Below are positions 1 to 64,000 of a stretch of 64,000 nucleotides of DNA, piece after piece. A program made the translations under genes and the position numbers. The notes below the pieces were generated by a model. The model was given only the letters and a program-made list of their open reading frames with translations. It did not search any database and was not told where the DNA came from. Location: contig CAZVHB010000001.1 in assembly GCA_964626965.1 (NCBI GenBank), positions 1,818 through 65,817 of the forward strand, read 5' to 3'. Position 1 is the first letter of the stretch. Every line of letters starts with the position of its first letter. This stretch comes from an uncultured Candidatus Saccharibacteria bacterium (GTDB lineage Bacteria > Patescibacteriota > Minisyncoccia > Phycocordibacterales > UBA9973).

Positions 1-32
1 CCAACATAGAGAATTTAATTTTTAGAAACAAC

Positions 33-64
33 AAAAAAGAGACACATACTGTGTCTCTTTTTTG
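33..64. terminator. Bidirectional rho-independent terminator (hairpin aagagacac-atact-gtgtctctt flanked by an A-run and a T-run)
   Basis: Perfect 9-bp stem with a 5-nt loop, A6 upstream and T7 downstream. It lies just beyond the recG stop. Confidence 0.6.
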
Positions 65-67
65 TAT

Positions 68-183
68 TGTCATTCCGGATGAGGTGAATTGCGAAGCAAG
101 AGAGTATACCCTGGGGTACTTGATCCGGAATCTAGGACTATTCATTTCAAAACTCTGGATTCCGGATCGAGTCCGGAATGACA
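68..183. repeat. Palindromic two-hairpin repeat element (MITE/REP-like), copy A (116 bp with an internal ~37-bp insertion)
   Basis: TGTCATTCCGGA...TCCGGAATGACA terminal inverted repeats. Each arm is itself a hairpin (attccgga-N5-tccggaat). Same family as 2998-3074, 52041-52117 and 63621-63696. Confidence 0.8.
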
Positions 184-228
184 CCCTTATGGATTTTTTT
201 ATTTTTATACTAAGGGTATATTACCTCT

Positions 229-2388
229 CTACTCAAAATGATGACTGATATAGTTCTGTGGAATGTATCCACCATCGATCACTTCTTTTGCTTCTTTTTG
301 TGCAGCTTCGACGAGTTTGATATTTTTGAGTGCCATCATACCGAGGTCTGAGATTCCCCATTGTTTCGTACCGGTGAGTTCTCCTGGACCGCGTGTTTCG
401 AGATCGAACTCGGCAAGTTCAAATCCATTTTTCGCTTGGGTAAAATGTTTCATACGAGTCTGTGTCTTTTCACTCTTTGATTCACAAAAAAGAAAACAGT
501 ATGGCTGTACGGAACTACGCTGAACTCGTCCGCGAAGTTGATGAAGTTGTGAAAGTCCAAATCGCTCTGCACCTTCAATGACGATGATCGTTGCATTTGG
601 GACATTCACTCCAACTTCAACAACAGATGTTGCGACGAGAATATCAATATGACCTTCTGTAAATTGCTTCATGACTTTTTCCTTTTCTATCTTGGTCATC
701 TTGGAGTGGAGACCGGCAATTTTTTGTTTTGGAAAGATTTTCTCTTGGAGTATTTTTACTTCTTGTGTAACAGAGCGCATCTGTAGTGCATTTTCTACTC
801 CCTCATCAGGCTCATCAATACGTGGACAGATGATATACGCTTGGCGACCTTCTTGTATCTTATCTGCGATAAAGTCATACATTTCTTGACGCTTTGGTGG
901 GAGAACAACTTTTGTTTCTACTACCTTTCGTCCTTTTGGAAGTTCATCGAGAAGTGTCAGGTCGAGTCCACCATAGATCGTGAGCGCAAGTGTTCGAGGA
1001 ATAGGAGTAGCGGTCATAGAAAGCAGGTGTGGCATATTGGTATCTTTTTTGGCGAGCATCTTGCGCTGATTTGCACCAAAGCGATGTTGTTCATCGATGA
1101 TCGTGAGTGCGAGATGTTTGAAGACGACACTCTTTTGAATGAGTGAATGTGTTCCGATAACGATACTGATTTCACCACTTGCGACCCATTTACCGAGTTG
1201 AGCTTTGGAAATTGTTGTCCATGTTGATACTTTTTCTCCAGCTTTATTACTTTTGGTTTCAACTTTCGATGGAAATTTCCGACAAGAGTTACTGGTGAGA
1301 AGTCCGATAGAGATACCTGTGTGACGGAAGTATTCAATGAAACTTTCAAATTGTTGTACAGCGAGGATCTCCGTTGGTGCCATGTAACCGACTTGAAGTG
1401 TCCCAAAGTTTTGATCTTTAGGACGTGTCTGTATCGCACTGTAGGCTGCACATGCAGCGACAAAGGTCTTTCCAGATCCGACATCTCCTTCGAGGAGGCG
1501 ACTCATCGGAAAACTTCGACTCATATCAGAGAGAATATCCCCGATAGATTTCTTTTGTGCAGTCGTTGCACCGAAAGGAAATCGATCGATGAAGTCTTGG
1601 ATATCAGTAATTTTTTTATCAATTGGGTACGCTTTTGTTTTTGCTAAAATCTTTTTTTCATACTGCGCGACGAGTTGGATTTTGTATATTTCTTCAAACG
1701 CAAATCTTTTTTGTGCAGCATCTCGATGGTTGTCATTTTGTGGCATATGGATCCAGACGATGGCCGTGGTTTTTTTCGGAAGTGTATATTTTTTTAAAAT
1801 TGCATCCGGTATTGGATCAACGAGTGTTTCGTGAATTCCAAGCTGGATAAGTTTTTTCACTGCGTGATACATCCACTTTGAGGTCACACCTTTACTTTCT
1901 TTATAGATAGGGAAGCCATACTGATTTTCACTGTCGTCATTTTTGAAGAGTGAGTCATGTGTGTCGATCGGTAGATTTTGAATATGTTCAATTTCTGGAT
2001 TGAGGAGTTTCTTTTTATTGTTGTAGACAGATACTTTTCCTGACACTTTCACATACTGACCCTCGTGATACATTTTGGCGATGTACTGCTGATTGAACCA
2101 GATGAGCTCGATATCAGTGCCTTCCATGTCAGTGAGTGTCGCTTTGGCTTGTAGTTTTTTGGTCGTATATGAGCGTCCGAGTTCTATTTTTTTGATAACA
2201 CCGTGAATCGTAACGTAGTCGCCATCAAGTACCGCATCGATAGTTTTAAATGCTGAGAGGTGAGAATACCTGACAGGGAAGTAGGTCAGGAGGTCTTGTG
2301 CTGTTATGAGTCCTATTTTCTCGAGCGCCTTTTTGTGTTCAGGTACGAGTTTGAAGAGTTTTACGAGTAATGTAGCGCCGTTGTCCAT
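229..2388 (-). CDS. recG: ATP-dependent DNA helicase RecG
   Basis: Walker A GDVGSGKT, DEQHRFG, LLSMTATPIPRTL and the N-terminal wedge domain. The start is probably the ATG at 2388 or 2394 (the ORF track extends to 2409), because TATACT immediately precedes it. Confidence 0.9.
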   Translation of the reverse strand: MDNGATLLVKLFKLVPEHKKALEKIGLITAQDLLTYFPVRYSHLSAFKTIDAVLDGDYVTIHGVIKKIELGRSYTTKKLQAKATLTDMEGTDIELIWFNQQYIAKMYHEGQYVKVSGKVSVYNNKKKLLNPEIEHIQNLPIDTHDSLFKNDDSENQYGFPIYKESKGVTSKWMYHAVKKLIQLGIHETLVDPIPDAILKKYTLPKKTTAIVWIHMPQNDNHRDAAQKRFAFEEIYKIQLVAQYEKKILAKTKAYPIDKKITDIQDFIDRFPFGATTAQKKSIGDILSDMSRSFPMSRLLEGDVGSGKTFVAACAAYSAIQTRPKDQNFGTLQVGYMAPTEILAVQQFESFIEYFRHTGISIGLLTSNSCRKFPSKVETKSNKAGEKVSTWTTISKAQLGKWVASGEISIVIGTHSLIQKSVVFKHLALTIIDEQHRFGANQRKMLAKKDTNMPHLLSMTATPIPRTLALTIYGGLDLTLLDELPKGRKVVETKVVLPPKRQEMYDFIADKIQEGRQAYIICPRIDEPDEGVENALQMRSVTQEVKILQEKIFPKQKIAGLHSKMTKIEKEKVMKQFTEGHIDILVATSVVEVGVNVPNATIIVIEGAERFGLSQLHQLRGRVQRSSVQPYCFLFCESKSEKTQTRMKHFTQAKNGFELAEFDLETRGPGELTGTKQWGISDLGMMALKNIKLVEAAQKEAKEVIDGGYIPQNYISHHFE

Positions 2389-2394
2389 AGCCAT

Positions 2395-2410
2395 AGTATA
2401 CCCCCACACC
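2395..2410 (-). promoter_or_regulatory. GGTGTGGGGGTATACT promoter-proximal motif abutting the recG start (left arm of a 24-bp inverted pair)
   Basis: The reverse complement reads tatatataGGTGTGGGGGTATACT-ATG. The same 16-mer recurs at 20460 and 11583, and the partner arm is at 2494-2517. Confidence 0.5.
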
Positions 2411-2500
2411 TATATATATAATAGTGGACATTTTTCAGATTTGTATTTTTTTTGGTTACTAAATTTTTGTATTACTTACAATAAAGTAGCCCTATATATA

Positions 2501-2516
2501 GGTATCGGGGTATACT
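2501..2516 (+). promoter_or_regulatory. GGTATCGGGGTATACT motif, right arm of the inverted pair, 6 nt upstream of the ATG at 2523
   Basis: tatatataGGTATCGGGGTATACT differs from the reverse complement of 2403-2426 at 3 of 24 positions. TATACT-N6-ATG. Confidence 0.5.
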
Positions 2517-2522
2517 ACATGT

Positions 2523-2981
2523 ATGATGTTGCGAAAGAAACGGAGAATAGGTTGGCTTGTCCTGTTTGCAGGATTTTCTCTGCTCGTTTTGTATTTTCTT
2601 TTTCTTGATACTCATAAAGCTAGTTCTTATAAAACAACAGTAATCACACTTGGAGGATCGGTATATACTGTCGCACTGGCTGATACACCAACGAAAAGAG
2701 CGCATGGGCTTTCTGATACTACACAGATCCCGTACGATGGAATGCTGTTTGTTTTTGATACACTAGATACATACAGTTTTTGGATGAAAGATATGCAGTA
2801 TCCTGTCGATTTTATATGGCTCGGTGAAGATAAAACAGTTGTTGATATGCATGAACATATTTCACCAGATACATATCCAAAGCAAATTACACCAATACAA
2901 CCAGTACTCTACGTACTTGAAGTTCCGTCTGGATTTATTCAAAGTCACGGTATTAAAAAAGGAGACTCTATTTCTTTTTAG
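2523..2981 (+). CDS. DUF192 (COG1430) domain protein with an N-terminal TM anchor
   Basis: GLS..IP.DGMLFVF...SFWMKDM..P.D.IWL, then YVLEVPSGF, as in the DUF192 family. Confidence 0.6.
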   Translation: MMLRKKRRIGWLVLFAGFSLLVLYFLFLDTHKASSYKTTVITLGGSVYTVALADTPTKRAHGLSDTTQIPYDGMLFVFDTLDTYSFWMKDMQYPVDFIWLGEDKTVVDMHEHISPDTYPKQITPIQPVLYVLEVPSGFIQSHGIKKGDSISF

Positions 2982-2997
2982 TCTACTGTTTTCCTGT

Positions 2998-3074
2998 TGT
3001 CATACCGGACTTGATCCGGTATCCAGGATTATATATTGCACAGGTCTGGATTCCGGATCAAGTCCGGAATGACA
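2998..3074. repeat. Palindromic two-hairpin repeat element, copy B (77 bp)
   Basis: tgtcataccggacttgatccggtatccagga...ctggattccggatcaagtccggaatgaca, sitting in a convergent intergenic region. Confidence 0.8.
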
Positions 3075-3109
3075 CCAAAAGAGAAGAAGTTGGTTGGAAA
3101 TGATACGAT

Positions 3110-3547
3110 CTATATTTTTTTCTGTTCTTGAACTATGTTGTGAATTCGTGCGTGTGTTCCGAGAAATCTTCCACAAAAGAGTCCTCCAATAAGGATGAGT
3201 GAAAAGTCAGAGAGTGCTTGTCCGTGTATCCAGTGTTTAAAAAGAAAGAGACGGTTTACATCGATGAAGAGGTAAATACTTAAAACAAGAATACCGAGAA
3301 TATCTAATCGTGAGGCAACTTTTTCTTTTTCAGTGTGCCAAAATAGAGTAAACGTACGACGGAGGAGGAGCCCAACACCAAGTGATAATAAAAATCCAAA
3401 CAGTGCGAGGAGGGGATTGATTCTGCCGTTGAATATGTTGATCATACTGATTATAACAATGCCGGTGATAATACCTGCAAAGATGATTTGCCGAACAAGG
3501 AGTTTTCCGTGAACTTTTTCTTGATACATTTTAACAGCGTGTTTCAT
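3110..3547 (-). CDS. Hypothetical integral membrane protein (about 4 TM helices)
   Basis: Long ORF, hydrophobic helices, no recognisable motif. Confidence 0.5.
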   Translation of the reverse strand: MKHAVKMYQEKVHGKLLVRQIIFAGIITGIVIISMINIFNGRINPLLALFGFLLSLGVGLLLRRTFTLFWHTEKEKVASRLDILGILVLSIYLFIDVNRLFLFKHWIHGQALSDFSLILIGGLFCGRFLGTHARIHNIVQEQKKI

Positions 3548-3688
3548 TGTGTGTAGTATACCAAAATATCCTTATTTCTATAAGGTTTTTGAATGTCTCG
3601 ACAGCTTGAAATAGAAGCCTTTTTTGGTGGTACTTGTGGTAAATTCCTTATAAAATAAGGGTATTTAAGACAATTTGCTCATAAATCC

Positions 3689-3717
3689 TTGACATTTAGC
3701 TCATATTATGCTAAGAT
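3689..3717 (+). promoter_or_regulatory. Sigma70-type promoter TTGACA-17-TAAGAT
   Basis: Canonical -35 hexamer with 17-bp spacer, about 110 nt upstream of the ATG at 3831. Confidence 0.5.
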
Positions 3718-3740
3718 AGAGGTAAGTCAGGTTCATTGAA

Positions 3741-3814
3741 AAAGTTTTTAAATTGTTTAAGAAAAAAGAGAAGTTCTCTTTATTTGTCTCTTTTCTTAAA
3801 CAATTTTAAAACCT
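3741..3814 (+). promoter_or_regulatory. 21-bp inverted repeat (1 mismatch) with a 25-nt spacer in the 5' leader of the 3831 gene
   Basis: aaagtttttaaattgtttaagaaaa ... ttttcttaaacaattttaaaacct. Either a leader RNA stem-loop or an operator. Confidence 0.5.
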
Positions 3815-3830
3815 CATAAAAACAATAAAC

Positions 3831-4781
3831 ATGAAAAAGATAATTCTTTTGGCGATAATCGCCTCGACCATTTTTTCTTTACCAACGTTTGCTCAGCAAA
3901 CGTACATCGCAACTGATGTAAACGGTAAGCGGATTGATTCTGTAATTTATTACAGCTTAGAATCAGCGCAAGCTGCGGCTAATGCGTATGACTTACGTCA
4001 AAAACAACAATTAACACAAACGTTCACGGCGAAAGACGAGAACGGAAATGTAATTGGAGTGTATGCTTCTCAGCTAGAGGCACAAAATGCTACTAACGCA
4101 GATTACATGAGGAGGCATCCAGCTCCTGCACAAGGTAACACAAATCAACAGCCTGCTGAAGATCCATATCTTACTCGAAAAAAAGCTCTTGATTTACAAA
4201 AGGATCAAGAAACAGTTAAAGCTTTGAAGTTGCAAAACGCTAATTCCAAAATCACTATTTTAAACAATGGTATTACTACTGTTGGAAATGGTGTGGGGAC
4301 TGGTGTTTACATTGGTCAACAGCTTGGTCTGATTGGAAATGGTGGTGGACGAGCACAGTTCAATCGCTGTCGCTATTGCAATGTTACCTATGTTGGCACT
4401 CAGCATGTATGTAATCAAAGTGGTGTTGGTGGTGTAATGCCTCCTAACAGTGGTTACAATGGTAGTTATTGCCAAGGGTGTCGCCAGACTTATTATGGCG
4501 GTAATCATTCTTGTGGTACTACTGGTTTCGGCCAGCAAACACAAGGTTGCTTTTGTACTTATTATCAAGGGCAAGGATATGTTCCTAACCAATATGGTAC
4601 GGGTACATGGTGTACTTGGAGAATGAATAGTAATGGCTCCGGGTATGGTTGGTTTCCATCAACCCAACAAGGTGGTTGTGGTAATCAATATGGTGACGGG
4701 ATGTTTCATACACCAATCATCAATCGCTTTGATAATGGAGGACCTGTTCCAGGTGCTCAATATGGTGTTCGCATTTATTAA
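3831..4781 (+). CDS. Secreted Cys/Gly/Tyr-rich protein (signal peptide ...TFAQQ)
   Basis: N-terminal signal peptide. C-terminal half has 16 Cys in CxxC/CxC-like spacing and G/Y/N-rich low complexity. Confidence 0.7.
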   Translation: MKKIILLAIIASTIFSLPTFAQQTYIATDVNGKRIDSVIYYSLESAQAAANAYDLRQKQQLTQTFTAKDENGNVIGVYASQLEAQNATNADYMRRHPAPAQGNTNQQPAEDPYLTRKKALDLQKDQETVKALKLQNANSKITILNNGITTVGNGVGTGVYIGQQLGLIGNGGGRAQFNRCRYCNVTYVGTQHVCNQSGVGGVMPPNSGYNGSYCQGCRQTYYGGNHSCGTTGFGQQTQGCFCTYYQGQGYVPNQYGTGTWCTWRMNSNGSGYGWFPSTQQGGCGNQYGDGMFHTPIINRFDNGGPVPGAQYGVRIY

Positions 4782-4803
4782 TCTTATTTCAAAACATTTT
4801 AAA

Positions 4804-4836
4804 CTGACCGTTCTTCACAGAACGGTCTTTTATTTT
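4804..4836 (+). terminator. Rho-independent terminator
   Basis: gaccgttct-TCAC-agaacggtc followed by ttttatttt. Confidence 0.7.
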
Positions 4837-4947
4837 ACCTATATATATCAATAAAAAACGAGCAGAAAGACATTGACAAATAATACTTAATATGCTATAC
4901 TCTAGACAAATAAACAATATTCCAGAAACTCTAAAAAACGATAAAAG

Positions 4948-5904
4948 ATGAAAAAGTTACTCAGTTCTTTCCCAAAAATCCTACTCATTGTAGTAGGTTT
5001 AATAAATTTTAATTACAGTGCATTTGCACAACAGCCCGCCAAGAAAAAAAATATCACGTATTCAGCCGAAGCCGAACTTGCGTACGCGCAAGTATGTGCA
5101 GATTTAAAGGCAGAAAAAGATATTTTTAATTGTAGTCCTACGCTATGGCTACAACAAATCTGTGACAATGCAGTTGAGCAAGGCTATCCGAAATCAACTC
5201 CCGGTCAAATGCTTGATGTTATTCTTGATCCGAAGCAAACTTCTTTGAAGTGGCTTACACCCGATCAAGTTATCAATAGTTATTTGATGAGCGGTGGTTT
5301 TACGGATTGCTTAGCAAAGGAGAATGGATGGTATGTATGTGTTGGAGATTGTATTTTATTTCGACTTGGGCCAACAAATTGTTTGAACCCATGTAAATCT
5401 AAAAATACTGGAACTGGTCGTTACCCTAAAAGAGAACAACCTATTCCTCCTGCACCGCCAATCACTGTTGGACCTGCAAAAGTAACAAACACCGACGTTG
5501 GACCAAATGTAACAGTTACCCAAGCACAAGCACCGCAAAATGTAGTTTCCAATAGCTATAATACATATAACTTTGGAAGTACAACAGTGTCTGCTGTACC
5601 TCAGTTGATGCCGGTTTACTGGCCTCAACAACAACAGGTCAATGTGTATCAGCAACAGGGAACTGTGGCTCCTCCGATTAGCAACCAACCTACGTGTCCT
5701 AATGGGCAACAAGGGTACTGGTACACCTATCCTGATGGACAACGCCAATGGCTTTGTCCTTCATCTGGCACAGGTATCGCCCCTGGAACAGCTCCTGGTA
5801 CTAACGGTATAGGAATCCATCCTGGAGCCCCTGTGAACACCGGTGGTGTCATTACGAATCCTGGAGCAGGCACAAATGGTATCGGCATCACTCCTGGTGG
5901 TTAA
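4948..5904 (+). CDS. Secreted protein with a Cys-containing N-terminal domain and a Pro/Gly/Thr-rich C-terminal repeat region
   Basis: Signal peptide ...SAFAQQ. C-terminus has GTAPGTNGIGIHPGAP/GAGTNGIGITPGG repeats. Confidence 0.7.
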   Translation: MKKLLSSFPKILLIVVGLINFNYSAFAQQPAKKKNITYSAEAELAYAQVCADLKAEKDIFNCSPTLWLQQICDNAVEQGYPKSTPGQMLDVILDPKQTSLKWLTPDQVINSYLMSGGFTDCLAKENGWYVCVGDCILFRLGPTNCLNPCKSKNTGTGRYPKREQPIPPAPPITVGPAKVTNTDVGPNVTVTQAQAPQNVVSNSYNTYNFGSTTVSAVPQLMPVYWPQQQQVNVYQQQGTVAPPISNQPTCPNGQQGYWYTYPDGQRQWLCPSSGTGIAPGTAPGTNGIGIHPGAPVNTGGVITNPGAGTNGIGITPGG

Positions 5905-5931
5905 TTAATTAAATTTATTAAAAAACAAGTG

Positions 5932-5970
5932 TGAGGAATTTTTGGCCTTGCCAAAAATTCCTCCCTTTTA
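5932..5970 (+). terminator. Rho-independent terminator
   Basis: gaggaatttttggc/gccaaaaattcctc stem followed by a T-rich tail. Confidence 0.6.
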
Positions 5971-6049
5971 TAAAAATCTTATTGTTTGTATAATCAATAA
6001 AATGAGGTTTTTTAGAAGAAATTTTCACACATAGTTCCGATCGAGGAGC

Positions 6050-6077
6050 TTGACATAAATTTATAAATTGATATAAT
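6050..6077 (+). promoter_or_regulatory. Sigma70 promoter TTGACA-16-TATAAT, 8 nt upstream of the ATG at 6086 (leaderless or near-leaderless)
   Basis: Exact consensus hexamers. Confidence 0.7.
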
Positions 6078-6085
6078 AGCTTTAT

Positions 6086-8959
6086 ATGAAAAACATATTT
6101 ACAAAAATTAGTTCAAAAGCATACATAGGCGCACTTGCGCTCTTTTTGGCTTTTGGTCTTACAAGCCAAGCATATGCTGGCGCAGTTGCATGGGCAGGTC
6201 CAACAGAGTTTGGTACTATCGCTAATGTTACCGGAACATCAATCGTCGAAAGTAGTCCTTATACACCATTTTCTTATGCAAATACATCTTCTGCGTCTGC
6301 AGGTGATAAAGTTGCGGTTATTGTGTATTTCCACAATAAAGGAAATGCTGCATCTCCAAACACATATATTAAAGTAAATAAATCAACCAACGGCTCTGCC
6401 TCTACGTTTACATTTACTGGTTCTGTGTCTGGTGGTGGAGCTTCAAAATCTGGCTCAACAACAGTGAACCTTTCTTCTAGTCAAACACTCACGTATATCC
6501 CAGGATCACTACGCGTTAGTAAAGACCGTGCTCCAGTAGGGTACTCAGTATCAAATGATACAGACGTTTTTTCAGGTGCTGGTCTTGATATTGGGATGGT
6601 ACAAGGAATGGATACTTGCGGAACAGACGCACTCTGTCACCAAGGTTCTGTTGCACTTGGATTTCAAGTAAGTTCAACTTCTACAACTCATCTTTGTTCA
6701 AATGGACAAGATGATGACGGAGATCTCCTTATCGATATGAATGACCCAGGATGTACTGACCCAACTGATGATAATGAATACAATCTTGTATCACCACTTG
6801 TGTGTACAATCAATTCTTTCACTGGATCACCTTTGACTGTTGCTTCTGGTGGATATACAAATCTTTCATGGAACACAACAAACTGTACAACTGTTACTGT
6901 TGATGGATTTACCTATCCTGTCGATGGTAGTGGAAATTTTGGCCCACTCTTTGTCGGTAAAACATACTATCTTGCTGCTTCAAACGGAACTAGTACTGAC
7001 TCAGAAACAGTCTATGTTGGTGTAAATACTGTTGCTTCAGCATGTACAATTGATACATACTATGCATCACCAACTACAGTAACTTCAGGTGGATATACAA
7101 CAATTTATTGGAATACATCAAACTGTACGACTGTTACTATCGATGGTATGCCTCAGTCAGTAGACGGAAGTAATTCTTTTGGTCCGATCTATTCTGGTAA
7201 AACATACAACATTGTTGCGTCAAACAGTACAAGTACTGATTCAGATAGTCTCTACGTTGGAACAAATTCTGTAAATAACTGTACGATTGATAATTTCTAC
7301 GCATCACCATCTACTGTTTCTTCAGGGAACTACACAACACTTCATTGGAATACATCAAACTGTGACCAAGTGACGATCGACGGTATTACTTATTATTCTG
7401 TTGATGGAAGTGGATCTTTTGGACCACTCTACAGTGGACGAAGTTACCAAATCCAAGCATGGAAAACTAGTCAATCTCCAGTTTCTCAAACAACATACGT
7501 ATCAGTTGATACATACTCTTCAAACAACTGTAGTATCGATACTTTTTATGCATCACCTACAACAGTAATCTCAGGTAGTACTACTCAACTCTTTTGGAAT
7601 ACATCAAACTGCGACCAGGTTACTGTTGATGGTATTAATTATGGTGTTGATGGAAGTGGTTATTTCGGCCCACTCTATAGTGGACGAAGTTACGTGCTCA
7701 ATGCGTGGAAAAATGGTCAAACTGTACGTACACAAACAGTCTATGTTGGTGTAAATTCTGTCAATAATTCATCTTACGCATGTAATGATGGGTATGATAA
7801 TGATGGTGACGGACGTGTAGACTATCCAAATGACGCTGGTTGTTACTCATCAACTGATAACGATGAATACAACTATGTTGCACCAGCTGTTTTGAATACT
7901 GTTGTGACAACACTCAACCCAAGTAATCTTACATCTTCTTCTGCACGTTTGAATGGATCTATCTTCAATGGTGGAAATAATGCAACTCAGTTTTATTTTG
8001 AATGGGGAACAGATACAAATTCTCTTCCAAACAAAACAAATTCACAAACAACCTTTTCAGATAATTCAGTAACGTACTTTGATACTGCATACAATCTTTC
8101 AACTGGTGTTACCTATTACTATCGTGCAGTTGCACAAAAAAGTAATGGAGTGGTCATCCGTGGCGATATTAGACAATTTCGCTTGATTGAAGTGGTAACT
8201 CCTGTATTTACAAATACAGTGACACGAGTAGTTACGGTGCCAGCTCCAGTAGTACAAGAGAGAGGAGTAGTTGTCGGACTTGGAACAAATCTTGTACAGC
8301 TTCGATATATTACGAATGATATCCTTAGTACAAATACTGGTGGTTTTGGAATCACTCAAACTGGTATCAATCAAAATGTAAACAATGGTGTACAAAATGT
8401 CTGTGTTGATGACAGTATTAAATTTGTTGTTGAATACAGAAATATCTCAACAATTACACTTAATAATGCAATCCTTCATATTGATATTCCAAAAGATGTC
8501 GACTTCCGAAGTTCATCAGCCGGAGTATTTAATAAAGCAGACAATACTATCACTATCAATGTAGGAACACTCACTCCTGGTCAATCAGGTCAAGTATCTT
8601 TCGACGGAATTGTTATGAGTAGTGCAGCAAATCGAGATCTTCTCGTTGTCCCAGCAACACTCTCATTTGAAAATCCAAACAATGGTGCTCGAGAAACAGC
8701 GATTGCGTACGGACTCGCAACGACTCAAAACTGTATTAAAAATGGGGGACTTGCCGGATTCGCATTCGGTTCAGGATTCTTTCCAGATACACTCTTTGGA
8801 TGGTTGCTCTTAATTCTCGTACTCCTCGCTCTGATTTACCTTCTTCGAAGAATGTTTATGGTGTATGGAATCGGACCAAGATCAAAGACCACAACCACAA
8901 CGACTACACAAAGACATTACGAGGATATGGATATTCCAACAGCGCCATACCAACACTAA
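6086..8959 (+). CDS. Large cell-surface protein (957 aa): signal peptide, 4 tandem ~80-aa repeats flanked by Asp-rich CxxGxDxDGDG motifs, a fibronectin-III-like domain, a DUF11-like domain and a C-terminal TM anchor
   Basis: Repeats CTIDxFYASPxTVxSGxYTxLxWNTSNC..VT.DG..Y.VDGSG.FGP.YSG. Also NATQFYFEWGTD (fn3-like), TPGQSGQVSFDGIV (DUF11-like) and a C-terminal GSGFFPDTLFGWLLLILVLLALIYLLRR. Confidence 0.75.
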   Translation: MKNIFTKISSKAYIGALALFLAFGLTSQAYAGAVAWAGPTEFGTIANVTGTSIVESSPYTPFSYANTSSASAGDKVAVIVYFHNKGNAASPNTYIKVNKSTNGSASTFTFTGSVSGGGASKSGSTTVNLSSSQTLTYIPGSLRVSKDRAPVGYSVSNDTDVFSGAGLDIGMVQGMDTCGTDALCHQGSVALGFQVSSTSTTHLCSNGQDDDGDLLIDMNDPGCTDPTDDNEYNLVSPLVCTINSFTGSPLTVASGGYTNLSWNTTNCTTVTVDGFTYPVDGSGNFGPLFVGKTYYLAASNGTSTDSETVYVGVNTVASACTIDTYYASPTTVTSGGYTTIYWNTSNCTTVTIDGMPQSVDGSNSFGPIYSGKTYNIVASNSTSTDSDSLYVGTNSVNNCTIDNFYASPSTVSSGNYTTLHWNTSNCDQVTIDGITYYSVDGSGSFGPLYSGRSYQIQAWKTSQSPVSQTTYVSVDTYSSNNCSIDTFYASPTTVISGSTTQLFWNTSNCDQVTVDGINYGVDGSGYFGPLYSGRSYVLNAWKNGQTVRTQTVYVGVNSVNNSSYACNDGYDNDGDGRVDYPNDAGCYSSTDNDEYNYVAPAVLNTVVTTLNPSNLTSSSARLNGSIFNGGNNATQFYFEWGTDTNSLPNKTNSQTTFSDNSVTYFDTAYNLSTGVTYYYRAVAQKSNGVVIRGDIRQFRLIEVVTPVFTNTVTRVVTVPAPVVQERGVVVGLGTNLVQLRYITNDILSTNTGGFGITQTGINQNVNNGVQNVCVDDSIKFVVEYRNISTITLNNAILHIDIPKDVDFRSSSAGVFNKADNTITINVGTLTPGQSGQVSFDGIVMSSAANRDLLVVPATLSFENPNNGARETAIAYGLATTQNCIKNGGLAGFAFGSGFFPDTLFGWLLLILVLLALIYLLRRMFMVYGIGPRSKTTTTTTTQRHYEDMDIPTAPYQH
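6803..7774 (+). repeat. Four tandem ~240-bp (79-83 aa) intragenic repeats
   Basis: Each repeat starts with a TGT (Cys) codon, at 6803, 7043, 7280 and 7529. Confidence 0.8.
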
Positions 8960-8989
8960 TCTGCGCGTATAAAATTTATCACACAAATG

Positions 8990-9025
8990 CACAAAAAACC
9001 GGAATTGCCTCCGGTTTTTTGTTTG
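8990..9025 (+). terminator. Rho-independent terminator
   Basis: aaccggaattgcctccggtt followed by ttttttg. Confidence 0.75.
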
Positions 9026-9062
9026 TCTATAAGTTTATTTGGAAAGCTGATACAATGAGCAT

Positions 9063-11459
9063 ATGCAGAAATCACCCTACACCGAAACCTACATTCTCCT
9101 CGATGCACATGCGATTATTCACCGTGCGTACCATGCGATTCCTGACTTTACGACAAAAAGTGGTCAGCCGACAGGAGCTCTCTTTGGACTCATGAGTATG
9201 CTCATTCGCATTATGACCGAGATCAAACCAGACTATATTATTGCATGCTATGATCTACCCGATAAAACATTTCGTCATATTGCCTACGATGCATACAAAG
9301 GCACTCGCGCAAAGACTGATGATATTCTTGTCGAGCAACTCATCAAATCTCGCAGTATCTTTGAACGGTGTAATATCCCTATTTACGATGCAAAAGGATA
9401 TGAAGCAGACGACGTACTCGGCACGCTCGCTGATATCTTGAAGAAAAATAAGAAAAATAAAGTGATCATTGCGTCAGGTGATATGGATACGATGCAGTTG
9501 ATTGATAGTGACCAAGTTGTTGTGTATACACTCAAGAAGGGGATCACTGATACTATTTTTTATGATGAAGAAGCTGTGGTAGAGCGGTATGGATTTTCGC
9601 CTTCTTCGATTCCAGACTATAAAGGATTACGTGGCGATACATCAGATAATATTATCGGTATCAAAGGTATTGGTGAAAAGACTGCAACAATTCTCATTCA
9701 GAAATACGGTACGATAGAACAGATGTATGTTGCGCTTAAAAAAGACGAAGCAAAATTTAAAAAAGACACAGGTCTCACGGACAGACTTGTGGGGCTTATT
9801 CGTGATAATGAAGAAGAAGCACTTTTTTCAAAAGAGCTCGCGACCATACAACGAGATTTACCAATTAATCTTACGCCTTCTGTTCTTCATCATACTATCT
9901 TTAATAAAGATGACGTGATTGCGCTCTGTGAAGAACTTGAATTCAAAAGCCTCATTCCACGTATCTCAAATTTGTATACGAATAATACAGAAACAATTTC
10001 AAACAAGAAGACAGTTTCAAAAGAGGATACAAGTGAAGTGGTCCCAATAGTAGAGGTAGATCCAAAGTATCTTCTTGCTGTATCACTCCTTGATTCAGAG
10101 AAAATCAAACCAACAGCGGAGGATATTTTGGCCTATAGTAACCAAGGTGATTTGGGTGAAGCATATGCAACTATAGAGAAAGAAATAGTAAAAAATAATC
10201 TCGAGTATGTGTGGAAGGAGATTGAAATACCTCTCTATGATATTGTCCAAGAAATGTCAGCTACTGGTATTACGATTGATATTCCATATTTTAAAAAAAT
10301 GAGTGAAAAACTCCACAGTGAACTCGACACATTAGAAAAAAGAATTTGGCAACTTGCTGGACAAGAGTTCAATATTAACTCACCAAAACAAATGGGAGAA
10401 ATATTATTTACAGTGCTCAATTTAGGTGAAGGGCAGAAGAAAATCAAAAAAACTGCAGGTGGGGCTATTACGACAAAAGAATCCGAGCTTGAAAAGTTGC
10501 GTGATGCTCATCCTATTATCTCGTATATCCTCGAATACCGAGAGATTCAGAAGCTTGTTTCAACATATATTGATAGTATTCCACTCTTAGTTGGTGCTGA
10601 TGGACGAATCCACTCTACTTTCAATCAACTTGGTGCGGCAACTGGACGTTTTTCTTCAAACGACCCAAACCTTCAGAATATTCCTATCAAAACAGAACGG
10701 GGAAGACTTATTCGTGGTGGTTTTGTTGCAAAGTCAGGTTATGTATTTTTGGGCTTTGACTATTCTCAGATTGAGCTACGTGTTGGCGCGCTTCTTTCAC
10801 AAGATCCGGACATGCTTGATACATTCATTCATGGTAAAGATATTCATACAACTGTGGCGAAAAAAGTTTTTAATGTTGAAGAGTCTGGTGTCACTCCTGA
10901 CATGCGTCGCAAAGCAAAAGTGATTAATTTTGGAATTATGTATGGTATGGGTGCGACAGCGCTCTCAGAAAATTTGGGTGTCCCACGAAAAGAAGCCCAG
11001 CTTTTTCTAGAAGAATATAAAAAACAATTTCCTGGGCTCAATATGTACCTTGAATCTATCGTAGAATTTGCAAAGACACACAAATATACGGAAACATTTT
11101 TTGGAAGAAAGAGAAATTTTTCAAAAATAAATTCAGTCATTCCATTTATTCGTGCAATGTATGAACGTATGGCAGTCAATGCACCAGTGCAGGGGACAGC
11201 TGCAGATATTATTAAGCTTGCGATGTTGCATTCACGTAAAATACTTGCGGAACACAAACTTGATATACATGCACAGCTCGTTTTGCAAGTGCATGATGAA
11301 ATTATTTTTGAAGTTGAAGAAAAATATCAACAAGAAGTAGCGGAACTCATCGAAAAGACGATGGAAAATATCATCCCGAAAAATATGAAAAAAGATCTTA
11401 TTTTTCCACCTTTTTCAACTTCTGTTGCGGTCGGGAAAACCTGGGCAGATTTGAAGTAA
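9063..11459 (+). CDS. polA: DNA polymerase I (5'-3' exonuclease plus polymerase; the 3'-5' exonuclease domain looks reduced)
   Basis: Motif A DYSQIELR, motif B RRKAKVINFGIMYG, motif C QVHDEIIFE. TACAAT-N6-ATG lies at the start. Confidence 0.9.
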   Translation: MQKSPYTETYILLDAHAIIHRAYHAIPDFTTKSGQPTGALFGLMSMLIRIMTEIKPDYIIACYDLPDKTFRHIAYDAYKGTRAKTDDILVEQLIKSRSIFERCNIPIYDAKGYEADDVLGTLADILKKNKKNKVIIASGDMDTMQLIDSDQVVVYTLKKGITDTIFYDEEAVVERYGFSPSSIPDYKGLRGDTSDNIIGIKGIGEKTATILIQKYGTIEQMYVALKKDEAKFKKDTGLTDRLVGLIRDNEEEALFSKELATIQRDLPINLTPSVLHHTIFNKDDVIALCEELEFKSLIPRISNLYTNNTETISNKKTVSKEDTSEVVPIVEVDPKYLLAVSLLDSEKIKPTAEDILAYSNQGDLGEAYATIEKEIVKNNLEYVWKEIEIPLYDIVQEMSATGITIDIPYFKKMSEKLHSELDTLEKRIWQLAGQEFNINSPKQMGEILFTVLNLGEGQKKIKKTAGGAITTKESELEKLRDAHPIISYILEYREIQKLVSTYIDSIPLLVGADGRIHSTFNQLGAATGRFSSNDPNLQNIPIKTERGRLIRGGFVAKSGYVFLGFDYSQIELRVGALLSQDPDMLDTFIHGKDIHTTVAKKVFNVEESGVTPDMRRKAKVINFGIMYGMGATALSENLGVPRKEAQLFLEEYKKQFPGLNMYLESIVEFAKTHKYTETFFGRKRNFSKINSVIPFIRAMYERMAVNAPVQGTAADIIKLAMLHSRKILAEHKLDIHAQLVLQVHDEIIFEVEEKYQQEVAELIEKTMENIIPKNMKKDLIFPPFSTSVAVGKTWADLK

Positions 11460-11486
11460 ATCCTTTGGACATTACATGATACTAGT

Positions 11487-11602
11487 GATATACCCCGACA
11501 CCAATCCTTATTTTTTTACCCTAGATTGAGGTTTTTATAAGTAAGGTGGTATGAATGTTATTTCGTTGTAAGTTGTAAAAAGATTGGTGTGGGGGTATAA
11601 TA
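11487..11602. repeat. Inverted pair of the GATTGGTGTSGGGGTATA motif (20 bp, 2 mismatches) flanking ~76 bp
   Basis: 11487-11506 gatataccccgacaccaatc versus 11583-11602 gattggtgtgggggtataat. The right arm precedes the 11625 gene; the left arm has no cognate gene. Confidence 0.6.
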
Positions 11603-11624
11603 TACATATATTTTTAATAAACAT

Positions 11625-12095
11625 ATGATTAAAATCAGTAAAAAACATCTTATTCACAGCATCCTCGGCCACTCGTACCTCGCTTTTGTGGTATTTTTTT
11701 GTGGTGCTATATTTTTTGACCAGATTATTCCTATCACCCGATTAGATACAGCGTATCTTCAATATATTGGTGCGGCGCTCGTACTCTTTGGGACAAGCCT
11801 TATTTGCTGGGCTCAAGTTGATTCTCAGAAATCACTCCATGAAAGACATCAAGAGAAACCAGGAGAACAAGCTTTTTTCCATGGTCCATACAAATTTATT
11901 CGTACTCCTACTCAAGTCGGACTCTTTTTTCTGTTTCTCGGACTCGGTCTTACTCTTGGTAATGTTTGGGTGATTATTTTTTCAGTTATTTCAATCATCG
12001 TCAATTTCACTATCTTTGTAAAACAACAAGAACATATTCTTGCTAAACGTTATGGAGAGAGTTACATTTCATATAAGACAAAAGTTCACTTTTAA
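11625..12095 (+). CDS. Membrane methyltransferase of the isoprenylcysteine carboxyl methyltransferase / phospholipid methyltransferase family
   Basis: GPYKFIRTPTQVG matches the RHP..G-type motif, and there is a C-terminal E...L...YGESYISYK. Four TM helices. Confidence 0.55.
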   Translation: MIKISKKHLIHSILGHSYLAFVVFFCGAIFFDQIIPITRLDTAYLQYIGAALVLFGTSLICWAQVDSQKSLHERHQEKPGEQAFFHGPYKFIRTPTQVGLFFLFLGLGLTLGNVWVIIFSVISIIVNFTIFVKQQEHILAKRYGESYISYKTKVHF

Positions 12096-12098
12096 TCT

Positions 12099-12794
12099 AT
12101 GATTCACGTCATTATTGCTCCGGACTATGATTTTTTTACTAAACAAAAGGAGTCTCTAAAAAAGAAGCTTTCTCTCTCGAACGAATACAATGTGGAAGAG
12201 GTAAGTGGTTGTCCTCTCGTACACGCTGATTTTAGTGTGGAAGGTTTTTTTGAACGACCACCATATCTTCTCGTATATAAATATCTTTTTTCTGAAATTA
12301 GAGAGAACCAGTATGAAGAGTACATCACTGACTTGGCTCAAACCAAACACACGGTTCTTTTGTATGAAAAAACAAACAGTAAAGAATTTACGCAATTCTT
12401 AAAAGACCACAGTATTACTCCAGTAGAAGTAAAGACGGTAGTTGAGAAAAAAGAAGTCACACCTTTTTCTTTTACCGATGCAGTGATTGCAAGAAATAAA
12501 AAAGATGCGTGGATTGAATTTATGGCACTTCGAAACAAACAGGTTGAAATGATGAGCATTACCTCGGGTCTTATTTGGGCGATGAAGAGTTTACTCCTTG
12601 TTCTTACTCAAAAAGATGTCTCGAATACTGGGCTTAATCCGTATGTGTATAGTAAAATGAGTAAAAAGGTGAGTGTCTGGAAAGTATCTGAAGCACAGGC
12701 TTTTCTTCGAAGCTTACTGTACTTGAGTCTTGAAGAGCAATTCGATGAAGAAGCTCAGAGTATCAAATTAGAACAGTTGTTGTTTCAGTTGTAA
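12099..12794 (+). CDS. Hypothetical protein (possibly a divergent DNA polymerase III delta-like subunit)
   Basis: 3-nt gap after the upstream gene. No firm motif. The delta-subunit idea rests only on size and context. Confidence 0.3.
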   Translation: MIHVIIAPDYDFFTKQKESLKKKLSLSNEYNVEEVSGCPLVHADFSVEGFFERPPYLLVYKYLFSEIRENQYEEYITDLAQTKHTVLLYEKTNSKEFTQFLKDHSITPVEVKTVVEKKEVTPFSFTDAVIARNKKDAWIEFMALRNKQVEMMSITSGLIWAMKSLLLVLTQKDVSNTGLNPYVYSKMSKKVSVWKVSEAQAFLRSLLYLSLEEQFDEEAQSIKLEQLLFQL

Positions 12795-13013
12795 ATTCAC
12801 TGTCGACTTTTCCACAGAAACTATTTGCACTTGTTGTTTTTTTTAAAATATTGCTATACTAGAGAGAGTTCTTCTTTATTAGTAAAGAACTAAAGGTCAT
12901 TATTAAAAAAATAAGTGTACGATACGTTTCTGCCTACTAGAGAATGTCTTGGCTATAGAGAAGGTGTTTCCTAGTATACAATACATACGTACACAAAAAC
13001 AAATCATATATAT

Positions 13014-13487
13014 ATGAAAAAATCTCAAAAAGGTTTTACACTCATCGAACTTTTGATTGTTATCGCAATCATCGGTGTACTCGCAGCTGTTCTTATTCCT
13101 AACTTGCTCGCAGCTCGTAACAAAGGAGTAGACGCAGCTATTAAAGCTAACCTTGCTGCTACAAAATCTCAAGCAACATTGTTCTACGAAACATCACAAG
13201 TATTTACTGGTGTGTGTGCAACTGGATCTTCAACAGCTATCGGTGATATGGTTCTCAGTGCAGCACAAAAACTCTCTGGAGCTAACACTGTAACTGCTGC
13301 TACATGGGCGTACTCTTCAACTGGTGCGGCTAACTCTGCTGTGTGTCATGATAACGCTACAGCATGGGCAGCGATGGTATCTCTCAAGAACCCATCAACT
13401 ACATCTGGTGGATGGTGTGTTGACTCAACTGGTGCTACAAAAGAAACAGCTACTGCACTCGCAGCTGGTATTGCTGTTTGTCCATAA
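13014..13487 (+). CDS. Type IV pilin (major pilin paralog 1)
   Basis: Class III signal MKKSQKG/FTLIELLIVIAIIGVLAAV with a C-terminal Cys-Cys disulfide loop. Confidence 0.9.
   Translation: MKKSQKGFTLIELLIVIAIIGVLAAVLIPNLLAARNKGVDAAIKANLAATKSQATLFYETSQVFTGVCATGSSTAIGDMVLSAAQKLSGANTVTAATWAYSSTGAANSAVCHDNATAWAAMVSLKNPSTTSGGWCVDSTGATKETATALAAGIAVCP
13028..13158 (+). repeat. 131-bp segment identical to 13640-13770 (conserved 5' part of two pilin genes)
   Basis: Exact nucleotide identity across the prepilin N-terminal helix coding region. Confidence 0.9.
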
Positions 13488-13505
13488 GGAATTTATATTC
13501 TTTAC

Positions 13506-13537
13506 AAAAAAAACACCCAATCGGGTGTTTTTTTGTG
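13506..13537 (+). terminator. Rho-independent terminator
   Basis: aaaaaaaacaccc-aatc-gggtgttttttt. Confidence 0.8.
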
Positions 13538-13582
13538 TAAAAGGAGCTTGTGCTTTAAAAAAGCAAGATGTATACTGTTCTT

Positions 13583-14098
13583 ATGAAGATTTATATAAAA
13601 CATAAAGAAAAATTCGCGAGGGAAAGTATTATAAATAGTAAAGGTTTTACACTCATCGAACTTTTGATTGTTATCGCAATCATCGGTGTACTCGCAGCTG
13701 TTCTTATTCCTAACTTGCTCGCAGCTCGTAACAAAGGAGTAGACGCAGCTATTAAAGCTAACCTTGCTGGTATACGTTCAGAAGATATTTTATATTATGA
13801 AAATAACAACTCTTCTTTTTTAAACATCTGTACTACGTCAGTTACCGGTCTCGCTGACCAACTTGATAGTGCCGCAAAAAAGCTCTCTGGTTCTAATACT
13901 GTTGGTGGTTCAGCTCAAGCTTTTACCTACTCTGCAACTGGTGGTACTGGTTCTGCTGTGTGTCATGACTCTGCTACGGGTTGGGCTGCGGTTGTGTCGC
14001 TCAAGAACCCATCAACTGCATCTAGTGGATGGTGTATTGATTCCGTGGGTGTTTCAAAAGAAGTTACTACACTCGGAGCTAATATACGTGCTTGTTAA
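13583..14098 (+). CDS. Type IV pilin (paralog 2)
   Basis: Same N-terminus as paralog 1, variable middle, conserved C-terminal CHD...W..VSLKNPST...GWC. TGTATACT-N6-ATG at 13583. Confidence 0.85.
   Translation: MKIYIKHKEKFARESIINSKGFTLIELLIVIAIIGVLAAVLIPNLLAARNKGVDAAIKANLAGIRSEDILYYENNNSSFLNICTTSVTGLADQLDSAAKKLSGSNTVGGSAQAFTYSATGGTGSAVCHDSATGWAAVVSLKNPSTASSGWCIDSVGVSKEVTTLGANIRAC
13640..13770 (+). repeat. Second copy of the 131-bp identical pilin 5' segment
   Basis: Identical to 13028-13158. Confidence 0.9.
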
Positions 14099-14109
14099 TC
14101 AATTATTTT

Positions 14110-14156
14110 CCTCACTACAAAAAAACACCCGATTGGGTGTTTTTTTGTAGTGAGGA
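14110..14156 (+). terminator. Rho-independent terminator (extended stem)
   Basis: cctcactacaaaaaaacacccgattgggtgtttttttgtagtgagg. The core hairpin is the reverse complement of the one at 13506. Confidence 0.8.
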
Positions 14157-14223
14157 AACACGCTATGTGAATATCTTCTGTTTACTTCTTTCTTTTTTAA
14201 AAGTATCTGGGTATACTATACGT

Positions 14224-14700
14224 ATGAAAAAAATATATAAATCTCAAAAAGGTTTTACACTCATCGAACTTTTGATTGTTATTGCAATTATTAGTGTTAT
14301 TGCCTCTGTGCTTATTCCAAACGTCATGGCTGCGCGAGACAAAGGAACAACCGCTGCGCAAAGAGCCGAAGTAAAAACAGTACAAACAGAAGCAGTTGTT
14401 TTATGGGAAGCTAATAGTGGTAATCTTACCACTGTGTGTACTAACAGTACTGGGGCTCCTCGTACAGCACTCTTGAGCGCCCTGAAAAAGGGCTATCCAA
14501 ATGGTCAAATTGGAATTTTGGCGAACTCCATAGCATCGAGTTCTGGTAACGGTGCTGGTGTGTGCCACAGTACGGCATCTGCATACGGGGCAGAAATACC
14601 TCTTAAGTCTGGTGGATTTTTGTGTATGGATTCTACTGGTTTAGTGGTAGAATCTCTGACGACAAAAATTGGAACAGTGAATGATACATCTTGTTTATAA
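14224..14700 (+). CDS. Type IV pilin (paralog 3, divergent)
   Basis: MKKIYKSQKG/FTLIELLIVIAIISVIASV. GGTATACT-N6-ATG. Confidence 0.85.
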   Translation: MKKIYKSQKGFTLIELLIVIAIISVIASVLIPNVMAARDKGTTAAQRAEVKTVQTEAVVLWEANSGNLTTVCTNSTGAPRTALLSALKKGYPNGQIGILANSIASSSGNGAGVCHSTASAYGAEIPLKSGGFLCMDSTGLVVESLTTKIGTVNDTSCL

Positions 14701-14730
14701 TTTGTTTCTAAAATACAAAGGTTATATATT

Positions 14731-14768
14731 ACAAACCCAAGCAAACTAGTTTGCTTGGGTTTGTTTGT
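14731..14768 (+). terminator. Rho-independent terminator
   Basis: aaacccaagcaaactagtttgcttgggttt followed by gtttg. Confidence 0.75.
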
Positions 14769-14795
14769 TCCTTGCTATAGTAGTATACTGTGTAC

Positions 14796-15623
14796 ATGTT
14801 TGAATTATATGGAATCTTCGTTTTTATTTTAGGAATGATTATCGGTTCATTTTTAAATGTTGTCATTTATCGGTTCAATACAGGACGGGGACTTGGCGGA
14901 CGATCATTTTGTTTTACCTGTAGACGGACACTGTCTTGGCACGAACTTGTACCGATCGTCAGCTTTGTTAATCAGAAAGGGCGCTGTAAAGGTTGTGCTT
15001 CAAAAATCTCTTGGCAGTATCCACTCGTTGAAGCTATCACCGGCCTGGTATTTGTTTCGCTCTTTATAAAATTTTTTCCAACACTTGATCTGACGCTTTC
15101 CGGTATTTGGCCAAGTTTGTTTTACCTTATTTTCTACACGTATATATTTTGCCTCCTTATTGTCATTTCAGTGTATGACTATCATCATCAGATTATTCCC
15201 AATAAACTTGTTTGGCTATTTAACATCCTCGCATTTTTAAGCCTCTTTTTGTTTGTGGGTGTTTCAGGTAGTGCTGTATACAGTATTCATCTTCCAACAC
15301 TTATGTCTATTGTGGCGGGGCCACTTATTGCGTTACCGTTTTTCTTTCTGTGGATGATTACCAAAGGGCGGGGTATGGGATTTGGTGACGTAAAGCTCGC
15401 ACTCGGTATTGGCTGGCTTCTTGGACTTTTTGCAGGACTTGCGACAGTTATTGTCTCTTTTTGGATTGGAGGATTTTGTGCGCTGATTGTACTCTTTCTT
15501 AAGAAAAATAAATATACACTCAAGAGTCATATTGCATTCGGTCCATTTCTTTGTATCGCTACGTTCCTTGTTTTTTTATTTAATGTTACAATTATTGATA
15601 TATTGCTACGGTTTCACTTTTAA
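14796..15623 (+). CDS. pilD: Prepilin peptidase (A24 family)
   Basis: GSFLNVVIYR, a CxxC...CxxC zinc knuckle and the catalytic GFGDVKL. TATACT-N6-ATG at 14796 (the ORF track starts at a GTG at 14790). Confidence 0.9.
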   Translation: MFELYGIFVFILGMIIGSFLNVVIYRFNTGRGLGGRSFCFTCRRTLSWHELVPIVSFVNQKGRCKGCASKISWQYPLVEAITGLVFVSLFIKFFPTLDLTLSGIWPSLFYLIFYTYIFCLLIVISVYDYHHQIIPNKLVWLFNILAFLSLFLFVGVSGSAVYSIHLPTLMSIVAGPLIALPFFFLWMITKGRGMGFGDVKLALGIGWLLGLFAGLATVIVSFWIGGFCALIVLFLKKNKYTLKSHIAFGPFLCIATFLVFLFNVTIIDILLRFHF

Positions 15624-15631
15624 TACACTCA

Positions 15632-16372
15632 ATGGAAAATAGATTATCACAATTACAAAATAGATTAGCTTGTAAACAGAGCGTTAAAAAAAGCGGAGCT
15701 TTTTTTAACGCTGGTTTTACAGTTATCGAAATGGTGACAGTGATTGCTATTTTTACAATACTTCTCGGAATCACTATGGCCAACTTTGACCTTTTTAAAA
15801 AGACGACTGATTTTAATCTCTCCGCTCAAGAGGTAGCATTTTTTATCAAGAGTCAACAACAAAATGCTATGGCTGGAAGATTTCCAGAAATTGATCCGTA
15901 TGTAAAAAATTATCCACCCACATCATGGCGCCCTTCATATGGACTCTATTTTAGCGTAGCCAACTCAGATAGAGTGTTACAGTTTTATGATAGTGATAAT
16001 GACTTCCTCATGACTGCGCCGTCAGGAAACACTTCGTGCGCAAATGACCCAGAGTATGAATGTATGAAAGAGATTATTTTTGACAAGATGACACTTGTGA
16101 GTATCTGTGATATGGATCCAAGTGGGTGTATTTCACGTAGTTCAGTTTCTGTTGTGTTTAAGCGTCCATTTCCTGATGCTCGTATTAATGCAGACTATAC
16201 TCCTTTTGATGTGTATGATTGTGTTGTAAATATGATATGTAATGCTACTAGTGTACCTACCCCAGTAGCAAACACTATAGAATTACGTTTTGAAACACCT
16301 GGTGTTACTGGTGCCAATATTGTCTCTATAAATCCACTTGGTGTTTTGACTGTTAGAAGAAGTAGTATATAA
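15632..16372 (+). CDS. Minor pilin / pseudopilin (FimT/GspH-like)
   Basis: Prepilin signal ...NAG/FTVIEMVTVIAIFTILLGI. Confidence 0.7.
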   Translation: MENRLSQLQNRLACKQSVKKSGAFFNAGFTVIEMVTVIAIFTILLGITMANFDLFKKTTDFNLSAQEVAFFIKSQQQNAMAGRFPEIDPYVKNYPPTSWRPSYGLYFSVANSDRVLQFYDSDNDFLMTAPSGNTSCANDPEYECMKEIIFDKMTLVSICDMDPSGCISRSSVSVVFKRPFPDARINADYTPFDVYDCVVNMICNATSVPTPVANTIELRFETPGVTGANIVSINPLGVLTVRRSSI

Positions 16373-16375
16373 CAC

Positions 16376-17065
16376 ATGATACACAAAATAGAGAATACAA
16401 AAAAATATAATCAAAATTTCATGGCCGGGTTCACACTCATTGAGCTTCTGGTTGCAACGTCGATATTTTTGATGACGATCACCGTTGGTATTACATCACT
16501 TCTTATGATGCATCGGACACATCACATTACTCAGTATAAAAAAGAGCAGTTGGATGCACTTCACGCGGTAATGGAAGACATGGTGCGAAATATTCGTGTG
16601 GGAACAAAAATCAGATGTGATATCACTGGTGCGTATAGTGGTACTGTGCTTGATCCTTTCACTGGTGCAACTGAAATAAGAACCCCTCTGTCGTGTTTTA
16701 ATAATTACACCACAGATCAACCTCAGAGTAATTCAATTGCTTTTGAAGGGATTGATGGGGATCCCTTAGATGATTTGGATCAAATTTCATATTATATTGA
16801 GTATGATGCTATTCTTGATAAGCGTGTCATATATAAGGCACACGATGTCGATTTTTATAATGATTTCACTAAATCAATCCGTGTCTCTCCTGATTCTGTA
16901 GATATCGATTTTGATAAATCTGGCTTCACTGTCATTCATGCTGAAGATTCTGACTTAAAACAACCACTCGTGTTGATTCGTTTGGTTGGTACGGTGACGT
17001 ACCAAAACGATAGTACTCCATTTTCTCTTCAAACAGCCGTGATGCAAAGAAATCCAAAACTATAA
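16376..17065 (+). CDS. Minor pilin (PilW/GspJ-like)
   Basis: ...FMAG/FTLIELLVATSIFLM. Confidence 0.7.
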   Translation: MIHKIENTKKYNQNFMAGFTLIELLVATSIFLMTITVGITSLLMMHRTHHITQYKKEQLDALHAVMEDMVRNIRVGTKIRCDITGAYSGTVLDPFTGATEIRTPLSCFNNYTTDQPQSNSIAFEGIDGDPLDDLDQISYYIEYDAILDKRVIYKAHDVDFYNDFTKSIRVSPDSVDIDFDKSGFTVIHAEDSDLKQPLVLIRLVGTVTYQNDSTPFSLQTAVMQRNPKL

Positions 17066-17068
17066 TAT

Positions 17069-17680
17069 ATGCAATATACACATATTACAAAAAAATACTT
17101 GCCCAGCACTAAATTAATGTTCTCTAAATATAGAAAATTTAGTACTGGATTCACCCTAGTGGAAACTCTCGTAGGTATTTTTATCTTTCTTTTAGCGTAT
17201 ATGGCACTTGCAAGTGTTAATGGTAGTTCTCTTCAAGATATTAGTATCACAAGCAGAAAACTTACTGCGGAGTATCTTGCGGAAGAGGGGATTGAATACG
17301 TAAAGTATTTTCAGAAATCATACGATAATGATCCGACACCAAAGGCATCATTTCTTGGTGTGACTGATCCAATGCCTTGTACGAGCTCACCTTCTGCTGT
17401 TGGGTGTGATTTTTATCTTAATCCTGGATCTCAAGATGTTACTGTGGATACTTACACAGGGCCTTTGAACCAATACCCGTATGGTTTTCTTGTACCAAGT
17501 TCTGTGGGTAGTGGTTATTCGGGTTTGACTACTGTCTCTGGTTATGAAAGGCATATTTATATAGATGATATTACTCAAAATGCGCTAGAGAGTCAGACAG
17601 TAAAAGTCACCTCCGAAGTAACCTATCTTCCAAGCCAGCCACCTGTGGTGGTTACCGCAATAATTCATTTCAATTTTTAA
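17069..17680 (+). CDS. Minor pilin (PilV/GspI-like)
   Basis: ...FSTG/FTLVETLVGIFIFLLAY. Confidence 0.7.
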   Translation: MQYTHITKKYLPSTKLMFSKYRKFSTGFTLVETLVGIFIFLLAYMALASVNGSSLQDISITSRKLTAEYLAEEGIEYVKYFQKSYDNDPTPKASFLGVTDPMPCTSSPSAVGCDFYLNPGSQDVTVDTYTGPLNQYPYGFLVPSSVGSGYSGLTTVSGYERHIYIDDITQNALESQTVKVTSEVTYLPSQPPVVVTAIIHFNF

Positions 17681-17681
17681 T

Positions 17682-18380
17682 ATGACACACCTTTCCTATA
17701 CAAAAAAACAAGACGGATTTATCATACTTTTCTCTGTACTCATCACAGCGATTATTCTCTCTATCACTCTCGGTGTTGCTAATGTTGCATTTCGGCAGAG
17801 AATCTTTACTCAACAAGTGACTCAGTCTACGAAAGCATTCTATGCAGCAGAAACAGCACTTGAGTGCCTCGTGGCGCTCGACGCACGGGGGGATTTTGGT
17901 CAAGATCCGTACCCGACAAGTATGCCGACAGATGTGAATGTGTATTGTAATGGTATTACAGCACCAGCAACACCAAATGTTTCAAACTCTCCTATTGTTG
18001 GGACTGGACCTTACTGTGCAGATGAAGATCCTATGACATCCCCGACATATTGTCCTGGAGGAGGTCTTGGAGTAGGAAGTACTGTGTATGAATTTGATCC
18101 GGTCAACTTCTCTCCAAGTACTTTTATAGAGGTGTCTGATACGTCAGGTGCACTTACTGGTTGTGCTCGTGCCAGAGTAACTAAATATTATGATACCGGA
18201 TTGAGTAATTTAACTGAAAGATATAAACACGTAATTCAAGTATGGGGGTATCAAGTAGACTGTGCCACTCTTGAGGCTCAGTTGACTTTTGCCCTCTCGA
18301 ATCCTTCTAGCCCTCTTGGATTTGGCCCGACAAACAACATTGTAGAGCGAAGTCTTACATACACCTACGAATCAGAATAG
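17682..18380 (+). CDS. PilX-like minor pilin
   Basis: QDG/FIILFSVLITAIIL... and FYAAETALE resemble the PilX N-terminal domain. Confidence 0.55.
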   Translation: MTHLSYTKKQDGFIILFSVLITAIILSITLGVANVAFRQRIFTQQVTQSTKAFYAAETALECLVALDARGDFGQDPYPTSMPTDVNVYCNGITAPATPNVSNSPIVGTGPYCADEDPMTSPTYCPGGGLGVGSTVYEFDPVNFSPSTFIEVSDTSGALTGCARARVTKYYDTGLSNLTERYKHVIQVWGYQVDCATLEAQLTFALSNPSSPLGFGPTNNIVERSLTYTYESE

Positions 18381-20408
<2,028 letters not shown>

Positions 20409-20409
20409 T

Positions 20410-20450
20410 TAATAGGGGCGGAAAACCGTAGGTTTTCCGCCCCTATTTTG
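20410..20450 (+). terminator. Rho-independent terminator
   Basis: aataggggcggaaaacc-gta-ggttttccgcccctatt followed by ttg. Confidence 0.8.
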
Positions 20451-20459
20451 AAAAGCATA

Positions 20460-20475
20460 GGTGTGGGGGTATACT
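20460..20475 (+). promoter_or_regulatory. GGTGTGGGGGTATACT motif, 6 nt upstream of the ATG at 20482
   Basis: Identical 16-mer to the one at recG. Confidence 0.5.
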
Positions 20476-20481
20476 TCACAC

Positions 20482-23481
20482 ATGAACACAAAAGAGTACC
20501 AAGAAGGTCTTGAAAAGCTTAATAGGGAGCAAAGATTAGCGGTTGAGTCTACTGAAGGACCGGTGATGGTTATTGCTGGTCCAGGAACAGGGAAGACACA
20601 AGTCCTCACGCTTCGAATCGCGCATATTTTAAGTGAAGGTCTCTCAGAAGCGTCTGGAATACTCTGTTTGACATTTACTCGCTCTGGTGTGTCTGCAATG
20701 CAAGCACGACTTGAAAAGTATATTGGTGTGACTTCTCGAGATGTACGAATCACCACGTTCCATAGTTTTGCAATTGATTTAGTTGAAAAACATTATGAGC
20801 TATTGGACTTTGAGAGCACACCGAAACTTCTTGAAGAAACAGAAGCAATTTTTTTACTTGATGAATTACTCGAGTCACATGCATGGGAGTATCTCACACC
20901 AAGGACTGATAAAACAAAATATTTTCGTGATTTGACGAATCTTATTTCATTTTTAAAACGAGAACGTATTACACCAACTGATCTCAAAGTTGAGATTGAA
21001 GGAGAAATCAAGACACTGATGGCTGACCCAGAAAATATTTCTTCTCGGGGTGCAACAAAAGGGCAACTTAAAAAAGAAACAGAAAAAAGAATCGATAGCT
21101 TGAATAGAACCAGTGAAATTGTAACTTTTTATACTGAGTATGAAAAACTCAAGAAAGAAAATAATTTTATGGACTACAATGATGTACTTGAGTATGCCGT
21201 AACACTCGTATCTGAATATGAAGATGTGAGATCTCTTGTTCAAGAAAGTTATTTATATGTGCTTGTTGATGAACATCAAGATTCAAACAATGTCCAGAAT
21301 AGTTTTTTGAAAGCTGTGTGGGCGGACAAAGATAATCCAGTTGAGAAGCCAAATATTTTTGTAGTGGGGGACGATCGCCAGCTTATTTATGGATTTTCTG
21401 GTGCGAATATAGATTATTTTACGGATTTTAAAACAAGTTTTGGAGGGTCGACTCGTATTGTGTTAGTTGAAAACTATCGTTCAACAAAACCTATTTTGGC
21501 TTTAGCTGACGCTATCTTACAAAGTACGCTCGCAACAGAAGCACTTTCGAGTAATAAAGAAGGGGGTGATAAAGTGTGTTTGTCTGAGTTTGAATATAAT
21601 CGTGACGAGCTCATTGGCGCAGGGTTGTATTTTAAAAAATTAATCGATTCTGGGGTACACCCAAAAAAATGTGCATTACTCTTGCCAAAAAATAGACATG
21701 TGAAAAATGCAACAACACTCTTTCGGGGTATGGGGCTTCCTGTTGTGTCTGAGATGAATGTATCTTTGCTTGATCTCCCTAAAGCCGAGAGTCTTATGGG
21801 GGTGTTGCAGTTTATTGCAGACCCAACAAATCCTTTGCTTTTAAGTGAATTGATACTTGATGAGACAAGTGCCATTCCACCATTGTTTGCTCATACGTTT
21901 TTGAAAGGATTTAAAAAAATAGACGAGCTTTCTGTGGACGCAATGATTCGACTTGGTCATGCTGATGGATTATTTGGTAATGAAAATCCGATTGCAGTGT
22001 TTGGAATGAAGCTCAACACTTGGATTGATACACTGACGTACGAACCCTTAACACACATCGTAAGTACTATTGGTAATGAATTACTTATTGAGCAGGCGTC
22101 CGATCATGATGACTTACTTGAATCAATTGAAATTGTTCGTACCTATATTCACAGCGCAACACTCTGGGAAGAGAAAAATAAGAATGCGACACTTCCAGGT
22201 TTTATTGAATATTTTAAACGGCTTAAACTATACGGAAATCAGGTTGCTGTTGCGCGCCTTGATAGTACAGAGGGGATTGCAATTAATACATTTCATAAAT
22301 CAAAAGGATTGGAATATGAATATGTGTGGATTGGTCATGTGAACGAAGAGATTTTGATGAGTGAAAAAAATACACCATTTACGCTTCCAGAAAAAATAAA
22401 AGAGAAAGTAAATGAGCGAAATGAGCTTACAACAAAACGAGAACTCTACGTTGCGGTGACACGCGCTGAGCGTTTTTGTACGATAAGTTATGGACTCCAT
22501 AAAGATGATGGAGTGGAGTTGAGTCTCGCGCATAGTATGAGTGACTTGGATCAAAATCATTTTATTCACACGACGAGTGTGCAGAACGAAGAATATCTCC
22601 TCTCTGAAAACCCAAAACTCTACGCATTAAAACCAGCAGTATTAGAAAATACTGAACTTACTCCACAAATACAAGCATTCGTAAAAGACCGTTTTGCTGA
22701 GACGAAAATATCTGTTTCTATGCTCAATAATTTTTTTGAATGTCCTTGGAAATGGTATTTTAGAAATTTCCTTCGTCTTCCAGAAACAAAAAGTGTTTCA
22801 CTCGCTCTTGGGTCTGTTGTGCACGGTGTGATTGAATATATTTTAAAAGCTGAAACACTACCGAGTCAGACACAGATACAAAAACAAATTACCTATCAAT
22901 TAGAAAAAGAAAAAATCACTAATATCAAAGATGCTACCCGTCTCGCAAAAGATGCAGAGTCCGCTATTATTCACTGGGTTGATACGTACTATACATCTCT
23001 TGCAAAAGACCACGTGTCTGAAAGAAATATTGCGTATAAAGATAAGCAATTTCCAAACCTGATGATGTATGGAAAAATTGATTTGACTGAAAGATATCCA
23101 GATGGAAGTATCGTGGTGACCGATTTTAAAACAGGTACCAGTAAGACGAGTGGTGTGATAGAAAAAATAACCGAAGAGGGAAGACTCTCGTCACTTTTGC
23201 GTCAATTGGCGATGTACTCATATTTAATCTTGGGTGCTGAAGGCGTAGAAGTGAGTGAATCTCGGCTACTCTTTCTTGAAGAAGATAAAGAAAATAAAAA
23301 TGCATTGTATAAAACACACGTAGAGAGAGACATGATAGATCTGCTTGTTAAAGATATCAAAGATTATCAAGATTTATTGACCAGTGGTGAATGGGTAACA
23401 CGACCTTGTACCGCAAAGTCCTATGGTTCGGGTTCTGAATGTGAATCGTGTGCACGGATTAATAAAATACTGAGTAAATAA
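20482..23481 (+). CDS. UvrD/PcrA-type superfamily-1 helicase fused to a C-terminal PD-(D/E)xK (RecB/Cas4-like) nuclease with a 4-Cys cluster (AddA/AdnB-like)
   Basis: AGPGTGKTQVL (Walker A), DEHQDSN, VVGDDRQLIYGFSGA. The C-terminus has CPWKWY...DGSIVVTDFKTG...RPC...SECESC. Confidence 0.8.
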   Translation: MNTKEYQEGLEKLNREQRLAVESTEGPVMVIAGPGTGKTQVLTLRIAHILSEGLSEASGILCLTFTRSGVSAMQARLEKYIGVTSRDVRITTFHSFAIDLVEKHYELLDFESTPKLLEETEAIFLLDELLESHAWEYLTPRTDKTKYFRDLTNLISFLKRERITPTDLKVEIEGEIKTLMADPENISSRGATKGQLKKETEKRIDSLNRTSEIVTFYTEYEKLKKENNFMDYNDVLEYAVTLVSEYEDVRSLVQESYLYVLVDEHQDSNNVQNSFLKAVWADKDNPVEKPNIFVVGDDRQLIYGFSGANIDYFTDFKTSFGGSTRIVLVENYRSTKPILALADAILQSTLATEALSSNKEGGDKVCLSEFEYNRDELIGAGLYFKKLIDSGVHPKKCALLLPKNRHVKNATTLFRGMGLPVVSEMNVSLLDLPKAESLMGVLQFIADPTNPLLLSELILDETSAIPPLFAHTFLKGFKKIDELSVDAMIRLGHADGLFGNENPIAVFGMKLNTWIDTLTYEPLTHIVSTIGNELLIEQASDHDDLLESIEIVRTYIHSATLWEEKNKNATLPGFIEYFKRLKLYGNQVAVARLDSTEGIAINTFHKSKGLEYEYVWIGHVNEEILMSEKNTPFTLPEKIKEKVNERNELTTKRELYVAVTRAERFCTISYGLHKDDGVELSLAHSMSDLDQNHFIHTTSVQNEEYLLSENPKLYALKPAVLENTELTPQIQAFVKDRFAETKISVSMLNNFFECPWKWYFRNFLRLPETKSVSLALGSVVHGVIEYILKAETLPSQTQIQKQITYQLEKEKITNIKDATRLAKDAESAIIHWVDTYYTSLAKDHVSERNIAYKDKQFPNLMMYGKIDLTERYPDGSIVVTDFKTGTSKTSGVIEKITEEGRLSSLLRQLAMYSYLILGAEGVEVSESRLLFLEEDKENKNALYKTHVERDMIDLLVKDIKDYQDLLTSGEWVTRPCTAKSYGSGSECESCARINKILSK

Positions 23482-23514
23482 AAAGCTGGGCGCCCAACGG
23501 GCGCCCAGCTTTTA
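23480..23514. terminator. Bidirectional GC-clamp terminator between convergent genes
   Basis: aaaagctgggcgcccaacgggcgcccagctttt. Confidence 0.8.
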
Positions 23515-23522
23515 AGTATATA

Positions 23523-24476
23523 TTAGTGTCCGTGTCCATGTGCATCATGCCCATGAGCGTTTCCTCGTCTGAGGAAAAATCTAAATAAGTAGATGATTGC
23601 ACCAACAAGAACTGCAAGGAAAATCCATCCGAGGAGTGTTCCTCCGAAGAAGTTACTTCCTGAACCGATTGCACTTGCTCCGAGAGCACTGTTTGCACAG
23701 GTACCGTTTCCAAATGCATATGCGACAACCATGTTTTGATTTTGATCAGGGAGTGTATAGACCATTTCACTACGAGCAACTCCTTCTATGATTCCAGTTT
23801 TTTTAACTGGGAAGAGAATTTGTCCTCCTTGTTCAGGTGCGAGTGTGCCTACAAAGAAGGTGACAGTGTTGTCTCTTTCTGAGTATGATCCACCATTCGT
23901 ATTTGTTGGGGTGATTCCTGTTGGGAGACTGATTCGAATTGCAACATTAGTTACAACAGCTCCTGTGATATTTTTGTACAAAATAAGATATTCTTCTTTT
24001 GTTGTTCCACAGAGTCCGTTATTAGTACCCATAGCAAGTCCCTTACTATTTACGAGTGCCTGAAGGTTTTGATCGGCTTGTGCACTATCAGACCCATTTG
24101 AAAAGATTTTTTTACCTCCAAAGATACCGTCAAAAATAGTTCCATCGTTATTTGAACTGGTGTTCGTTGTTGTGTTGGTGTTTCCTGCACTGTTTCCATA
24201 CTGTGTGCCTGCATACGTATCATTACCCATAATAATAGGGGCTTGAGGAATATACTGAGCTGGTTGCTGGTAGTTTGAAGTAACCACACCTTGATTGGTG
24301 TTTTGGTATGCAGATACAGCATTGTTTTGTCCTGTGTATGTATTTCCGTAGGTTTGTGGTAATTGATTTGCATATTGAGCACAACCTGGGTCGTACATAG
24401 TACATGCCGATGCTTTACTTGCAAGTACAGAGAAAACAAAGAAAGCTATTAAAATAATGATTTTTTTGATATTCAT
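23523..24476 (-). CDS. Surface protein with a DUF11-like domain and a C-terminal sorting-signal-like tail plus a His-rich end
   Basis: Signal peptide. GTLAPEQGGQILFPV (DUF11-like). The C-terminus GSGSNFFGGTLLGWIFLAVLVGAIIYLFRFFLRRGNAHGHDAHGHGH parallels the C-terminus of the 6086 protein. Confidence 0.7.
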   Translation of the reverse strand: MNIKKIIILIAFFVFSVLASKASACTMYDPGCAQYANQLPQTYGNTYTGQNNAVSAYQNTNQGVVTSNYQQPAQYIPQAPIIMGNDTYAGTQYGNSAGNTNTTTNTSSNNDGTIFDGIFGGKKIFSNGSDSAQADQNLQALVNSKGLAMGTNNGLCGTTKEEYLILYKNITGAVVTNVAIRISLPTGITPTNTNGGSYSERDNTVTFFVGTLAPEQGGQILFPVKKTGIIEGVARSEMVYTLPDQNQNMVVAYAFGNGTCANSALGASAIGSGSNFFGGTLLGWIFLAVLVGAIIYLFRFFLRRGNAHGHDAHGHGH

Positions 24477-24566
24477 ATAGATACATTATAGCAAATATAC
24501 ATAATTTGTCAAGTTTTTTGTATTAAAACTCTTTACCCTATAAAAGCTTTAAAATAAAGGATATAT

Positions 24567-24595
24567 TTGACATTTTTTTATATATAATATATAGT
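24567..24595 (+). promoter_or_regulatory. Sigma70 promoter TTGACA-17-TATAGT
   Basis: Consensus hexamers 17 nt upstream of the ATG at 24613. Confidence 0.55.
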
Positions 24596-24612
24596 AAAAA
24601 AAATTTAACAAT

Positions 24613-25233
24613 ATGAATATAGACTCCACAGAATCAGTTAATTTTGATAATGGGTTACTCAAACAACCTTTTTCTAAATTTACTATTCGCTTAATTGGTC
24701 ATTGCGATAAGTTATTTATTGGTTTACTTTTACGAGTTGAACATATTTATAAAAAACTCATCGACCGTGAAATACATCAGTGTCATCGGCCTGCACCAGT
24801 GATTGACCCTAAGTTTCATAATATGCTTAGTGGTGTACTCATTAGTGCAACTCCATCATTTGAATTAAATTCTTATTTTGGTTTTACACCTAAAATGTTT
24901 TTTAAAAAAAGCCAAATGAATGCTGAGGAAATCTTAACTCACCTTCGTGCTAATAATTTTGGATTTAAGTTTTTTACACCAGAAGAAGTACATCAGGTGG
25001 TAGCAAAAATTACTCAAAAAGATTTTTTCTGTAAAAGAAATCAGCCGGTAATTATCTTCTATAGATATCCTGAAAGTTTAAGGATTTTCTGTATCTGGAT
25101 GTTTCGTGATAAACGGAATCGGTTGCATGTTTATGACCTGGACTATTATGTCAGTGGTTTTAAGTTACCAACTTTCTCTATTGTCTTTACTAAAGACAAT
25201 GTTCTGGAACAAGAAGAAACCATCCCCGATTGA
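24613..25233 (+). CDS. Hypothetical protein
   Basis: Long ORF downstream of a promoter. No recognisable domain. Confidence 0.5.
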   Translation: MNIDSTESVNFDNGLLKQPFSKFTIRLIGHCDKLFIGLLLRVEHIYKKLIDREIHQCHRPAPVIDPKFHNMLSGVLISATPSFELNSYFGFTPKMFFKKSQMNAEEILTHLRANNFGFKFFTPEEVHQVVAKITQKDFFCKRNQPVIIFYRYPESLRIFCIWMFRDKRNRLHVYDLDYYVSGFKLPTFSIVFTKDNVLEQEETIPD

Positions 25234-25307
25234 GCCCATCGACTTCGATTCATAAGCCCTTGCGAAAGTGAGGGTTTTTTTATTACCCAAAATAGAGTAT
25301 AGTGTGT

Positions 25308-25632
25308 GGGTTGCACAGATACACGCGCTCTGCCTTAAAACAGAGTGAGGAAAGTCCGAACACACCTACAGCAATGTAGAGAATGGTAGTGGGTAATACC
25401 CATCCGTAGTAATACGCGTGGTGCGAGCAGTGACGCCAATGTCGAAAGGCTAGGCATCCTTCGGGATGATGCCTCTCGAGAGAGAGGAGTGAAACGGCTA
25501 AATCCGTACTTGTGTGCAAGATCGCGTCTGAGATAGAAATATCGAGGAAGAATCGCTTGAGGTAGATAGTAATGTCTATCCTAGATAAATGTGTATACTA
25601 GACAGAATTCGGCTTATCGTGTGACGTTATAA
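25308..25632 (+). ncRNA. rnpB: RNase P RNA (bacterial type, reduced)
   Basis: P4 5' strand GAGGAAAGUCCGAAC and P4 3' strand ACAGAAUUCGGCUUA with the expected single-nucleotide bulge. TATAGT lies upstream and a terminator follows. The ends are approximate. Confidence 0.65.
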
Positions 25633-25665
25633 AAAACACCATTGAAAGATGGTGTTTTTTATTTT
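25631..25665 (+). terminator. Rho-independent terminator
   Basis: aacaccattgaaagatggtgtt followed by ttttatttt. Confidence 0.8.
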
Positions 25666-25753
25666 CTGGTAGTGAATTTTGCAGAAGCGATTTTTTGTCG
25701 CGTTATATAAACATCGTCAAAATCTACTATCGGGTTTGTGATATAATTCTTAT

Positions 25754-26242
25754 ATGGAACGTATCGTAAAAATATATAAACACATATTTCATTTTTTTGA
25801 TAGATTAGAAGACCATGTTCGTGGATTACTTTCAAAATATCCTATCTGGTATGCAATTCTTGCAGGTATCTGTATTGTCCTTTTTTGGAGAGGTGTATGG
25901 CACACAGGGGATAGTATTCAAGCCAGAGGAGGGTTTTGGGGATTTATTTTCTCTGGGCCAATATCACTTGCGCTGAGTACTATTCTTCTTTTGGTTATCG
26001 GAGTCTTTGTGTCTGCTTTTGTTGGTGACATGCTTGTTCTCTCTGGAATAAAAAAAGAAAAAAAGATGGTTGATAAGACAGAAGAAGAAGTGAGACAAGA
26101 GGGAGGTGAACTCGAGCAAGTAGAACAGGTGATAGATGATTTGTATGAAGAAGTTGATGAGGTGAGTGATAAGCAAGAGGTATTAGAGAAAAAGATTGAT
26201 GAACAAACGGAACTTTTGAAACAGGTTCTCAAAAGAGATTAA
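25754..26242 (+). CDS. Hypothetical membrane protein with an acidic coiled-coil C-terminus
   Basis: Two TM helices, then an E/K-rich heptad region. Confidence 0.5.
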   Translation: MERIVKIYKHIFHFFDRLEDHVRGLLSKYPIWYAILAGICIVLFWRGVWHTGDSIQARGGFWGFIFSGPISLALSTILLLVIGVFVSAFVGDMLVLSGIKKEKKMVDKTEEEVRQEGGELEQVEQVIDDLYEEVDEVSDKQEVLEKKIDEQTELLKQVLKRD

Positions 26243-26447
26243 AGTCTTGTTATGTGTCGTCTTTTCTGACACTACTAGCCTCTCACTCTAAGCCCTCAAA
26301 GAAAAAGAATTGTTAAAAAGAGAACTGTTTGAACGAAGTGAGTTTTCGCTTTTTTTAATTCTTTTTCTTCGAGGTGAGTAAAAGAGGGTAGTGTGTCTTG
26401 ATTTTTTTGTTTCTTTTTTACATCTAAGGTAAAAAAGAATGAAAAGG

Positions 26448-26476
26448 TTGACAAATAGACCCTAACCTGCTATACT
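26448..26476 (+). promoter_or_regulatory. Perfect sigma70 promoter TTGACA-17-TATACT with no downstream CDS
   Basis: Consensus -35 and -10 with an exact 17-bp spacer. The next feature downstream is a terminator about 50 nt away. Confidence 0.6.
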
Positions 26477-26482
26477 CTTTTT

Positions 26483-26555
26483 GTGAGATAATACTCCTTA
26501 AAGTAATATTGCACAAATGCCTCACAAAACACCCGCAAGGGTGTTTTGTGTTTAT
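26483..26555 (+). ncRNA. Candidate small RNA (about 70 nt, or about 135 nt if it reads through to the second terminator at 26620)
   Basis: Bounded by a consensus promoter and the intrinsic terminator cacaaaacacccgcaagggtgttttgtgttt. No ORF of at least 60 aa. Confidence 0.35.
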
Positions 26556-26581
26556 GGGCAACCTAAAAATAGTGTAATAAG

Positions 26582-26620
26582 AAAAAGTGGGGCAACTATG
26601 TTGCCCCACTTTTTCTTGTT
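26582..26620. terminator. Bidirectional terminator that also ends efp
   Basis: aaaaagtggggcaac-tat-gttgccccacttttt. Confidence 0.8.
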
Positions 26621-26635
26621 TCTATAAATTGTATT

Positions 26636-27217
26636 CTAATTCGCCCTCTCTACATACTCACCATTTTCTGTATTGATACGAATTTTCTCTCCTTCATTTA
26701 AGAACATTGGTACAAAAATTTCTGTACCATTTTCCAAGATAACTGATTTTGTTGCATTTGTCGCGGTGTTACCTCGTACTGCAGGTGCAGCTTCTTTGAT
26801 AATGAATTCCATTTTGATTGGGATTTCTACTGATACGATGATACGATCTTCATTTTCATTTTCAAAAATTTTCATAGTCGCAGTCATTCCTTCTTTAAGA
26901 AATTTTACTTGAGGGTTCCCGATTTTGTCAGCAGGAACAACAAATCTATTTGCTGGATCTTGTGCGTCACAGAACCAGTATTCTCCTTTTGCATTGTACA
27001 GATACTTCACTTCACTTTTTTCGAGATCAGCTTCATCTACTTTATCTGAAACGTGAAAAGAGATTTCAAGTACTTTCCCAGTGAGGAGATTTTTAAGTTT
27101 GGTTGCATTAACCGGTTTTCGTTGTTGTTTTCTAAAAACATGACTCGTGATGACTTCATACGGTTCATCTTCATAGATAATAACTTTTCTTTCTCTAATT
27201 TCATTATATTCTAGCAT
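26636..27217 (-). CDS. efp: Elongation factor P
   Basis: ...NATKLKNLLTGKVLE..., three-domain length, KOW-like N-terminus. Confidence 0.85.
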   Translation of the reverse strand: MLEYNEIRERKVIIYEDEPYEVITSHVFRKQQRKPVNATKLKNLLTGKVLEISFHVSDKVDEADLEKSEVKYLYNAKGEYWFCDAQDPANRFVVPADKIGNPQVKFLKEGMTATMKIFENENEDRIIVSVEIPIKMEFIIKEAAPAVRGNTATNATKSVILENGTEIFVPMFLNEGEKIRINTENGEYVERAN

Positions 27218-27292
27218 ATATTGATATAGTACTTTTTTTTAGGCTAAAAGCAACCCCCGCATCACTTACATTTTTAAAATATGCTATATTGT

Positions 27293-28087
27293 ATGTATAT
27301 GAGTTGGGCAACAGCGCGTCAAGCAAAAGTTATTTTTTCTATACTATTTCTTCTTGTAGGTATTGCAGGTGCGATTTTTCTTTCTGCTTCTGTGAAAAAA
27401 CCAACATGTTTTGACGGGAAAAAAAATGGAGTAGAAGACGGAGTTGATTGTGGTGGTGGATGTTCACTTCAATGTAAAGAATATACTCAAGATGTTGTGG
27501 TGAAATGGCAACGGTCTTATCAAATTACAAAAGGATTTTATAATGCGGTTGCATATGTTGAAAATCAAAATTTTCAAGCAGGAGTACGGAGCGTTCATTA
27601 TAAATTCCGGCTGTATGATGCAGACCGTATTCTGTTGACTGAGCGTGATGGAGAAACTTTTCTTGAACCAAATAAAGCAGTTGTTGTATTTGAACAACAA
27701 ATTCCTGTAGGTAACGCTATTCCGGCATATACAACATTTCAGTTTACTGATGCGATTTCTTGGATCAAAACTGATGCTCGGTACAATGAAATGATTATTG
27801 CGCCATCTGAACAAGTATTTGATGAGAAAGATATCAAACCTCGTTTTTCTACTGTGCTCAAAAATGTCTCTGAAAAATACACCATTTCAAATATTGATGT
27901 GTATGTTGTTGCGTATGATGATGTCGGGAATGCTATTCAGGTTGGAAAGACGCTTATTAAAGAGCTTCCACCTCGTGCGAAAAAAAATGTATTCGTTATT
28001 TGGCAAAATAAATTTGATGTGAAACCGACTCGATTTGAAATAATTCCACGATATAATCCATTTACTCAAGAGTATCCAACCAAATAG
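27293..28087 (+). CDS. Hypothetical membrane-anchored protein
   Basis: N-terminal TM helix and a CFDGKKNGVEDGVDCGGGC motif. The start is 27281, 27293 or 27299. Confidence 0.5.
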   Translation: MYMSWATARQAKVIFSILFLLVGIAGAIFLSASVKKPTCFDGKKNGVEDGVDCGGGCSLQCKEYTQDVVVKWQRSYQITKGFYNAVAYVENQNFQAGVRSVHYKFRLYDADRILLTERDGETFLEPNKAVVVFEQQIPVGNAIPAYTTFQFTDAISWIKTDARYNEMIIAPSEQVFDEKDIKPRFSTVLKNVSEKYTISNIDVYVVAYDDVGNAIQVGKTLIKELPPRAKKNVFVIWQNKFDVKPTRFEIIPRYNPFTQEYPTK

Positions 28088-28088
28088 T

Positions 28089-29222
28089 ATGGGAATGAGT
28101 ATACAGAAAAAATTTTTCAAAGTAGATTGGATTATTTTAAGTATTGCTATAGTTATTTGTATTGCATCACTTGTCACACTCTATACATTTGATCACTCAA
28201 CGAGCTTTTTTGATAAGCAGGTTATTTTCCTCCTTATCTCTATTATCTCTTTCTTTTTGGCGAGTCAGGTAGATTTACAAATCTTTAAATCGACTAATGT
28301 AATTATTTATGTGTATCTTGCTGGTATTGTTATATTGGCTGTCTTATTTATCTTGGGGCATACTGTAAAAGGTGCACAGAGTTGGTTTTCTTTTGGTACA
28401 TTTTCTTTCCAGCCGACAGACCTTATGAAACTCGCTGTCATCTTAATGTGTGCAAAGTATTTTTCTCGCAGGCATGTGGAGATTAAACGTTTTCGGCATA
28501 TTCTCATTTCTTCTGTCTATATGGCTATTCCATTTATCCTGATTTTTTTACAACCAGATTTTGGTTCAGCGATCATTGTGTTCATTGTCTGGTTTGGACT
28601 CCTTTCTATTTCAGGTCTTTCTAAAAAACACCTTCTCCTGTTTTTTGTTATAGGATTATCTCTCTTTGTCGTACTGTGGAGTTTTGTGTTTAAAGAATAC
28701 CAAAAGAAAAGAATAGAAAATTTTATCAATCCAACACTCGATGTTACTGGAACGGGCTATAATGCAAAACAATCTCTTATCGCTGTAGGATCTGGCCAGA
28801 TTACAGGGAAGGGAATCGGACACGGAACACAATCTCGACTACACTTTTTACCTGAATATCAGACAGACTTTATTTTTGCGGCGTATGCTGAAGAATGGGG
28901 TTTCATTGGAACGTGTTTTATTATCATTTTGTACGCTCTCTTGTTTCTCCGGATTATTATGATTGCGCTTCAAGGTGCCAGTAATTTTGAAATTTTGGTT
29001 TGCGTGGGGATTGCGATATTTTTCCTCGCACATGTTCTTATTAATATTGGTATGAATATCGGTATTATGCCGATTACTGGGATTACGTTACCATTTATGA
29101 GTTATGGTGGATCCCACTTAGTTACAGAGTTTATTGCACTTGGTTTGGTTTCTTCTGTATATCGAAATCGTCGTGCAACACATCGCGACAATTTGCATTA
29201 TGAGTTTTTAGGAGTAGAGTGA
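28089..29222 (+). CDS. SEDS-family peptidoglycan glycosyltransferase (FtsW/RodA)
   Basis: FQPTDLMKLAVIL, the GTGYNAKQSLIAVGSGQITGKG motif, 10 TM helices. Confidence 0.85.
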   Translation: MGMSIQKKFFKVDWIILSIAIVICIASLVTLYTFDHSTSFFDKQVIFLLISIISFFLASQVDLQIFKSTNVIIYVYLAGIVILAVLFILGHTVKGAQSWFSFGTFSFQPTDLMKLAVILMCAKYFSRRHVEIKRFRHILISSVYMAIPFILIFLQPDFGSAIIVFIVWFGLLSISGLSKKHLLLFFVIGLSLFVVLWSFVFKEYQKKRIENFINPTLDVTGTGYNAKQSLIAVGSGQITGKGIGHGTQSRLHFLPEYQTDFIFAAYAEEWGFIGTCFIIILYALLFLRIIMIALQGASNFEILVCVGIAIFFLAHVLINIGMNIGIMPITGITLPFMSYGGSHLVTEFIALGLVSSVYRNRRATHRDNLHYEFLGVE

Positions 29223-29230
29223 TACAGAGT

Positions 29231-30034
29231 ATGATTATTGATGGAAAAACAATACAAAAAAATATTGAAGAGCAATTGAAAGCACAAATAGTAGGTAAGG
29301 ACTATGTGCTTGATATTGTGTATGTAGGAGAGAATCCAGTGATTGAGACGTATATCCGTGCAAAAAAGCGTTTTGGTGAAAAACTCGGGATTACTGTTCG
29401 CGTACATCATCTTGCTGAATCGACAACATATGAACAGCTACAGGAACGCATCCGAATAATTGAAATCGATTCTTCTGGTGTAATCGTGCAACTTCCATTA
29501 CCGGCGAGTCTTGATACAGTAGAGGTGATTAATTCTATTGATCCGCGACTTGACGTCGATATTCTCTCTGAATGTGCGTATCAAAATTTTCTTGAGAAAA
29601 AAAATAAACGCTATCCACCGGTTCTTCGAGCAGTACTCTACGCACTTGAAGCTTATGATATATCACTTACTGGTAAAAATATTTATGTTCTCGGAAATGG
29701 GCGACTTGTTGGTAAGCCAATTGCTGATTACCTGACGATACATGGATTTCCCTTTACTCAACTCACAAAAGCAAATTTTTCAGTATCAAAACTCAAAGAA
29801 GCTGATGTTATTTTCTCTGGTATGGGTATGTCTCACATGATCACATTCGATATGGTGAAGTCTGGTGTGATAGTGCTTGATTGTGGAACGAGCGAAGAAG
29901 GAAATACTGTTCTTGGTGATGTGCATCCAGATGTTGCAGAGAAAGCAACATATTTTACTCCTGTCCCTGGTGGAATCGGACCACTGACAGTGACTGCACT
30001 TTTTAATAATGTTATTACTCCATATGAACTATAG
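29231..30034 (+). CDS. folD: Bifunctional methylenetetrahydrofolate dehydrogenase/cyclohydrolase
   Basis: YVGENPVIETYIRAKKR, NGR.VGKP.A, PVPGGIGPLTV. An alternative GTG start lies at 29219. Confidence 0.8.
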   Translation: MIIDGKTIQKNIEEQLKAQIVGKDYVLDIVYVGENPVIETYIRAKKRFGEKLGITVRVHHLAESTTYEQLQERIRIIEIDSSGVIVQLPLPASLDTVEVINSIDPRLDVDILSECAYQNFLEKKNKRYPPVLRAVLYALEAYDISLTGKNIYVLGNGRLVGKPIADYLTIHGFPFTQLTKANFSVSKLKEADVIFSGMGMSHMITFDMVKSGVIVLDCGTSEEGNTVLGDVHPDVAEKATYFTPVPGGIGPLTVTALFNNVITPYEL

Positions 30035-30533
30035 TATTTTGCAATTTTTATATGGGATTGGACAAACATATCCAAAACTTGGAAGTATGTTTGTGTTTAT
30101 TTCAGGGCCGGTGAGTTACATCATTATTCCATTCTTAGTACTCGTGTATCTTTCGTATAAAGCAAAAGAGAATTTTATGTATGTATTTTCACTTGTTTTC
30201 CTTGCAGGTTTCTCGAGTCTTCTGGCTGCTCGAATTCTCAAAGAAATATTTCGAGTTGCTAGACCTGCGCTCACTCATGACGCAATTATTCCGCTCTCAA
30301 AAATTGGAGGGTATAGCTTTCCTTCTGAACATGCTTCAGTGTATGGAGCGTTGACCATCGTATTATTTCATTTTGATTATAGGCTTGGTCTGATTTCACT
30401 TGTATTTGCGATACTCGTCATGCTTTCTCGTGTTGTTGTTGGTGTACATTACCCACTTGATGTTGTGGTGGGATTTTTTGTTGGAGCAATGGTCGCATAC
30501 GGATGTATTATTTTTTTTAAAAGATTTATATAA
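30009..30533 (+). CDS. PAP2-family phosphatase (undecaprenyl-diphosphate / phosphatidic acid phosphatase-like)
   Basis: PAP2 motifs KEIFRVARP, SFPSEH and VGVHYPLDVVVG. Confidence 0.75.
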   Translation: MLLLHMNYSILQFLYGIGQTYPKLGSMFVFISGPVSYIIIPFLVLVYLSYKAKENFMYVFSLVFLAGFSSLLAARILKEIFRVARPALTHDAIIPLSKIGGYSFPSEHASVYGALTIVLFHFDYRLGLISLVFAILVMLSRVVVGVHYPLDVVVGFFVGAMVAYGCIIFFKRFI

Positions 30534-30539
30534 ATCAGT

Positions 30540-31307
30540 ATGACACTCCTACAGGTATGTATCTTAAGTATCGTTGAAGGTATCACAGAATTTTTACCGA
30601 TTTCTTCGACTGCTCATTTGCAAATTGTTGAACGTATACTCGGTATTGTTCCAACAGACTTTGTCCGATCATTTACACTTATTATTCAAGTGGGGGCACT
30701 TTTTGGTACAGCACTCTATATACTACAAAAAAGAAATATGTTTGTCCTTGATTTTAGGACATGTAAAAAAATTATCATTGCATGTATTCCAACTCTTATG
30801 ATTGGTTTTGTGTTGTACAAGCTTGTTAAGGGATATTTCTTCGGTAATTTTATACTCATTGCGTGGGCACTCATTCTCGGTGGGATACTGATGATGATTG
30901 CGGAGCAGTATGCAAAAAAACACACAAACAAAAAAATAGGTATTACTCAAAAAGAGGGGATCATGTTAGGTATTGCACAAGCAATCGCAGTCATCCCTGG
31001 CGTCTCTCGGTCCGGTGCGGTACTTGTCGCTGGGTATTTTGGGGGAATTGAAAAAAGAGCACTTGCGCAGTTTTCATTTCTCATTGGGCTTCCTGTGGTA
31101 TTTGTTGCATCAGTGTATGATGTTTTTAAATCAAATATCAGTTTCTCTTCCCATGAAGTAAATCTGACTATTCTAGGTGTACTTATCTCCGGAGTATTTT
31201 CATACTTAGTTGCTGGTTTATTTTTGAGACTTATTGCTCAGTATTCGCTTACTCTTTTTGCATGGTATCGGATAGTGGTTGGAGTGGTTATTCTGTTTTT
31301 GATCTAA
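30540..31307 (+). CDS. uppP: Undecaprenyl-diphosphatase (BacA/UppP)
   Basis: EGITEFLPISSTAHL; PGVSRSGAVLVAG. Confidence 0.9.
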   Translation: MTLLQVCILSIVEGITEFLPISSTAHLQIVERILGIVPTDFVRSFTLIIQVGALFGTALYILQKRNMFVLDFRTCKKIIIACIPTLMIGFVLYKLVKGYFFGNFILIAWALILGGILMMIAEQYAKKHTNKKIGITQKEGIMLGIAQAIAVIPGVSRSGAVLVAGYFGGIEKRALAQFSFLIGLPVVFVASVYDVFKSNISFSSHEVNLTILGVLISGVFSYLVAGLFLRLIAQYSLTLFAWYRIVVGVVILFLI

Positions 31308-31323
31308 ATGTATATACGTCTTT

Positions 31324-31366
31324 AAAAACAAGGCGTTTTGGTGTAGCCAAAACGCCTTGTTTTTAA
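31324..31366 (+). terminator. Rho-independent terminator
   Basis: aaaaacaaggcgttttgg-tgta-gccaaaacgccttgttttt. Confidence 0.8.
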
Positions 31367-31420
31367 ACCAAAAACGTGTAAAATGAGACTATTATTTACT
31401 TAATAGAGTATTCCAATATA

Positions 31421-32809
31421 ATGAAAAACCGATTGATAGCATTACTTATTTTAATTTTAGGAGTTGGGTTCGGGTATTTTGTATACGCGAGTGACCATTC
31501 ATATGTACACCATAAAGCTGTACCAGCTTGGGTCGCAAAATATCCATTCAAACTCGGGCTTGATTTGAAAGGGGGAGTACACCTTGTGTACAAAGCAGAC
31601 GTGTCAAAAATCGACTCAAAAGAAGTTGGTAATGCAATGACCGCACTTAAAGATGTTATAGAACGACGCATTAATGCGTTTGGTGTTGCAGAACCTATTA
31701 TTCAAGTTCAAGAAGCAAGTTTCACTAATAATAATGAACAACGTCTCACTGTGGATCTTCCTGGTGTTACTAATATTGATGAAGCGATTAAGACAATTGG
31801 TGAAACCCCAAATCTTGAATTTAAAACAGAGAATCCAGATTTTGATCCTAATGCTCCTCTCAAATTAGATGCTTCTTCTGTTGATGGAAATGGAAATGTC
31901 TCTCTCGGTGCATCATTTGATCCTTACGCAAATAAGTATGTTAGTTCAGAACTCACCGGTCGCTACTTAAAAAAAGCTACAGTAGAATTTAACTCAACAA
32001 CATACCAACCAATCATTGGCTTGCAATTTAACGACGAAGGAGCAAAGCTCTTTGAAGAAATGACAAAAGCAAATGTTGGTAAAACTATCGCTATCTATCT
32101 CGATGGGCAAATCCTTTCTGCGCCTGTTGTACAGGCTGTTATTACTGGTGGTCAAGCAACTATCACGGGTACATTTAAACCAGAAGAAGCAAAAACACTC
32201 GTTGGTCGTCTTAACTCTGGTGCGCTTCCTATTCCAGTAGAACTACTCTCGACTCAAACAATCGGTCCGACTCTTGGTGAAAAGGCTATTTCTGCTGGTG
32301 TTCATGCTGGTGTCATTGCACTGATTCTCATCTCTGTTTTCTTCGTGCTCTGGTATAGACTCCCTGGTTTGGTTGCAGTAGTTGCACTTGCGCTCTATGT
32401 AGTAATCGTTTTGTTTTTCTTTAAAATAATCCCAGTCACGCTGACAGCCTCTGGTATTGCTGGTTTTATTATATCTATTGGTATTGCGGTGGATGCGAAC
32501 GTGCTTATCTTTGAGCGTATTAAAGAAGAAATGAAAAGTGGTAAGAAGTTACAAGAAGCGTTGCATGATGGATATGGACGAGCATGGACCTCGATTCGTG
32601 ATTCAAACTTATCAACACTTATTACTGCACTTATCTTGTTCTGGTTTGGTACAGCGCTTATTAAAGGGTTTGCATTGACACTTGGTGTCGGAGTTCTTAC
32701 TGCACTCTTTTCAGCCGTAATGGTAACACGAATTTTCTTGTACGCACTTCCTGCTTCGAAGTCGAATAAGGTTAATAAAATATTATTCGGATCAGGTTTT
32801 CTGAAATAA
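31421..32809 (+). CDS. secD: Protein translocase subunit SecD
   Basis: LGLDLKGGVHLVY; C-terminal 6-TM domain. Confidence 0.9.
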   Translation: MKNRLIALLILILGVGFGYFVYASDHSYVHHKAVPAWVAKYPFKLGLDLKGGVHLVYKADVSKIDSKEVGNAMTALKDVIERRINAFGVAEPIIQVQEASFTNNNEQRLTVDLPGVTNIDEAIKTIGETPNLEFKTENPDFDPNAPLKLDASSVDGNGNVSLGASFDPYANKYVSSELTGRYLKKATVEFNSTTYQPIIGLQFNDEGAKLFEEMTKANVGKTIAIYLDGQILSAPVVQAVITGGQATITGTFKPEEAKTLVGRLNSGALPIPVELLSTQTIGPTLGEKAISAGVHAGVIALILISVFFVLWYRLPGLVAVVALALYVVIVLFFFKIIPVTLTASGIAGFIISIGIAVDANVLIFERIKEEMKSGKKLQEALHDGYGRAWTSIRDSNLSTLITALILFWFGTALIKGFALTLGVGVLTALFSAVMVTRIFLYALPASKSNKVNKILFGSGFLK

Positions 32810-32828
32810 TTTTAAAATATAAATATAT

Positions 32829-33722
32829 ATGTGGATAATTAAAAACAAAAAAATATTTCTCACTATCTCAGCGTTACTTGTGGGCTCATCTGTTTTACTC
32901 GTTGTTTTCTTAGGACTCAAATTAAGTATTGATTTCAAAGGTGGAGCAGAAACAGAAGTAAGTTACACTGTACGACCAACAACAACTGAAGTTAAAACAT
33001 CTCTCGATGCTATTGGGCTCAAAGATGCACTTGTTCAAGAGGTGGGTACTCAAAAAGTGAGTATTAAGACTCTCGCCCTCACTGAAATAGAAAGACAGAA
33101 CTTAGAAAAAAATCTTGGAGCTCTTGGTCAAGGTGGAAAGATAGAAAATTTTAACTCTATTGGTCCATCTGTTGGACGTGAACTTGTTCGAAAATCACTC
33201 TTGGCGATAGTCCTTGTGTCACTTGCTATTATTCTTTTTATTGCATATGCATTTCGTGGGGTTTCAAAACCAGTTGCGTCATACAAATATGGATTGATTG
33301 CGATTACAACACTGATTCATGATATTGCGATTCCATCTGGAGTATTTGCACTCTTAGGTCAAATTCGTGGTGCAGAAGTAGACACACTCTTTGTTGTTGC
33401 ACTTCTCACCGTCCTCGGTCTTTCTGTTTCAGATACGATTGTGGTCTTTGACCGAATCCGTGAAAATCTCCGCGGAGCAAAAGGGGTAGCATTTGAAGAT
33501 ACTGTTGGAAAAAGTCTTTCACAAACATTTGGACGATCTATCAATACATCACTCACTGTTATTCTCGCACTTCTCGCACTCTTCTTCTTTGGTCCTGAAT
33601 CAACCAAGAACTTTTCACTCGTGTTGATTGTTGGTATGTTTTTTGGAACATATTCATCAATCTTCGTCGCATCACCACTGTTGGTTATGGTGGAGAAGTA
33701 TCAGAGAAGAAAGAACAAATAA
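32829..33722 (+). CDS. secF: Protein translocase subunit SecF
   Basis: DFKGG...; HDIAIPSG; FDRIREN. Confidence 0.9.
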   Translation: MWIIKNKKIFLTISALLVGSSVLLVVFLGLKLSIDFKGGAETEVSYTVRPTTTEVKTSLDAIGLKDALVQEVGTQKVSIKTLALTEIERQNLEKNLGALGQGGKIENFNSIGPSVGRELVRKSLLAIVLVSLAIILFIAYAFRGVSKPVASYKYGLIAITTLIHDIAIPSGVFALLGQIRGAEVDTLFVVALLTVLGLSVSDTIVVFDRIRENLRGAKGVAFEDTVGKSLSQTFGRSINTSLTVILALLALFFFGPESTKNFSLVLIVGMFFGTYSSIFVASPLLVMVEKYQRRKNK

Positions 33723-33796
33723 TCTCGACGTAAAGTCGGGATCCCGAACGACGCTTCGGGATTCTAAATGATACATGCCAAATGCTAAAACAAGAG

Positions 33797-33848
33797 GCAA
33801 AAACACAGCAGAGTGGCCAAAGGCCACTCTGCTGTGTTTTTGCCTTCT
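33797..33848 (+). terminator. GC-clamp terminator (ACAGCAG...GGCC-aaa-GGCC...CTGCTGT)
   Basis: ggcaaaaacacagcagagtggccaaaggccactctgctgtgtttttgcc. Confidence 0.85.
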
Positions 33849-33872
33849 TCTAAACAGGGTGGTTTTGTATTT

Positions 33873-33900
33873 TTGACAAATATTATATATTTGTTATAAT
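33873..33900 (+). promoter_or_regulatory. Sigma70 promoter TTGACA-16-TATAAT
   Basis: Consensus hexamers 18 nt before the ATG at 33919. Confidence 0.6.
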
Positions 33901-33918
33901 AAAAAAAATTTAACAAGA

Positions 33919-34467
33919 ATGAAAAAAGATAAACAAGCACTTACAACTTCCGACTTGTCACAAAAGTATGGTCAGTTCGCAATGCGACTCGTTCCTCGCC
34001 TGCTCACTACTTTTGAAGAAGCAGAAAAAACAGCCCACATTAATAACGGCCATGATGACTTTTATGAAAAAAATTCTATTGCCAAAGCGAAATTATTCGA
34101 TATTCCGACAAGTATCGAAGGAGAAGAATTAGTCTTGTATTACGAAGGGAAAAAACAGCTAATTTTAAAAGAAGGATTTCATGAGTATTTTAAATTAAAA
34201 GGTTATGAAGTCATTAATAATCCTGCACCCTCCTTACTCATTGATGCCAGCGCAATTTTAACGGAGCAAAAGCTCACGGAGCTTGGTATCCCGGCTGATG
34301 TGAATATCGTGTTGCCGTCTGCCTATGGGAATACCTTCTGGATCGCTCTTAGTATTTTCTGTTTTCCAGCCGTGCATCGTGGCGGAGGCTATCGTGGCCT
34401 GGACATGGCGAGCATTAATCTTGTTTGGAACCGCCACTTTGCATTCCTTCTTCGTAAAATCATTTAA
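33919..34467 (+). CDS. Hypothetical protein
   Basis: ORF with its own promoter. No recognisable domain. Confidence 0.5.
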   Translation: MKKDKQALTTSDLSQKYGQFAMRLVPRLLTTFEEAEKTAHINNGHDDFYEKNSIAKAKLFDIPTSIEGEELVLYYEGKKQLILKEGFHEYFKLKGYEVINNPAPSLLIDASAILTEQKLTELGIPADVNIVLPSAYGNTFWIALSIFCFPAVHRGGGYRGLDMASINLVWNRHFAFLLRKII

Positions 34468-34564
34468 TTTGTTTGTTCTTAATCATGTAAGTGAGACCTC
34501 CTGTGTTTTTAGCACGGAGGTCTTTTAATTTACGTTTTATTTTCTTTTTTGCTATACTTCACCT

Positions 34565-35206
34565 ATGGAAAATACACAACAAAGTATGCCTGAAAAAATG
34601 GCAAATAATGCATCAAATCATATGAATACAGTAGTGAGTGGCTTCAAAAAGCTCTCTACTACTATCGTTGTTCTTGGTGTCGTAATAATCCTCGTACTCT
34701 GGGGTATGAGTATCAGAAACGGTTTTGCAACAAAGAGTCTTAATGTTGAAGCAAAATTTTCAGCGATAGATACAGACCTAGAGCGTAGATTTGCTTTGAT
34801 TCCAAACTTGGTTTCAACGGTCAAAGGACTCACAGCCCAAGAACAAGAAGTCTTTGGCACTATTGCCCAAGCTCGTTCACAATATGCTGGAGCACAAACA
34901 ACAGAGGGGAAAGCACAAGCTGGAGCTCAGTTTGAAAGTGCACTCGGAAGACTTCTTGTCATTACCGAAAACTATCCTGCTCTTCGTTCAAGTGAAGCAT
35001 TTCAAACACTCATGGCACAACTTGAAGGAACAGAAAATCGTATTTCAGTATCACGTAAAGATTACAATACTGCGGTTCAAGAATACAATACGATGATCGT
35101 TCGTTTCCCAGCAAATATTGTAGCGAAAATCTTTGGCTATACAAGTAAAACATTCTTTACTGCGACAGAAGAAACTCGAACAAATCCACAAGTTAACTTT
35201 CAGTAA
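34565..35206 (+). CDS. lemA: LemA family membrane protein
   Basis: NVEAKFSAIDTDLERRFALIPNLVSTVKG...QARS. TGCTATACT-N6-ATG. Confidence 0.85.
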   Translation: MENTQQSMPEKMANNASNHMNTVVSGFKKLSTTIVVLGVVIILVLWGMSIRNGFATKSLNVEAKFSAIDTDLERRFALIPNLVSTVKGLTAQEQEVFGTIAQARSQYAGAQTTEGKAQAGAQFESALGRLLVITENYPALRSSEAFQTLMAQLEGTENRISVSRKDYNTAVQEYNTMIVRFPANIVAKIFGYTSKTFFTATEETRTNPQVNFQ

Positions 35207-35209
35207 TAT

Positions 35210-36097
35210 ATGAGACGAGTATTGTTCTCTACAATTCTCGCGGTTCTAACACTCTTTCTTTTTACAGGAAAGAGTGTTTTGGCATACAGTAGCCCTGGAA
35301 AACCAACAGGCTATGTAAATGACTTTGCAGGAATGCTCAAGCCTGAAACAAAAACTGCTCTTGAAGCGACACTTACTCAATTTACTAAAGAAACCAGTAG
35401 TGAAATTTCTGTGGTCACAGTAAACAATCTCGATGGAGACAGTATAGAAAACTACGCGAATGAACTATTCCGCGCGTGGGGGGTTGGGACAAAAACAAAT
35501 AACAATGGTGTCCTTCTTCTCATCTCTCAAGAAGATAGAAAACTTCGTATTGAAGTTGGTTATGGTCTTGAAGGTGCACTCCCTGATGCGACAGCCTTCA
35601 GTATTATTCAGAATGACATCACCCCACTTTTCAAGACTGGGGATTATGACGCAGGTGTAACTATCGGTGTAGAAAAAATAATTTCTGCAACGAAAGGCGA
35701 ATATACTGCAGAGCCTGTGAAAAAGAAAGGCATATCAGGAAACGTTCTCGAAGTGCTCTTTTTTGTTCTTATCTTTGGGTTTAATATTCTTGTTGCAATC
35801 CTTGCTCCCTCAAAATCTTGGTGGCTTGGCGGTGTAATAGGGGGAGTGATCGGCGGAATTGTCGGCTTTATATTCTGGTCTCTTGTTGGCGGAGCTATCC
35901 TCGGAGGAATTCTTTTAGGACTAGGGCTCATCATTGATTTTTTTGTTTCAAAAGCGTATCAAAAAGGAGGAGGGAGAGGTGGTCCATTCGGTGGTATCTG
36001 GACCGGTGGCGGATTCGGAGGTGGCTCATCAGGAGGTGGTTTCGGTGGATTCTCTGGTGGTTCATCTGGTGGTGGAGGATCTTCGGGAGGTTGGTAA
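35210..36097 (+). CDS. TPM-domain (TLP18.3/Psb32/MOLO-1, DUF477) protein with a Gly-rich C-terminal tail
   Basis: YVNDFAGML...LLLISQEDRKLRIEVGYGLEG; C-terminal GGGFGGGSSGGG repeats. Confidence 0.8.
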   Translation: MRRVLFSTILAVLTLFLFTGKSVLAYSSPGKPTGYVNDFAGMLKPETKTALEATLTQFTKETSSEISVVTVNNLDGDSIENYANELFRAWGVGTKTNNNGVLLLISQEDRKLRIEVGYGLEGALPDATAFSIIQNDITPLFKTGDYDAGVTIGVEKIISATKGEYTAEPVKKKGISGNVLEVLFFVLIFGFNILVAILAPSKSWWLGGVIGGVIGGIVGFIFWSLVGGAILGGILLGLGLIIDFFVSKAYQKGGGRGGPFGGIWTGGGFGGGSSGGGFGGFSGGSSGGGGSSGGW

Positions 36098-36099
36098 AT

Positions 36100-36131
36100 A
36101 AAAAATCCAGAACATGTCTGGATTTTTTTAA
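36100..36131 (+). terminator. Rho-independent terminator (it can also serve the convergent desaturase gene)
   Basis: aaaaaatccagaacatgtctggattttttt. Confidence 0.8.
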
Positions 36132-36141
36132 TGTATGTGAA

Positions 36142-37194
36142 TTATTTTTTACCTAAATTTCGCAAATGTCGAAAGTGGCTTTTGAGTGCATACCAAAATG
36201 TAACTTCTGTGTATGGTAAATCAAACTCCGTGCATCTATCTACAACAATTTTCTGCATGTCTGGATAATGTGTGTGACTTACTTTAGGGAATAAGTGATG
36301 AACTGTTTGGAAATTAAGTCCACCGAGTAACCATGTCAGGAGTGTGCTATCTGTTCCAAAATCCATCGTTTCAAATACTTGCTGTTCTGCCCAAGATGTT
36401 GGCATTTTTCTATCTCTACTTTCTGTAAAATGTGCATGTTCGTGTATATGTGCAAGTTGGAATATAACACTAATAATAATCCCAACAGTCATAAAGTACA
36501 CAAGCCAGCCGATGATAAACATCCAACCGAATACAACATAAGGGATGATTACAAAAAATGTGATGTGTAGTATTTTTGTGATCCAAAAAATCCATTTGTC
36601 GTTTGTACCCATGTTTATTTTTTTTCCATGAATTTCTTTTTTAAAATACTTTTCATAGTCGTTAAAATAAATCCACTGTATCGCTAGAAATGAGTAGAGA
36701 GGTACTGCGTAGAGATGTTGGTATTTATGATACCATCTCCATTCTTGGTTTGGACTCATGCGAAGTAACCCACCTGTATCAATATCGTCATCATGCTCTG
36801 TGTTTACAAAAGTATGATGTAGTACAACATGTTTTGTCTTCCACATAAAATCACTGCCACCAACGAGGTTCAGTGTTCTTCCGAGCCAGGTATTAACCCA
36901 TCCTTTCTTGGAGTATGCACCATGAGACGCATCGTGCATGATGTTGAAGTTTACTAACGAAGAGAGTACTCCTAACACACAACATAAAAAGAGAAGTGTT
37001 TGAGGGGAGAAATTGTAGATGAAAATAGAGATGTAGCAGAGTGTCCATAGTGTAAAAAGCATAATACTTTTTACGTAGAGTCGAAAGTCAGCATACGGCG
37101 ATATCTGCCGTTTTTTAAAATAGGTATCTTTTGCATCTTTTAAAGATGTTAAAAATGGCCCGTCCGGGGCGTATTTTAGTGTGGCTATTTCCAT
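36142..37194 (-). CDS. Membrane fatty-acid desaturase family protein
   Basis: Three His boxes: HDASHGA, HVVLHH and QTVHHLFP. Four TM helices. Confidence 0.8.
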   Translation of the reverse strand: MEIATLKYAPDGPFLTSLKDAKDTYFKKRQISPYADFRLYVKSIMLFTLWTLCYISIFIYNFSPQTLLFLCCVLGVLSSLVNFNIMHDASHGAYSKKGWVNTWLGRTLNLVGGSDFMWKTKHVVLHHTFVNTEHDDDIDTGGLLRMSPNQEWRWYHKYQHLYAVPLYSFLAIQWIYFNDYEKYFKKEIHGKKINMGTNDKWIFWITKILHITFFVIIPYVVFGWMFIIGWLVYFMTVGIIISVIFQLAHIHEHAHFTESRDRKMPTSWAEQQVFETMDFGTDSTLLTWLLGGLNFQTVHHLFPKVSHTHYPDMQKIVVDRCTEFDLPYTEVTFWYALKSHFRHLRNLGKK

Positions 37195-37270
37195 GAGTAT
37201 ATATTTTTAAGTGAACAATTTTATTTATTCCAAGTATACCATCTCAGGATTGAAGTGATATAATGGGTGT

Positions 37271-38152
37271 ATGCAGAATAATATACAAAATAACCTCCAG
37301 ATTCAGCAGTCAAAAAATATCCGCCGGACGTGGACACTTATCGGTTTTGTTGGGTTTCTTATTATCGGTCTTGGTTGGCTTTTTTCATACAAAACAGGGA
37401 ACCCATCTATGGTGACCTATTTCGCAGTCGGTGCAATCGTGCTTAATCTTATTTCATATTGGTTCTCTGATAAAATCGCACTGTCTATGAATGGCGCAAA
37501 AGAAGCAAATCCTACTGACTTTCCAAAATTACATGAGATAGTCGAACGTGTTGCACAAAAAACAGGCCTACCAAAACCTCGTGTATACGTGATACAAGAC
37601 AGTGCACCGAACGCCTTTGCGACAGGAAGAAATAAAGAAAATGCTGCTATTGCGTGTACTACTGGGATTCTTGCACTTCTTTCTGATGAAGAGCTCGAAG
37701 GAGTGCTCTGTCATGAATTTGCTCATATTCAAAATAGAGATATTTTGATCAATACGATTGTTGTTGTACTTGTTGGATTACTCTCTATTATCGCTCAAAT
37801 GTTTATGTTCTCGGGGCAGTCACGTGATCGGGATAATAACTCTGGACTTCTTGTGATGCTCGGTTTTCTCTTTGCGTTTCTTTCTCCTATTATCGGGCAA
37901 CTCATTCAGCTTGCAATATCACGCAAGCGTGAATTTCTCGCTGATGCAACAGGCGCGCTGACTCACGGACATCCGGAACATCTCGCCCGAGCGCTTGAGA
38001 AAATTTCAGGTTCTGCACAGCCGATGGTACATGCAAACACTGCAACAGCACATATGTTTATTGCAAATCCATTTGGAAACATCGGTGCACTCTTTGCTAC
38101 TCATCCTCCAGTAAAAGAGAGAGTCAGGGCACTTTTGGGTAATACAAAATAA
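37271..38152 (+). CDS. htpX: M48-family zinc metalloprotease HtpX
   Basis: HEFAHIQNRD (HExxH); TM helices. TATAAT-N6-ATG. Confidence 0.85.
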   Translation: MQNNIQNNLQIQQSKNIRRTWTLIGFVGFLIIGLGWLFSYKTGNPSMVTYFAVGAIVLNLISYWFSDKIALSMNGAKEANPTDFPKLHEIVERVAQKTGLPKPRVYVIQDSAPNAFATGRNKENAAIACTTGILALLSDEELEGVLCHEFAHIQNRDILINTIVVVLVGLLSIIAQMFMFSGQSRDRDNNSGLLVMLGFLFAFLSPIIGQLIQLAISRKREFLADATGALTHGHPEHLARALEKISGSAQPMVHANTATAHMFIANPFGNIGALFATHPPVKERVRALLGNTK

Positions 38153-38153
38153 T

Positions 38154-38618
38154 ATGAACTACTGGTTAATGAAAAGTGAAGGTTCGTGTTACAGTATTGA
38201 CGACCTGAAAAAAGATAAAAAAGTTGCATGGGAAGGCGTACGAAATTTTCAAGCACGAAATTTTATGATGAAAGATATGAAAAAAGGGGACACTGTTTTC
38301 TTTTATCATTCAAATGGGAAGGGGGAGAGTCCTACTGGAATTTATGGCTTGGCAAAAGTTACGAGTTCTGCACATCCAGATGAAAGTCAGTTTAACCCAA
38401 AAGACGAACACTATGACCCAAAGAGTAAAAAACAAAATCCTACATGGTACTGTGTAGATGTTTCTTTTGTAAAAAAGTTTAAAGAACCAATTGCATTGTC
38501 GTATGTAAAAATCGATCCACATCTTGTCGGTATTATGGTTGCCCAAGGTGGATCACGACTTTCAATTCAACCTGTATCAGAAAAACATGGGAAGTACTTA
38601 TTAGAAATTAGTAATTAA
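38154..38618 (+). CDS. EVE (PUA-like, DUF55) domain protein
   Basis: YWLMKSE......W.GVRN.QARNFM..MK.GD.VFFYHS. Confidence 0.75.
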   Translation: MNYWLMKSEGSCYSIDDLKKDKKVAWEGVRNFQARNFMMKDMKKGDTVFFYHSNGKGESPTGIYGLAKVTSSAHPDESQFNPKDEHYDPKSKKQNPTWYCVDVSFVKKFKEPIALSYVKIDPHLVGIMVAQGGSRLSIQPVSEKHGKYLLEISN

Positions 38619-38637
38619 ATATTTTTTATTTTCTGAT

Positions 38638-39192
38638 ATGTATGAAATTATCCACACAAAAGCAATTGTACTTCTCGATCGAGTAGAAAAAGAGTACAAT
38701 AAAATATTTTTTTTGTTTACCGAAGAACTCGGGCTTGTTTCGGTGCATGCAGTTTCTATTTTGAAACCAGGGGCGAAACTTGTTTCTATGTTGCAACCAC
38801 ATAGTATTATTTCTTGTGATATTGTCGTCGGGAAACACTCAAAGAGAATTACGACGATTGTTGAGAAACATCCATACGAGCATATTTTTTTAAATACACA
38901 CAAGAAAAATAGTTTTCTCTCTATTTTTAATTTTATTATTGCGATGGTTCCGCGAAATATTCCAGTGAAAGACGTGTACGCGCTCTTTTCTGATTTTATT
39001 TATACGCTTGAAACTGACACTCACACAGAGGAAAGCGTACAACAACTCGAAGTTCGTACACTCTATAAAATATTGGCTTCACTTGGGTATATCGACACAG
39101 AGTACCATTATATGTTTGATACAATTGAGACAGATGATTATCCAAAAATGTACGATACGGTAAATAAGGTATTGAAAGAAATACATACATAG
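38638..39192 (+). CDS. Possible DNA repair protein RecO (short form)
   Basis: N-terminal OB-like AIVLLDRVEKEYNKIFFLFTEELGLVSVHA... and C-terminal LEVRTLYKILASLGY. This rests on weak similarity only. Confidence 0.35.
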   Translation: MYEIIHTKAIVLLDRVEKEYNKIFFLFTEELGLVSVHAVSILKPGAKLVSMLQPHSIISCDIVVGKHSKRITTIVEKHPYEHIFLNTHKKNSFLSIFNFIIAMVPRNIPVKDVYALFSDFIYTLETDTHTEESVQQLEVRTLYKILASLGYIDTEYHYMFDTIETDDYPKMYDTVNKVLKEIHT

Positions 39193-39239
39193 GGGATTAG
39201 TAAGTAGTAAGTAGTAAATAGGACTACCGTGAACATAAT

Positions 39240-39317
39240 ACAGTAGGGCGCCTATGGCGCCCTACTGTATTTCTATAACCTGTAACCTTTCACCTGTACC
39301 CTAGTTCGTGCTATAGT
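39240..39317 (+). promoter_or_regulatory. Terminator-promoter cassette 1: GC-clamp hairpin, then 4 tandem heptads (ataacct gtaacct ttcacct gtaccct), 9 bp, TATAGT
   Basis: acagtagggcgcc-tat-ggcgccctactgt; heptads 39275-39302; TATAGT 39312-39317; ATG at 39330. Confidence 0.6.
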
Positions 39318-39329
39318 GTATGTACTATT

Positions 39330-41282
39330 ATGGATAATAAATATATGCCAAAAAGTTCCAAATTTCAGAATTTAGAGGATTCTTTGTACGATCCAACCGA
39401 TGACAGTATCCGCACTCGAAGCGGATCTCTACATCCCTCACAAGTTTCTGTTGAACAAAGTTGGTCAAAAGTTGATCAAGCTGAAGACTCACAAGGGCAA
39501 GCTGCAGAAAAAGCATTGATTGAAAACAGGGACGCGCTTTCCAGAAAGAAAAACTCTTTTTTTAAGAAGTTTTTTGTCTCATCACTCCTTTTTCTGTTTG
39601 TCGCTGTTGGTTTTGGTGTGTATTCTTTTTTTATAAAAAATACGATCAATCCAGAGGGGAATATCACTATCGGTATCGTTGGAAGTACTTTTACTCAAGC
39701 TGGAGAAGAATTACCTTTGATTGTTGAAATAGAAAATAAAAATGATTTTGCACTCGAAGTAGTTGATCTGATTGTTGAATATCCTCGTGAAGGAGCGATA
39801 CCGACTGCATCTCTTGAAACGACCGACAGAGAGCGGATATCTCTTGGTACTATTGATGCGCATCAACACATGTTGAAAGAAGTTCCACTCACACTCTACG
39901 GTAAAGAAGGTGATAAAAAGGAGATTCATTTTACACTTGAATACAATATCGAAAGTGCTTCAACAATTTTTCAAAAACAAAAAATATATTCAGTAACACT
40001 CTCTTCTTCTCCGATTGCGATGCGTGTTATTGGTTCTGATATCGCTGTGCCTGATCAGAGTTACCGGTTCACGGTTGAGGTAAGTACTAACACTAAGAAA
40101 CCTCTTGAAAATATTCTTCTTGCATTAAATTATCCTATTGGATTTACCTATACGAGCGCGAGTATTGAACCAAGCTCAGGTAACTATTTGTGGGATATTG
40201 GTACCCTTGTACCAGGAGCCCCAAAGACTATAGAAATTATAGGAAAATTTTCAGGCCTTGAAGGAGACGAAAGATCTGTTCGTGCTATTTTTGGTACGTA
40301 TCTTCCTGATGATAAGACAAAAATCAGTACAAATCTTGGAACTCTCTTGCAAACCGTAAAATTAGAGAAACCTTTCATATCAACAGATCTTGCTATTAAT
40401 GGAGTGAATGGTGAATTTGTAAATATCAACAGTGGTGAACAAATTCAAGGAGTGATTAATTGGAAAAATAACCTAACTAACCAAGTGCTCGATCTTGAGA
40501 TTCGTCTGAAGCTCAAAGGTGACTTACTTGATCGAACAAGTATTGAAGCACAGGATGGCTTTTATGATTCACTCAATGATACGATTGTGTGGAATAAAAA
40601 TACAATTAATTCTTTTGTTCGAGTTCCGGCTGGTGCAAATGGAGCACTTAACTTTACTATTCGCACACTCCCTGCAAAAACAGATGGAAGTATGAAAAAT
40701 CCTCGTATTGAAGTTGAGGTTGGTGTTAAAGCAATTGAAGATAGTGAAGGTAAAACTCCAAAAATTATTGAATCTGTTGAACAGACAACAGTACGTGTTG
40801 GTGGTGATGTGTTTTTGACTCCAGTTGTCTATCATCGTACTGGTCCTATTACAAACGTCGGTGCGTATCCTCCAAAAGTAAACACAGAGACGACCTATAC
40901 TGTTGAACTTAATATTAAGAATACTATTAATGATTACAGTGGTGGAGAAGTTCGTGCAAAATTCTTCCAAAATGTAACATTCACCAATGTTATTGCACCT
41001 GCAACCGAGCAAATTTCATACGACGAGAAAACAGGTGAGCTTGTTTGGAAAGTCGGTGCTATCCCTCAATCAAGTGGTATCGCACGTACTGTCGCATTTC
41101 AATTAAAGACGATTCCTTCACTTTCTCAAGTTGGACAGTTTGTACCTCTCCTTAAGGAAATGACTTTTGTCTCGACTGATCAATTTACTAAAACTCAAAA
41201 ATCTCAGAGTATTGATACGATTACCTCTGAAGTGAGTCGAGTGATTGAGCTCGATGGAGGGAATGCTGTCGTAGTTAAATAA
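39330..41282 (+). CDS. Large membrane-anchored protein (cytoplasmic N-terminus, 1 TM helix, extracellular DUF11-like repeat domains)
   Basis: TM helix FFVSSLLFLFVAVGFGVYSFFI; several blocks matching the conserved repeat domain (DUF11) pattern ...GxxVxYTVxVxN.... Confidence 0.6.
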   Translation: MDNKYMPKSSKFQNLEDSLYDPTDDSIRTRSGSLHPSQVSVEQSWSKVDQAEDSQGQAAEKALIENRDALSRKKNSFFKKFFVSSLLFLFVAVGFGVYSFFIKNTINPEGNITIGIVGSTFTQAGEELPLIVEIENKNDFALEVVDLIVEYPREGAIPTASLETTDRERISLGTIDAHQHMLKEVPLTLYGKEGDKKEIHFTLEYNIESASTIFQKQKIYSVTLSSSPIAMRVIGSDIAVPDQSYRFTVEVSTNTKKPLENILLALNYPIGFTYTSASIEPSSGNYLWDIGTLVPGAPKTIEIIGKFSGLEGDERSVRAIFGTYLPDDKTKISTNLGTLLQTVKLEKPFISTDLAINGVNGEFVNINSGEQIQGVINWKNNLTNQVLDLEIRLKLKGDLLDRTSIEAQDGFYDSLNDTIVWNKNTINSFVRVPAGANGALNFTIRTLPAKTDGSMKNPRIEVEVGVKAIEDSEGKTPKIIESVEQTTVRVGGDVFLTPVVYHRTGPITNVGAYPPKVNTETTYTVELNIKNTINDYSGGEVRAKFFQNVTFTNVIAPATEQISYDEKTGELVWKVGAIPQSSGIARTVAFQLKTIPSLSQVGQFVPLLKEMTFVSTDQFTKTQKSQSIDTITSEVSRVIELDGGNAVVVK

Positions 41283-41300
41283 CATAAAATACATAACGAT

Positions 41301-42650
41301 ATGTCAAAAGAAAATAAAGAAATAGATAATACAATGGAAAAGATAATCTCACTTTGCAAAAGACGTGGGTTTATTTACCCAGGGTCTGAAATATACGGTG
41401 GACTTGCTGGGACATATGACTACGGACCAAATGGTGTAGCGCTCAAAAATAATATCAAAAAAATTTGGTGGAAACGTTTTGTTGAAGATCGTGATGATAT
41501 GTACGGCATAGACGCAGCTATTTTGATGAACCAATCAGTATGGATTGCATCAGGGCACGTTGGTGGATTTTCTGATCCACTTTCTGAATGTTCAAAGTGT
41601 AAACATCGTTTTCGAACAGATCAATTGAGTGATGAATCTGTCTGTCCTGACTGTGGTGGAGCCTTAGCTTCTTCAAAACAATTCAATATGATGTTTCAAA
41701 CGAATGTCGGTGCAGTACAAGACGAAACTTCTGTTTCATACCTTCGCCCAGAAACAGCAGGTGGTATGTTTGTAAATTTTAAAAATGTCCTTGATACGTT
41801 TTCACCAAAACTACCTTTTGGATTAGCGCAGATTGGTAAAGCATTTAGAAATGAAATTGCTCCTCGTGACTTTATTTTTCGCGTTCGAGAATTTGAACAA
41901 ATGGAAATTGAGTATTTTGTAAAGTCAGAAGACTGGGAAAAATCTTTTGAAGAATTGCGCCTTGAGATGCACTCGTTTATGAATGATGTTGGTATTGATA
42001 AAACTCTTGTTTCAGAGCTTGCTGTATCAGAAGAAGACCGTGCATTTTATTCAAAAAAGACAACCGATTTTGAATTTGAATATCCTTTTGGGAAAAAGGA
42101 ACTCTATGGGCTTGCGTACAGAACTGACTATGATTTGAATGCTCATCAAGCTGGTTCAAAAAAAGACCTCACCTATTTTGATGAAGAAACACGAGAGCGA
42201 TTTTTACCACATGTTGTGGAACCCTCTTTTGGTCTAGATCGAACAATTCTTGCAGTGCTCTGTAGTGCATACAAAGAAGAGAAAATAAGTGACGATGATA
42301 CTCGTGTGTATCTTGATTTGCCATTTACTGTTGCACCATATAAAGTGTGTGTGTCACCACTATTGAAAAATAAAGAAGAATTACAGAGTAAAGCACGAGA
42401 AGTGTATGCAATTCTTAAAAAAGAATTCGGCTTCGTCATCTATGATGATGGTGGAAATATTGGAAAACGCTATCGTAAACAAGACGAAATTGGGACACCA
42501 TACTGTGTTGTGATTGATTTTGATACCATTGGCACAGGGGACAGTATCAATCCGGACTTCAAAGACATGGTGACTGTCCGTGATCGAAACACAGGAGAGC
42601 AAGAACGAGTCTCAACTGAAAAACTCGTAGAATACATAAAAAATAAATAA
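41301..42650 (+). CDS. glyQS: Glycine--tRNA ligase (dimeric class II, GlyQS type)
   Basis: RRGFIYPGSEIYGGLAGTYDYGP; class II motifs; anticodon-binding C-terminus. Confidence 0.9.
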   Translation: MSKENKEIDNTMEKIISLCKRRGFIYPGSEIYGGLAGTYDYGPNGVALKNNIKKIWWKRFVEDRDDMYGIDAAILMNQSVWIASGHVGGFSDPLSECSKCKHRFRTDQLSDESVCPDCGGALASSKQFNMMFQTNVGAVQDETSVSYLRPETAGGMFVNFKNVLDTFSPKLPFGLAQIGKAFRNEIAPRDFIFRVREFEQMEIEYFVKSEDWEKSFEELRLEMHSFMNDVGIDKTLVSELAVSEEDRAFYSKKTTDFEFEYPFGKKELYGLAYRTDYDLNAHQAGSKKDLTYFDEETRERFLPHVVEPSFGLDRTILAVLCSAYKEEKISDDDTRVYLDLPFTVAPYKVCVSPLLKNKEELQSKAREVYAILKKEFGFVIYDDGGNIGKRYRKQDEIGTPYCVVIDFDTIGTGDSINPDFKDMVTVRDRNTGEQERVSTEKLVEYIKNK

Positions 42651-42681
42651 CAAAATCCTGCGAGAGCAGGATTTTGTTTTA
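42649..42681 (+). terminator. Rho-independent terminator
   Basis: aacaaaatcctgc-gaga-gcaggattttgtttt. Confidence 0.8.
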
Positions 42682-42724
42682 TATGGTATATATAATCTAT
42701 TAACTAGTAACTACGAATTAACTC

Positions 42725-43993
42725 ATGAAATACACTCAAAAAAAACTACCCAACGGTATTCGCGTCATTTTTCACCCAATGCAAAATACTGAAACCGTAA
42801 CAGTTATGACACTTGTTGAAACTGGTTCAAAATACGAGACAAGAAAACAAAATGGACTCTCTCATTTTCTTGAGCATATGTGTTTCAAGGGGACAACAAA
42901 GCGTCCAAGTAGCTTTCTTATCTCAAAAGAACTCGATGAAATAGGTGCTCAGTACAATGCTTTTACCTCACACGAATATACTGGCTACTACGCAAAATCC
43001 GCATCAAATCACTTTGAACGTATTTTTGATGTCGTTTCTGATATTTACCTCAATCCACTTTTTAAGCAAGAAGAAATAGATAAAGAAAAAGGAGTGATCA
43101 TTGAAGAAATAAATATGTATCAGGATGACCCTAAGCGACACGTCTTTGAAGTTTTTATGCGGGCACTGTATGGTGATCAGCCAGCTGGGTGGTCTATCAC
43201 TGGAAGTAAAGAAAATGTGAGTAGTATGAAACATCGTGACTTTGTGCAGTATCACGATACACACTATATTCCTGAAAAGACATTACTGGTTATTAGTGGT
43301 AACTTTGATACAAAACATGCGGACATGCTTATCAAAAAAACCTTCACTAGTCTCAAGAATAAGAAGGGGATTCAAAAAAAGAATACTAAAGATAGCCAAA
43401 CAAAACCTGTTGTTATGATTGAAAAGAAAAAAACTGATCAAGTTCACTTCGTGCTTGGTTTTAGGAGTATCAATGTGTACGATGCGGACGCACATATTTT
43501 TGATGTTTTAAATGCAATTCTCTCTGGTGGTTTTTCTTCACGACTTCTGATGAAGCTCCGTGAAGAATTAGGTGCTGCATACTATGTCGGATCTTTTTCT
43601 GATCCATTTACTGATCATGGTTTTTTTGGAATACGCGCAGGTATTACAAAAACAAAAGTACCACTCGTGCTCACTGAAATTGCAAACCTATTGAAAGAAT
43701 TATCTGAAAAAGAAATTGATAACACAGAATTAAAGAAAGCGAAAGAGTATTGTATTGGTGGAATGAAACTTGATTTAGAGACCAGCGATTCGTATGCAAA
43801 TTTTTTAGGAGGGCAAGCAATCGTTCGAAAACCAATTGAGAGCTTGTCTGATATTGAGAAAAAAATAGCACGTGTGACGTCTAAAGGTATTCTGCGTATT
43901 TGTAAAAAAACATTTGTTTTTAAGAAAATGACTATTGCGCTCATAGGTCAAGATGTGAAAGAAAGTGAAGTTTTAAAAGCATTTTCCCTGTAA
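42725..43993 (+). CDS. M16-family (insulinase/pitrilysin-like) zinc peptidase
   Basis: Inverted zinc motif HFLEHMCFKGT (HxxEH). Confidence 0.85.
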   Translation: MKYTQKKLPNGIRVIFHPMQNTETVTVMTLVETGSKYETRKQNGLSHFLEHMCFKGTTKRPSSFLISKELDEIGAQYNAFTSHEYTGYYAKSASNHFERIFDVVSDIYLNPLFKQEEIDKEKGVIIEEINMYQDDPKRHVFEVFMRALYGDQPAGWSITGSKENVSSMKHRDFVQYHDTHYIPEKTLLVISGNFDTKHADMLIKKTFTSLKNKKGIQKKNTKDSQTKPVVMIEKKKTDQVHFVLGFRSINVYDADAHIFDVLNAILSGGFSSRLLMKLREELGAAYYVGSFSDPFTDHGFFGIRAGITKTKVPLVLTEIANLLKELSEKEIDNTELKKAKEYCIGGMKLDLETSDSYANFLGGQAIVRKPIESLSDIEKKIARVTSKGILRICKKTFVFKKMTIALIGQDVKESEVLKAFSL

Positions 43994-44050
43994 GTGTAAT
44001 AAATATCGCATATATTCGTTATATAGTGTATAGTAAAGAAGAAGAACGTT

Positions 44051-44128
44051 ACCACCAAGGTTCATGAGCGACTGCACTCACATAGGCATTTGTGTTGGAG
44101 TCTGCACCCGCTCATGAACCTTGGTGGT
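44051..44128 (+). terminator. Unusually long hairpin (perfect 20-bp stem, 38-nt loop) followed by a T-run; terminator and/or structured RNA
   Basis: accaccaaggttcatgagcg ... cgctcatgaaccttggtggt, then aattttttt. Confidence 0.6.
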
Positions 44129-44401
44129 AATTTTTTTATTTAGAATTTTTATTTTCTAAATAAAAATTTCTCAATAATAAAATATTTTAAAAAAATAAAT
44201 GTATAAAAATATTTTTTTGAAAAAAAACTTTTATAAAAAATAAAAAAAGTTTTCCACAGTTTTTATTTTTTTTTCAAAAAAACTATTTACTTTATTTTTG
44301 TATATACGATAATTAAATTATCAAGTACATTTAGTAGCATTAAAAATATTTTTGCGAAGGTCGGTGTACTTATTTATTACTAATTGCATGCAAACAATTA
44401 T

Positions 44402-44530
44402 ATGGCAGCTAAAAAAGCAAAAAAGAAAGTAGCTAAGAAAGCAGTTAAGAAAACTGTAAAAAAAGTAGCTAAGAAAGCAGTTAAGAAAACTGTAAAGAAA
44501 GCAACAAAGAAGGTAGCGAAGAAAAGATAG
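44402..44530 (+). CDS. 42-aa Lys/Ala-rich basic protein (histone H1-like / Hc-like nucleoid protein). It is not in the ORF track because it is shorter than 60 aa.
   Basis: MAAKKAKKKVAKKAVKKTVKKVAKKAVKKTVKKATKKVAKKR. It contains an internal 36-nt tandem duplication and has its own terminator. The 82-aa minus-strand ORF 44321-44569 is its antisense shadow. Confidence 0.6.
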   Translation: MAAKKAKKKVAKKAVKKTVKKVAKKAVKKTVKKATKKVAKKR

Positions 44531-44552
44531 TTCTTCTACATTCTTCCCACAA

Positions 44553-44587
44553 GCAAAATATCCTCGCAAGAGGATATTTTGCGTTTT
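44553..44587 (+). terminator. Rho-independent terminator
   Basis: caaaatatcctc-gcaa-gaggatattttg followed by cgtttt. Confidence 0.8.
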
Positions 44588-44704
44588 AGGCTGGGGTTGA
44601 GATTATAAAACATACCCGTTCAATAAACGGGTAGGGGAATCTTTTCAAATTTGACAAATCTCTTAATTTAAGTATTATTAGAATTAAATTAAAAAGATAA
44701 TATC

Positions 44705-45337
44705 ATGAAAAGATTAACCCTTGATTCAGTCCTACCTGTTATTTTGAAAGAGCGTAATATTGCTCCGCAACACCTAGCTTCTATCTTAAAAGATGTAGAA
44801 GCATCTTTTGTAAAACACAAAAAGAAAACAGATTTTTTAAAATACTCAGTTTCATGTGTTGCAAATAAATGTTTGAATACTTCACCACTTTTATCAGTAA
44901 AAAAATTTTTTACCGGAGGATATGATGAAAGCTTAGTGACGTTTTTTGCAGGACAGAAACTGAAACCACTTACGAGTGGTTACGGTGGAGTGTGTTTGTA
45001 CAAAATGAAGAAAGGTGTAAGTGGATCACCAAAAGAAGCGTTCTATTCGCTCGGTAAATCTCTCAGTTCTTTGCATCTCCCGCAAAACTTATTGGTGCAG
45101 ATTCTCACTCAAGATAAATTTCTTTCTTTACGACAGAAGATATTTACATCTGGAAAATCATTCCATTGTGTTATGACTAACCAAAATGGACACCACTTTA
45201 CTGAACAAGAACACTGTTATGCTGTGGTGACACTGACATCCAACGAAGACGGCCCACAGATATACATGAATGAATTTGGGTTCAGAACTTCCCTTAAAGG
45301 AGGTTCAAATAACCAAATTTTAGTCATGGAAAAATAA
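44705..45337 (+). CDS. Hypothetical protein
   Basis: ORF between two terminators. No recognisable domain. Confidence 0.5.
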   Translation: MKRLTLDSVLPVILKERNIAPQHLASILKDVEASFVKHKKKTDFLKYSVSCVANKCLNTSPLLSVKKFFTGGYDESLVTFFAGQKLKPLTSGYGGVCLYKMKKGVSGSPKEAFYSLGKSLSSLHLPQNLLVQILTQDKFLSLRQKIFTSGKSFHCVMTNQNGHHFTEQEHCYAVVTLTSNEDGPQIYMNEFGFRTSLKGGSNNQILVMEK

Positions 45338-45345
45338 TAGAAATA

Positions 45346-45380
45346 TACCAGAAGTATGTAAAACGTACTTCTGGTTTTTA
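45346..45380 (+). terminator. Rho-independent terminator
   Basis: accagaagtatg-taaaa-cgtacttctggt followed by ttttaattt. Confidence 0.8.
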
Positions 45381-45437
45381 ATTTCACTTTACTATTGAGA
45401 CATTAATTTTTACTTTATTTTATGCTATAATCGACCT

Positions 45438-47963
45438 ATGAATCTCATGAAAACCATATTTCCGACTTTTTCGGATACGTTTATAAAGAAAGCCGAAAAG
45501 ATAGTAAAAGCTGTAAATACCGAAGAAGTTGAGGTGGTGAAACTCGCCGATGCTGATTTTCCAATAAAAACACAAGAACTCAAAGATAAACTTGCATCAG
45601 GTACATCAATTGATGATATTCTTCCATATGCATTTGCGCTTGTTCGTGAGGCTTCAAAACGTACACTTGGGCAACGCCACTATGATGTTCAAATTATTGG
45701 TGGATATGCACTCCACTCTGGTCATATTGCCGAAATGCGTACCGGAGAAGGAAAGACACTCGTTGGAACACTCCCTGTGTATCTCAATGCTCTGACTGGT
45801 AATGGAGTTCATGTTGTCACTGTAAATGATTACCTTGCGCGTCGTGACGCTGTGTGGATGGGTCAAGTGTATGCATTCCTCGGTCTTACTATCGGTATTA
45901 TTAATTCTCAAAACGTCTCATATCAGTATGATCCAAAACATACAGAACAAGATGAGAATCGCGACGATGTTGGGTCATTTAAGGTAGTTTATGATTTTTT
46001 ACGTCCGACTACGAGAAAAGAAGCATATGCATTAGATATCACTTACGGAACCAATAATGAATTTGGATTTGATTATCTCCGTGACAACCTCGTGGTGTCA
46101 AAAGAGCAACTCTCACAACGGCAACCTTTTTATGCAGTCGTAGATGAAATAGACTCTATTTTGATTGATGAGTCTCGTACCCCGCTTATTATTTCAAATG
46201 AATCAAGTGAATCAGAAAAACTCTATACTGATTTTGCGCGTATTGCAAAACTCCTCATAAAAGATGATGACTATAAGATAGATGAAAAACAGCACACTAT
46301 TGAAATTACTGACCAAGGGATTACCAAAGCAGAACAAATGCTTGGTATAGAAAATATTTATACAGAAAAAGGTATTAAGTATGTCCACCATCTTGAAATT
46401 GCTATCAAAGCTCAATCTCTTTATCATAAAGACAAAGAGTATGTTGTTGCTGACAATGAAATTATTATCGTTGACTCTTTTACAGGACGATTACAACCAG
46501 GACGTCGTTGGTCAGAAGGAATTCATCAAGCAATAGAGGCGAAGGAAGGTGTTGAAATTCAAAAAGAAACAAAAAGTGTCGCGACTATTACATTCCAAAA
46601 CTATTTTAGATTTTATAAAAAGCTCGCTGGTATGACAGGAACCGCAGAAACTTCCAAAGAAGAGTTTTTGAAAGTATATGGCCTTGAAGTTGTGGCTATC
46701 CCAACACACCGACCTGTGAAGCGTATTGACCAAAACGACTTTATTTTTCAAAATGAAAAAGGAAAATTCAAAGCGATTGCCAAGAAAGTAAAAACTCTTC
46801 AAGAGAAAGGACAACCAGTACTTATTGGTACTGTTTCAATTGAGAAAAATGAACTTCTCTCTGCGTACCTTTCAAGTGAAGCTGTCGCGCATACAGTACT
46901 CAATGCAAAGAACCATGAAAAAGAGGGTGCTATTATCGCAGATGCTGGACGGAAAGGTAGTGTGGTAATCGCGACAAACATGGCTGGGCGTGGAGTTGAT
47001 ATTAAACTTGGTGGATCTCATGCAACAGAGACAGAATCAGAAGAGATTAAAACTCTTGGTGGTTTATTTGTGATGGGTACAGAGCGTCATGAAGCACGCC
47101 GTATTGATAATCAGCTTCGAGGACGAGCAGGCCGACAAGGAGATCCAGGAGAAACACAATTTTATGTATCTCTTGAAGATGACCTGATGCGTATTTTCGG
47201 ACCAGATAGAATCAAAGGCATTATGACAAAACTTGGTGTTCCTGAAGATGAACCAATTCAAAATAAGATGATCTCTCGTGGGCTTGAAAGTGCACAGGAA
47301 AAAATTGAAGGATTTCACTTTGACTCTCGAAAACACACACTTGAATACGATTCTGTGATGAACCACCAGCGTGAGACAGTCTATGCTCGCCGTCGTAAAA
47401 TGGTAGAAGCAGAAAAAGCACATATAGAAGAGTATCTTGTAGAATTTATTGGGGCAGATCCGGAATATAGCGAAGAATTACAAAAGCTCATTGATGAGCG
47501 AAAGAAACTCGTCGGCGATGAGGCGTTTATTGAAACATTTCGTCGTGTCGTCCTCCATGTAACTGATATTCTCTGGGTAGAACATTTGGAAACAATGGAT
47601 TATCTGAAGTCTTCAGTGAATCTCCGTGCATATGGCCAGCGTGAGCCACTCATTGAATATAAAAAAGAAGGATTACAGCTTTTTAAAATGATGGAAATTT
47701 CATTCCGTGATCAAGTAATTAACTTCATCAAAACGATGAACACCGAGGCTAGGGTTGCAGGGTCCCAACCGATGGACGATATTAAAGAAAACTATGTTCC
47801 TCATCATGAAGAGATTGGTTCATTTGGAATAGAAGGTACTGCTGAAATGAATACTCACGCTCAACCAATTGAAGCAAAAGATAGTAAGGGGAAAGATATT
47901 GGCCGAAATGATCCTTGTTACTGCGGAAGTGGTAAAAAGTTTAAGAAGTGTCATGGAGTATAA
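45438..47963 (+). CDS. secA: Preprotein translocase ATPase SecA
   Basis: MRTGEGKTLV; DEAD-like motor domains; C-terminal zinc site CYCGSGKKFKKCHG. TGCTATAAT-N6-ATG. Confidence 0.95.
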   Translation: MNLMKTIFPTFSDTFIKKAEKIVKAVNTEEVEVVKLADADFPIKTQELKDKLASGTSIDDILPYAFALVREASKRTLGQRHYDVQIIGGYALHSGHIAEMRTGEGKTLVGTLPVYLNALTGNGVHVVTVNDYLARRDAVWMGQVYAFLGLTIGIINSQNVSYQYDPKHTEQDENRDDVGSFKVVYDFLRPTTRKEAYALDITYGTNNEFGFDYLRDNLVVSKEQLSQRQPFYAVVDEIDSILIDESRTPLIISNESSESEKLYTDFARIAKLLIKDDDYKIDEKQHTIEITDQGITKAEQMLGIENIYTEKGIKYVHHLEIAIKAQSLYHKDKEYVVADNEIIIVDSFTGRLQPGRRWSEGIHQAIEAKEGVEIQKETKSVATITFQNYFRFYKKLAGMTGTAETSKEEFLKVYGLEVVAIPTHRPVKRIDQNDFIFQNEKGKFKAIAKKVKTLQEKGQPVLIGTVSIEKNELLSAYLSSEAVAHTVLNAKNHEKEGAIIADAGRKGSVVIATNMAGRGVDIKLGGSHATETESEEIKTLGGLFVMGTERHEARRIDNQLRGRAGRQGDPGETQFYVSLEDDLMRIFGPDRIKGIMTKLGVPEDEPIQNKMISRGLESAQEKIEGFHFDSRKHTLEYDSVMNHQRETVYARRRKMVEAEKAHIEEYLVEFIGADPEYSEELQKLIDERKKLVGDEAFIETFRRVVLHVTDILWVEHLETMDYLKSSVNLRAYGQREPLIEYKKEGLQLFKMMEISFRDQVINFIKTMNTEARVAGSQPMDDIKENYVPHHEEIGSFGIEGTAEMNTHAQPIEAKDSKGKDIGRNDPCYCGSGKKFKKCHGV

Positions 47964-48007
47964 GAGAGAATGCTAAATTCTAAATGTTAAATGCTAAAAT
48001 AGAAACC

Positions 48008-48045
48008 AAAACAGCAGGGCGCCAAAGGCGCCCTGCTGTTTTCTG
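48008..48045 (+). terminator. GC-clamp terminator (ACAGCAGGGCGCC-aaa-GGCGCCCTGCTGT)
   Basis: Same hairpin design as at 33797, 39240, 57183 and 60530. Confidence 0.85.
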
Positions 48046-48067
48046 TTGATTATGCTATAATGCATAT

Positions 48068-48394
48068 ATGAATAGTGAAAATGTAAAACTCGTCGTTTTT
48101 GTTCCAATAAGTCATGCAGATATTGTTCGAGAAACGCTGGGAAAAGCTGGAGCAGGAAAAATCGGTAACTACACTTTTTGTTCTTTTTCCGTATCTGGGT
48201 ACGGGCGGTTCTTGCCTGAGCAAGGTGCAACTCCCGCTATTGGGGAGGTCGGTGTATTTGAAAAAGTTGAAGAAGAAAGAATCGAAGTTGTTTGTCCGAC
48301 TGGAATAATAAAAGATGTAATACAGGCCATGAAGGCGGCTCATCCTTATGAAGAAATTGCTTATGAGGTATATCCACTCTTGAATTTTGAATAA
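48068..48394 (+). CDS. Small PII/CutA-like fold protein resembling the insert domain of the Nif3/YqfO family
   Basis: ...GNYTFCSFSVSGYGRFLP..GA.P.IGEVG..E.V.E.RIEVVCP......V..A....HPYEE.AYEVYPL. TGCTATAAT-N6-ATG. Confidence 0.45.
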   Translation: MNSENVKLVVFVPISHADIVRETLGKAGAGKIGNYTFCSFSVSGYGRFLPEQGATPAIGEVGVFEKVEEERIEVVCPTGIIKDVIQAMKAAHPYEEIAYEVYPLLNFE

Positions 48395-48397
48395 TTT

Positions 48398-48845
48398 ATG
48401 AAAACAATCATGACTCTCTGTATTATCCGAGATGGAGACAATATCCTACTTGCCGAGAAGAAGCGAGGATTTGGTGTTGGCTATTGGAATGGCTATGGAG
48501 GCAAGCTCGAGGATGGGGAGACAATAGAACAAGCACTCGTACGAGAAGTTAAAGAAGAATCTGGACTGGATCTCCTTGAATACAAAAAACGGGGGGGAGA
48601 TGGAATTTCATCTCTCTGATGGAGCAATAAAAGAGGTTCATATATATGAAGGGGTGAAATGGGTAGGAGAGCCAGTTGAAACTGAGGAAATGCGACCCGC
48701 TTGGTTCTCTATCTCTCATATTCCTATGGAGAATATGTGGGCAAGCGACCTCCATTGGTATCCATCTTTCCTCAAACGAGAGGATTTTCGAGGTAGAATA
48801 GACTTTGATGAAAACAAGCAGGTAACTGCTATAAAAATGTACTAA
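48398..48845 (+). pseudogene. Nudix hydrolase (MutT/MTH1-like) disrupted by a 1-nt frameshift in the A6CG7 homopolymer at 48584-48597
   Basis: The N-terminal part (48398-48619) carries the Nudix box GGKLEDGETIEQALVREVKEESGL. The C-terminal part (48576-48845, +1 frame) carries W..ISHIPME.MW..D..W.P. Deleting one A or one G gives a contiguous ~150-aa protein. Confidence 0.65.
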
Positions 48846-48939
48846 TTATATTGACTAAAGTCAAGTAAATATGACATAAAAAGCCTTATAAAATAAGGCT
48901 TTTTATGATTTGACAAGAGGTAAAAATATTGTGTAGCTA

Positions 48940-48968
48940 TTGACAAAATTGACGGAGTTTGCTAGTAT
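48940..48968 (+). promoter_or_regulatory. Sigma70 promoter TTGACA-17-TAGTAT with a ~125-nt structured leader
   Basis: Consensus hexamers. The leader contains the palindrome ggcctaattggcc and a ggcggagcgaaatcgcc hairpin. Confidence 0.5.
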
Positions 48969-49096
48969 ATAACCAGAACCTAGAGTATTGAGTACAGTTT
49001 ATTGTAATCAATAATATAAGGTTTTTTTGTTTCTTGGCCTAATTGGCCTAGAAATAGAAATCAGTTTTGGTGTTTGGCGGAGCGAAATCGCCAGTT

Positions 49097-49684
49097 ATGA
49101 CTTTGCATAAGATTGCAAAACCTCTACAGATCTTTGCTGTTCTTCCTATTTTAACAGCAAACGTTGTATCGGCGACACCACTGTTGCCTGTACAAGATAA
49201 CGTCCCCACTGTAGTTGTATCGCAGAATGAACAAAATGGGCTCCTTTTTGGAAAGAAGCTTGATAACAAACAAGCTGAACTCGAAGAAAAGGCACAAAAA
49301 ATTGACAATTATTTTAAAAGTAAAAATCTACCTATGGCAGGATATGGTAAGAAGTTCGTAGAAGAAGCTGAGAAAAACGGCCTCCCATACAATCTTTTGC
49401 CGGCAGTCGGTATGATAGAAACTACTGGAGGTAAGTTTGCTTGTAAAAAAGTAGCCTTTAGTTGGTTCGGATGGGGATCATGTAAAATTCCTTTCCAATC
49501 TGTCGACGAATCTATCGAGAAAATTTCTCACCACCTTGGTGGAAATCACCCGAAGACCTCACGGTATTATGACGGCAAGGATGTTGACGGTATTCTTAAA
49601 TCGTACAACCCACCTTCTGTTGTTCCAGACTATAGTGCGAAAGTTCAGAGAGTTATGACTGCGATTGATAATCAACCAGTCTAA
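49097..49684 (+). CDS. Hypothetical secreted protein
   Basis: Signal peptide MTLHKIAKPLQIFAVLPILTANVVSA. No firm domain. Confidence 0.5.
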   Translation: MTLHKIAKPLQIFAVLPILTANVVSATPLLPVQDNVPTVVVSQNEQNGLLFGKKLDNKQAELEEKAQKIDNYFKSKNLPMAGYGKKFVEEAEKNGLPYNLLPAVGMIETTGGKFACKKVAFSWFGWGSCKIPFQSVDESIEKISHHLGGNHPKTSRYYDGKDVDGILKSYNPPSVVPDYSAKVQRVMTAIDNQPV

Positions 49685-49685
49685 A

Positions 49686-49727
49686 ACAAAAAACCATCAA
49701 GCAATTGATGGTTTTTTGTTTTTTTGG
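49686..49727 (+). terminator. Rho-independent terminator
   Basis: aaaaaaccatcaa-gcaa-ttgatggtttttt followed by gtttttttgg. Confidence 0.85.
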
Positions 49728-49768
49728 TACACTATTTTTATTATAAGTAATCTCATAATTAACATTGA

Positions 49769-50347
49769 ATGAATAAAAATTATATTTTTCTTACGCTCGT
49801 CGTGATTGTCATTATTGCTTTTGCGTATGTTGTTGTAAAACGGACACAGAAACCGGTGGACCTTTTAAGTACTGAAGGTGCCATACAGTTACAAAATGAA
49901 ACTCCTACACCAGCTCTTGTTGAACAAAATACAACAGCGGGTGTAGAAACACAATTAACAGGTAATGAAAAAAAATATATGAATGACGCTGATGTAAAAA
50001 CACTCGATATACAAGTAACAAAAGAAGGTACAGGAACAGTGGTTTCTAAAAAAGGAGATCATTTGACTATGAATTATACAGGGAAGCTTTTGAATGGAAC
50101 TTCTTTTGACTCTAATATTGATCCGAAATTTCAGCACGTAGCACCATTTGATTTTATTATTGGTGCTGGGATGGTGATACAAGGATGGGAACAAGGACTT
50201 TTAGGTATGAAAGTAGGTGAAAAACGGACATTGACCATACCAGCAGGTATGGCTTATGGGGCACAGAGTCCAAGTCCAGCTATCCCAGCAAATTCAGCTC
50301 TTGTGTTTGATGTAGAGCTTTTGAAAATAACTCCTCCGGTGAAATAA
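49769..50347 (+). CDS. FKBP-type peptidyl-prolyl cis-trans isomerase with an N-terminal TM anchor
   Basis: GDHLTMNYTGKLLNGTSFDSN......F.F.IG.G.VIQGWEQGLLGMKVGEKR.L.IP..MAYG; LVFDVELLKI. Confidence 0.9.
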   Translation: MNKNYIFLTLVVIVIIAFAYVVVKRTQKPVDLLSTEGAIQLQNETPTPALVEQNTTAGVETQLTGNEKKYMNDADVKTLDIQVTKEGTGTVVSKKGDHLTMNYTGKLLNGTSFDSNIDPKFQHVAPFDFIIGAGMVIQGWEQGLLGMKVGEKRTLTIPAGMAYGAQSPSPAIPANSALVFDVELLKITPPVK

Positions 50348-50364
50348 AGTCGTATTGATTTAGA

Positions 50365-50403
50365 AAAAAGAGATGCATGGCGTAGCCATGCATCTCTTTT
50401 TTA
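50365..50403 (+). terminator. Rho-independent terminator
   Basis: aaaaaagagatgcatggc-gta-gccatgcatctctttttt. Confidence 0.85.
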
Positions 50404-50443
50404 GTGTGTTTAAACTCTTACGTTAATATGCTAGTATGTATAT

Positions 50444-52033
50444 ATGCAAGAAAAAATAAAAAAATTTTTAGGAAAAACGAAAAAAACAACTACCACCACT
50501 CTTAAAACTGTAAGTGATACAACTGAACAAAAATTTCCTAAGGTGTATGCATATATGTTTAAGCATAAGAAAAAATTGTACTGGATTGTTCCAGTAGTTT
50601 TATTGCTTGGGTATTTTGTTTTTAAGCCAAAAAGTATTGACCTAAATACGATTACAGTTGTTCCTGTCGAGACTAAAACTCTCACCTCTACTGTGAAGGC
50701 GAGTGGTAAGGTAACATCACAAGTTGATCTAGAGCTTTCATTTAAGAAATCTGACCTCGTGGACTCTGTACTTGTTTCCGTTGGTCAAACAGTCAAAAAA
50801 GGTCAAATTCTCGCAACACTCAAAAATCAAACTGAGCTCGGTGGTGTGATTCAAGCACGTGGGTCATTAGCTAGAGTTCTCGAAGGTGCGAGTACTGAAG
50901 AGGAACGCGTTGCAGAAGTTTTGTTGGAGAATGCACAAAAGGATCTAGTAAATACAAAAAGACAACAAGAAAAAAATATTGAAAATGCATATCGTACACT
51001 TTTGTCATCGAGCTTACAAGCAATACCTAATACATCTCTCTATTTTGCAACAGTTTCTAATCCAGCAGTGCTTGGAACATACACAGGTTCACAAGAAGGA
51101 ACGTACCGTATTGAGGTATATACTTCAAGTGGTGGGTATGGATTTTATGTAACAGGATTAAACACCACGAGTGGGTCAGTATCTGCTACAAGCCCAACTC
51201 TAATTGGGCACGGTCTATCTTTACAATTTCCAACAGATTTCAATCTTGGTTCAAATAGTGTGTGGAATATCACTGTTCCAAATAAAAATGGGGCTCTGTA
51301 TACCACAAATCTCAATACGTATGAATCAGTAAAGACAACAGCTGAAAGTCTTATCTCGTCAGCTCAATCTATTGTCTCTCAGAGAGAAGCAGAACTTGCA
51401 TTAAAGAAAGCAAAACCAAGAAACGGAGATGTTCTTACTGCTGAAGGTCAGCTACAAAATGCTCTTGGTATTTACGAGGGTACTGTTATCCGTGCTCCAG
51501 CTGATGGTGTTGTGACTAAAGTCTCGATTAAACCAGGAGAGTTAGCAAAAGCGCTAGAGTCAAGTATTGTGATTCAGGATGTATCAAAACTCTATGTAGA
51601 GGCAAATATCAATGAGTCAAACATTACGACTATTCTTGCAGGGCAACCAGTGAGTTTTACTATTGATGCATTTGGTTCAACCCGTGTTTTCTCAGGAACG
51701 GTGATTCAAGTTGACCTAGCACCAACAGTTGCTGATGGTATCGTAAACTATGTGGTTCGAGCATCACTTGATGATACTGATCCACTGATTAAATCAGGAA
51801 TGAACGCAAATCTTACCATTACTACAGGTACAAAAGAGAACGTCCTTGCTATCCCTGGTGCAAGTATTACAAAAGTAGATGATCAGCAAATAGTAAAGAA
51901 AATCACCGATGTAAAGAAAAAGAAGTTTGTAGAAGTTTCCGTGTCTACTGGAATTATGGGTGATGGGAATATGACTGAGATTACGAGCGGACTTACTACT
52001 GGTGATAGTGTTGCACTTATTGAAGCTAAATAG
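50444..52033 (+). CDS. HlyD/MacA-family periplasmic adaptor (membrane fusion protein) with a long inserted domain
   Basis: N-terminal TM helix; biotinyl/lipoyl-like GQTVKKGQILATL; C-terminal beta-barrel GTVIRAPADGVVTKV. TGCTAGTAT-N6-ATG. Confidence 0.7.
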   Translation: MQEKIKKFLGKTKKTTTTTLKTVSDTTEQKFPKVYAYMFKHKKKLYWIVPVVLLLGYFVFKPKSIDLNTITVVPVETKTLTSTVKASGKVTSQVDLELSFKKSDLVDSVLVSVGQTVKKGQILATLKNQTELGGVIQARGSLARVLEGASTEEERVAEVLLENAQKDLVNTKRQQEKNIENAYRTLLSSSLQAIPNTSLYFATVSNPAVLGTYTGSQEGTYRIEVYTSSGGYGFYVTGLNTTSGSVSATSPTLIGHGLSLQFPTDFNLGSNSVWNITVPNKNGALYTTNLNTYESVKTTAESLISSAQSIVSQREAELALKKAKPRNGDVLTAEGQLQNALGIYEGTVIRAPADGVVTKVSIKPGELAKALESSIVIQDVSKLYVEANINESNITTILAGQPVSFTIDAFGSTRVFSGTVIQVDLAPTVADGIVNYVVRASLDDTDPLIKSGMNANLTITTGTKENVLAIPGASITKVDDQQIVKKITDVKKKKFVEVSVSTGIMGDGNMTEITSGLTTGDSVALIEAK

Positions 52034-52040
52034 AAATGAT

Positions 52041-52117
52041 TGTCATTCCGGACTTGATCCGGAATCTAGGACTACCTATACTATACATCTGGATCCTGAA
52101 TCGAGTTCAGGATGACA
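52041..52117. repeat. Palindromic two-hairpin repeat element, copy C (77 bp), sitting inside the transporter operon spacer
   Basis: The left arm is canonical. The right arm carries compensatory changes (atcctgaa-tcgag-ttcaggat) that preserve the hairpin. Confidence 0.8.
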
Positions 52118-52131
52118 CCATAAATTACAAA

Positions 52132-53436
52132 ATGACCACACATACACATCATCTTACAAATAAAGAATTACTCAAAAAAGAAAATTCGTTTTCTTTAAAT
52201 CTCCGTGTTGGTTGGTTTTTAGCAAAACGTGATATCAAGCGTGCAAATATTTGGACAACATTACTCATTGTGATGGTGATGATGTTTACTTTTTTGAACC
52301 TTGTCGTCGTCTCTGGTATTTTAGTCGGGCTCATTGAAGGATCAGAGAATTCAGCTCGTGAATATGGTACAGGAGATGTTGTTATTTCGTCATTTTTAAA
52401 TAAATCAAATATAGAAAACACTCCTGAAGTTATAGATATTGTCAAAACACTTCCTGGGTATGAGTCACACACCGTAAGATACACTGCAAGTGCACGTATT
52501 GAATCTGACTACCGTTCGACGGTCAAACCGGGTGAATTACGAAATGGTGCCGGAGGCGTACTTTCAGGTATTGATCCAGTCCAAGAAGAAAAGTTTTCTG
52601 GGTATTCTAAATTTATCATGCGTGGTGAACCACTTACTTCTACTGATTTTGATAGTGTGCTCATCGGTAAAAATTTACTGTACGAATTTACCCCCATCGA
52701 AGCTCCAGGATTCCAGACTCTCAAAAATGTGGAGATAGGTGACAAAGTGAAAGTGACGGTTGGTAAAAACAGTAAAGAATATTTTGTTAAAGGGATTTTA
52801 AAATCCAAAGTTGATGAATTTGATAGTACTATTTTAGCTGTTGATAGTGAAGTCCGTAAATTAACAGGCGCAAATGATTTGAATGCTGACGGCATCTCTA
52901 TCAAGCTTAAAGATGGATATACTGATCTGAGTGCTAAACAGTTTTTGGTAAATAGTGGTGTTGGTGAATGGGCTCGAATTCAAACGTTCGAAGAGGCGAT
53001 TCCTAAATTCTTAAAAGATATTAAAGGTACTTTTGCAATCCTTGGAAATGCTATTTCGGGTATTGGGCTCATCGTTGCATGTATCACCATCTTCATCGTG
53101 ATTTTTGTTAATGCGATTACGCGTCGTCGGTTTATTGGAATCTTGAAGGGGATTGGTATCAATCGCCGAGCGATACTGTATTCATATATGATGCAGGCGA
53201 TTATTTATGCTTTGTTTGGTATTGCGATTGGTATGTTTTTAACTTTTACTCTCATTAAGCCGAGTATCGCTGCTCATCCAATCGATTTTCCGTTCTCTGA
53301 TGGTATTCTTGTTGCGACTGTTCCTGGTACAATACAGCGTGCAATTATATTACTCATTGCGACCATTATTGCTGGGTATATTCCAGCGCGGATTGTGGTC
53401 AAGCAAAATACATTAAGTGCAATTTTAGGAAGATAA
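52132..53436 (+). CDS. ABC transporter permease, FtsX/MacB family
   Basis: Four TM helices with a large periplasmic loop; C-terminal FtsX motifs GIGINRRAIL. Start at the ATG at 52132 (the ORF track extends upstream across the repeat). Confidence 0.8.
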   Translation: MTTHTHHLTNKELLKKENSFSLNLRVGWFLAKRDIKRANIWTTLLIVMVMMFTFLNLVVVSGILVGLIEGSENSAREYGTGDVVISSFLNKSNIENTPEVIDIVKTLPGYESHTVRYTASARIESDYRSTVKPGELRNGAGGVLSGIDPVQEEKFSGYSKFIMRGEPLTSTDFDSVLIGKNLLYEFTPIEAPGFQTLKNVEIGDKVKVTVGKNSKEYFVKGILKSKVDEFDSTILAVDSEVRKLTGANDLNADGISIKLKDGYTDLSAKQFLVNSGVGEWARIQTFEEAIPKFLKDIKGTFAILGNAISGIGLIVACITIFIVIFVNAITRRRFIGILKGIGINRRAILYSYMMQAIIYALFGIAIGMFLTFTLIKPSIAAHPIDFPFSDGILVATVPGTIQRAIILLIATIIAGYIPARIVVKQNTLSAILGR

Positions 53437-53441
53437 ATAAT

Positions 53442-54119
53442 ATGATACAAGTAAAAGATTTAAGAAAAGTTTTTAAAAGTGGAGATAGTGAGATTGTGGC
53501 GCTCAAGGATTTGACCTTCTCAGTCCCGAAAGGGCAGTTTTTGACCATAACAGGAAAGTCAGGTAGTGGAAAATCGACACTCTTATACCAATTGAGTCTT
53601 CTTGATACTCCAACTGCGGGATCGATTAAAATTGAGAATCAAGAAATGATTGGTCTGTCTGAAAATGAACGAACACAAATTCGTCTTAATAATCTCGGAT
53701 ATATTTTTCAAGACTATGCGATTATTCCAACGCTTACTGCACTTGAAAATACAATGGTCCCACTTCTTCAGCAAGGGTATTCTGAAAAAGAAGCAAAAGA
53801 TATTGCGATAAGTGCACTCGGTAAAGTCGAGATGCTTAATCGCCTTGATAATCTCCCGAGTGCACTATCGGGCGGACAACAACAGCGTGTCGCTATTGCG
53901 CGTGCTATAGCACATAAACCAAAAATTATTTTTGCTGATGAACCTACTGCAAACCTCGACTCTGAAACATCCGACCAAGTCATTAAGACGTTTTTGGAAT
54001 TGAGTAAAGAAGGGCAGACCATTATTATGGTGACGCACGAACCAGAGTATGCAAAGCTCTCTGATCGGACAATTTTCCTCGTTGACGGAGCTCTTGTAAG
54101 TGATATAAATAATAAGTAG
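53442..54119 (+). CDS. ABC transporter ATP-binding protein (MacB/LolD-like)
   Basis: Walker A GKSGSGKST; signature LSGGQQQRVAIARA; Walker B IIFADEPT. Confidence 0.9.
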   Translation: MIQVKDLRKVFKSGDSEIVALKDLTFSVPKGQFLTITGKSGSGKSTLLYQLSLLDTPTAGSIKIENQEMIGLSENERTQIRLNNLGYIFQDYAIIPTLTALENTMVPLLQQGYSEKEAKDIAISALGKVEMLNRLDNLPSALSGGQQQRVAIARAIAHKPKIIFADEPTANLDSETSDQVIKTFLELSKEGQTIIMVTHEPEYAKLSDRTIFLVDGALVSDINNK

Positions 54120-54159
54120 ATTGATTTTTTAGCTCATATCCTATTTCGCTTAGGAATAT

Positions 54160-54201
54160 AAAGACCATATATTGACAAATATATGGTCTTTATGCTATAA
54201 T
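54160..54201 (+). promoter_or_regulatory. Sigma70 promoter TTGACA-17-TATAAT whose -35 element is centred in a 13-bp perfect palindrome (AAAGACCATATAT-N6-ATATATGGTCTTT)
   Basis: Operator-like dyad overlapping the -35. The MutS-like gene lies downstream. Confidence 0.55.
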
Positions 54202-54255
54202 AAGGAAAATATTTTCGTAATTTTTCAATTAAATAAACAATAAAATTCTATTCAC

Positions 54256-56259
54256 ATGCAGAAACTCAATTTGCCAAAATTTACTTTTTGGAACAAAATC
54301 GCTAAAAAAATCTCTTTTATTAATATGAAGGAGGTAAATTCTCTGGTTGCTAAGTTGCAACTCGGAGAGATGTCTTTGTTGAATTCAATGGGGATTTCAG
54401 ATTCATTGGAGATTATAAATCGCCAAGAGACAATGAAGTTACTCAATAAGTACCCTGAACTTCGTAAGTTTATCATGAGGCATGACCTATCATCCGTATT
54501 TCCTGGTAATGAAATTTCTTTTTTGGATCAGTTTAATGTAAATTCAGAACACTCTCTTTTTGTCAAAAAACTAAAACACCTATTGGCTGTTCTTCGTAAA
54601 ATAAAACAAAAAGAAGGTCGTTTTGTCGGTAGTGTAAAAACTTTTTTTGATTTTCTTCAGGACAACCTCGAAGCTATTAATGTAAATGAAAATGAATTTG
54701 CTTTAGTTGCTGGTAAGGAGATTTCAAAAGGTTCATTTATGCAAGGTTCAGTTGATTATGATTTAACATTGCAAGCAAATGGTTATGACGTTATTAATGA
54801 TGCGTCATCCAGATGTTTTGGTCACAAGAGATATTCTTACAACGAAAGACTCATCACAATACCATATGATTGGTCAGAGTTTAAATGGTGGGCGTATCGT
54901 TATTTATTGCCATGGAACGGTGTAAGAATTTATTTACATAATTCCCGTGCCATGAAGGTCAACAACACAACAAGTATTATCGAAAAGACTCCTCCAGTTG
55001 TTATTGAAACAATACGTGATTTCTTGGAATATCGCGTTGTAAGTCCTATCTGGCAAGAGTTGGCGAAGACTTCTAAAGATTTTCCTGACTCCGTAAGATT
55101 TAGAATTAGGTGTTTATTCACGTATAATCATACGGGTCTTAAAGTTAAACTTGGAAGTATTCAACCTCTTGGGACTTCTATCGCTTCAAAAGAAGATTTC
55201 GCTAAAGTGTATCCATTTCTCAATAATGATCTTATTGGGTATTCAAAGGATAAGCTTGAGTCATTTAAGGAATTTTCTATGTCTACATATTCTAATCTTG
55301 AAATCAAGAACGGTACATTACAGGTATTGATGGCTTTCTGGAAGGCTCTCGAAGTTCAAAAAGAATATCGTAAATTGATTTATGATGGAATGATTATTGA
55401 GTCAAGAAATGTTGATATAGAATTTAAATTATTTTCCATGAAACAAGTCTGTGAATTAGAAGATATCAGTCCGTATCACCAAAATATTATGACAGTTCGC
55501 GATTTTATTGGTCATCATTTTGAAACTTTACAGAGCATGGCTAAGATGATGGATACATTCGCGGATAGGGCTCAATCTTGGAATCTACCGTTTAGCTTTC
55601 CTGACATTTTAGGTGAAGAGCATCATCTCATAGAGTTTTCAAAATTGTTGCCCGTTCACCTTATTAACAGAACAAAAGTTATTGGTGGTGATGAAGTGAA
55701 GATAAAACCAGACGATTTGGTTCCAATCACCATGCCTTCATTGAACGGCAGGATGGTTGCATTAACAGGTCAAAACGCCGGCGGTAAAACAGTCGCACTA
55801 GTTAGCTTGATGGATAACATTTATCTTGCTCAGTCTGGACTTCCTGTTTTTGCTGAATCATTTGCACTCAATCCAAAAGAAACAGTAGCAACTGTCTTTA
55901 TTGAAAAAGGTGAAGGTTCACTTTTGGAACTTGTACTTGGTAAAATTAAAAATGTTATCGAAGTGTCAAAAGTTTCGAATCCCAATAAAACAATTGTTGT
56001 TATGGATGAACTATTAAGTGGAACACAGGAAATGGCTGGTCGCGACTTGGGTGAAGAAGTTTTAAAGAAATTGAATACCATCGGTTGCTCAGTTATCTTT
56101 AATACTCAAATTACTGCTTTGGCAGAGTTTGCGGAAACTGATCTTAACGCATTGACCTTTAAATTTGATCTTGATCATCTTATTAAACCAGGCATAGGTT
56201 CTGGTGGTTCTAAGCGATTAGCAGATCAAATTGGTTTAACAGCAGTTCTTGAAAGTTAG
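54256..56259 (+). CDS. MutS-family ABC ATPase domain (domain V) protein with a ~470-aa N-terminal region of unknown function
   Basis: The C-terminus has VALTGQNAGGKTV (Walker A), VVMDELLSGT (Walker B) and KPGIGSGGSKRLADQIGL (MutS C-terminal HTH-like). No mismatch-binding or Smr domains. Confidence 0.6.
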   Translation: MQKLNLPKFTFWNKIAKKISFINMKEVNSLVAKLQLGEMSLLNSMGISDSLEIINRQETMKLLNKYPELRKFIMRHDLSSVFPGNEISFLDQFNVNSEHSLFVKKLKHLLAVLRKIKQKEGRFVGSVKTFFDFLQDNLEAINVNENEFALVAGKEISKGSFMQGSVDYDLTLQANGYDVINDASSRCFGHKRYSYNERLITIPYDWSEFKWWAYRYLLPWNGVRIYLHNSRAMKVNNTTSIIEKTPPVVIETIRDFLEYRVVSPIWQELAKTSKDFPDSVRFRIRCLFTYNHTGLKVKLGSIQPLGTSIASKEDFAKVYPFLNNDLIGYSKDKLESFKEFSMSTYSNLEIKNGTLQVLMAFWKALEVQKEYRKLIYDGMIIESRNVDIEFKLFSMKQVCELEDISPYHQNIMTVRDFIGHHFETLQSMAKMMDTFADRAQSWNLPFSFPDILGEEHHLIEFSKLLPVHLINRTKVIGGDEVKIKPDDLVPITMPSLNGRMVALTGQNAGGKTVALVSLMDNIYLAQSGLPVFAESFALNPKETVATVFIEKGEGSLLELVLGKIKNVIEVSKVSNPNKTIVVMDELLSGTQEMAGRDLGEEVLKKLNTIGCSVIFNTQITALAEFAETDLNALTFKFDLDHLIKPGIGSGGSKRLADQIGLTAVLES

Positions 56260-56276
56260 TTTTTTATTAAAAATGG

Positions 56277-56308
56277 TAAAAACCCGTCTTATTAGGCGGG
56301 TTTTTTTA
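56277..56308 (+). terminator. Rho-independent terminator
   Basis: aaaaacccg-tcttattag-gcgggttttttt. Confidence 0.7.
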
Positions 56309-56349
56309 TGTTATACTGTCTCTTATTACCCTTAATCATACATATATAT

Positions 56350-57141
56350 ATGGAACATCAAAAAACAACAGACGATTTATTTAAAAAAATAGGATGGTTG
56401 GTTATTGTCCTTTCTGTAGTTGGGATTCTTATCGGACTGAAAACTATCAAAGAGTTTAGCTTTATCGGCAAAGGCGCAAATGAAACAAACCAATTTTCCG
56501 TGAGTGGGCGTGGTGAGGCATATGCATCACCTGATGTAGCACAACTTACTTTTATCGTAGAAAAAGAAGCGAAAACAGTTAAAGAATCAAATACATTTGT
56601 TGATGAAAAAATGGCGAAGATCGTCTCATTTCTCAAAGAACAAAAAATTGACGAGAAAGATATCAAGACAGTAAATAATAGTTTTTACCCAGTGTATGAC
56701 TATCCGCAGTGTCTCATGTATCCATGTACTCAAACACAAAAGCTTCGTGGATATACCACAAGTCGAAGTATTGAAGTAAAAGTTCGAAGTATTGATAATG
56801 CAGCAGCTATTACAGAAGGACTAGCTATGCTTGAAGTGACCAACCTCCAAGGTCCAAACTTTATTGTTGATGATACTGATAAGGTTAACCAAGAAGCTCG
56901 AGATAAAGCGATAGAAAATGCTCGAGAAAAAGCTAACCAATTAGCAAAATCACTTGGTGTAAAAATTGTCCGTGTTGTTAATTTCTCAGAATCTACCGAT
57001 GGCGGGTATCCTCCACAGCCAATGATGTATGGGAAAGGTGGAGCTGATATGGCGGTCCTTCAGAGTGCTAGTCCAGAGAGTCTTCCGGAGGGGCAGAATA
57101 AATATATCTCAAACGTGACGATTGTCTACGAGATACGCTAA
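56350..57141 (+). CDS. SIMPL-domain (DUF541 / 26 kDa periplasmic immunogenic protein) protein
   Basis: FSVSGRGEAYASPDVAQLTFIVE...; C-terminal NKYISNVTIVYEI. An alternative start lies at 56308. Confidence 0.75.
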   Translation: MEHQKTTDDLFKKIGWLVIVLSVVGILIGLKTIKEFSFIGKGANETNQFSVSGRGEAYASPDVAQLTFIVEKEAKTVKESNTFVDEKMAKIVSFLKEQKIDEKDIKTVNNSFYPVYDYPQCLMYPCTQTQKLRGYTTSRSIEVKVRSIDNAAAITEGLAMLEVTNLQGPNFIVDDTDKVNQEARDKAIENAREKANQLAKSLGVKIVRVVNFSESTDGGYPPQPMMYGKGGADMAVLQSASPESLPEGQNKYISNVTIVYEIR

Positions 57142-57182
57142 CAAATAGTGTATAGGTTTTAGGTGACAGGTTATAGTATAAA

Positions 57183-57276
57183 CAGACGAGGTGTCCGAAG
57201 GACACCTCGTCTGTTGTCTATTCTGTATTTTCTGTACCCTACAACCTACCACCTAAACCCTCGCTCATGCTATAGT
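57183..57276 (+). promoter_or_regulatory. Terminator-promoter cassette 2: GC-clamp hairpin, then heptads (gtaccct acaacct accacct aaaccct), 9 bp, TATAGT, N6, ATG
   Basis: acagacgaggtgtcc-gaa-ggacacctcgtctgt; heptads 57234-57261; TATAGT 57271-57276; ATG at 57283. Confidence 0.6.
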
Positions 57277-57282
57277 GTCTGC

Positions 57283-58626
57283 ATGAATTCCGACAACACA
57301 CTCTTTTTCCAAACCCACCCTGAACTGAAAAATATTCTAGAAGCACACGGAAGTAAGACAATTATGGAGTATATTACTTTTGTGAATGACTTTATTTCAA
57401 AGGGTGATTTTTCTTTTTTTGACCAACGACAGGAAGATTTTTTTGCAGTGTATCAAGAAACACTGAAATCGATTTTTGACGAGCGTGTCATTCGGGAGTC
57501 TATTGAAACCCTTAAAAAAAATAGACTTATCTCTACTGCTGATCATCAAGGTGTCATCTCACATCCATTTTTTCTCAGTAGTACCTATGCTCGTACTCTC
57601 TATGCTCAAAAAGTAGGTCAGGGGAGTGTTGTGACTTTTCCGTGTGCAAGTATCTCTCTTTCAAATTCATCTTTTCCTCGAGGGCTTATTGTTCATGATC
57701 GTGATGATGTTGAGAAAAAAATATATTTTAAATCTCTCGTCCATAAACTCAATCCGGTCTTTTGTGAAGAAAAAATAGAGAGAGACGGTGTACAGAAAAT
57801 GTATGATACTCTCTCTTCAATTACTCTTGAGAAAGAAATGCGTAAAAAAATACTTTCTGTATTTAAAGATATCTTTTTTTCAGAAAAATTTCTAAGCTTG
57901 GAAAGTTTCGATGAACAGTGTACGTATGGGAGTTTAATGCTTTGGAAGTATGTTCCTACTTTCGAAAATATAGATCTCATCTATGTATCTCAAGAAAAAG
58001 TAGTAACTGATTTGATTATTAAAAAACATTTGGGTGGCGATACGCTGATCCACTCTCTTTTGTTCGATGAAACGTATCATGCACTTTTTGTAAGATATTT
58101 TGATGGAATTACTGGGGCATTTGATATACAGGCGAAGAAAGGTACGCAACTGTTTTGGGGTGTTCGCGCGCATGAACGTGTCGCACTTTTTATTCAAGAA
58201 AATAAGCTCATTGATAGTAATGGAGATATATTTCTAATAATAGAGACAGAAGAAATAAAAAAAGCATTACAAGAGAGGCGAATCATGCCGAGCATGCCAC
58301 TCGTTTTTATTGTGCTCTCTTTTTACTATGGTTTTGTCTGTGGTGGGGGATTTAGTCAGGTGGATTATCTGGGGTCTATGAAAAATGCCTGGATGAATAT
58401 GCTTCGTGATGTTGGAGAAAATAGTGAAACTGATCAAGTAGAAAAAATACCGACTAATATTTTGCTTGGTGACTATGCAACGATTCAGTCTGGAGATACT
58501 AAAAAATTGCGTCATGCTTTTCATTTAATCATGAAAGATTCAGCACATACTGAAGATATTAAAAAAATCTTCTTACAGAGAACTATATCAGAAGACATGA
58601 AAGATGGATTTACTCTCTATTTATAA
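57283..58626 (+). CDS. Hypothetical protein (448 aa)
   Basis: Long ORF driven by the heptad-type promoter. No recognisable domain. Confidence 0.5.
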   Translation: MNSDNTLFFQTHPELKNILEAHGSKTIMEYITFVNDFISKGDFSFFDQRQEDFFAVYQETLKSIFDERVIRESIETLKKNRLISTADHQGVISHPFFLSSTYARTLYAQKVGQGSVVTFPCASISLSNSSFPRGLIVHDRDDVEKKIYFKSLVHKLNPVFCEEKIERDGVQKMYDTLSSITLEKEMRKKILSVFKDIFFSEKFLSLESFDEQCTYGSLMLWKYVPTFENIDLIYVSQEKVVTDLIIKKHLGGDTLIHSLLFDETYHALFVRYFDGITGAFDIQAKKGTQLFWGVRAHERVALFIQENKLIDSNGDIFLIIETEEIKKALQERRIMPSMPLVFIVLSFYYGFVCGGGFSQVDYLGSMKNAWMNMLRDVGENSETDQVEKIPTNILLGDYATIQSGDTKKLRHAFHLIMKDSAHTEDIKKIFLQRTISEDMKDGFTLYL

Positions 58627-59268
58627 ATGTATTTTTGCCACATTTGTACGGATTGAAAACGTTTCTCCCTTTTTTGTGACTTCTATGATTTCACCAGTAG
58701 GTTGAATTACTTTTTGGATGCCTGTGTATATACTGAATGCGATACTTCCAGAACCACAACTTGTTTCTGTGACGAAGGAGTTAGTTTTTTGTACATAAAT
58801 AATTGGGAAGATTTGTTCGTCTTTGTAAAGAATAATTCCAAATGCGGGTAGTTTGTATTTTTTACATAATTGCGCCACCGTCTTTTTTGAGATGTCTTGT
58901 TTATTTTTTTTCGGGAGAATAACGAAACCAATTCCATCAAAAATAATACTATTTTTATTTTTCTTAAAAGGGAGTGTTATTGTAATTTTTGTATATTTTT
59001 TTGTATTTGTAAAAGAAACTTTTTCTTTTAATCCGCTTGCTTCGAGGTGTCCTTTTTTTCCGAGTGTTGAAGCAAAGGCAAGTACTGCATTGATGCATAA
59101 TTCTTCTCCCATCATGACGAGTTTCGGTTTTTTTTCTTTGTACAAAAAACCAACTTGCTCCACTTGAGTGAGCAGTTTTTTAATAGTATCTTTTTTATGT
59201 AATTCACCGTGTTCTGAAACAAGCGCGGTAGTATTACCTTTTGCTATGATAAATATATCTACTTTCAT
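58621..59268 (-). CDS. Diaminopimelate epimerase-like (DapF/PhzF-fold) protein, short form
   Basis: Two pseudo-symmetric halves with Cys-containing motifs, EELCINAVLAFA and ETSCGSGSIAFS, matching the DapF catalytic Cys positions. Confidence 0.4.
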   Translation of the reverse strand: MKVDIFIIAKGNTTALVSEHGELHKKDTIKKLLTQVEQVGFLYKEKKPKLVMMGEELCINAVLAFASTLGKKGHLEASGLKEKVSFTNTKKYTKITITLPFKKNKNSIIFDGIGFVILPKKNKQDISKKTVAQLCKKYKLPAFGIILYKDEQIFPIIYVQKTNSFVTETSCGSGSIAFSIYTGIQKVIQPTGEIIEVTKKGETFSIRTNVAKIHL

Positions 59269-59338
59269 CTTTTGTATATAAATATGCTACCGTATAATAC
59301 CATATTTTTAGAGAAATAGATTTTTCTGTGTTTATATG

Positions 59339-59425
59339 CGGAAGAGGGGAGATTCGAACTCCCGGTGCGGTTTCCCGCACGCCACCTTTCCAAGGTGGTA
59401 CATTAAACCGCTCTGCCACCCTTCC
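59339..59425 (-). tRNA. tRNA-Ser (anticodon GGA), type II with a long variable arm; CCA is not encoded
   Basis: RNA sequence GGAAGGGUGGCAGAGCGGUUUAAUGUACCACCUUGGAAAGGUGG...GGGAGUUCGAAUCUCCCCUCUUCCG. Anticodon loop UUGGAAA, T-loop GTTCGAATC. TATAGC lies 7 nt upstream. Confidence 0.85.
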
Positions 59426-59445
59426 GTTACTGCTATAGTAGCATA

Positions 59446-59988
59446 TTAGAGGCTGAAGACCTTGCAGACGAGTACCGTCACTGGGTCAATACTACAACTA
59501 TTTGCGAGGATTCCGCCGAGTGCGCCAGTCATCATGACTGAGAGAAAACCAGCACTTGCGAGTATGATTCGAACAGCTGTTTTTTCAAACAAGAAAATAA
59601 AACTGAGAAGAAATGCTGGGATTTTTGATCTGATGAGTGTGTATATTTTTGAGTTTCTCACTTGTGGCATATTCTCCATGAATGAAATAAGATATGATAT
59701 TGCAAGTACTAAAAAAATTGCCACAGTTATACTTGCAAATGTTTGATGGAGGTCGAGTGTTGCACGAAGGTGCATATCATTTCTGTTGATAATGTCTTCT
59801 ATCATCTCACCGGTTGTTTCTGAGAGAAATCCAGAAACAACTCCAGTAACGAGAAGTATTCCTTTGGTGACTTCTAAAGATTCTTTTTTACGAAGGTATT
59901 TTGACAGGGAGAGCATTTCTAAAAACGCATATAAAGAGAGCAGTGCAATAGGGAAATGGACGAGTAATAAGTGGTAGTTATTGTTCAT
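59446..59988 (-). CDS. Hypothetical integral membrane protein
   Basis: Five or six TM helices. Start taken at the MNNNY ATG (59988) to avoid a 5' overlap with ogt; the ORF track extends to 60084. Confidence 0.5.
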   Translation of the reverse strand: MNNNYHLLLVHFPIALLSLYAFLEMLSLSKYLRKKESLEVTKGILLVTGVVSGFLSETTGEMIEDIINRNDMHLRATLDLHQTFASITVAIFLVLAISYLISFMENMPQVRNSKIYTLIRSKIPAFLLSFIFLFEKTAVRIILASAGFLSVMMTGALGGILANSCSIDPVTVLVCKVFSL

Positions 59989-60010
59989 ATTCACATGATA
60001 CACTGTTTTT

Positions 60011-60430
60011 ATGATGCAAACAATTGAAGTTGAGACACCAATAGGGAAGATGACCGTAATGTCAGGTAATAGTACTCTCCTCAAAAAATACCAAAAAAAT
60101 ATAAAGAATTACTTTTCCAAGAAAAAGTACGATATGGATTTTGCTGATTTTGATATAGAAGGTACACCATTTCAAAAAAAAGTTTTGGAGGTACTCTTTA
60201 GTGTTCCTTATGGAGAGACTATTTCATATAAGGAACTGGCAAAATACGCAGGCAAACCAAAAGCAATTCGTGCTGTTGCGAATGTAGTTGCGAGTAATAA
60301 ACACTATATTTTTATTCCGTGCCATCGTGTGGTCGCAAGTGATGGAACACTTGGTGGATACGGTGCAGGATTTAAGAGAAAAGCGTGGTTATTGAGGCAT
60401 GAAAGTGGAAGGATTATAAATACTAAATGA
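60011..60430 (+). CDS. ogt: Methylated-DNA--protein-cysteine methyltransferase
   Basis: Active site IPCHRVV; HTH YGETISYKELA. Confidence 0.85.
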   Translation: MMQTIEVETPIGKMTVMSGNSTLLKKYQKNIKNYFSKKKYDMDFADFDIEGTPFQKKVLEVLFSVPYGETISYKELAKYAGKPKAIRAVANVVASNKHYIFIPCHRVVASDGTLGGYGAGFKRKAWLLRHESGRIINTK

Positions 60431-60452
60431 GAAATACGAAAAGCATAACAGC

Positions 60453-60494
60453 GGGGGGGGGGGGGGGGGGGGCGGGGGGGGGGGGTGGGTGGGG
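60453..60494 (+). repeat. 42-nt poly-G tract (interrupted by c, t, t) followed by A13
   Basis: gcgggggggggggggggggggcggggggggggggtgggtgggg aataaaaaaaaaaaaa, in a genome of ~35% GC. Confidence 0.9.
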
Positions 60495-60529
60495 AATAAA
60501 AAAAAAAAAATCAAAAAACCCAAAACAAC

Positions 60530-60616
60530 AACAGCGGGACGCCCTTCGGGCGCCCCGCTGTTTGATTTTTCCTATAACCTAATACCTATCAACTATAACC
60601 TAGCGCGTGCTATAGT
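60530..60616 (+). promoter_or_regulatory. Terminator-promoter cassette 3: GC-clamp hairpin, then heptads (ataacct aatacct atcaact ataacct), 9 bp, TATAGT, N6, ATG
   Basis: acagcgggacgccc-ttc-gggcgccccgctgt; heptads 60574-60601; TATAGT 60611-60616; ATG at 60623. Confidence 0.6.
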
Positions 60617-60622
60617 TTCTCT

Positions 60623-61402
60623 ATGCACACAGCACACAGTGTTAAAAAAATAGGATTCTATGATTCTGGATTAGGAGGACTCTTTTTAATGCACTATGTA
60701 CAAACAGTATTTCCGGGATACGAATATGTCTTTTTGGGGGATGAGAAAAATCTACCCTATGGTCCACGTCCTGTCGAAGAACTATTTACCTTTGCTCGTA
60801 CTGCTATCGATTTTTTATATGATAAAGAAAATTGCGATATTGTCGTTATTGCGTGCAATACGCTCTCTGCGACTGTGTATGAAACTTTGGCGCTCGAGTA
60901 CAAGGTAAAGCATCCTGACCGATTACTTATCGATGTCATTACACCGACTATCGACGCACTTGAGAAAGATACACACTTCAGTGTCTTTGGAACACTACGC
61001 ACTATTGAAAGTCATCTCTATCGAGATGGCATTACTAAAAATTTTCCTGACGCGAAAGTCGATGAGTACGTCGCGACTAATCTTGCATTGTTGATAGAAG
61101 AAAAAAGAGATACGACCGAATCAATCAGTTCTTTTAAAGATCAGGTTTATCCTCATCCTCATACGATGATCTTGAGTTGTACTCATTATGGAATAGTGGA
61201 AGATGTTTTTCGAAAGGTATATCCAGAGTGTTCCGAGATTATTTCCCAGCACTCAATCATAACTGATCTCTTTCGTTTCATGCTCCATCCAGGAGGTGAA
61301 GAGGTATCTGTGCGGATATTGGTGACAAAAGATAATCCAGTGCTTACTGCATATAGTAAAGAATGGTTTCCTTCGGTAGGGCCTGAAGTGATAAATCTCT
61401 AA
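60623..61402 (+). CDS. murI: Glutamate racemase
   Basis: IGFYDSGLGGL; VIACNTLSA; SCTHYG. Confidence 0.9.
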   Translation: MHTAHSVKKIGFYDSGLGGLFLMHYVQTVFPGYEYVFLGDEKNLPYGPRPVEELFTFARTAIDFLYDKENCDIVVIACNTLSATVYETLALEYKVKHPDRLLIDVITPTIDALEKDTHFSVFGTLRTIESHLYRDGITKNFPDAKVDEYVATNLALLIEEKRDTTESISSFKDQVYPHPHTMILSCTHYGIVEDVFRKVYPECSEIISQHSIITDLFRFMLHPGGEEVSVRILVTKDNPVLTAYSKEWFPSVGPEVINL

Positions 61403-61417
61403 ACACACTCTGCGCTT

Positions 61418-62002
61418 GTGTGGTATGATATCCAAGTAATGAAACCTGTTATTCCACCACATGCAAAAAAAGTCTTTGAAGGGATTATTTTTGATATTCA
61501 TCAGTGGCAACAAGAAATGTTTGACGGTACTACTGCGACCTTTGAACTCGCCAGTAGACCAAGTGTTGTCGTAACACTCCCTGTGATGGGTGATAAAATC
61601 TTGGTGGTTAAGGAAGAACAGCCGGGACGTCCACCGTATATTTCTGCACCAGCTGGATTTTCTGAGAAACAAGATATTGATGCACTCGCAACTGGAAAAC
61701 GAGAACTACGGGAAGAAACAGGCCTCACGAGTGACGACTGGGAACTTTTTGATATATATGAACTCTATCCGCGGATGAGTGTCACAGACGTAGTCTATAT
61801 TGCTCGTGATTGTAAAAAGACTCATGAGAAGACTCTCGATCGTGGAGAGCGACCTCTTGAAGATTTATGGCTGACGCTCGATGAATTTATTGATTTAGTT
61901 GATCGACCTGATTTTGCGAGTTTGTTTATGAAACATCATCTTGTTCGTGCAAAGTATGATCCTGAGTACAGAGAAGTTTTGAGGAAGAAAATTTTTGGTT
62001 AG
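61418..62002 (+). CDS. Nudix hydrolase (ADP-ribose pyrophosphatase-like)
   Basis: Nudix box AGFSEKQDIDALATGKRELREETGL. Confidence 0.75.
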   Translation: MWYDIQVMKPVIPPHAKKVFEGIIFDIHQWQQEMFDGTTATFELASRPSVVVTLPVMGDKILVVKEEQPGRPPYISAPAGFSEKQDIDALATGKRELREETGLTSDDWELFDIYELYPRMSVTDVVYIARDCKKTHEKTLDRGERPLEDLWLTLDEFIDLVDRPDFASLFMKHHLVRAKYDPEYREVLRKKIFG

Positions 62003-62003
62003 T

Positions 62004-62318
62004 ATGAAAAAAACTACAGCAAAATCAGATTTGTATGAGTTACCAAATCTCGGTCCACGTTCCATCGAACGTTTGGAAAAAATCGGTGTGACTTCGATAA
62101 AACAATTACAAAAGCATGGACCAGAAAAAGTCTATGACATGCTCTGCACTCATTACAAAACTCACATGCATATGGCGTTTCTGTACGTCCTCCGCTCTGC
62201 GTACTCGTATGCGAACGGTAAAATTGACCGAGATGGCGCATTACGCTGGTGGATGTTTCGTTCAGTGAAAGATAAAGACTTGGTTTTGCAGTATCAAAAG
62301 AAGTTTTGTAAAAAATAA
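62004..62318 (+). CDS. TfoX C-terminal domain-like (HhH) protein
   Basis: LYELPNLGPRSIERLEKIGVTSIKQLQKHGPEKVY matches the TfoX_C helix-hairpin-helix pattern. Confidence 0.45.
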   Translation: MKKTTAKSDLYELPNLGPRSIERLEKIGVTSIKQLQKHGPEKVYDMLCTHYKTHMHMAFLYVLRSAYSYANGKIDRDGALRWWMFRSVKDKDLVLQYQKKFCKK

Positions 62319-62342
62319 CACACAATTGGTGCGGACATACTG

Positions 62343-62825
62343 TTGTGGTATTATGGAGGTGAACCTAAAACCCCTCAATACATGTCACATAAAGTATCAC
62401 CCTATACTTCAGTAGAGCTCCATACTTCCTCTGTTGTTATCCCATTTTTTATTGATAGTGACGAATACTTCCTTTTTTGGGAAGGATCACACCAGCTCAT
62501 CGAAACAGCTGATGATGGCTTTATTCGTTATTTTCACTATTACGGTTTTTGTCTTGTTGAGCATCGAAGTCTTGAGCTTCTTGAAAAAATTCATTTTGAA
62601 TTAACAGAAGAAAAGTTGATCGAACATGGATTACCTCCGTATGTGAGTATCGTGCTCCCTTCACAGTGTGAATACAGTTATCCAAGTCCCGCTGATGACA
62701 GACGTCAGCGAAGACGGTATCCTGGTATTTTTCGTTCTCCAGCTGGGAGGACAGAAGGCGTTGTATTTTTTGTCGATGATTGGGATGGCTATCGTGCGTT
62801 TATTGTAAAGAAAATAGTAGAGTAA
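62343..62825 (+). CDS. Hypothetical protein
   Basis: ORF ending at a terminator. No recognisable domain. Confidence 0.45.
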   Translation: MWYYGGEPKTPQYMSHKVSPYTSVELHTSSVVIPFFIDSDEYFLFWEGSHQLIETADDGFIRYFHYYGFCLVEHRSLELLEKIHFELTEEKLIEHGLPPYVSIVLPSQCEYSYPSPADDRRQRRRYPGIFRSPAGRTEGVVFFVDDWDGYRAFIVKKIVE

Positions 62826-62829
62826 CTTA

Positions 62830-62870
62830 TTCCATAACCTGTATGTTGATACAGGTTATGGTTTTTTTAT
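62830..62870 (+). terminator. Rho-independent terminator
   Basis: ccataacctgtat-gttga-tacaggttatgg followed by ttttttta. Confidence 0.85.
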
Positions 62871-62909
62871 TTCTTTATAATTTGGAATTTATAATTTATA
62901 ATTGTTTGT

Positions 62910-63599
62910 ATGGCTCTAGTTAAAACAAAAAAAGAAATAGAAAACATACAAACTGCGTGTCAGATTACCGACGAGATTTTTAAAGAGGTGATTGTGTATG
63001 TGAAAAAAAATCGAGCGTGTACTGAGATTGAATTACAAAAATATATTTTACAACTCATAAAAAACAGAAATCTTCGCCCAAGTTTTCCGCCGATTGTGAC
63101 TTCGGGTTTCCGAGCAGGGAACGACATTCACCCAAAACCGACTGATAAAAAACTTGCCGGATTTACTATTATTGATCTCGGTGTTCGGTATAACGGATTT
63201 TGTTCTGATATGACTCGTACTATCTATGTAGGTGGACCAACAGAAAAAGAAAAAGAACTGTATCAAAAAATACTTGATGTGCAGTTGCTCGGTATCAAGC
63301 TTTCTCAGTCTGATGTGCGTTGTAGTGATATTGATGCGTCTGTGCGTTCATCACTTGATTCGCTTAAGAAATATTTTATTCATACCCTCGGACACGGTGT
63401 CGGACGAAAAATTCACGAAGCACCGATTATCTATGAAAAACGTACTAAGCCAGTTTTGAAAGATGCTATGGTGATTACTATTGAACCAGGTATCTATATC
63501 AAAAACAAGCTCGGAATAAGGATAGAAGATACGATTGTGGTCCAAGGTAAGAAACCGCTCATTTTGACTAAAACAACTAAAAAATTAATTTCTCTATAA
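62910..63599 (+). CDS. M24-family metallopeptidase (Xaa-Pro aminopeptidase / methionine aminopeptidase fold), catalytic domain only
   Basis: DLGVRYNGFCSDMTRT; HTLGHGVGRKIHE; MVITIEPGIY...GIRIEDTIVV. Confidence 0.8.
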   Translation: MALVKTKKEIENIQTACQITDEIFKEVIVYVKKNRACTEIELQKYILQLIKNRNLRPSFPPIVTSGFRAGNDIHPKPTDKKLAGFTIIDLGVRYNGFCSDMTRTIYVGGPTEKEKELYQKILDVQLLGIKLSQSDVRCSDIDASVRSSLDSLKKYFIHTLGHGVGRKIHEAPIIYEKRTKPVLKDAMVITIEPGIYIKNKLGIRIEDTIVVQGKKPLILTKTTKKLISL

Positions 63600-63620
63600 T
63601 ACGCACAACCTCACTTGTTG

Positions 63621-63696
63621 TGTCATTCCGGACTTGATCCGGAATCTAGAGTTTTGGAATGATCCATCCTGGATTCCGGATCAAGTCCGGAATGAC
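63621..63696. repeat. Palindromic two-hairpin repeat element, copy D (76 bp)
   Basis: tgtcattccggacttgatccggaatctaga...ctggattccggatcaagtccggaatgaca. Confidence 0.8.
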
Positions 63697-63772
63697 AATG
63701 CGGGCACATAACCCTTTCACAAAATATCGTATTTGTTATACTGTAATTGTATTAGTTTAATTATTACATTTC

Positions 63773-64000
63773 ATGAATTCATCATTTTCTATCAAAGAAG
63801 CATTTTCCTACGGTTGGGAGACATTTAAAAAACAATGGAAGTCTTTATTACCGTATTTTGCTGTACTTATTATTATACAAGTTGTATTCTCTTATCTTGG
63901 AGGAGAAAAAAGTCCAGTTGGTCTAACAGGGGCTATGGTCATAAATCTCCTTGGGACAGTTGTCAGTATTTTCTTGTCTGCAAGTATGATTAAAACAATA
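63773..64000 (+). CDS. Hypothetical membrane protein, 5' fragment (runs off the end of the window)
   Basis: ATG at 63773; at least two predicted TM helices; open to the window edge. Confidence 0.35.
   Translation, partial: MNSSFSIKEAFSYGWETFKKQWKSLLPYFAVLIIIQVVFSYLGGEKSPVGLTGAMVINLLGTVVSIFLSASMIKTI

Follow-up and report, generated by a model that had tools for sequence, protein, structure and literature searches.

We analysed a 64-kb stretch of DNA (hereafter the window) in which secA and many other genes begin a few nucleotides after a sequence resembling a bacterial -10 box. An earlier note had listed 14 genes with a -10-like hexamer 6 nt before the ATG, and at all 14 coordinates we found the ATG preceded by a TAnnnT hexamer, with exactly 6 nt between the two. 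Three strict cases beyond that list were located at 25754 (+), 60011 (+) and 59988 (-), giving 17 strict sites in total:

45423..45440, plus strand: secA; TGCTATAAT, 6 nt (cgacct), ATG 45438; terminator 45347-45375 ends 63 nt upstream
2386..2403, minus strand: recG; GGGTATACT, 6 nt, ATG with its A at 2388; ORF-track start further 5', at GTG 2409
2508..2525, plus strand: DUF192 gene; GGGTATACT, 6 nt, ATG 2523
9048..9065, plus strand: polA; TGATACAAT, 6 nt, ATG 9063; terminator 8991-9022 ends 41 nt upstream
13568..13585, plus strand: pilin 2; ATGTATACT, 6 nt, ATG 13583; N_methyl motif at residues 18-41; hairpin with T-run upstream at 13507-13536 (family D9)
14209..14226, plus strand: pilin 3; GGGTATACT, 6 nt, ATG 14224; hairpin 14119-14148 (family D9)
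14781..14798, plus strand: pilD prepilin peptidase; TAGTATACT, 6 nt, ATG 14796; terminator 14731-14764 ends 32 nt upstream of this ATG
20467..20484, plus strand: UvrD/PD-(D/E)XK helicase-nuclease; GGGTATACT, 6 nt, ATG 20482; 12-bp hairpin with T-run legible directly upstream
25739..25756, plus strand: 162-aa protein with no Pfam hit (added case); TGATATAAT, 6 nt, ATG 25754
34550..34567, plus strand: lemA; TGCTATACT, 6 nt, ATG 34565
37256..37273, plus strand: htpX (M48 peptidase); TGATATAAT, 6 nt, ATG 37271
48053..48070, plus strand: 108-aa gene; TGCTATAAT, 6 nt, ATG 48068; 16-bp terminator stem ending at 48042, 10 nt ahead of the extended -10 box
50429..50446, plus strand: HlyD-like gene; TGCTAGTAT, 6 nt, ATG 50444; terminator 50364-50402
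57268..57285, plus strand: 447-aa gene; TGCTATAGT, 6 nt, ATG 57283; terminator 57181-57215; ORF-track start further 5', at GTG 57163
59996..60013, plus strand: methylguanine methyltransferase gene (added case); TGATACACT, 6 nt, ATG 60011
59986..60003, minus strand: divergent partner of 60011 (weaker added case); GTGTATCAT, 6 nt, ATG with its A at 59988
60608..60625, plus strand: murI-like racemase, with an Asp_Glu_race match below Pfam's cut-off; TGCTATAGT, 6 nt, ATG 60623

In the divergent pair 59988 (-)/60011 (+) the ATGs are 22 nt apart and the -10 boxes overlap back to back. Two of the 17 strict sites, recG and pilin 2, have an in-frame ATG further 5' that was skipped on motif grounds, so that these two assignments are partly circular; the earlier ATG of recG, at 2394, directly adjoins the -10 box.

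Composition and census of the -10 boxes

The consensus TGnTATAMT proposed by the earlier note proved looser than stated. Its TATAMT part fits 10 of the 14 original sites, the remaining hexamers being TACAAT, TAGTAT and TATAGT (twice), and the preceding triplet is TGn at only eight, GGG at four and something else at two. Over all 17 strict sites T-12, A-11 and T-7 were invariant (100%), followed by A-9 (88%), T-10 (82%) and G-14 (82%). No -35 signal was seen in the profile of these 17 sites, and a two-hexamer -35 match occurred at one of them, the helicase gene at 20482 (TTGAAA-16).

The distance from -10 box to ATG was counted in 59 ORFs (100 aa or longer), each anchored at its first ATG, scanning spacers of 0-45 and defining the box as TATAAT with at most one mismatch and with T1, A2 and T6 fixed. 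This histogram, a check proposed along with the original claim and run here on the 64-kb window, showed a sharp peak at spacer 6, present at 13 of the 59 starts as against about one expected (binomial p = 1.9e-11); every other spacer accounted for 0-3 genes (none at spacer 5, two at spacer 7). When the distance from box to any ATG was counted regardless of genes, the enrichment at spacer 6 was weak (20 vs 11 +/- 3.3) because the AT-rich background is high, and anchoring on ORF starts is therefore needed. The stronger pattern (TGn|GGG)+TAnnnT occurred 68 times on both strands, 12 times with an ATG at spacer 6, and all 12 of those ATGs open a long ORF.

Seven further genes of the window presented a -10 box at spacer 7-12 (start codons, as counted over the window, are ATG in 59 of 60):

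6069..6088, plus strand: gene 6086, near-leaderless; TTGACA-16-TGATATAAT, 8 nt (agctttAT), ATG 6086
24474..24493, minus strand: gene 24476, near-leaderless; TTGACA-16-TGCTATAAT, 8 nt (gtatctAT), ATG with its A at 24476
3545..3563, minus strand: gene 3547, near-leaderless; TGGTATACT, 7 nt, ATG with its A at 3547
27282..27301, plus strand: gene 27299, near-leaderless; TGCTATATT, 8 nt (gtatgtAT), ATG 27299, start choice uncertain
62894..62912, plus strand: gene 62910, near-leaderless; TATAAT, 7 nt, ATG 62910
61421..61441, plus strand: gene 61439, short leader; TGGTATGAT, 9 nt, ATG 61439
39309..39332, plus strand: gene 39330, short leader; TGCTATAGT, 12 nt, ATG 39330; 24-nt block identical in a close relative (L001, see below)

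The spacer-6 box was found at 17 of about 41 transcription units, with about five more at spacer 7-9, and it was confined to first genes (17/41, vs 0/19 operon-internal genes, p = 5e-4). By this count leaderless or near-leaderless genes would head about 17-24 of the roughly 41 units (about 40-55%), or about one third of the genes, in this 64-kb sample. The proposal that leaderless initiation is a dominant mode agrees with the computational tests once 'dominant' is read in terms of these fractions.

Promoter-like features and Shine-Dalgarno motifs

Six of the genes (polA, pilD, secA, 48068, 50444 and 57283) have a strong tool-called terminator whose end lies 26-68 nt upstream of the ATG, leaving little space for a separate promoter and 5' UTR. 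The only RNA genes in the window are those for RNase P RNA and one tRNA (no 16S rRNA was found in it), and both are preceded by -10 boxes of the same type:

59425..59443, minus strand: putative tRNA-Ser promoter; TGCTACTAT, its end 9 nt short of the mature 5' end (59425)
25298..25310, plus strand: putative RNase P RNA promoter; TATAGT, its end 3 nt short of the Rfam 5' boundary (25307)

The tRNA-Ser box is of the extended -10 type, and its hexamer, TACTAT, has two mismatches to TATAAT. Consensus promoters of leadered genes carry the same -10 element with TTGACA 16-18 nt away. A general scan for two-hexamer promoters gave no enrichment over shuffles (47 vs 61, 62 vs 59, 60 vs 64 and 14 vs 11); exact TTGACA was present at eight of its sites, six belonging to leadered genes or an RNA candidate and two to spacer-8 genes. 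A candidate small RNA at 26230-26650 was rejected, as an Rfam E-value scan returned sub-threshold matches alone, probably due to chance.

The 6-nt spacer of the strict sites contained 21% G, whereas other genes had 7% at these positions (p = 6e-4); an untranscribed spacer would be expected to show this. Folding was weak over the 40 nt that begin with the ATG (-1.65 vs -4.25 kcal/mol for intragenic windows, p = 2.5e-6). All 17 strict sites have a pyrimidine at -1, an observation dropped as independent evidence for the transcription start since other gene starts mostly have T there.

The earlier remark that no Shine-Dalgarno (SD) sequences are visible was borne out: GGAG, GAGG or AGGA occurred between -20 and -4 in 5% of starts vs 9.6% of intragenic control windows, i.e., SD motifs are depleted. 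Starts classed as non-leaderless had 6.9% G at -15..-4 vs 20% across the whole window; they lie either in A-rich, G-poor surroundings, with leaders of 17-54 nt, or 1-8 nt past the stop codon of the gene before, an arrangement compatible with termination-reinitiation or with initiation on an unstructured leader.

Exact matches to SecA and to the 62910 protein, sought as a route to the 16S rRNA of the window's own genome, gave no hit, and the DUF192 protein led to a 2.2-kb contig only. The 3' end of 16S rRNA could be inspected in a relative (L005, SecA identity 65%), where it reads ...GGAAUCAUUCAAUG and lacks CCUCC, matching the published absence of the anti-SD motif in part of the Parcubacteria, in just 48% of which it was detected (PMC9297842). 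On the L005 contig carrying the 16S gene, 0/15 genes had an SD and 6/15 a start-proximal -10 box. On the anti-SD check suggested in the earlier note, this one relative and the published survey suggest that the organism of the window may likewise lack the motif.

Conservation in relatives and start codon assignment

The best SecA relatives, 53-93% identical, belong to MAGs labelled Nomurabacteria, Zambryskibacteria, Paceibacterota or Parcubacteria, which places the host within the Patescibacteria, in the Parcubacteria/Paceibacteria group. Across 77 Patescibacteria loci (822 genes) the spacer-6 peak held 63 genes over a background of about 5, with a second peak at spacer 9, and no spacer-6 peak was present in three Chloroflexi outgroup loci. 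Among secA orthologs TGnTAnnnT lay 6-14 nt before the ATG in 52/63, vs 1/63 anywhere in a control window. Their commonest spacing was 9 nt, not 6, which corresponds to leaders of 2-3 nt and suggests that the lineage-wide rule is 'very short or no leader' and not strictly zero.

In the 93%-identical relative (L001, CAZMGK01) box and spacing were conserved at secA, 57283 and 39330. Its secA ortholog keeps TGCTATAAT, 6 nt and ATG, although the spacer letters differ and the upstream sequence has diverged; the ortholog of the 50444 gene has TGCTACAAT, 8 nt and ATG, and that of the 57283 gene retains TCATGCTATAGTnTCTGCATG while the region upstream diverges with indels.

The corrections of ORF-track starts for recG, pilD and 57283 are plausible, each short of proof. 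That of 57283 draws some support from the upstream divergence and indels in L001, whereas at recG and pilD it is the promoter position and the Pfam domain starts that point to the shorter proteins: the RecG wedge domain begins at residue 15, and the A24_N domain of PilD at residue 11. The gene at 49097 was left out of the start classification; since L001 matches it almost letter for letter over the 45 nt upstream, its true start is probably further 5', at TTG 49067 or GTG 49070. SD-tuned gene callers may misplace start codons in genomes of the candidate phyla radiation (CPR), as possibly happened here with the ORF-track starts of recG, pilD, the helicase gene and 57283, and the -10/ATG rule could serve as a simple corrective.

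Proposed leaderless transcription, its alternatives and known systems

We consider the boxes to be promoters of leaderless mRNAs, with a probability of about 0.8. Every computational test run agrees with (extended) -10 promoters that lack a -35 element and give leaderless transcripts, a reading supported by the sharp 6-nt spacing, the restriction to first genes, the terminators, the boxes at RNA genes, the conservation, the SD depletion and the 16S rRNA of L005. A housekeeping sigma-70-type RNA polymerase would recognise the -10 hexamer extended by TGn or GGG, melt the DNA and initiate on the purine 7 nt past the hexamer, the canonical distance, which is the A of the ATG. The transcript would begin 5'-pppAUG, and ribosome and initiator tRNA would bind this terminal AUG directly, without SD/anti-SD pairing. 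Roughly half of the window's transcription units would be served in this way; the other genes, likewise without SD, would be leadered (with the short A-rich, G-poor leaders described above) or translationally coupled to a stop codon 1-8 nt before.

The alternative that survives best, though we regard it as unlikely, is that the mRNAs are not strictly leaderless: polymerase would start a few nucleotides 5' (or 3') of the AUG, producing leaders of 1-5 nt translated without SD. The seven window genes with a box at 7-12 nt speak for it, as do the relatives' secA mode and second histogram peak at 9 nt; moreover, all three spacer-8 cases read ...ATATG, so that transcription could start on either A. 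Against this, the peak in the window is razor sharp at 6, a spacing that puts the canonical +1 on the A of the ATG, and so narrow a peak would be difficult to account for if the precise 5' end were of no consequence.

Still less probable is that the ORFs are carried on leadered mRNAs, made from upstream promoters or by read-through of upstream terminators, and that TAnnnT acts in the RNA as a translation signal (an A/U-rich enhancer or a non-SD ribosome-binding motif). The host's other genes clearly use SD-less, A/U-rich initiation regions, and in GeneMarkS-2 group B genomes the distance between a non-SD motif and the start is short and constant (PMC6028130). A translation signal, however, should also precede operon-internal genes, where it was found in 0/19, and it would not account for promoter-specific features such as the invariant T-12/A-11/T-7 with TGn at -15/-14, or for the same boxes before the tRNA and RNase P RNA genes and paired with TTGACA at 16-18 nt. 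Real leaders are depleted in G and the 6-nt spacer is not; strong terminators, moreover, are found a short way upstream. That AT-rich hexamers and ATGs fall together by chance, for which the commonness of TAnnnT in this 38% GC genome and the modest gene-agnostic count might speak, is ruled out by the gene-anchored histogram, the 12/12 motifs opening long ORFs and the conservation in secA orthologs.

SD-based initiation appears to have been given up in this Parcubacteria/Paceibacteria lineage. Whether the class as a whole dropped SD/anti-SD entirely, in favour of 5'-terminal AUGs (about half of the units), A-rich short leaders and stop-start reinitiation, we judge to be an even bet. Leaderless starts are familiar from other bacteria, and a literature search found no paper on leaderless genes in CPR, the small-genome host lineage (the group C species list of GeneMarkS-2 lay outside its scope). 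Leaderless-dominated expression would extend to a low-GC, code-11, ultra-small-genome lineage, earlier surveys having met it hardly anywhere but in high-GC bacteria and Mycoplasma, and the case is relevant to the question whether leaderless initiation goes back to an ancestor or has arisen repeatedly through genome and ribosome reduction. For Patescibacteria genetics, a bare TGnTATAAT-N6-ATG cassette is predicted to be a sufficient expression signal.

The closest known arrangement is GeneMarkS-2 group C, whose accepted mark of leaderless genes is a Pribnow box at 6-8 nt from the start (PMC6028130). According to PMC6028130 and PMC4007540, such a TAnnnT box precedes 25-60% of first operon genes, which makes transcription begin on the start codon itself. 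The window shares the spacing and a similar fraction with group C members such as the Actinobacteria Mycobacterium tuberculosis and Streptomyces, and Deinococcus deserti: against a lower limit of about 25% of first genes with a box at 6-8 nt, 17 of about 41 had it at spacer 6 alone, and the motif behaves as a promoter, missing from internal genes and present at other units. It differs in that code-11 group C genomes are almost all high-GC (bioRxiv 10.1101/2022.07.25.500264), in that its -10 box often carries a TGn or GGG extension, and in that the non-leaderless genes of group C use SD sites, motifs that are depleted here. We would thus describe the window as a group C-like leaderless architecture combined with SD loss in a new low-GC lineage, its transcription starts being predicted from the DNA. 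The Mycoplasma/Mollicutes members of group C are likewise small and AT-rich, with 30-60% of transcripts predicted leaderless, but they use genetic code 4, belong to another phylum and have SD RBS models at the remaining genes (bioRxiv 10.1101/2022.07.25.500264).

The anti-SD-less Parcubacteria subgroup of Tsurumaki et al. 2022 (PMC9297842) belongs to the same broad lineage, and L005 without CCUCC and the window genes without SD resemble it. That report concerns the rRNA feature only, is silent on how translation starts and does not use the word 'leaderless'; the present finding offers a candidate explanation of how a bacterial lineage with anti-SD-less 16S rRNA still starts translation. Bacteroidetes, which typify group B, retain the anti-SD. 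The leadered and internal genes of the window share with group B an A-rich, G-poor upstream region and no SD, but the group B motif precedes first and internal genes alike and leaders are present (PMC6028130), whereas here TAnnnT is confined to first genes and about half of the units would be leaderless. Archaeal group D (haloarchaea, Sulfolobus) likewise combines a high leaderless share with little or no role for SD; its promoter box lies ~26 nt upstream (PMC6028130), in contrast to the bacterial -10 box ending 6 nt upstream in the window. If the class as a whole did drop SD/anti-SD pairing, this bacterial initiation regime would be closer to that of haloarchaea than to that of textbook bacteria, and possibly tied to a reduced ribosome, given that in Parcubacteria bS21 is often absent and lineages without uL1 overlap those without the anti-SD motif (PMC9297842).

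Start-proximal -10 boxes and their spacing

The 20 flagged bases are taTGCTATAATcgacctATG, and ATG 45438 begins a SecA ORF of 841 aa. The earlier note had placed a -10 hexamer six nt ahead of the ATG at 14 genes, and on re-reading all 14 presented TAnnnT, six nt and ATG with exact spacing (for recG, on the minus strand, the A of the ATG is 2388). The consensus proposed for them, TGnTATAMT, was too tight: the TATAMT hexamer held at 10/14 sites, but the triplet ahead of it was TGn at 8/14, GGG at 4/14 and another at 2/14. Pfam supported the gene names, with a weak match for the 'murI' racemase; the identities included RecG, DUF192, PolA, two N-methyl pilins, PilD A24 peptidase, a UvrD + PD-(D/E)XK helicase-nuclease, LemA, an HtpX-type M48 peptidase and a HlyD-like protein. 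The first Pfam domain usually began within ~15 residues of the proposed ATG. Additional sites were as follows (named by ATG position).

25754 (+), strict case (spacer of 6 nt)
60011 (+), strict case
59988 (-), strict case, weaker
3547 (-), 62910, 6086, 24476 (-), 27299, 61439 and 39330, seven sites with spacers of 7-12 nt

The promoters with a spacer of 8 nt (6086, 24476 (-), 27299 and the ortholog of 50444 in L001, a 93%-identical relative, CAZMGK01) all end in ...ATATG, so that either A could be the first transcribed base and the mRNA would carry a 2-nt AU leader or begin with a true 5'-AUG.

Counted from -10 boxes to any ATG in the window, regardless of genes, a spacer of 6 was mildly enriched (20 vs 11 +/- 3.3). 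In a gene-anchored test, taking the first ATG of each ORF of at least 100 aa (n=59) and boxes with at most one mismatch to TATAAT, 13/59 genes had this spacer and each other spacer from 0 to 45 occurred in 0-3 genes (binomial p = 1.9e-11). Strong (TGn|GGG)TAnnnT motifs numbered 68 on both strands; 12 had an ATG at spacer 6, and all 12 ATGs began long ORFs. A curated table of 60 genes in ~41 transcription units held 17 strict cases and up to 24 with a short or no leader, that is ~40-55% of transcription units and roughly a third of the genes. Leaderless initiation as a "dominant mode" is supported, with dominant standing for some half of the transcription units.

Evidence for a promoter and for probable leaderless transcripts

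Several independent lines say that the motif is a promoter. It was present at 17/41 first genes vs 0/19 operon-internal genes (p = 5e-4). In its profile T-12, A-11 and T-7 were invariant, with T-10 at 82%, A-9 at 88% and G-14 at 82%, and the profile of the motif sites showed no -35 signal. The same box with TTGACA 16-18 nt upstream formed consensus promoters matching 11-12 of 12 positions, where genes had leaders of 17-54 nt; related -10 boxes were also present ahead of two RNA genes, tRNA-Ser (9 nt from its mature 5' end) and RNase P RNA. In six cases (polA, pilD, secA, 48068, 50444 and 57283) the preceding gene had a strong terminator ending only 26-68 nt ahead of the ATG, and at 48068 only 10 nt separated the terminator stem from the extended -10 box. 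The divergent ATGs 59988 and 60011 have 22 nt between them with back-to-back, overlapping -10 boxes, leaving no room for leaders. The G content of the 6-nt spacer was ordinary (21%, vs 7% at the same positions in other genes, p = 6e-4), as expected if the spacer lies outside the mRNA. The 40 nt beginning at the ATG folded weakly (-1.65 vs -4.25 kcal/mol in within-gene windows, p = 2.5e-6).

The -10 hexamer of bacterial promoters occupies positions -12 to -7, and with six intervening bases +1 falls on the A of the ATG; from this established geometry we infer the transcription start at the strict sites. The leaderless interpretation of the earlier note is supported, and we put at about 0.8 the probability that the listed sites give leaderless (0-2 nt) transcripts.

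Other elements of the window were also recorded.

2397-2410 (-), 2501-2514 (+), 11489-11502 (-), 11586-11599 (+) and 20460-20473 (+), copies of GGTGTSGGGGTATA, a motif of 14 nt that overlaps the -10 box
26448-26625 (+), candidate small RNA
106-189, 2997-3080, 52040-52123 and 63620-63703, ~84-nt palindromic repeat (TTGTCATTCCGGACTTGATCCGGAATC ... GGATTCCGGATCAAGTCCGGAATGACA), MITE- or REP-like
44403-44530 (+), Lys/Ala-rich 42-aa ORF (MAAKKAKKKVAKKAVKKTVKK...) of 12-nt tandem repeats
13029-13191, 13640-13802 and 14248-14410, 163-nt block common to the 5' (N-terminal-coding) ends of three tandem pilin genes
24578-24611 and 33883-33916, common promoter and leader of 24613 and 33919
59431-59443, tRNA-Ser promoter TGCTACTATAGCA

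The five copies of GGTGTSGGGGTATA (0.12 expected by chance) lie at promoters, namely those of recG, DUF192, the UvrD/PD-(D/E)XK helicase and a PEMT-like gene, and could define a separate class of promoters or a regulon, possibly of DNA repair, with GGG in place of TGn; among relatives the exact 13-mer occurred only in an unrelated one (L055). The small-RNA candidate has a consensus promoter, TTGACA-17-TGCTATACT (11 of 12 matches), then ~70-140 ORF-free nt and two hairpin/T-run terminators; an Rfam scan there gave no family at threshold. The repeat copy at 52040 directly follows ATG 52036, so the real start of that gene is probably ATG 52132. The 42-aa ORF, which looks like histone H1 or a nucleoid protein, lies in a 711-nt 'empty' gap with a hairpin of 22-bp stem upstream (44041-44130). 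The pilin blocks are 91% and 67% identical, and the same terminator hairpin follows each tandem pilin gene (13507-13536, 14119-14148); pilin 1 (13014) has a ~25-nt leader and pilins 2 and 3 are predicted to be leaderless. The near-identical promoter and leader of the leadered genes 24613 and 33919 (TTGACA ... TATAGT/TATAAT AAAAAAAATTTAACAA) suggest a duplicated expression cassette or co-regulation. The tRNA-Ser promoter is a near-palindrome, and thus the plus strand reads TGCTATAGT, directed antisense into gene 59446-59988.

Shine-Dalgarno use and conservation in relatives

The starts had been described as lacking visible Shine-Dalgarno (SD) sequences, which agrees with SD-like 4-mers upstream of 5% of starts vs 9.6% of within-gene control windows. 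At the 36 non-leaderless starts A made up ~50% and G 3-11% of bases from -20 to -2, with G at 6.9% from -15 to -4 vs 20% window-wide. Together these values give no sign of SD-dependent initiation in the organism. ATG was the start codon in 59/60 genes, and most operon-internal genes began 1-8 nt past the preceding stop codon; for the non-leaderless genes we infer leaders that are A-rich and unstructured, together with stop-start coupling.

The 64-kb window contains no rRNA genes. In L005, a Nomurabacteria relative with 65% SecA identity, the 16S 3' end reads ...AAGUCGUAACAAGGCACGGGUAGCGGAAGCUGCUCGUGGAAUCAUUCAAUG, with UUCAA where E. coli has CCUCC, and anti-SD loss is shown for this relative only; on its contig SD motifs occurred in 0/15 genes and a start-proximal -10 box in 6/15. 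Its 16S gene (1-2400) carries a ~1 kb insertion close to its 3' terminus, at about position 1400 in E. coli numbering, the Rfam alignment ending at 1319 and the true 3' exon end lying near 2395. Insertions of this kind are typical of rRNA genes of the candidate phyla radiation (CPR). An anti-SD motif was reported in only 48% of Parcubacteria, in a text that does not state the mode of translation start or use the word 'leaderless' (Tsurumaki et al. 2022, PMC9297842).

The best SecA relatives were Patescibacteria MAGs labelled Nomurabacteria, Zambryskibacteria, Paceibacterota or Parcubacteria (L001 93% identical, others 53-68%). Across 77 relative loci (822 genes) the spacer histogram peaked at 6 (63 genes), with 19, 19 and 35 at 7, 8 and 9 and a background of ~5; three Chloroflexi outgroup loci showed no such peak. 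SD motifs were unenriched in relatives (11% vs 14% in controls) and enriched in the outgroup (34% vs 19%). Upstream of secA in 63 relatives, TGnTAnnnT lay within 40 nt of the ATG in 57/63 and at 6-14 nt in 52/63 (mode 9), vs 1/63 in a control window. The L001 orthologs of secA, 57283 and the spacer-12 gene 39330 kept box and spacing, with diverged sequence farther upstream. The spacer peak, the secA conservation and the L001 orthologs thus make the feature lineage-wide; for the relatives 'no or very short leader' fits better.

Comparison with known leaderless genomes

GeneMarkS-2 group C, which covers Actinobacteria and Deinococcus-Thermus, is defined by 25-50% of operons having their Pribnow box 6-8 nt from the start (PMC6028130), so the mechanism is of a known kind; dRNA-seq of D. 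deserti gives 47-60% leaderless mRNAs (PMC4007540). Our literature search found no report of leaderless expression in CPR. The mechanism itself is not new; the finding is of use in gene calling and genetic work on CPR bacteria and in studies of how translation initiation evolved. Group C genomes with code 11 are nearly all high-GC, the low-GC examples being Mycoplasma with code 4 (bioRxiv 10.1101/2022.07.25.500264), whereas the window genome has 38% GC with code 11 and, unlike the group C lineages, belongs to CPR. Group C also uses SD sequences for its other genes and the window genome does not, and this SD-free combination is the more novel reading.

Follow-up and report, generated by a model that had tools for sequence, protein, structure and literature searches.

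Several kinds of short bacterial palindromic repeat bear on the element described here. REPINs are intergenic, multi-copy repeats in which two short palindromes stand in inverted orientation on either side of a short spacer, and REP sequences typically have GTAG as their 5' flank. In the malEFG operon of Escherichia coli, the REP sequences between malE and malF act as mRNA stabilisers that shape relative expression. MITEs, such as the Correia elements of Neisseria, and the palindromic elements of Rickettsia are short, non-coding sequences with terminal inverted repeats, which show presence/absence polymorphism and may lie in frame with a gene.

The closest described system is that of the Ssn nucleases. 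Chenal et al. (Nat Commun 2025, PMC11893778) reported that the Neisseria NTS, CGTCATTCCCGCGMAVGCGGGAATCYRG, extends the older dRS3 repeat, and that NTS-like 'Ssn-related motifs' (SRM) are present in many phyla. SsnA, a 94-residue single-domain GIY-YIG nuclease, binds the motif as single-stranded DNA, not as duplex or RNA, and cuts a few nucleotides upstream of the hairpin (PMC11893778). In N. meningitidis, cutting depends above all on the three bases 5' of the palindrome, and binding above all on the C that follows it; SsnA is indifferent to which bases form the loop and tolerates loop extensions, and an altered stem sequence abolished SsnA activity even with the hairpin kept (PMC11893778). 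Copies of the motif often lie on both sides of the ssn genes, whose single-domain GIY-YIG products are of the cd10448 type (PMC11893778).

Here we compare these systems with element C, a hairpin doublet inside a transporter operon, within a 64-kb window (the whole stretch of DNA that was analysed) and across other bacterial genomes. On balance we favour the reading that element C is an Ssn-related-motif (SRM/NTS-like) hairpin doublet, derived from a cassette that has lost its gene and inserted in this lineage; we regard this as the probable explanation overall. The compensatory changes in its right arm, which a first-pass annotation had linked to a possible processing or attenuation site within the operon, would then belong to a pan-bacterial DNA hairpin repeat and not to an operon regulator, and a misannotation is avoided.

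Structure of element C

Element C is an inverted doublet of two hairpin arms (Table 1). Its 77-nt sequence (52041-52117) is TGTCATTCCGGACTTGATCCGGAATCTAG - GACTACCTATACTATACAT - CTGGATCCTGAATCGAGTTCAGGATGACA, which reads by segment as TGTCAT-TCCGGA-CTTGA-TCCGGA-ATCTAG, the 19-nt spacer and CTGGAT-CCTGAA-TCGAG-TTCAGG-ATGACA. A single arm follows the plan GTC, 8-bp stem, 5-nt loop and C. The arms of the doublet face outward, so that each DNA strand carries one arm in the readable orientation.

Table 1. Coordinates of element C, of the other copies in the window and of the surrounding transporter genes.
Feature	Position	Strand	Score	Description
Element C	52041..52117	.		Inverted doublet of two hairpin arms (29 + 19 + 29 nt)
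C left arm hairpin	52042..52066	+	47.5 bits, E 1.7e-11	GTC-ATTCCGGA-CTTGA-TCCGGAAT-C, canonical stem
C spacer	52070..52088	.		19 nt, 53% identity to the spacers of copies A and B
C right arm hairpin	52092..52116	-	45.5 bits, E 6.4e-11	GTC-ATCCTGAA-CTCGA-TTCAGGAT-C, three compensated pairs relative to canonical
Copy A	68..183	.		Left hairpin split by a 39-nt loop insertion (80-118); right arm canonical, loop TCGAG
Copy B	2998..3074	.		Left arm with a compensated T-A to A-T swap (ATACCGGA/TCCGGTAT)
Copy D	63621..63697	.		Both arms canonical
HlyD-type membrane fusion protein (MFP) gene	50444..52033	+		Upstream of C
FtsX-like permease gene	52132..53436	+		Start set by alignment with relatives
ABC transporter ATPase gene	53442..54119	+

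The right arm of element C reads CCTGAA-TCGAG-TTCAGG, compared with TCCGGA-TCAAG-TCCGGA in the remaining arms. Three base pairs are swapped on both sides, all by transitions, and the loop carries one further change. The 8-bp stem is left intact, as the first-pass annotation had recognised in describing these changes as mirrored. The probability that six transitions among 12 stem positions fall as three complete pairs is ~0.02. Each arm on its own folds into an 8-bp hairpin, and the entire element has a folding energy of -16.2 kcal/mol (z = -4.4 relative to shuffles). The two arms of C no longer match one another and its single-stranded fold consists of two separate hairpins; copies B and D have one long 29-bp hairpin as an alternative fold. 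A promoter-like TTGATC-17-TATACT lies inside C (52054-52082) and faces the permease; it does not exceed shuffle expectation, and the other copies have no -10 box.

Four copies in the window

All four doublets in the 64 kb are intergenic: A and B lie between convergent gene ends, and D lies in a promoter region. The core motif has six matches in the window, compared with 0.03 expected. A covariance model of the arm recovered exactly seven intact window arms at 44-48 bits (E <= 2e-10), with everything else at 12.3 bits or below, and all seven (7/7) carry GTC on the 5' side and C on the 3' side. In copy A, the 8-bp stem halves of the left hairpin are intact on either side of the loop insertion. 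The stem swap in the left arm of copy B is independent of the changes in the right arm of C.

The arms of the four copies have a mean identity of 89%. Their spacers are uniformly 19 nt long and 53-74% identical, with D reversed (74% between A and the reverse complement of D). Equal-length, related spacers together with the arm identity point to common ancestry of the four copies as whole elements. No consistent target-site duplication was found at A-D, where flanks are neither shared nor duplicated, the only possible instance being an AAATGA repeat at C.

A hairpin family spread across bacteria

We scanned one genome per species for the 21-mer ATTCCGGACTYGATCCGGAAT, a pattern that leaves the flanks outside the search. 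The exact 21-mer occurs in at least 120 stretches, from Patescibacteria, Dehalococcoidia, Rickettsiales, sphingomonads, Bacteroidota, Ignavibacteriota, Nitrospirota, Campylobacterota and others. Among the matches listed, GTC stands directly 5' in 125/128 and C directly 3' in 126/128; the flanks are conserved across this pan-bacterial range. An inverted partner hairpin lies within 130 nt of 62 of these 128 matches, compared with none in shuffles, and the partners of the matches listed show 34 different stems. CCTGAA/TTCAGG, the stem of the right arm of C, is the second commonest among them (7/62), and the combination of a TCCGGA with a CCTGAA arm recurs, for example in L008, L069 and L119. The first-pass annotation had treated this arm as diverged from the family consensus, a description that holds against the other window copies but not as a private oddity, since the stem is common in the family.

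In their 835 kb, the listed loci contain 304 hairpins with the layout GTC, 8-bp stem, loop, stem and C, compared with 20 in shuffles. Only 32% of family hairpins in these loci fall inside long open frames, though such frames cover 82% of the bases. Adjacent hairpins in the listed loci are mostly outward-facing (85, with 15 inward and 15 tandem), and the two arms have different stems in 83/85 of the outward doublets (L001-L120). Copy C therefore represents the normal state, and it is A and D, with identical stems, that are unusual. The same hairpin is found on 11 viral-classed IMG/VR contigs (L130-L140), with same-strand arrays of six to seven copies in L133 and L137; no GIY-YIG homologue was found on these 11 contigs. 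A literature search for the exact hairpin sequences returned no paper that prints them.

Covariation of the stems

We analysed covariation in partner arms picked by GAT-N17-ATGAC only, a pattern that specifies the flanks and the outer two pairs and places no constraint on the six inner pairs. In 28 such arms from other genomes, 162/168 inner-stem cells are paired, and one stem position shows four pair types. In a 35-arm alignment, 97.9% of cells are paired, compared with 85.3% in shuffles, and 46 cells are changed on both sides where 14 are expected, a count reached by 0/500 shuffles. Sliding the partner columns of this alignment by 1-3 lowers pairing to 17-48%, and single-sided changes of the G-U type account for only 3 cells as against the 46 double-sided ones. 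Divergence without complementarity, which would have spoken against a structural constraint, was not seen in either set. Across the family, the hairpin structure rather than the sequence is what has been preserved, as had been proposed from the single case of C. The mirrored substitutions in the right arm of C would reflect this family-wide need for an arm to fold as a hairpin, with CCTGAA/TTCAGG probably one of a small set of stems reused throughout the family. An asymmetry between G-T and A-C mismatches (34 and 21), considered as a test of RNA or DNA or of strand, is not decisive, as the set includes chance hits.

The covariation also bears on two alternatives. As each arm is a perfect 8-N5-8 palindrome, it could be read as the site of a dimeric transcription factor on double-stranded DNA, with element C as an operator. 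A reader of duplex DNA would conserve the bases, yet the stems covary, and the sites occur in gene contexts of every kind, which makes an operator scarcely credible.

The second alternative concerns how the arm changed and not what the element is: the right arm may have been replaced mechanically, with no selection acting on C, through template switching within the quasi-palindrome or gene conversion from another CCTGAA-type hairpin in the genome, or C may retain an ancestral two-stem state while A, B and D were homogenised. The frequency of the CCTGAA stem and its recurrent combination with TCCGGA would suit such an origin, as would the prevalence of stem-mismatched doublets and the confinement of all six changes to one arm. 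The spacer of C, however, has the same length as those of A and B and is related to them, which argues that the element descended as a unit; each of the three swaps is a transition and could have passed through a G-T intermediate; and pairing of 96-98% over ~100 stems needs long-term maintenance, not a single event. We therefore consider mechanical replacement unlikely.

Insertion into the transporter operon

Element C occupies most of the gap between the MFP and permease genes. The MFP stop codon, TAG, lies at 52031-52033 and the homologue-aligned permease ATG at 52132, which leaves the gap of 98 nt given by the first-pass annotation. The three transporter genes are co-oriented with tiny gaps.

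The same junction lacks element C in L122, L123, L124, L125 and L127, relatives whose permeases are 94% (L122) to 68% identical at the amino-acid level. In these five genomes the distance from stop to start is 0-6 nt, with the junction forms TAAgtattcATG, TAATG and TAAaaATG. The sister genome GCA_964565825.1 (L144) also lacks C and instead holds an unrelated 118-nt structured insertion (7877-7994), bounded by a 13-nt inverted repeat, TCCCGTTAGAAGT...ACTTCTAACGGGA, that is absent from the window. The sister junction had been considered as an orthologous copy of C from which the direction of change might be read, and was set aside for this reason. With C in the window and an unrelated insertion in the sister, the junction appears to have been hit twice by different palindromic elements. 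As judged from these six relatives, element C is a lineage-specific insertion rather than a built-in part of the operon, and most likely a recent one.

Insertion polymorphism was observed for a second copy, element D, which is filled in L141/L144 (sister) and empty in L142/L143. Element D with its flanks (63594-63718) is 100% identical to the sister over 125 nt, and no perfect run in the 13.4-kb alignment (80% identity) is longer. We rejected this identity as a decisive sign of selection, since the alignment also contains perfect runs of 110, 109, 108 (a tRNA) and 95 nt in a mosaic pattern; selection, recombination or recent exchange, or assembly could each account for it.

In this polymorphism at the C and D sites, and in an in-frame ORF that runs through C, the element resembles MITEs. 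It differs from them in the lack of a target-site duplication, in its self-folding, covarying arms and in a spread over phyla wider than that of any single MITE family. The ORF begins at an ATG at 52036, 2 nt past the MFP stop, and continues without a stop for 32 codons (MIVIPDLIRNLGLPILYIWILNRVQDDTINYK) across C and in frame into the permease (52036-52131). A 32-residue permease extension of this kind is present in none of the best 120 homologues (419-432 aa). The joint chance of an in-frame length without a stop through C is ~0.04, a rough estimate that is only suggestive.

Shine-Dalgarno motifs are almost absent from the genome (1/45 starts in the window), and many ATGs lie ~7 nt after a TGnTATAAT-like box (for example 45438, 48068, 50444, 6086, 37271, 25754 and 60623), an arrangement that suggests widespread leaderless mRNAs. 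Two repeat families of the window, D8 and D9, are such TGnTATAAT-box promoter regions. From the scarcity of Shine-Dalgarno motifs and the box-proximal starts, we infer that internal cistrons probably depend on stop-start coupling. The insertion of C may accordingly illustrate how a Shine-Dalgarno-poor genome tolerates a 98-nt insert between coupled genes, namely by reading through from the in-frame ATG.

The first-pass annotation had suggested an intra-operon processing or attenuation site. As an RNA-level element of this kind, the two hairpins in the polycistronic mRNA would process, attenuate or stabilise the transcript and so set the ratio of MFP to permease. Co-oriented genes, tiny gaps and the terminator scan, which returned no terminator-like site at element C, indicate that C is probably transcribed; each arm would form a stable 8-bp hairpin, and where Shine-Dalgarno motifs are so rare a structured insert of this size should matter for translation of the permease. 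The absence of C from the orthologous junction of six relatives nevertheless speaks against a dedicated site, as do the other settings of the element, which is found between convergent gene ends (A and B), in a promoter region (D) and in unrelated contexts in many phyla. A symmetric doublet, moreover, gives a transcript no polarity. Attenuation also fits poorly with the lack of a terminator-like site, and Rfam, searched at gathering threshold and at permissive E-values, gave nothing relevant to element C (best matches, miRNA models at E 0.3-7), while the conserved flanks agree with the positions that govern cleavage and binding by a nuclease of single-stranded DNA, which reportedly does not bind RNA. 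A repeated palindrome between co-transcribed genes, with a possible side effect on expression, recalls the malE-malF REP of E. coli; the insertion of C differs in being lineage-specific and absent from orthologous operons. An RNA-level function is in our judgement improbable, and an incidental effect of C on operon mRNA or translation is possible.

Comparison with the Ssn system and with REPINs

The hairpins share several features with the NTS. The NTS and the arm TGTCATTCCGGACTTGATCCGGAATCTAG have in common GTCAT, the ATTCC...GGAAT stem base, the C after the palindrome and a YRG tail. Both systems consist of hairpins of ~25-28 nt with oriented flanks (GTCAT on the 5' side and ATC(Y)(R)G on the 3' side), and both are multi-copy, mostly intergenic and distributed across phyla; in loci of other genomes, small GIY-YIG genes are bracketed by outward copies here too. 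By contrast, the stem-loop here is TCCGGA-CTTGA-TCCGGA rather than CCCGCG-MAV-CGCGGG, the arms form a fixed inverted doublet with a 19-nt spacer, the host is of Patescibacteria type and the window holds no ssn gene. The published SRM string, HGTCWYN(0-2)YYVSBRHN(0-5)WNVSBRGN(0-2)RNCYNB, has no match in the window or in either arm of C, whereas the NTS control matches. This string is an operational search tool and not a functional definition, and as it fails on these arms, the present stem type would have been missed by the published search.

GIY-YIG cassettes were observed elsewhere in the family. Small GIY-YIG proteins (PF01541) are encoded in 3/120 listed loci. In one of these, L109 (Parcubacteria GW2011_GWC1_45_14), a 100-aa GIY-YIG ORF (4103-4402; PF01541 E 1.5e-17) is flanked by outward hairpins at 4069-4093 (+) and 4414-4437 (-), and the GIY-YIG gene of L090 is bracketed by hairpins in the same manner. 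The canonical TCCGGA arm is also present in the genome of L109, in L109 itself and in L061. In the window, no GIY-YIG gene was found by regular expression, by tblastn with two GIY-YIG ORFs or by Pfam on 34 ORFs (24 of them for this purpose). The best tblastn match, 27869-28060 (E 0.056), was rejected because it lies within an ORF that has no nuclease domain.

An inverted palindrome doublet with a short spacer, intergenic and multi-copy, could also describe a REP/REPIN-type repeat mobilised by a RAYT (an IS200/IS605-like Y1 transposase) and not linked to GIY-YIG. As in REPINs and REP-BIMEs, the arms are better conserved than the spacer, and copies of the repeat flank an associated nuclease gene. 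That gene, however, is GIY-YIG in both cassettes seen (L109 and L090), not a Y1 HUH transposase; no Y1 transposase was found among the window ORFs scanned; the two arms usually have different stems; and the conserved bases on the 5' side are GTCA, where REPs typically have GTAG. We consider a RAYT-mobilised repeat very unlikely.

A model for the origin and action of the element

The preferred reading, an Ssn-related-motif doublet, can be set out as a model based on the findings in Neisseria. Replication, repair or DNA uptake would expose a strand in single-stranded form, and the arm it carries would then fold. A small single-domain GIY-YIG nuclease (Ssn) would bind the folded arm and nick a few nucleotides 5' of GTC, that is, just outside the doublet. 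By analogy, this organism would possess an Ssn enzyme that recognises these arms, and single-stranded DNA would be the level of action. The polarity of the doublet is the same as that of the hairpin-ssn-hairpin cassettes, so that the doublet looks like an empty cassette. Element C is most simply taken as a derivative of this kind of cassette, without a gene of its own and non-autonomous, that entered the tight MFP-permease junction in this lineage only.

Some findings count against this reading. The window has no detected GIY-YIG gene, the published SRM string does not match, and the copies bear no target-site duplication that would point to a mechanism of insertion. Because a change of stem abolishes SsnA activity in N. 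meningitidis, one enzyme may not read both the TCCGGA and the CCTGAA stem; at least five different stems occur in one Parcubacteria genome, which a model with a single specificity leaves unexplained.

The results extend the Ssn/SRM system by a stem type that the published string misses, by occurrence in Patescibacteria, by a doublet with cassette polarity and by two comparisons of filled with empty sites, and such sites make the mobility of Ssn cassettes a testable question. A bolder proposal, which we hold to be possible though doubtful, is that the hairpin doublets are miniature, gene-less hairpin-ssn-hairpin cassettes mobilised in trans by a GIY-YIG single-strand nuclease. If so, Ssn cassettes would constitute a class of bacterial insertion sequence, based on a GIY-YIG nuclease, that has so far gone unrecognised, and their non-autonomous derivatives would have spread over most phyla of bacteria and into the reduced genomes of Patescibacteria as well. 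The rule that the arms of a doublet differ in stem would then itself belong to the mechanism, perhaps to provide distinct left and right ends or to avoid long perfect palindromes.

Other features of the window

Three tandem paralogous ORFs with N-terminal methylation (pilin-like) motifs lie at 13014-14700, each followed by a near-identical terminator-like hairpin (13507-13536 and 14119-14148); these may bear on DNA uptake. A Lys/Ala-rich coding repeat with a 12-nt period (GCAGCTAAAAAAGCAAAAAAGAAAGTAGCTAAGAAA...) occupies 44405-44524. Structured RNAs at 25307-25632 and 59339-59425 comprise a bacterial RNase P RNA of class A (100.6 bits, gathering score 100) and one tRNA, on the minus strand.

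Follow-up and report, generated by a model that had tools for sequence, protein, structure and literature searches.

Gene, promoter and neighbours

The window, a 64,000-nucleotide stretch of a Candidatus Saccharibacteria contig, carries on its forward strand a single open reading frame (ORF) that spans exactly positions 54256..56259 in the ORF listing, starts with ATG and encodes a 667-residue, Smr-less MutS2-like ATPase (MutS-II lineage) of a Patescibacteria-centred family. The frame is genuine rather than a product of chance, because approximately 176 cluster representatives align with it end to end at E ≤ 1e-30. Matches to Pfam and NCBIfam models and motifs verified by translation, together with the ORF listing, confirm the frame and the C-terminal MutS-type ATPase described in an earlier note on this DNA.

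A sigma-70-type consensus promoter (TTGACA-18-TATAAT with a TG extension; 54172..54201, forward strand) matches at 12 of 12 positions and lies 55 nt upstream of the ATG, and most homologues have comparable TTGAC(A/T)...-10 elements 60–140 nt upstream. Its -35 hexamer is overlapped by a perfect 16-nt inverted repeat with a 4-nt spacer (ATAAAGACCATATATT-GACA-AATATATGGTCTTTAT; 54158..54193, forward strand), which folds as RNA with -20.1 kcal/mol (z -6.7) and whose half-site occurs only once within the window. The stop codon of an upstream ABC-transporter operon lies at 54119, and hairpin terminators close almost every transcription unit in the window, a pattern that the palindrome fits equally well; we read it as either the terminator hairpin of that operon or an operator. 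Downstream, an intrinsic terminator (12-bp stem followed by a T-run; 56278..56305, forward strand; -16.9 kcal/mol, z -4.3) begins 19 nt past the stop codon, and the gene is therefore probably monocistronic. Gaps of 100–300 nt flank the gene at homologous loci, and neither a riboswitch nor another known RNA was found in its leader.

The neighbours listed earlier are indeed present, namely a SIMPL-domain gene (PF04402, E 8e-45), an ORF without a Pfam or NCBIfam family match, which from its true start (ATG at 57283) encodes 447 residues, a DapF-fold racemase-like ORF on the minus strand (top match histidine racemase, E 2e-15), and tRNA-Ser(GGA) on the minus strand at 59338-59425, ~3 kb downstream of the MutS-like gene. 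The heptad repeat is located upstream of the 447-residue ORF and not of the MutS-like gene.

The earlier note had read the locus as a domain-V-only ATPase joined to a truly novel ~470-residue domain, within an operator-controlled, tRNA-adjacent block of unknown genes serving anti-recombination, defence or DNA-uptake control. The palindrome over the -35 hexamer and the tRNA gene are features in its favour. However, the operator interpretation is weakened by the resemblance of the palindrome to the terminator hairpins of the window, and conservation of the palindrome upstream of homologues was not found. Nor does the block hold together as a unit: terminators separate its genes, and none of its neighbours is conserved across 37 non-redundant homologous loci. 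Neither an integrase nor a flanking repeat was found around the MutS-like gene, where the GC content dips only slightly, and we rejected its membership of an operon or island for these reasons.

The ATPase domain and its tail

Residues 446-640 (55591..56175, forward strand) form a MutS-type ABC ATPase (domain V), identified by Pfam, NCBIfam and PDB-sequence matches and by its motifs. Both hallmarks of the MutS superfamily, Walker A (GxxxxGK[ST]) and Walker B (hhhhDE), are present in the window protein as GQNAGGKT (55768-55791) and IVVMDE (55993-56010), followed by an NTQIT motif (56101-56115), all on the forward strand and verified by translation. An alignment of 77 family sequences shows G505, G510, K511, S555, D584, E585 and Q618 to be invariant. 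The family motif ERGxGST, where the window protein reads GSL, aligns with the 'STF' region of MutS2 and MutS, and the MutS-type signature serine that completes the ATP site of the partner is present as Ser555 (55918-55920, forward strand). The catalytic residues are all kept in the family except the switch (H-loop) histidine of the 'TH' motif, which is missing: where alignments with MutS2 and MutS show TTH or STH, the family has the invariant Gln618 (56107-56109, forward strand).

Residues 503-632 of the window protein score 24.3 bits against Pfam MutS_V (gathering score 30.2) and the family consensus scores 33.2 bits; MutS_V is matched by 70 of 70 members at E ≤ 1 (best E 2.3e-11), mostly below the Pfam threshold. 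The NCBIfam mutS2 model (TIGR01069) matches residues 484-631 with an E-value of 2e-13 and 49.5 bits, short of its equivalog cutoff of 400 bits. MutS2 chains are the closest sequences of solved structure (7vuf_B, E 3e-8), and when the family profile is compared with PDB sequences, MutS2 (1e-15) ranks ahead of MutS and MSH proteins (~1e-7). Curated models give a similar count for two families among the 70 members, with matches to MutS2 in 67 (best 3e-18) and to KamC in 68 (best 4.6e-15); MutS1 matches 27.

The KamC hits, about equal to those of MutS2, could mean that the protein is a KamC-type protein-remodelling ATPase, a MutS-like protein that reactivates a radical or B12 enzyme, and not a nucleic-acid clamp, and KamC does show that MutS-type ATPases can serve non-DNA clients. 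We consider this very improbable, as the match covers the ATPase core only (residues 480-617 against profile positions 290-426; 39.2 bits, with an NF052383 cutoff of 300), neither an aminomutase (kamDE) nor another candidate client gene is linked, and the lever-and-clamp architecture described below is typical of MutS proteins that embrace nucleic acids.

The protein ends ~27 residues past the ATPase core with a helix-turn-helix-like tail (residues 641-667; 56176..56256, forward strand), in which H641, G646 and I647 are conserved and the model places helices at 652-659 and 661-666. This tail, PGIGSGGSKRLADQIGL, aligns with the C-terminal helix-turn-helix segment that follows the ATPase in MutS2. 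For ordinary sequence searches, the observation that only the C-terminal end is recognisable is borne out, at ~190-220 residues.

Pfam and NCBIfam searches of the window protein gave no match to MutS domains I and II, KOW or Smr. At the level of the family, PF01624 and PF05188 (domain I with its Phe-X-Glu, and connector domain II) were matched by 0 of 70 members, and only ~50 residues precede the core domain. Smr (PF01713) was found neither in the window protein nor in the ten longest members, and KOW/MSSS (PF20297) is likewise absent from a protein that leaves no sequence to hold it; a genuine MutS2 in the searched database carries PF20297, PF00488 and PF01713. Longer family members contain no domain fusions, their extra length being N-terminal insert.

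The N-terminal region: cap, lever and clamp-position insert

Ahead of the ATPase, the protein has the MutS2-type arrangement in which domains I and II are missing and a core/lever with a putative clamp is present. Residues 1-157 (54256..54726, forward strand) comprise a conserved N-terminal cap, with P7, W12, N23, G46, E52 and R56 conserved at 84–100%, and the first half of a MutS core/lever (domain III-like) that ends in a long helix (125-157). An insert then takes the place where MutS has its clamp (domain IV), spanning residues 158-330 (54727..55245, forward strand) as delimited by predicted secondary structure, pLDDT and conservation. The predicted structure of this insert contains two long beta-hairpins (160-191 and 279-307) and two helices (211-236 and 247-272), and its sequence contains an invariant G189 and a conserved G-Y-K-K-Y-S motif. 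The Pfam MutS_III match is broken up along this stretch, and the position of residues 158-330 suggests them as the clamp. The insert is ~160 residues larger than the clamp region of MutS2. It is only mildly basic, which speaks against a DNA substrate. Internal duplication of a helix-plus-hairpin module within it was considered and dismissed (hhalign probability 0.7%). The chain then returns through lever helices (331-367 and 405-442; residues 331-445; 55246..55590, forward strand), assigned by hhalign, HMMER and predicted secondary structure, that lead into the ATPase.

For structural comparison we used the MSA-based AlphaFold model only, setting aside a single-sequence model with a pLDDT of 33.5. 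In the predicted structure, 370 of the 484 residues of T. maritima MutS2 could be aligned, and the similarity to MutS proteins extends beyond the ABC core into the core/lever (domain III), covering at least 150-190 N-terminal residues. At the sequence level the lever is matched weakly by Pfam MutS_III, by hhalign against a MutS1 sequence, where the alignment reaches back to residue 407 in the last lever helix, and by an HMMER match to the Msh3 profile covering profile positions 315-588. Comparison of the N-termini of the family and of MutS2 by hhalign was not significant, the MutS2 profile being shallow (Atribacteria sequences at least 75% identical, Neff 1.4), and neither were phmmer and hmmsearch comparisons with single MutS1 and MutS2 sequences; the lever assignment is therefore based on the predicted structure and weak Pfam hits. 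These data show, within a structural model and with approximate domain boundaries, an N-terminal region that is a MutS core/lever interrupted by an oversized clamp-position insert.

Several statements of the earlier note are thereby narrowed. The protein is a MutS-superfamily ATPase without the mismatch-recognition, connector and Smr domains, as had been proposed, but the lever, also thought to be absent, is matched in the predicted structure. The suggested search for remote homology in the N-terminus likewise gave a divided result, with structure matching the MutS2 core/lever and sequence homology to MutS2 falling short of significance. The ~470-residue N-terminus is novel in part: the cap and the insert, ~260 residues, are unexplained by MutS alignments. 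The reading of the protein as domain V joined to a wholly novel domain can still draw on those ~260 residues and on the recognition of the C-terminal ATPase alone by sequence searches, yet with at least 150-190 N-terminal residues matching the core/lever structurally and the MutS_III hits agreeing, it is already partly refuted, and we judge it improbable.

Distribution and a putative nuclease-free clamp

An exhaustive HMMER scan retrieved 226 cluster representatives at E ≤ 1e-10, of which 176 reach E ≤ 1e-30. A word-indexed search, started from the single protein or from the 77-sequence alignment, returned the query alone; a family this divergent and prone to low complexity needs the exhaustive scan. 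Most members are 640-700 residues long, with alignments that cover residues ~5-665 and show ~30% identity. Of 17 family loci that come from genomes, 16 of which span most of the protein and one a C-terminal fragment, 14 carry CPR labels; two family loci are labelled Saccharibacteria, and the sole named member is annotated "hypothetical protein". The family of ~200 clusters is unnamed and almost restricted to Patescibacteria.

The comparison of gene neighbourhoods that the earlier note had called for found no conserved neighbour among the 37 non-redundant loci (±6-8 kb). Because the flanks of homologues mix translation genes (Obg, BipA, L10, S8, S12) with DNA genes (UvrD, RmuC, PIF1), they give no hint of the substrate. 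No MutL was seen near the window gene.

Weak PADLOC mad8 matches in 38 of 70 members (best E 4e-7; window protein E 0.0027, in the P-loop region only) and the apparently accessory nature of the family, with its ~200 clusters, could point to a component of anti-phage or anti-mobile-element defence, such as a Mad8-like ATPase in the methylation-associated MADS system. The surroundings argue against such a role, which we regard as remote: a methyltransferase, mad6, mad7 or another conserved partner is absent within ±6-8 kb at the 37 loci, the flanks consist of housekeeping genes, and no copies were found in phage, plasmid or IMG/VR collections, which also makes a mobile-element origin unlikely. 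The mad8 model, moreover, derives from HHpred alignments with PDB chains (10.1101/2023.03.30.534895) and may capture a generic ATPase core.

The architecture of the family, with its N-terminal cap, lever with clamp-position insert, ABC ATPase and helix-turn-helix tail and no domains I, II, KOW or Smr, leads us to favour, at about even odds (a probability of roughly 0.5), an unnamed, Patescibacteria-centred MutS2-like (MutS-II) subfamily of nuclease-free clamp ATPases, for which DNA is the most likely substrate. Following the MutS/MutS2 paradigm, two subunits would dimerise by way of their ATPase heads and tails and build composite ATP sites, in which the signature serine acts in trans. The lever arms would bear the enlarged clamp modules, and ATP binding would close them round nucleic acid; since the switch histidine is always glutamine, hydrolysis is expected to be slow and the ATP-bound clamp or switch state long-lived. 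Because a nuclease is absent, the protein would bind, remodel or recruit and would not cut. A functional analogy is provided by MSH4-MSH5, domain-I-less MutS proteins that clamp recombination intermediates in an ATP-dependent way without cutting them; they are heterodimers of eukaryotes and, unlike the family, keep the connector domain, and the analogy does not extend to a specific sequence relationship. The substrate is the weakest step of the proposed mechanism, and would most likely be branched or paired DNA, for example recombination intermediates. In MutS2, the absence of domains I and II from the core widens the channel available to junction DNA (PMC12292046). Com genes are a conserved feature throughout CPR, and Saccharibacteria can be transformed naturally (PMC10633639); MutS and MutL are missing from Saccharibacteria (PMC8406219), although the family itself has two loci with that label. 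The gene is an ordinary chromosomal one, probably transcribed singly from a strong promoter of its own, and its product may gate or stabilise recombination in naturally competent, often MMR-poor Patescibacteria.

The role of MutS2 itself has recently been revised from anti-recombination to ribosome rescue. The best-studied MutS2, that of B. subtilis, works on collided ribosomes and not on DNA (PMC10897456), which counts against a DNA substrate here. The family protein might be a functional analogue of this factor (RqcU), whose ATPase would split stalled or collided ribosomes while the cap and clamp replace recruitment by KOW/Smr. We think this unlikely, since conserved linkage to RQC or translation genes is lacking and since the slow turnover implied by the change from histidine to glutamine would, judging from ABC ATPases, be a poor fit to a mechanical splitting motor. 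Furthermore, MutS2 needs KOW and especially Smr, both absent here, for its recruitment to collisions (PMC10897456).

Compared with MutS2/RqcU (TIGR01069; structures 7vuf, 9kce and 7qv3), which has coiled-coil/KOW and Smr domains, the family protein lacks these, has an N-terminal region of ~445 rather than ~290 residues through its oversized clamp-position insert and conserved cap, and shows an invariant 'TQ' in place of 'TH' in the switch motif. MutS1/MSH proteins have domains I and II, absent in the family, whose sequence is closer to MutS2. MutS3, MutS4 and MutS5 resemble the family as MutS paralogues that keep the ATPase (MutSac) and sometimes the core (MutSd) without domains I, II and Smr (PMC2190696), and other uncharacterised prokaryotic MutS subfamilies likewise keep the ATPase without these domains (PMC12292046). 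By their descriptions, MutS4, encoded by adjacent A/B gene pairs, and MutS5, which is archaeal (PMC2190696), are set apart from the family, whose gene at each locus examined is a lone single copy; the 37 loci have no second MutS-like gene beside it, which is evidence against an arrangement like that of MutS4. The definition of MutS3-5 predates Patescibacteria genomes (Lin, Nei & Ma 2007, PMC2190696). The family adds a new branch to a known superfamily, and as its predicted mode of action is conventional, the surprise is moderate. To our knowledge, MutS paralogues without mismatch-binding domains are widespread, and jobs are known only for MutS2 and MSH4/5.

More speculatively, in Patescibacteria lineages where MutS1/MutL have been lost and a canonical MutS2 is lacking, the family could be the sole MutS-superfamily protein and a new class of slow-hydrolysing, nuclease-free clamps, whose cap and clamp recognise a substrate unlike that of any characterised MutS, for example incoming DNA that has paired with the chromosome during transformation, or the unusual ribosome of CPR bacteria. 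If this doubtful proposal were true, the clamp would control genome stability or translation quality in scavengers of nucleic acids. The family is a candidate for handling recombination intermediates or stalled ribosomes in ultra-small, naturally competent bacteria, and the genetic tractability of Saccharibacteria, through natural transformation and Tn-seq, makes the question directly testable.

Domain architecture of the MutS-like protein

The MutS-like gene is one ORF on the plus strand (54256–56259) encoding 667 residues, the C-terminal third of which is a MutS-type ATPase. Residues 503–632 match Pfam MutS_V at 24.3 bits, under its gathering score of 30.2 bits, residues 484–631 match NCBIfam mutS2 (E 2e-13), and the top PDB sequence matches are the MutS2 chains 7vuf_B (E 3e-8) and 9kce_B (E 6e-8), with MSH6 behind. 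The translation contains Walker A (GQNAGGKT, 55768–55791, +), Walker B (IVVMDE, 55993–56010, +) and the switch-region motif NTQIT (56101–56115, +), and the C-terminal tail aligns with the post-ATPase segment of MutS2. MutS_I, MutS_II, KOW/MSSS and Smr models of Pfam and NCBIfam gave no match. The earlier note had thus described the sequence-readable features correctly, namely the ATPase motifs, the tail and the lack of MutS_I, MutS_II and Smr matches.

Its view that only the C-terminal ATPase is recognisable also holds for ordinary sequence methods: a family profile matches PDB sequences almost wholly through the ATPase part, and hhalign and phmmer returned no significant match between the N-terminus and the MutS1 and MutS2 sequences obtained. 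Structure prediction, however, leads to a MutS core and lever. While an AlphaFold2 single-sequence model was useless, the model built from a 77-sequence alignment, on which our structural reading is based, reached a mean pLDDT of 90.4 and a pTM of 0.82. All top Foldseek matches of this model are MutS-family chains, many aligning over the whole query. The structural matches comprise MSH2 (score 26.0, 389 residues aligned), MSH3 (24.5, 378 residues), MSH6 (2o8b_B, 24.2, 395 residues; 8ag6_B, 21.6, 378 residues), T. maritima MutS2 (24.2, 370 of 484 residues), B. subtilis MutS2 on a disome (23.6, 388 residues), Taq MutS (21.3, 388 residues) and T. thermophilus MutS2 (20.5, 365 of 471 residues), followed by ordinary ABC ATPases at ≤ 12.8 over ~155 residues. 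Since no more than ~220 of these residues can belong to the ATPase and tail, at least 150–190 N-terminal residues of the predicted structure superpose on the MutS core/lever, so that the protein is neither domain-V-only nor devoid of a lever, as had been proposed.

Predicted secondary structure agrees with the MutS III-IV-III topology, with a long helix (residues 125–157), two long beta-hairpins (160–191 and 279–307), two helices (211–236 and 247–272) and long helices returning into the ATPase (331–367 and 405–442); when tested, the helix-plus-hairpin unit showed no internal duplication. Pfam MutS_III matches 8 of 70 family members (best E 4.9e-5) and is the best N-terminal match of the family consensus (E 0.0016), pairing residues 53–423 with profile positions 46–186 of 194 in a single stretch, which indicates that a large insert interrupts domain III. 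Together with an hhalign alignment to a MutS1 sequence that reaches back to residue 407, these matches lend weak but consistent sequence-level support to an N-terminal core/lever. The predicted architecture, to which we assign a probability of roughly 85%, comprises a conserved N-terminal cap (residues 1–49), a domain III-like core/lever (50–157 and 331–445), an oversized insert at the clamp position (158–330), the domain V ATPase (446–640) and a helix-turn-helix tail (641–667), these boundaries being approximate because they derive from aligned lengths rather than residue-level superpositions. The supposedly novel N-terminus would therefore be largely a divergent MutS core/lever, its novelty lying at the clamp position, where the module is new and enlarged.

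A Patescibacteria-centred family on the MutS2-like side

A word-indexed homologue search returned the query as its sole match. When 1.84 billion cluster representatives were scanned exhaustively with HMMER, 176 proteins passed E ≤ 1e-30 and 226 passed E ≤ 1e-10; relaxing the threshold to E ≤ 1e-3 raised the number to 1176, a jump that marks a discrete family, set off from the remaining MutS superfamily. The best matches are nearly all 640–700 residues long, with ~30% identity over residues ~5–665, and the longest members carry no added domains. Invariant positions in the 77-sequence alignment are R56, G189, G505, G510, K511, G528, S555, D584, E585, Q618 and G646; the first ~60 residues (P7, W12, N23, G46, E52, R56) are more conserved than the remaining N-terminal region.

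Scanning GTDB at one genome per species gave 17 family loci, 16 covering most of the protein and one a C-terminal fragment; an eighteenth, from Eubacterium, encodes merely a distant 514-residue MutS-V protein. CPR/Patescibacteria labels (Paceibacterota, Nealsonbacteria, Vogelbacteria, Nomurabacteria, Parcubacteria, Saccharibacteria) are attached to 14 of the 17, two of them Saccharibacteria. Three full-length members on contigs of 35–46% GC carry proteobacterial MAG labels (loci L006 and L015, Gammaproteobacteria; L009, Micavibrio); this means either mislabelling or a spread of the family to lineages outside Patescibacteria. The sole named cluster member is called "hypothetical protein", and 8 of 11 proteins with individually inspected scores fall under the Pfam MutS_V threshold, which would account for the family's lack of annotation.

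Among curated models, MutS2 matches 67 of 70 members (best E 3e-18) and KamC 68 (best E 5e-15), ahead of MutS1 models (27 and 16 members), all far under the model cutoffs. The family profile reaches E 1e-15 with MutS2 in the PDB and about 1e-7 with MutS/MSH proteins. Both comparisons place the family on the MutS2-like side of the superfamily, although it lacks the Smr domain, the KOW/MSSS region and the equivalog score that define MutS2. The KamC similarity, which extends to the window's protein (NCBIfam reactivase ATPase model, E 4e-10), could suggest a KamC-type reactivase, and weak matches of 38 of 70 members to mad8, a PADLOC MADS model, could suggest a defence-system component; each similarity is confined to the ATPase core and neither reading has a linked partner gene, making both unlikely.

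MutS2 and MutS have TTH or STH at the switch in every aligned sequence, whereas the family has Gln in 77 of 77. In ABC ATPases, slow, "degenerate" ATP sites typically carry Gln at the H-loop, and the His-to-Gln change suggests a long-lived ATP-bound state. MutS paralogues with ATPase and core domains alone and of unknown function have been recognised before (MutS3–5, PMC2190696; further types, PMC12292046). In the literature searched, no paper links MutS2-like proteins to Patescibacteria. The family represents a variant of the MutS2-like lineage that is new, centred on Patescibacteria and had gone unannotated.

Genomic setting

A promoter of perfect consensus (TTGACA-18-TGnTATAAT, 54172–54201) precedes the gene, and a strong terminator (56278–56305) follows it. 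The following SIMPL gene ends in its own terminator (57181–57215), whose hairpin is crossed by the GTG-initiated call of the next ORF (57163–58626). The true start is probably ATG 57283, giving 447 residues; an extended -10 (TGcTATAGT, 57268–57276) lies six bases before it, so the mRNA is probably leaderless. This protein has no Pfam, NCBIfam or PADLOC match and is alone in its 90% cluster. The racemase-like ORF (58621–59268, −) and tRNA-Ser(GGA) (59338–59425, −) lie on the opposite strand. The best models for this 215-residue ORF are HisR (E 2e-15) and CntK (E 7e-15; histidine racemase, DapF fold), both far under cutoffs and longer (254–271 positions), and Pfam gave no match at E ≤ 0.01.

With their own terminators and starts and the opposite strand, the genes read as a block in the earlier note form a row of separate transcription units. 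All-against-all BLASTP of all ORFs from 45 fetched loci and the window (37 non-redundant locus groups) revealed no conserved neighbour: no family of neighbouring genes is shared by more than 4 loci, and the most frequent one is a generic ABC ATPase. At most 3 of 80 flanking ORFs share a Pfam family, and the flanks are mixed housekeeping (Obg, BipA, ribosomal proteins, UvrD, RmuC, Nudix, transporters). Homologues nearly always have 100–300-nt gaps on their flanks, and most have their own TTGAC(A/T)-type promoter. No members were found in phage or plasmid collections or among 2.9 million IMG/VR contigs. The gene's GC content (33–35.5%) is slightly under the window mean of 37.7%, and its leader holds no known RNA family.

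The supposed operator is a perfect 16-nt inverted repeat (54158–54193; -20.1 kcal/mol as RNA, z -6.7), with a half-site unique in the window, that covers the -35 hexamer. It lies 39 nt past the stop of the upstream HlyD/FtsX/ABC operon, as the sole hairpin in that gap, and most of the 48 such repeats in the window are A/T-flanked hairpins at terminator position, 0–70 nt past gene ends. Homologues have different palindromes upstream, or none. A hairpin that terminates the upstream operon and overlaps the promoter is thus somewhat more likely than an operator in its own right, though the repeat could serve as both. Many perfect 14–24-nt inverted repeats across the window, A-rich on the 5' side and T-rich on the 3' side and lying just past gene ends (for example 14107–14158, 31321–31367, 33795–33845, 49683–49722, 50364–50402), appear to be bidirectional intrinsic terminators, unusually long and perfect. 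In the closely related loci L001 (~7935–7995) and L003 (~7920–7985), two copies of the palindrome CCAATATTGG, ~45–50 nt apart, lie between promoter and start codon of the MutS-like homologue, an operator-like arrangement that neither the window nor the other loci show.

The heptad repeats of the proposed heptad promoter are real and precede several genes, but not the MutS-like gene. These period-7 arrays of 3–4 copies (39198–39221, 39276–39302, 47969–47998, 57238–57259, 62874–62903) are all intergenic, most just upstream of gene starts, and the unit differs per site (TAGTAAG, TAACCTG, AATGCTA, CCTACAA, TTTATAA).

Elsewhere in the window, a 42-nt run of almost all G (60453–60494), unusual at 38% GC, separates MGMT-like (60011–60430) and glutamate-racemase-like (60623–61402) ORFs and may represent either a phase-variable tract or an error of assembly. 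A 957-residue ORF between housekeeping genes (6086–8959, +) has no Pfam match at E ≤ 1e-5. The class A bacterial RNase P RNA (25307–25632, +) barely attains the Rfam gathering score (100.6 against 100 bits), suggesting a divergent or reduced RNA. Upstream of ORF 44705, where GC falls to 29%, lies an in-frame 12-nt/36-nt tandem repeat, GCAGCTAAGAAA (44405–44524, ~10 copies), whose translation would be a Lys/Ala-rich repeat.

A putative ATP-gated clamp

Direct support exists for the architecture, the intact catalytic motifs, the His-to-Gln change and stand-alone chromosomal expression; a nuclease or other added domain is absent. By the MutS/MutS2 paradigm, two copies of the protein would pair through their ATPase heads and tails as a homodimer whose ATP sites are composite. 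Its lever arms would bear clamp modules that close on nucleic acid upon ATP binding, hydrolysis may be slow, and the protein would work without cutting, through binding, remodelling or recruitment. We consider such a dimeric ATP-gated clamp the somewhat better-than-even reading.

A ribosome-directed role, as for B. subtilis MutS2, is a serious rival for its target: there, lever, clamp and ATPase touch the lead ribosome, but recruitment needs KOW and Smr (PMC10897456), both of which this protein lacks. We tentatively favour branched or paired DNA, the weak step of the proposal, because junction DNA is thought to fit the MutS2 core (PMC12292046), MutS and MutL are absent from Saccharibacteria (PMC8406219), a label that two family loci nonetheless carry, and Com genes are conserved throughout CPR and Saccharibacteria undergo natural transformation (PMC10633639).
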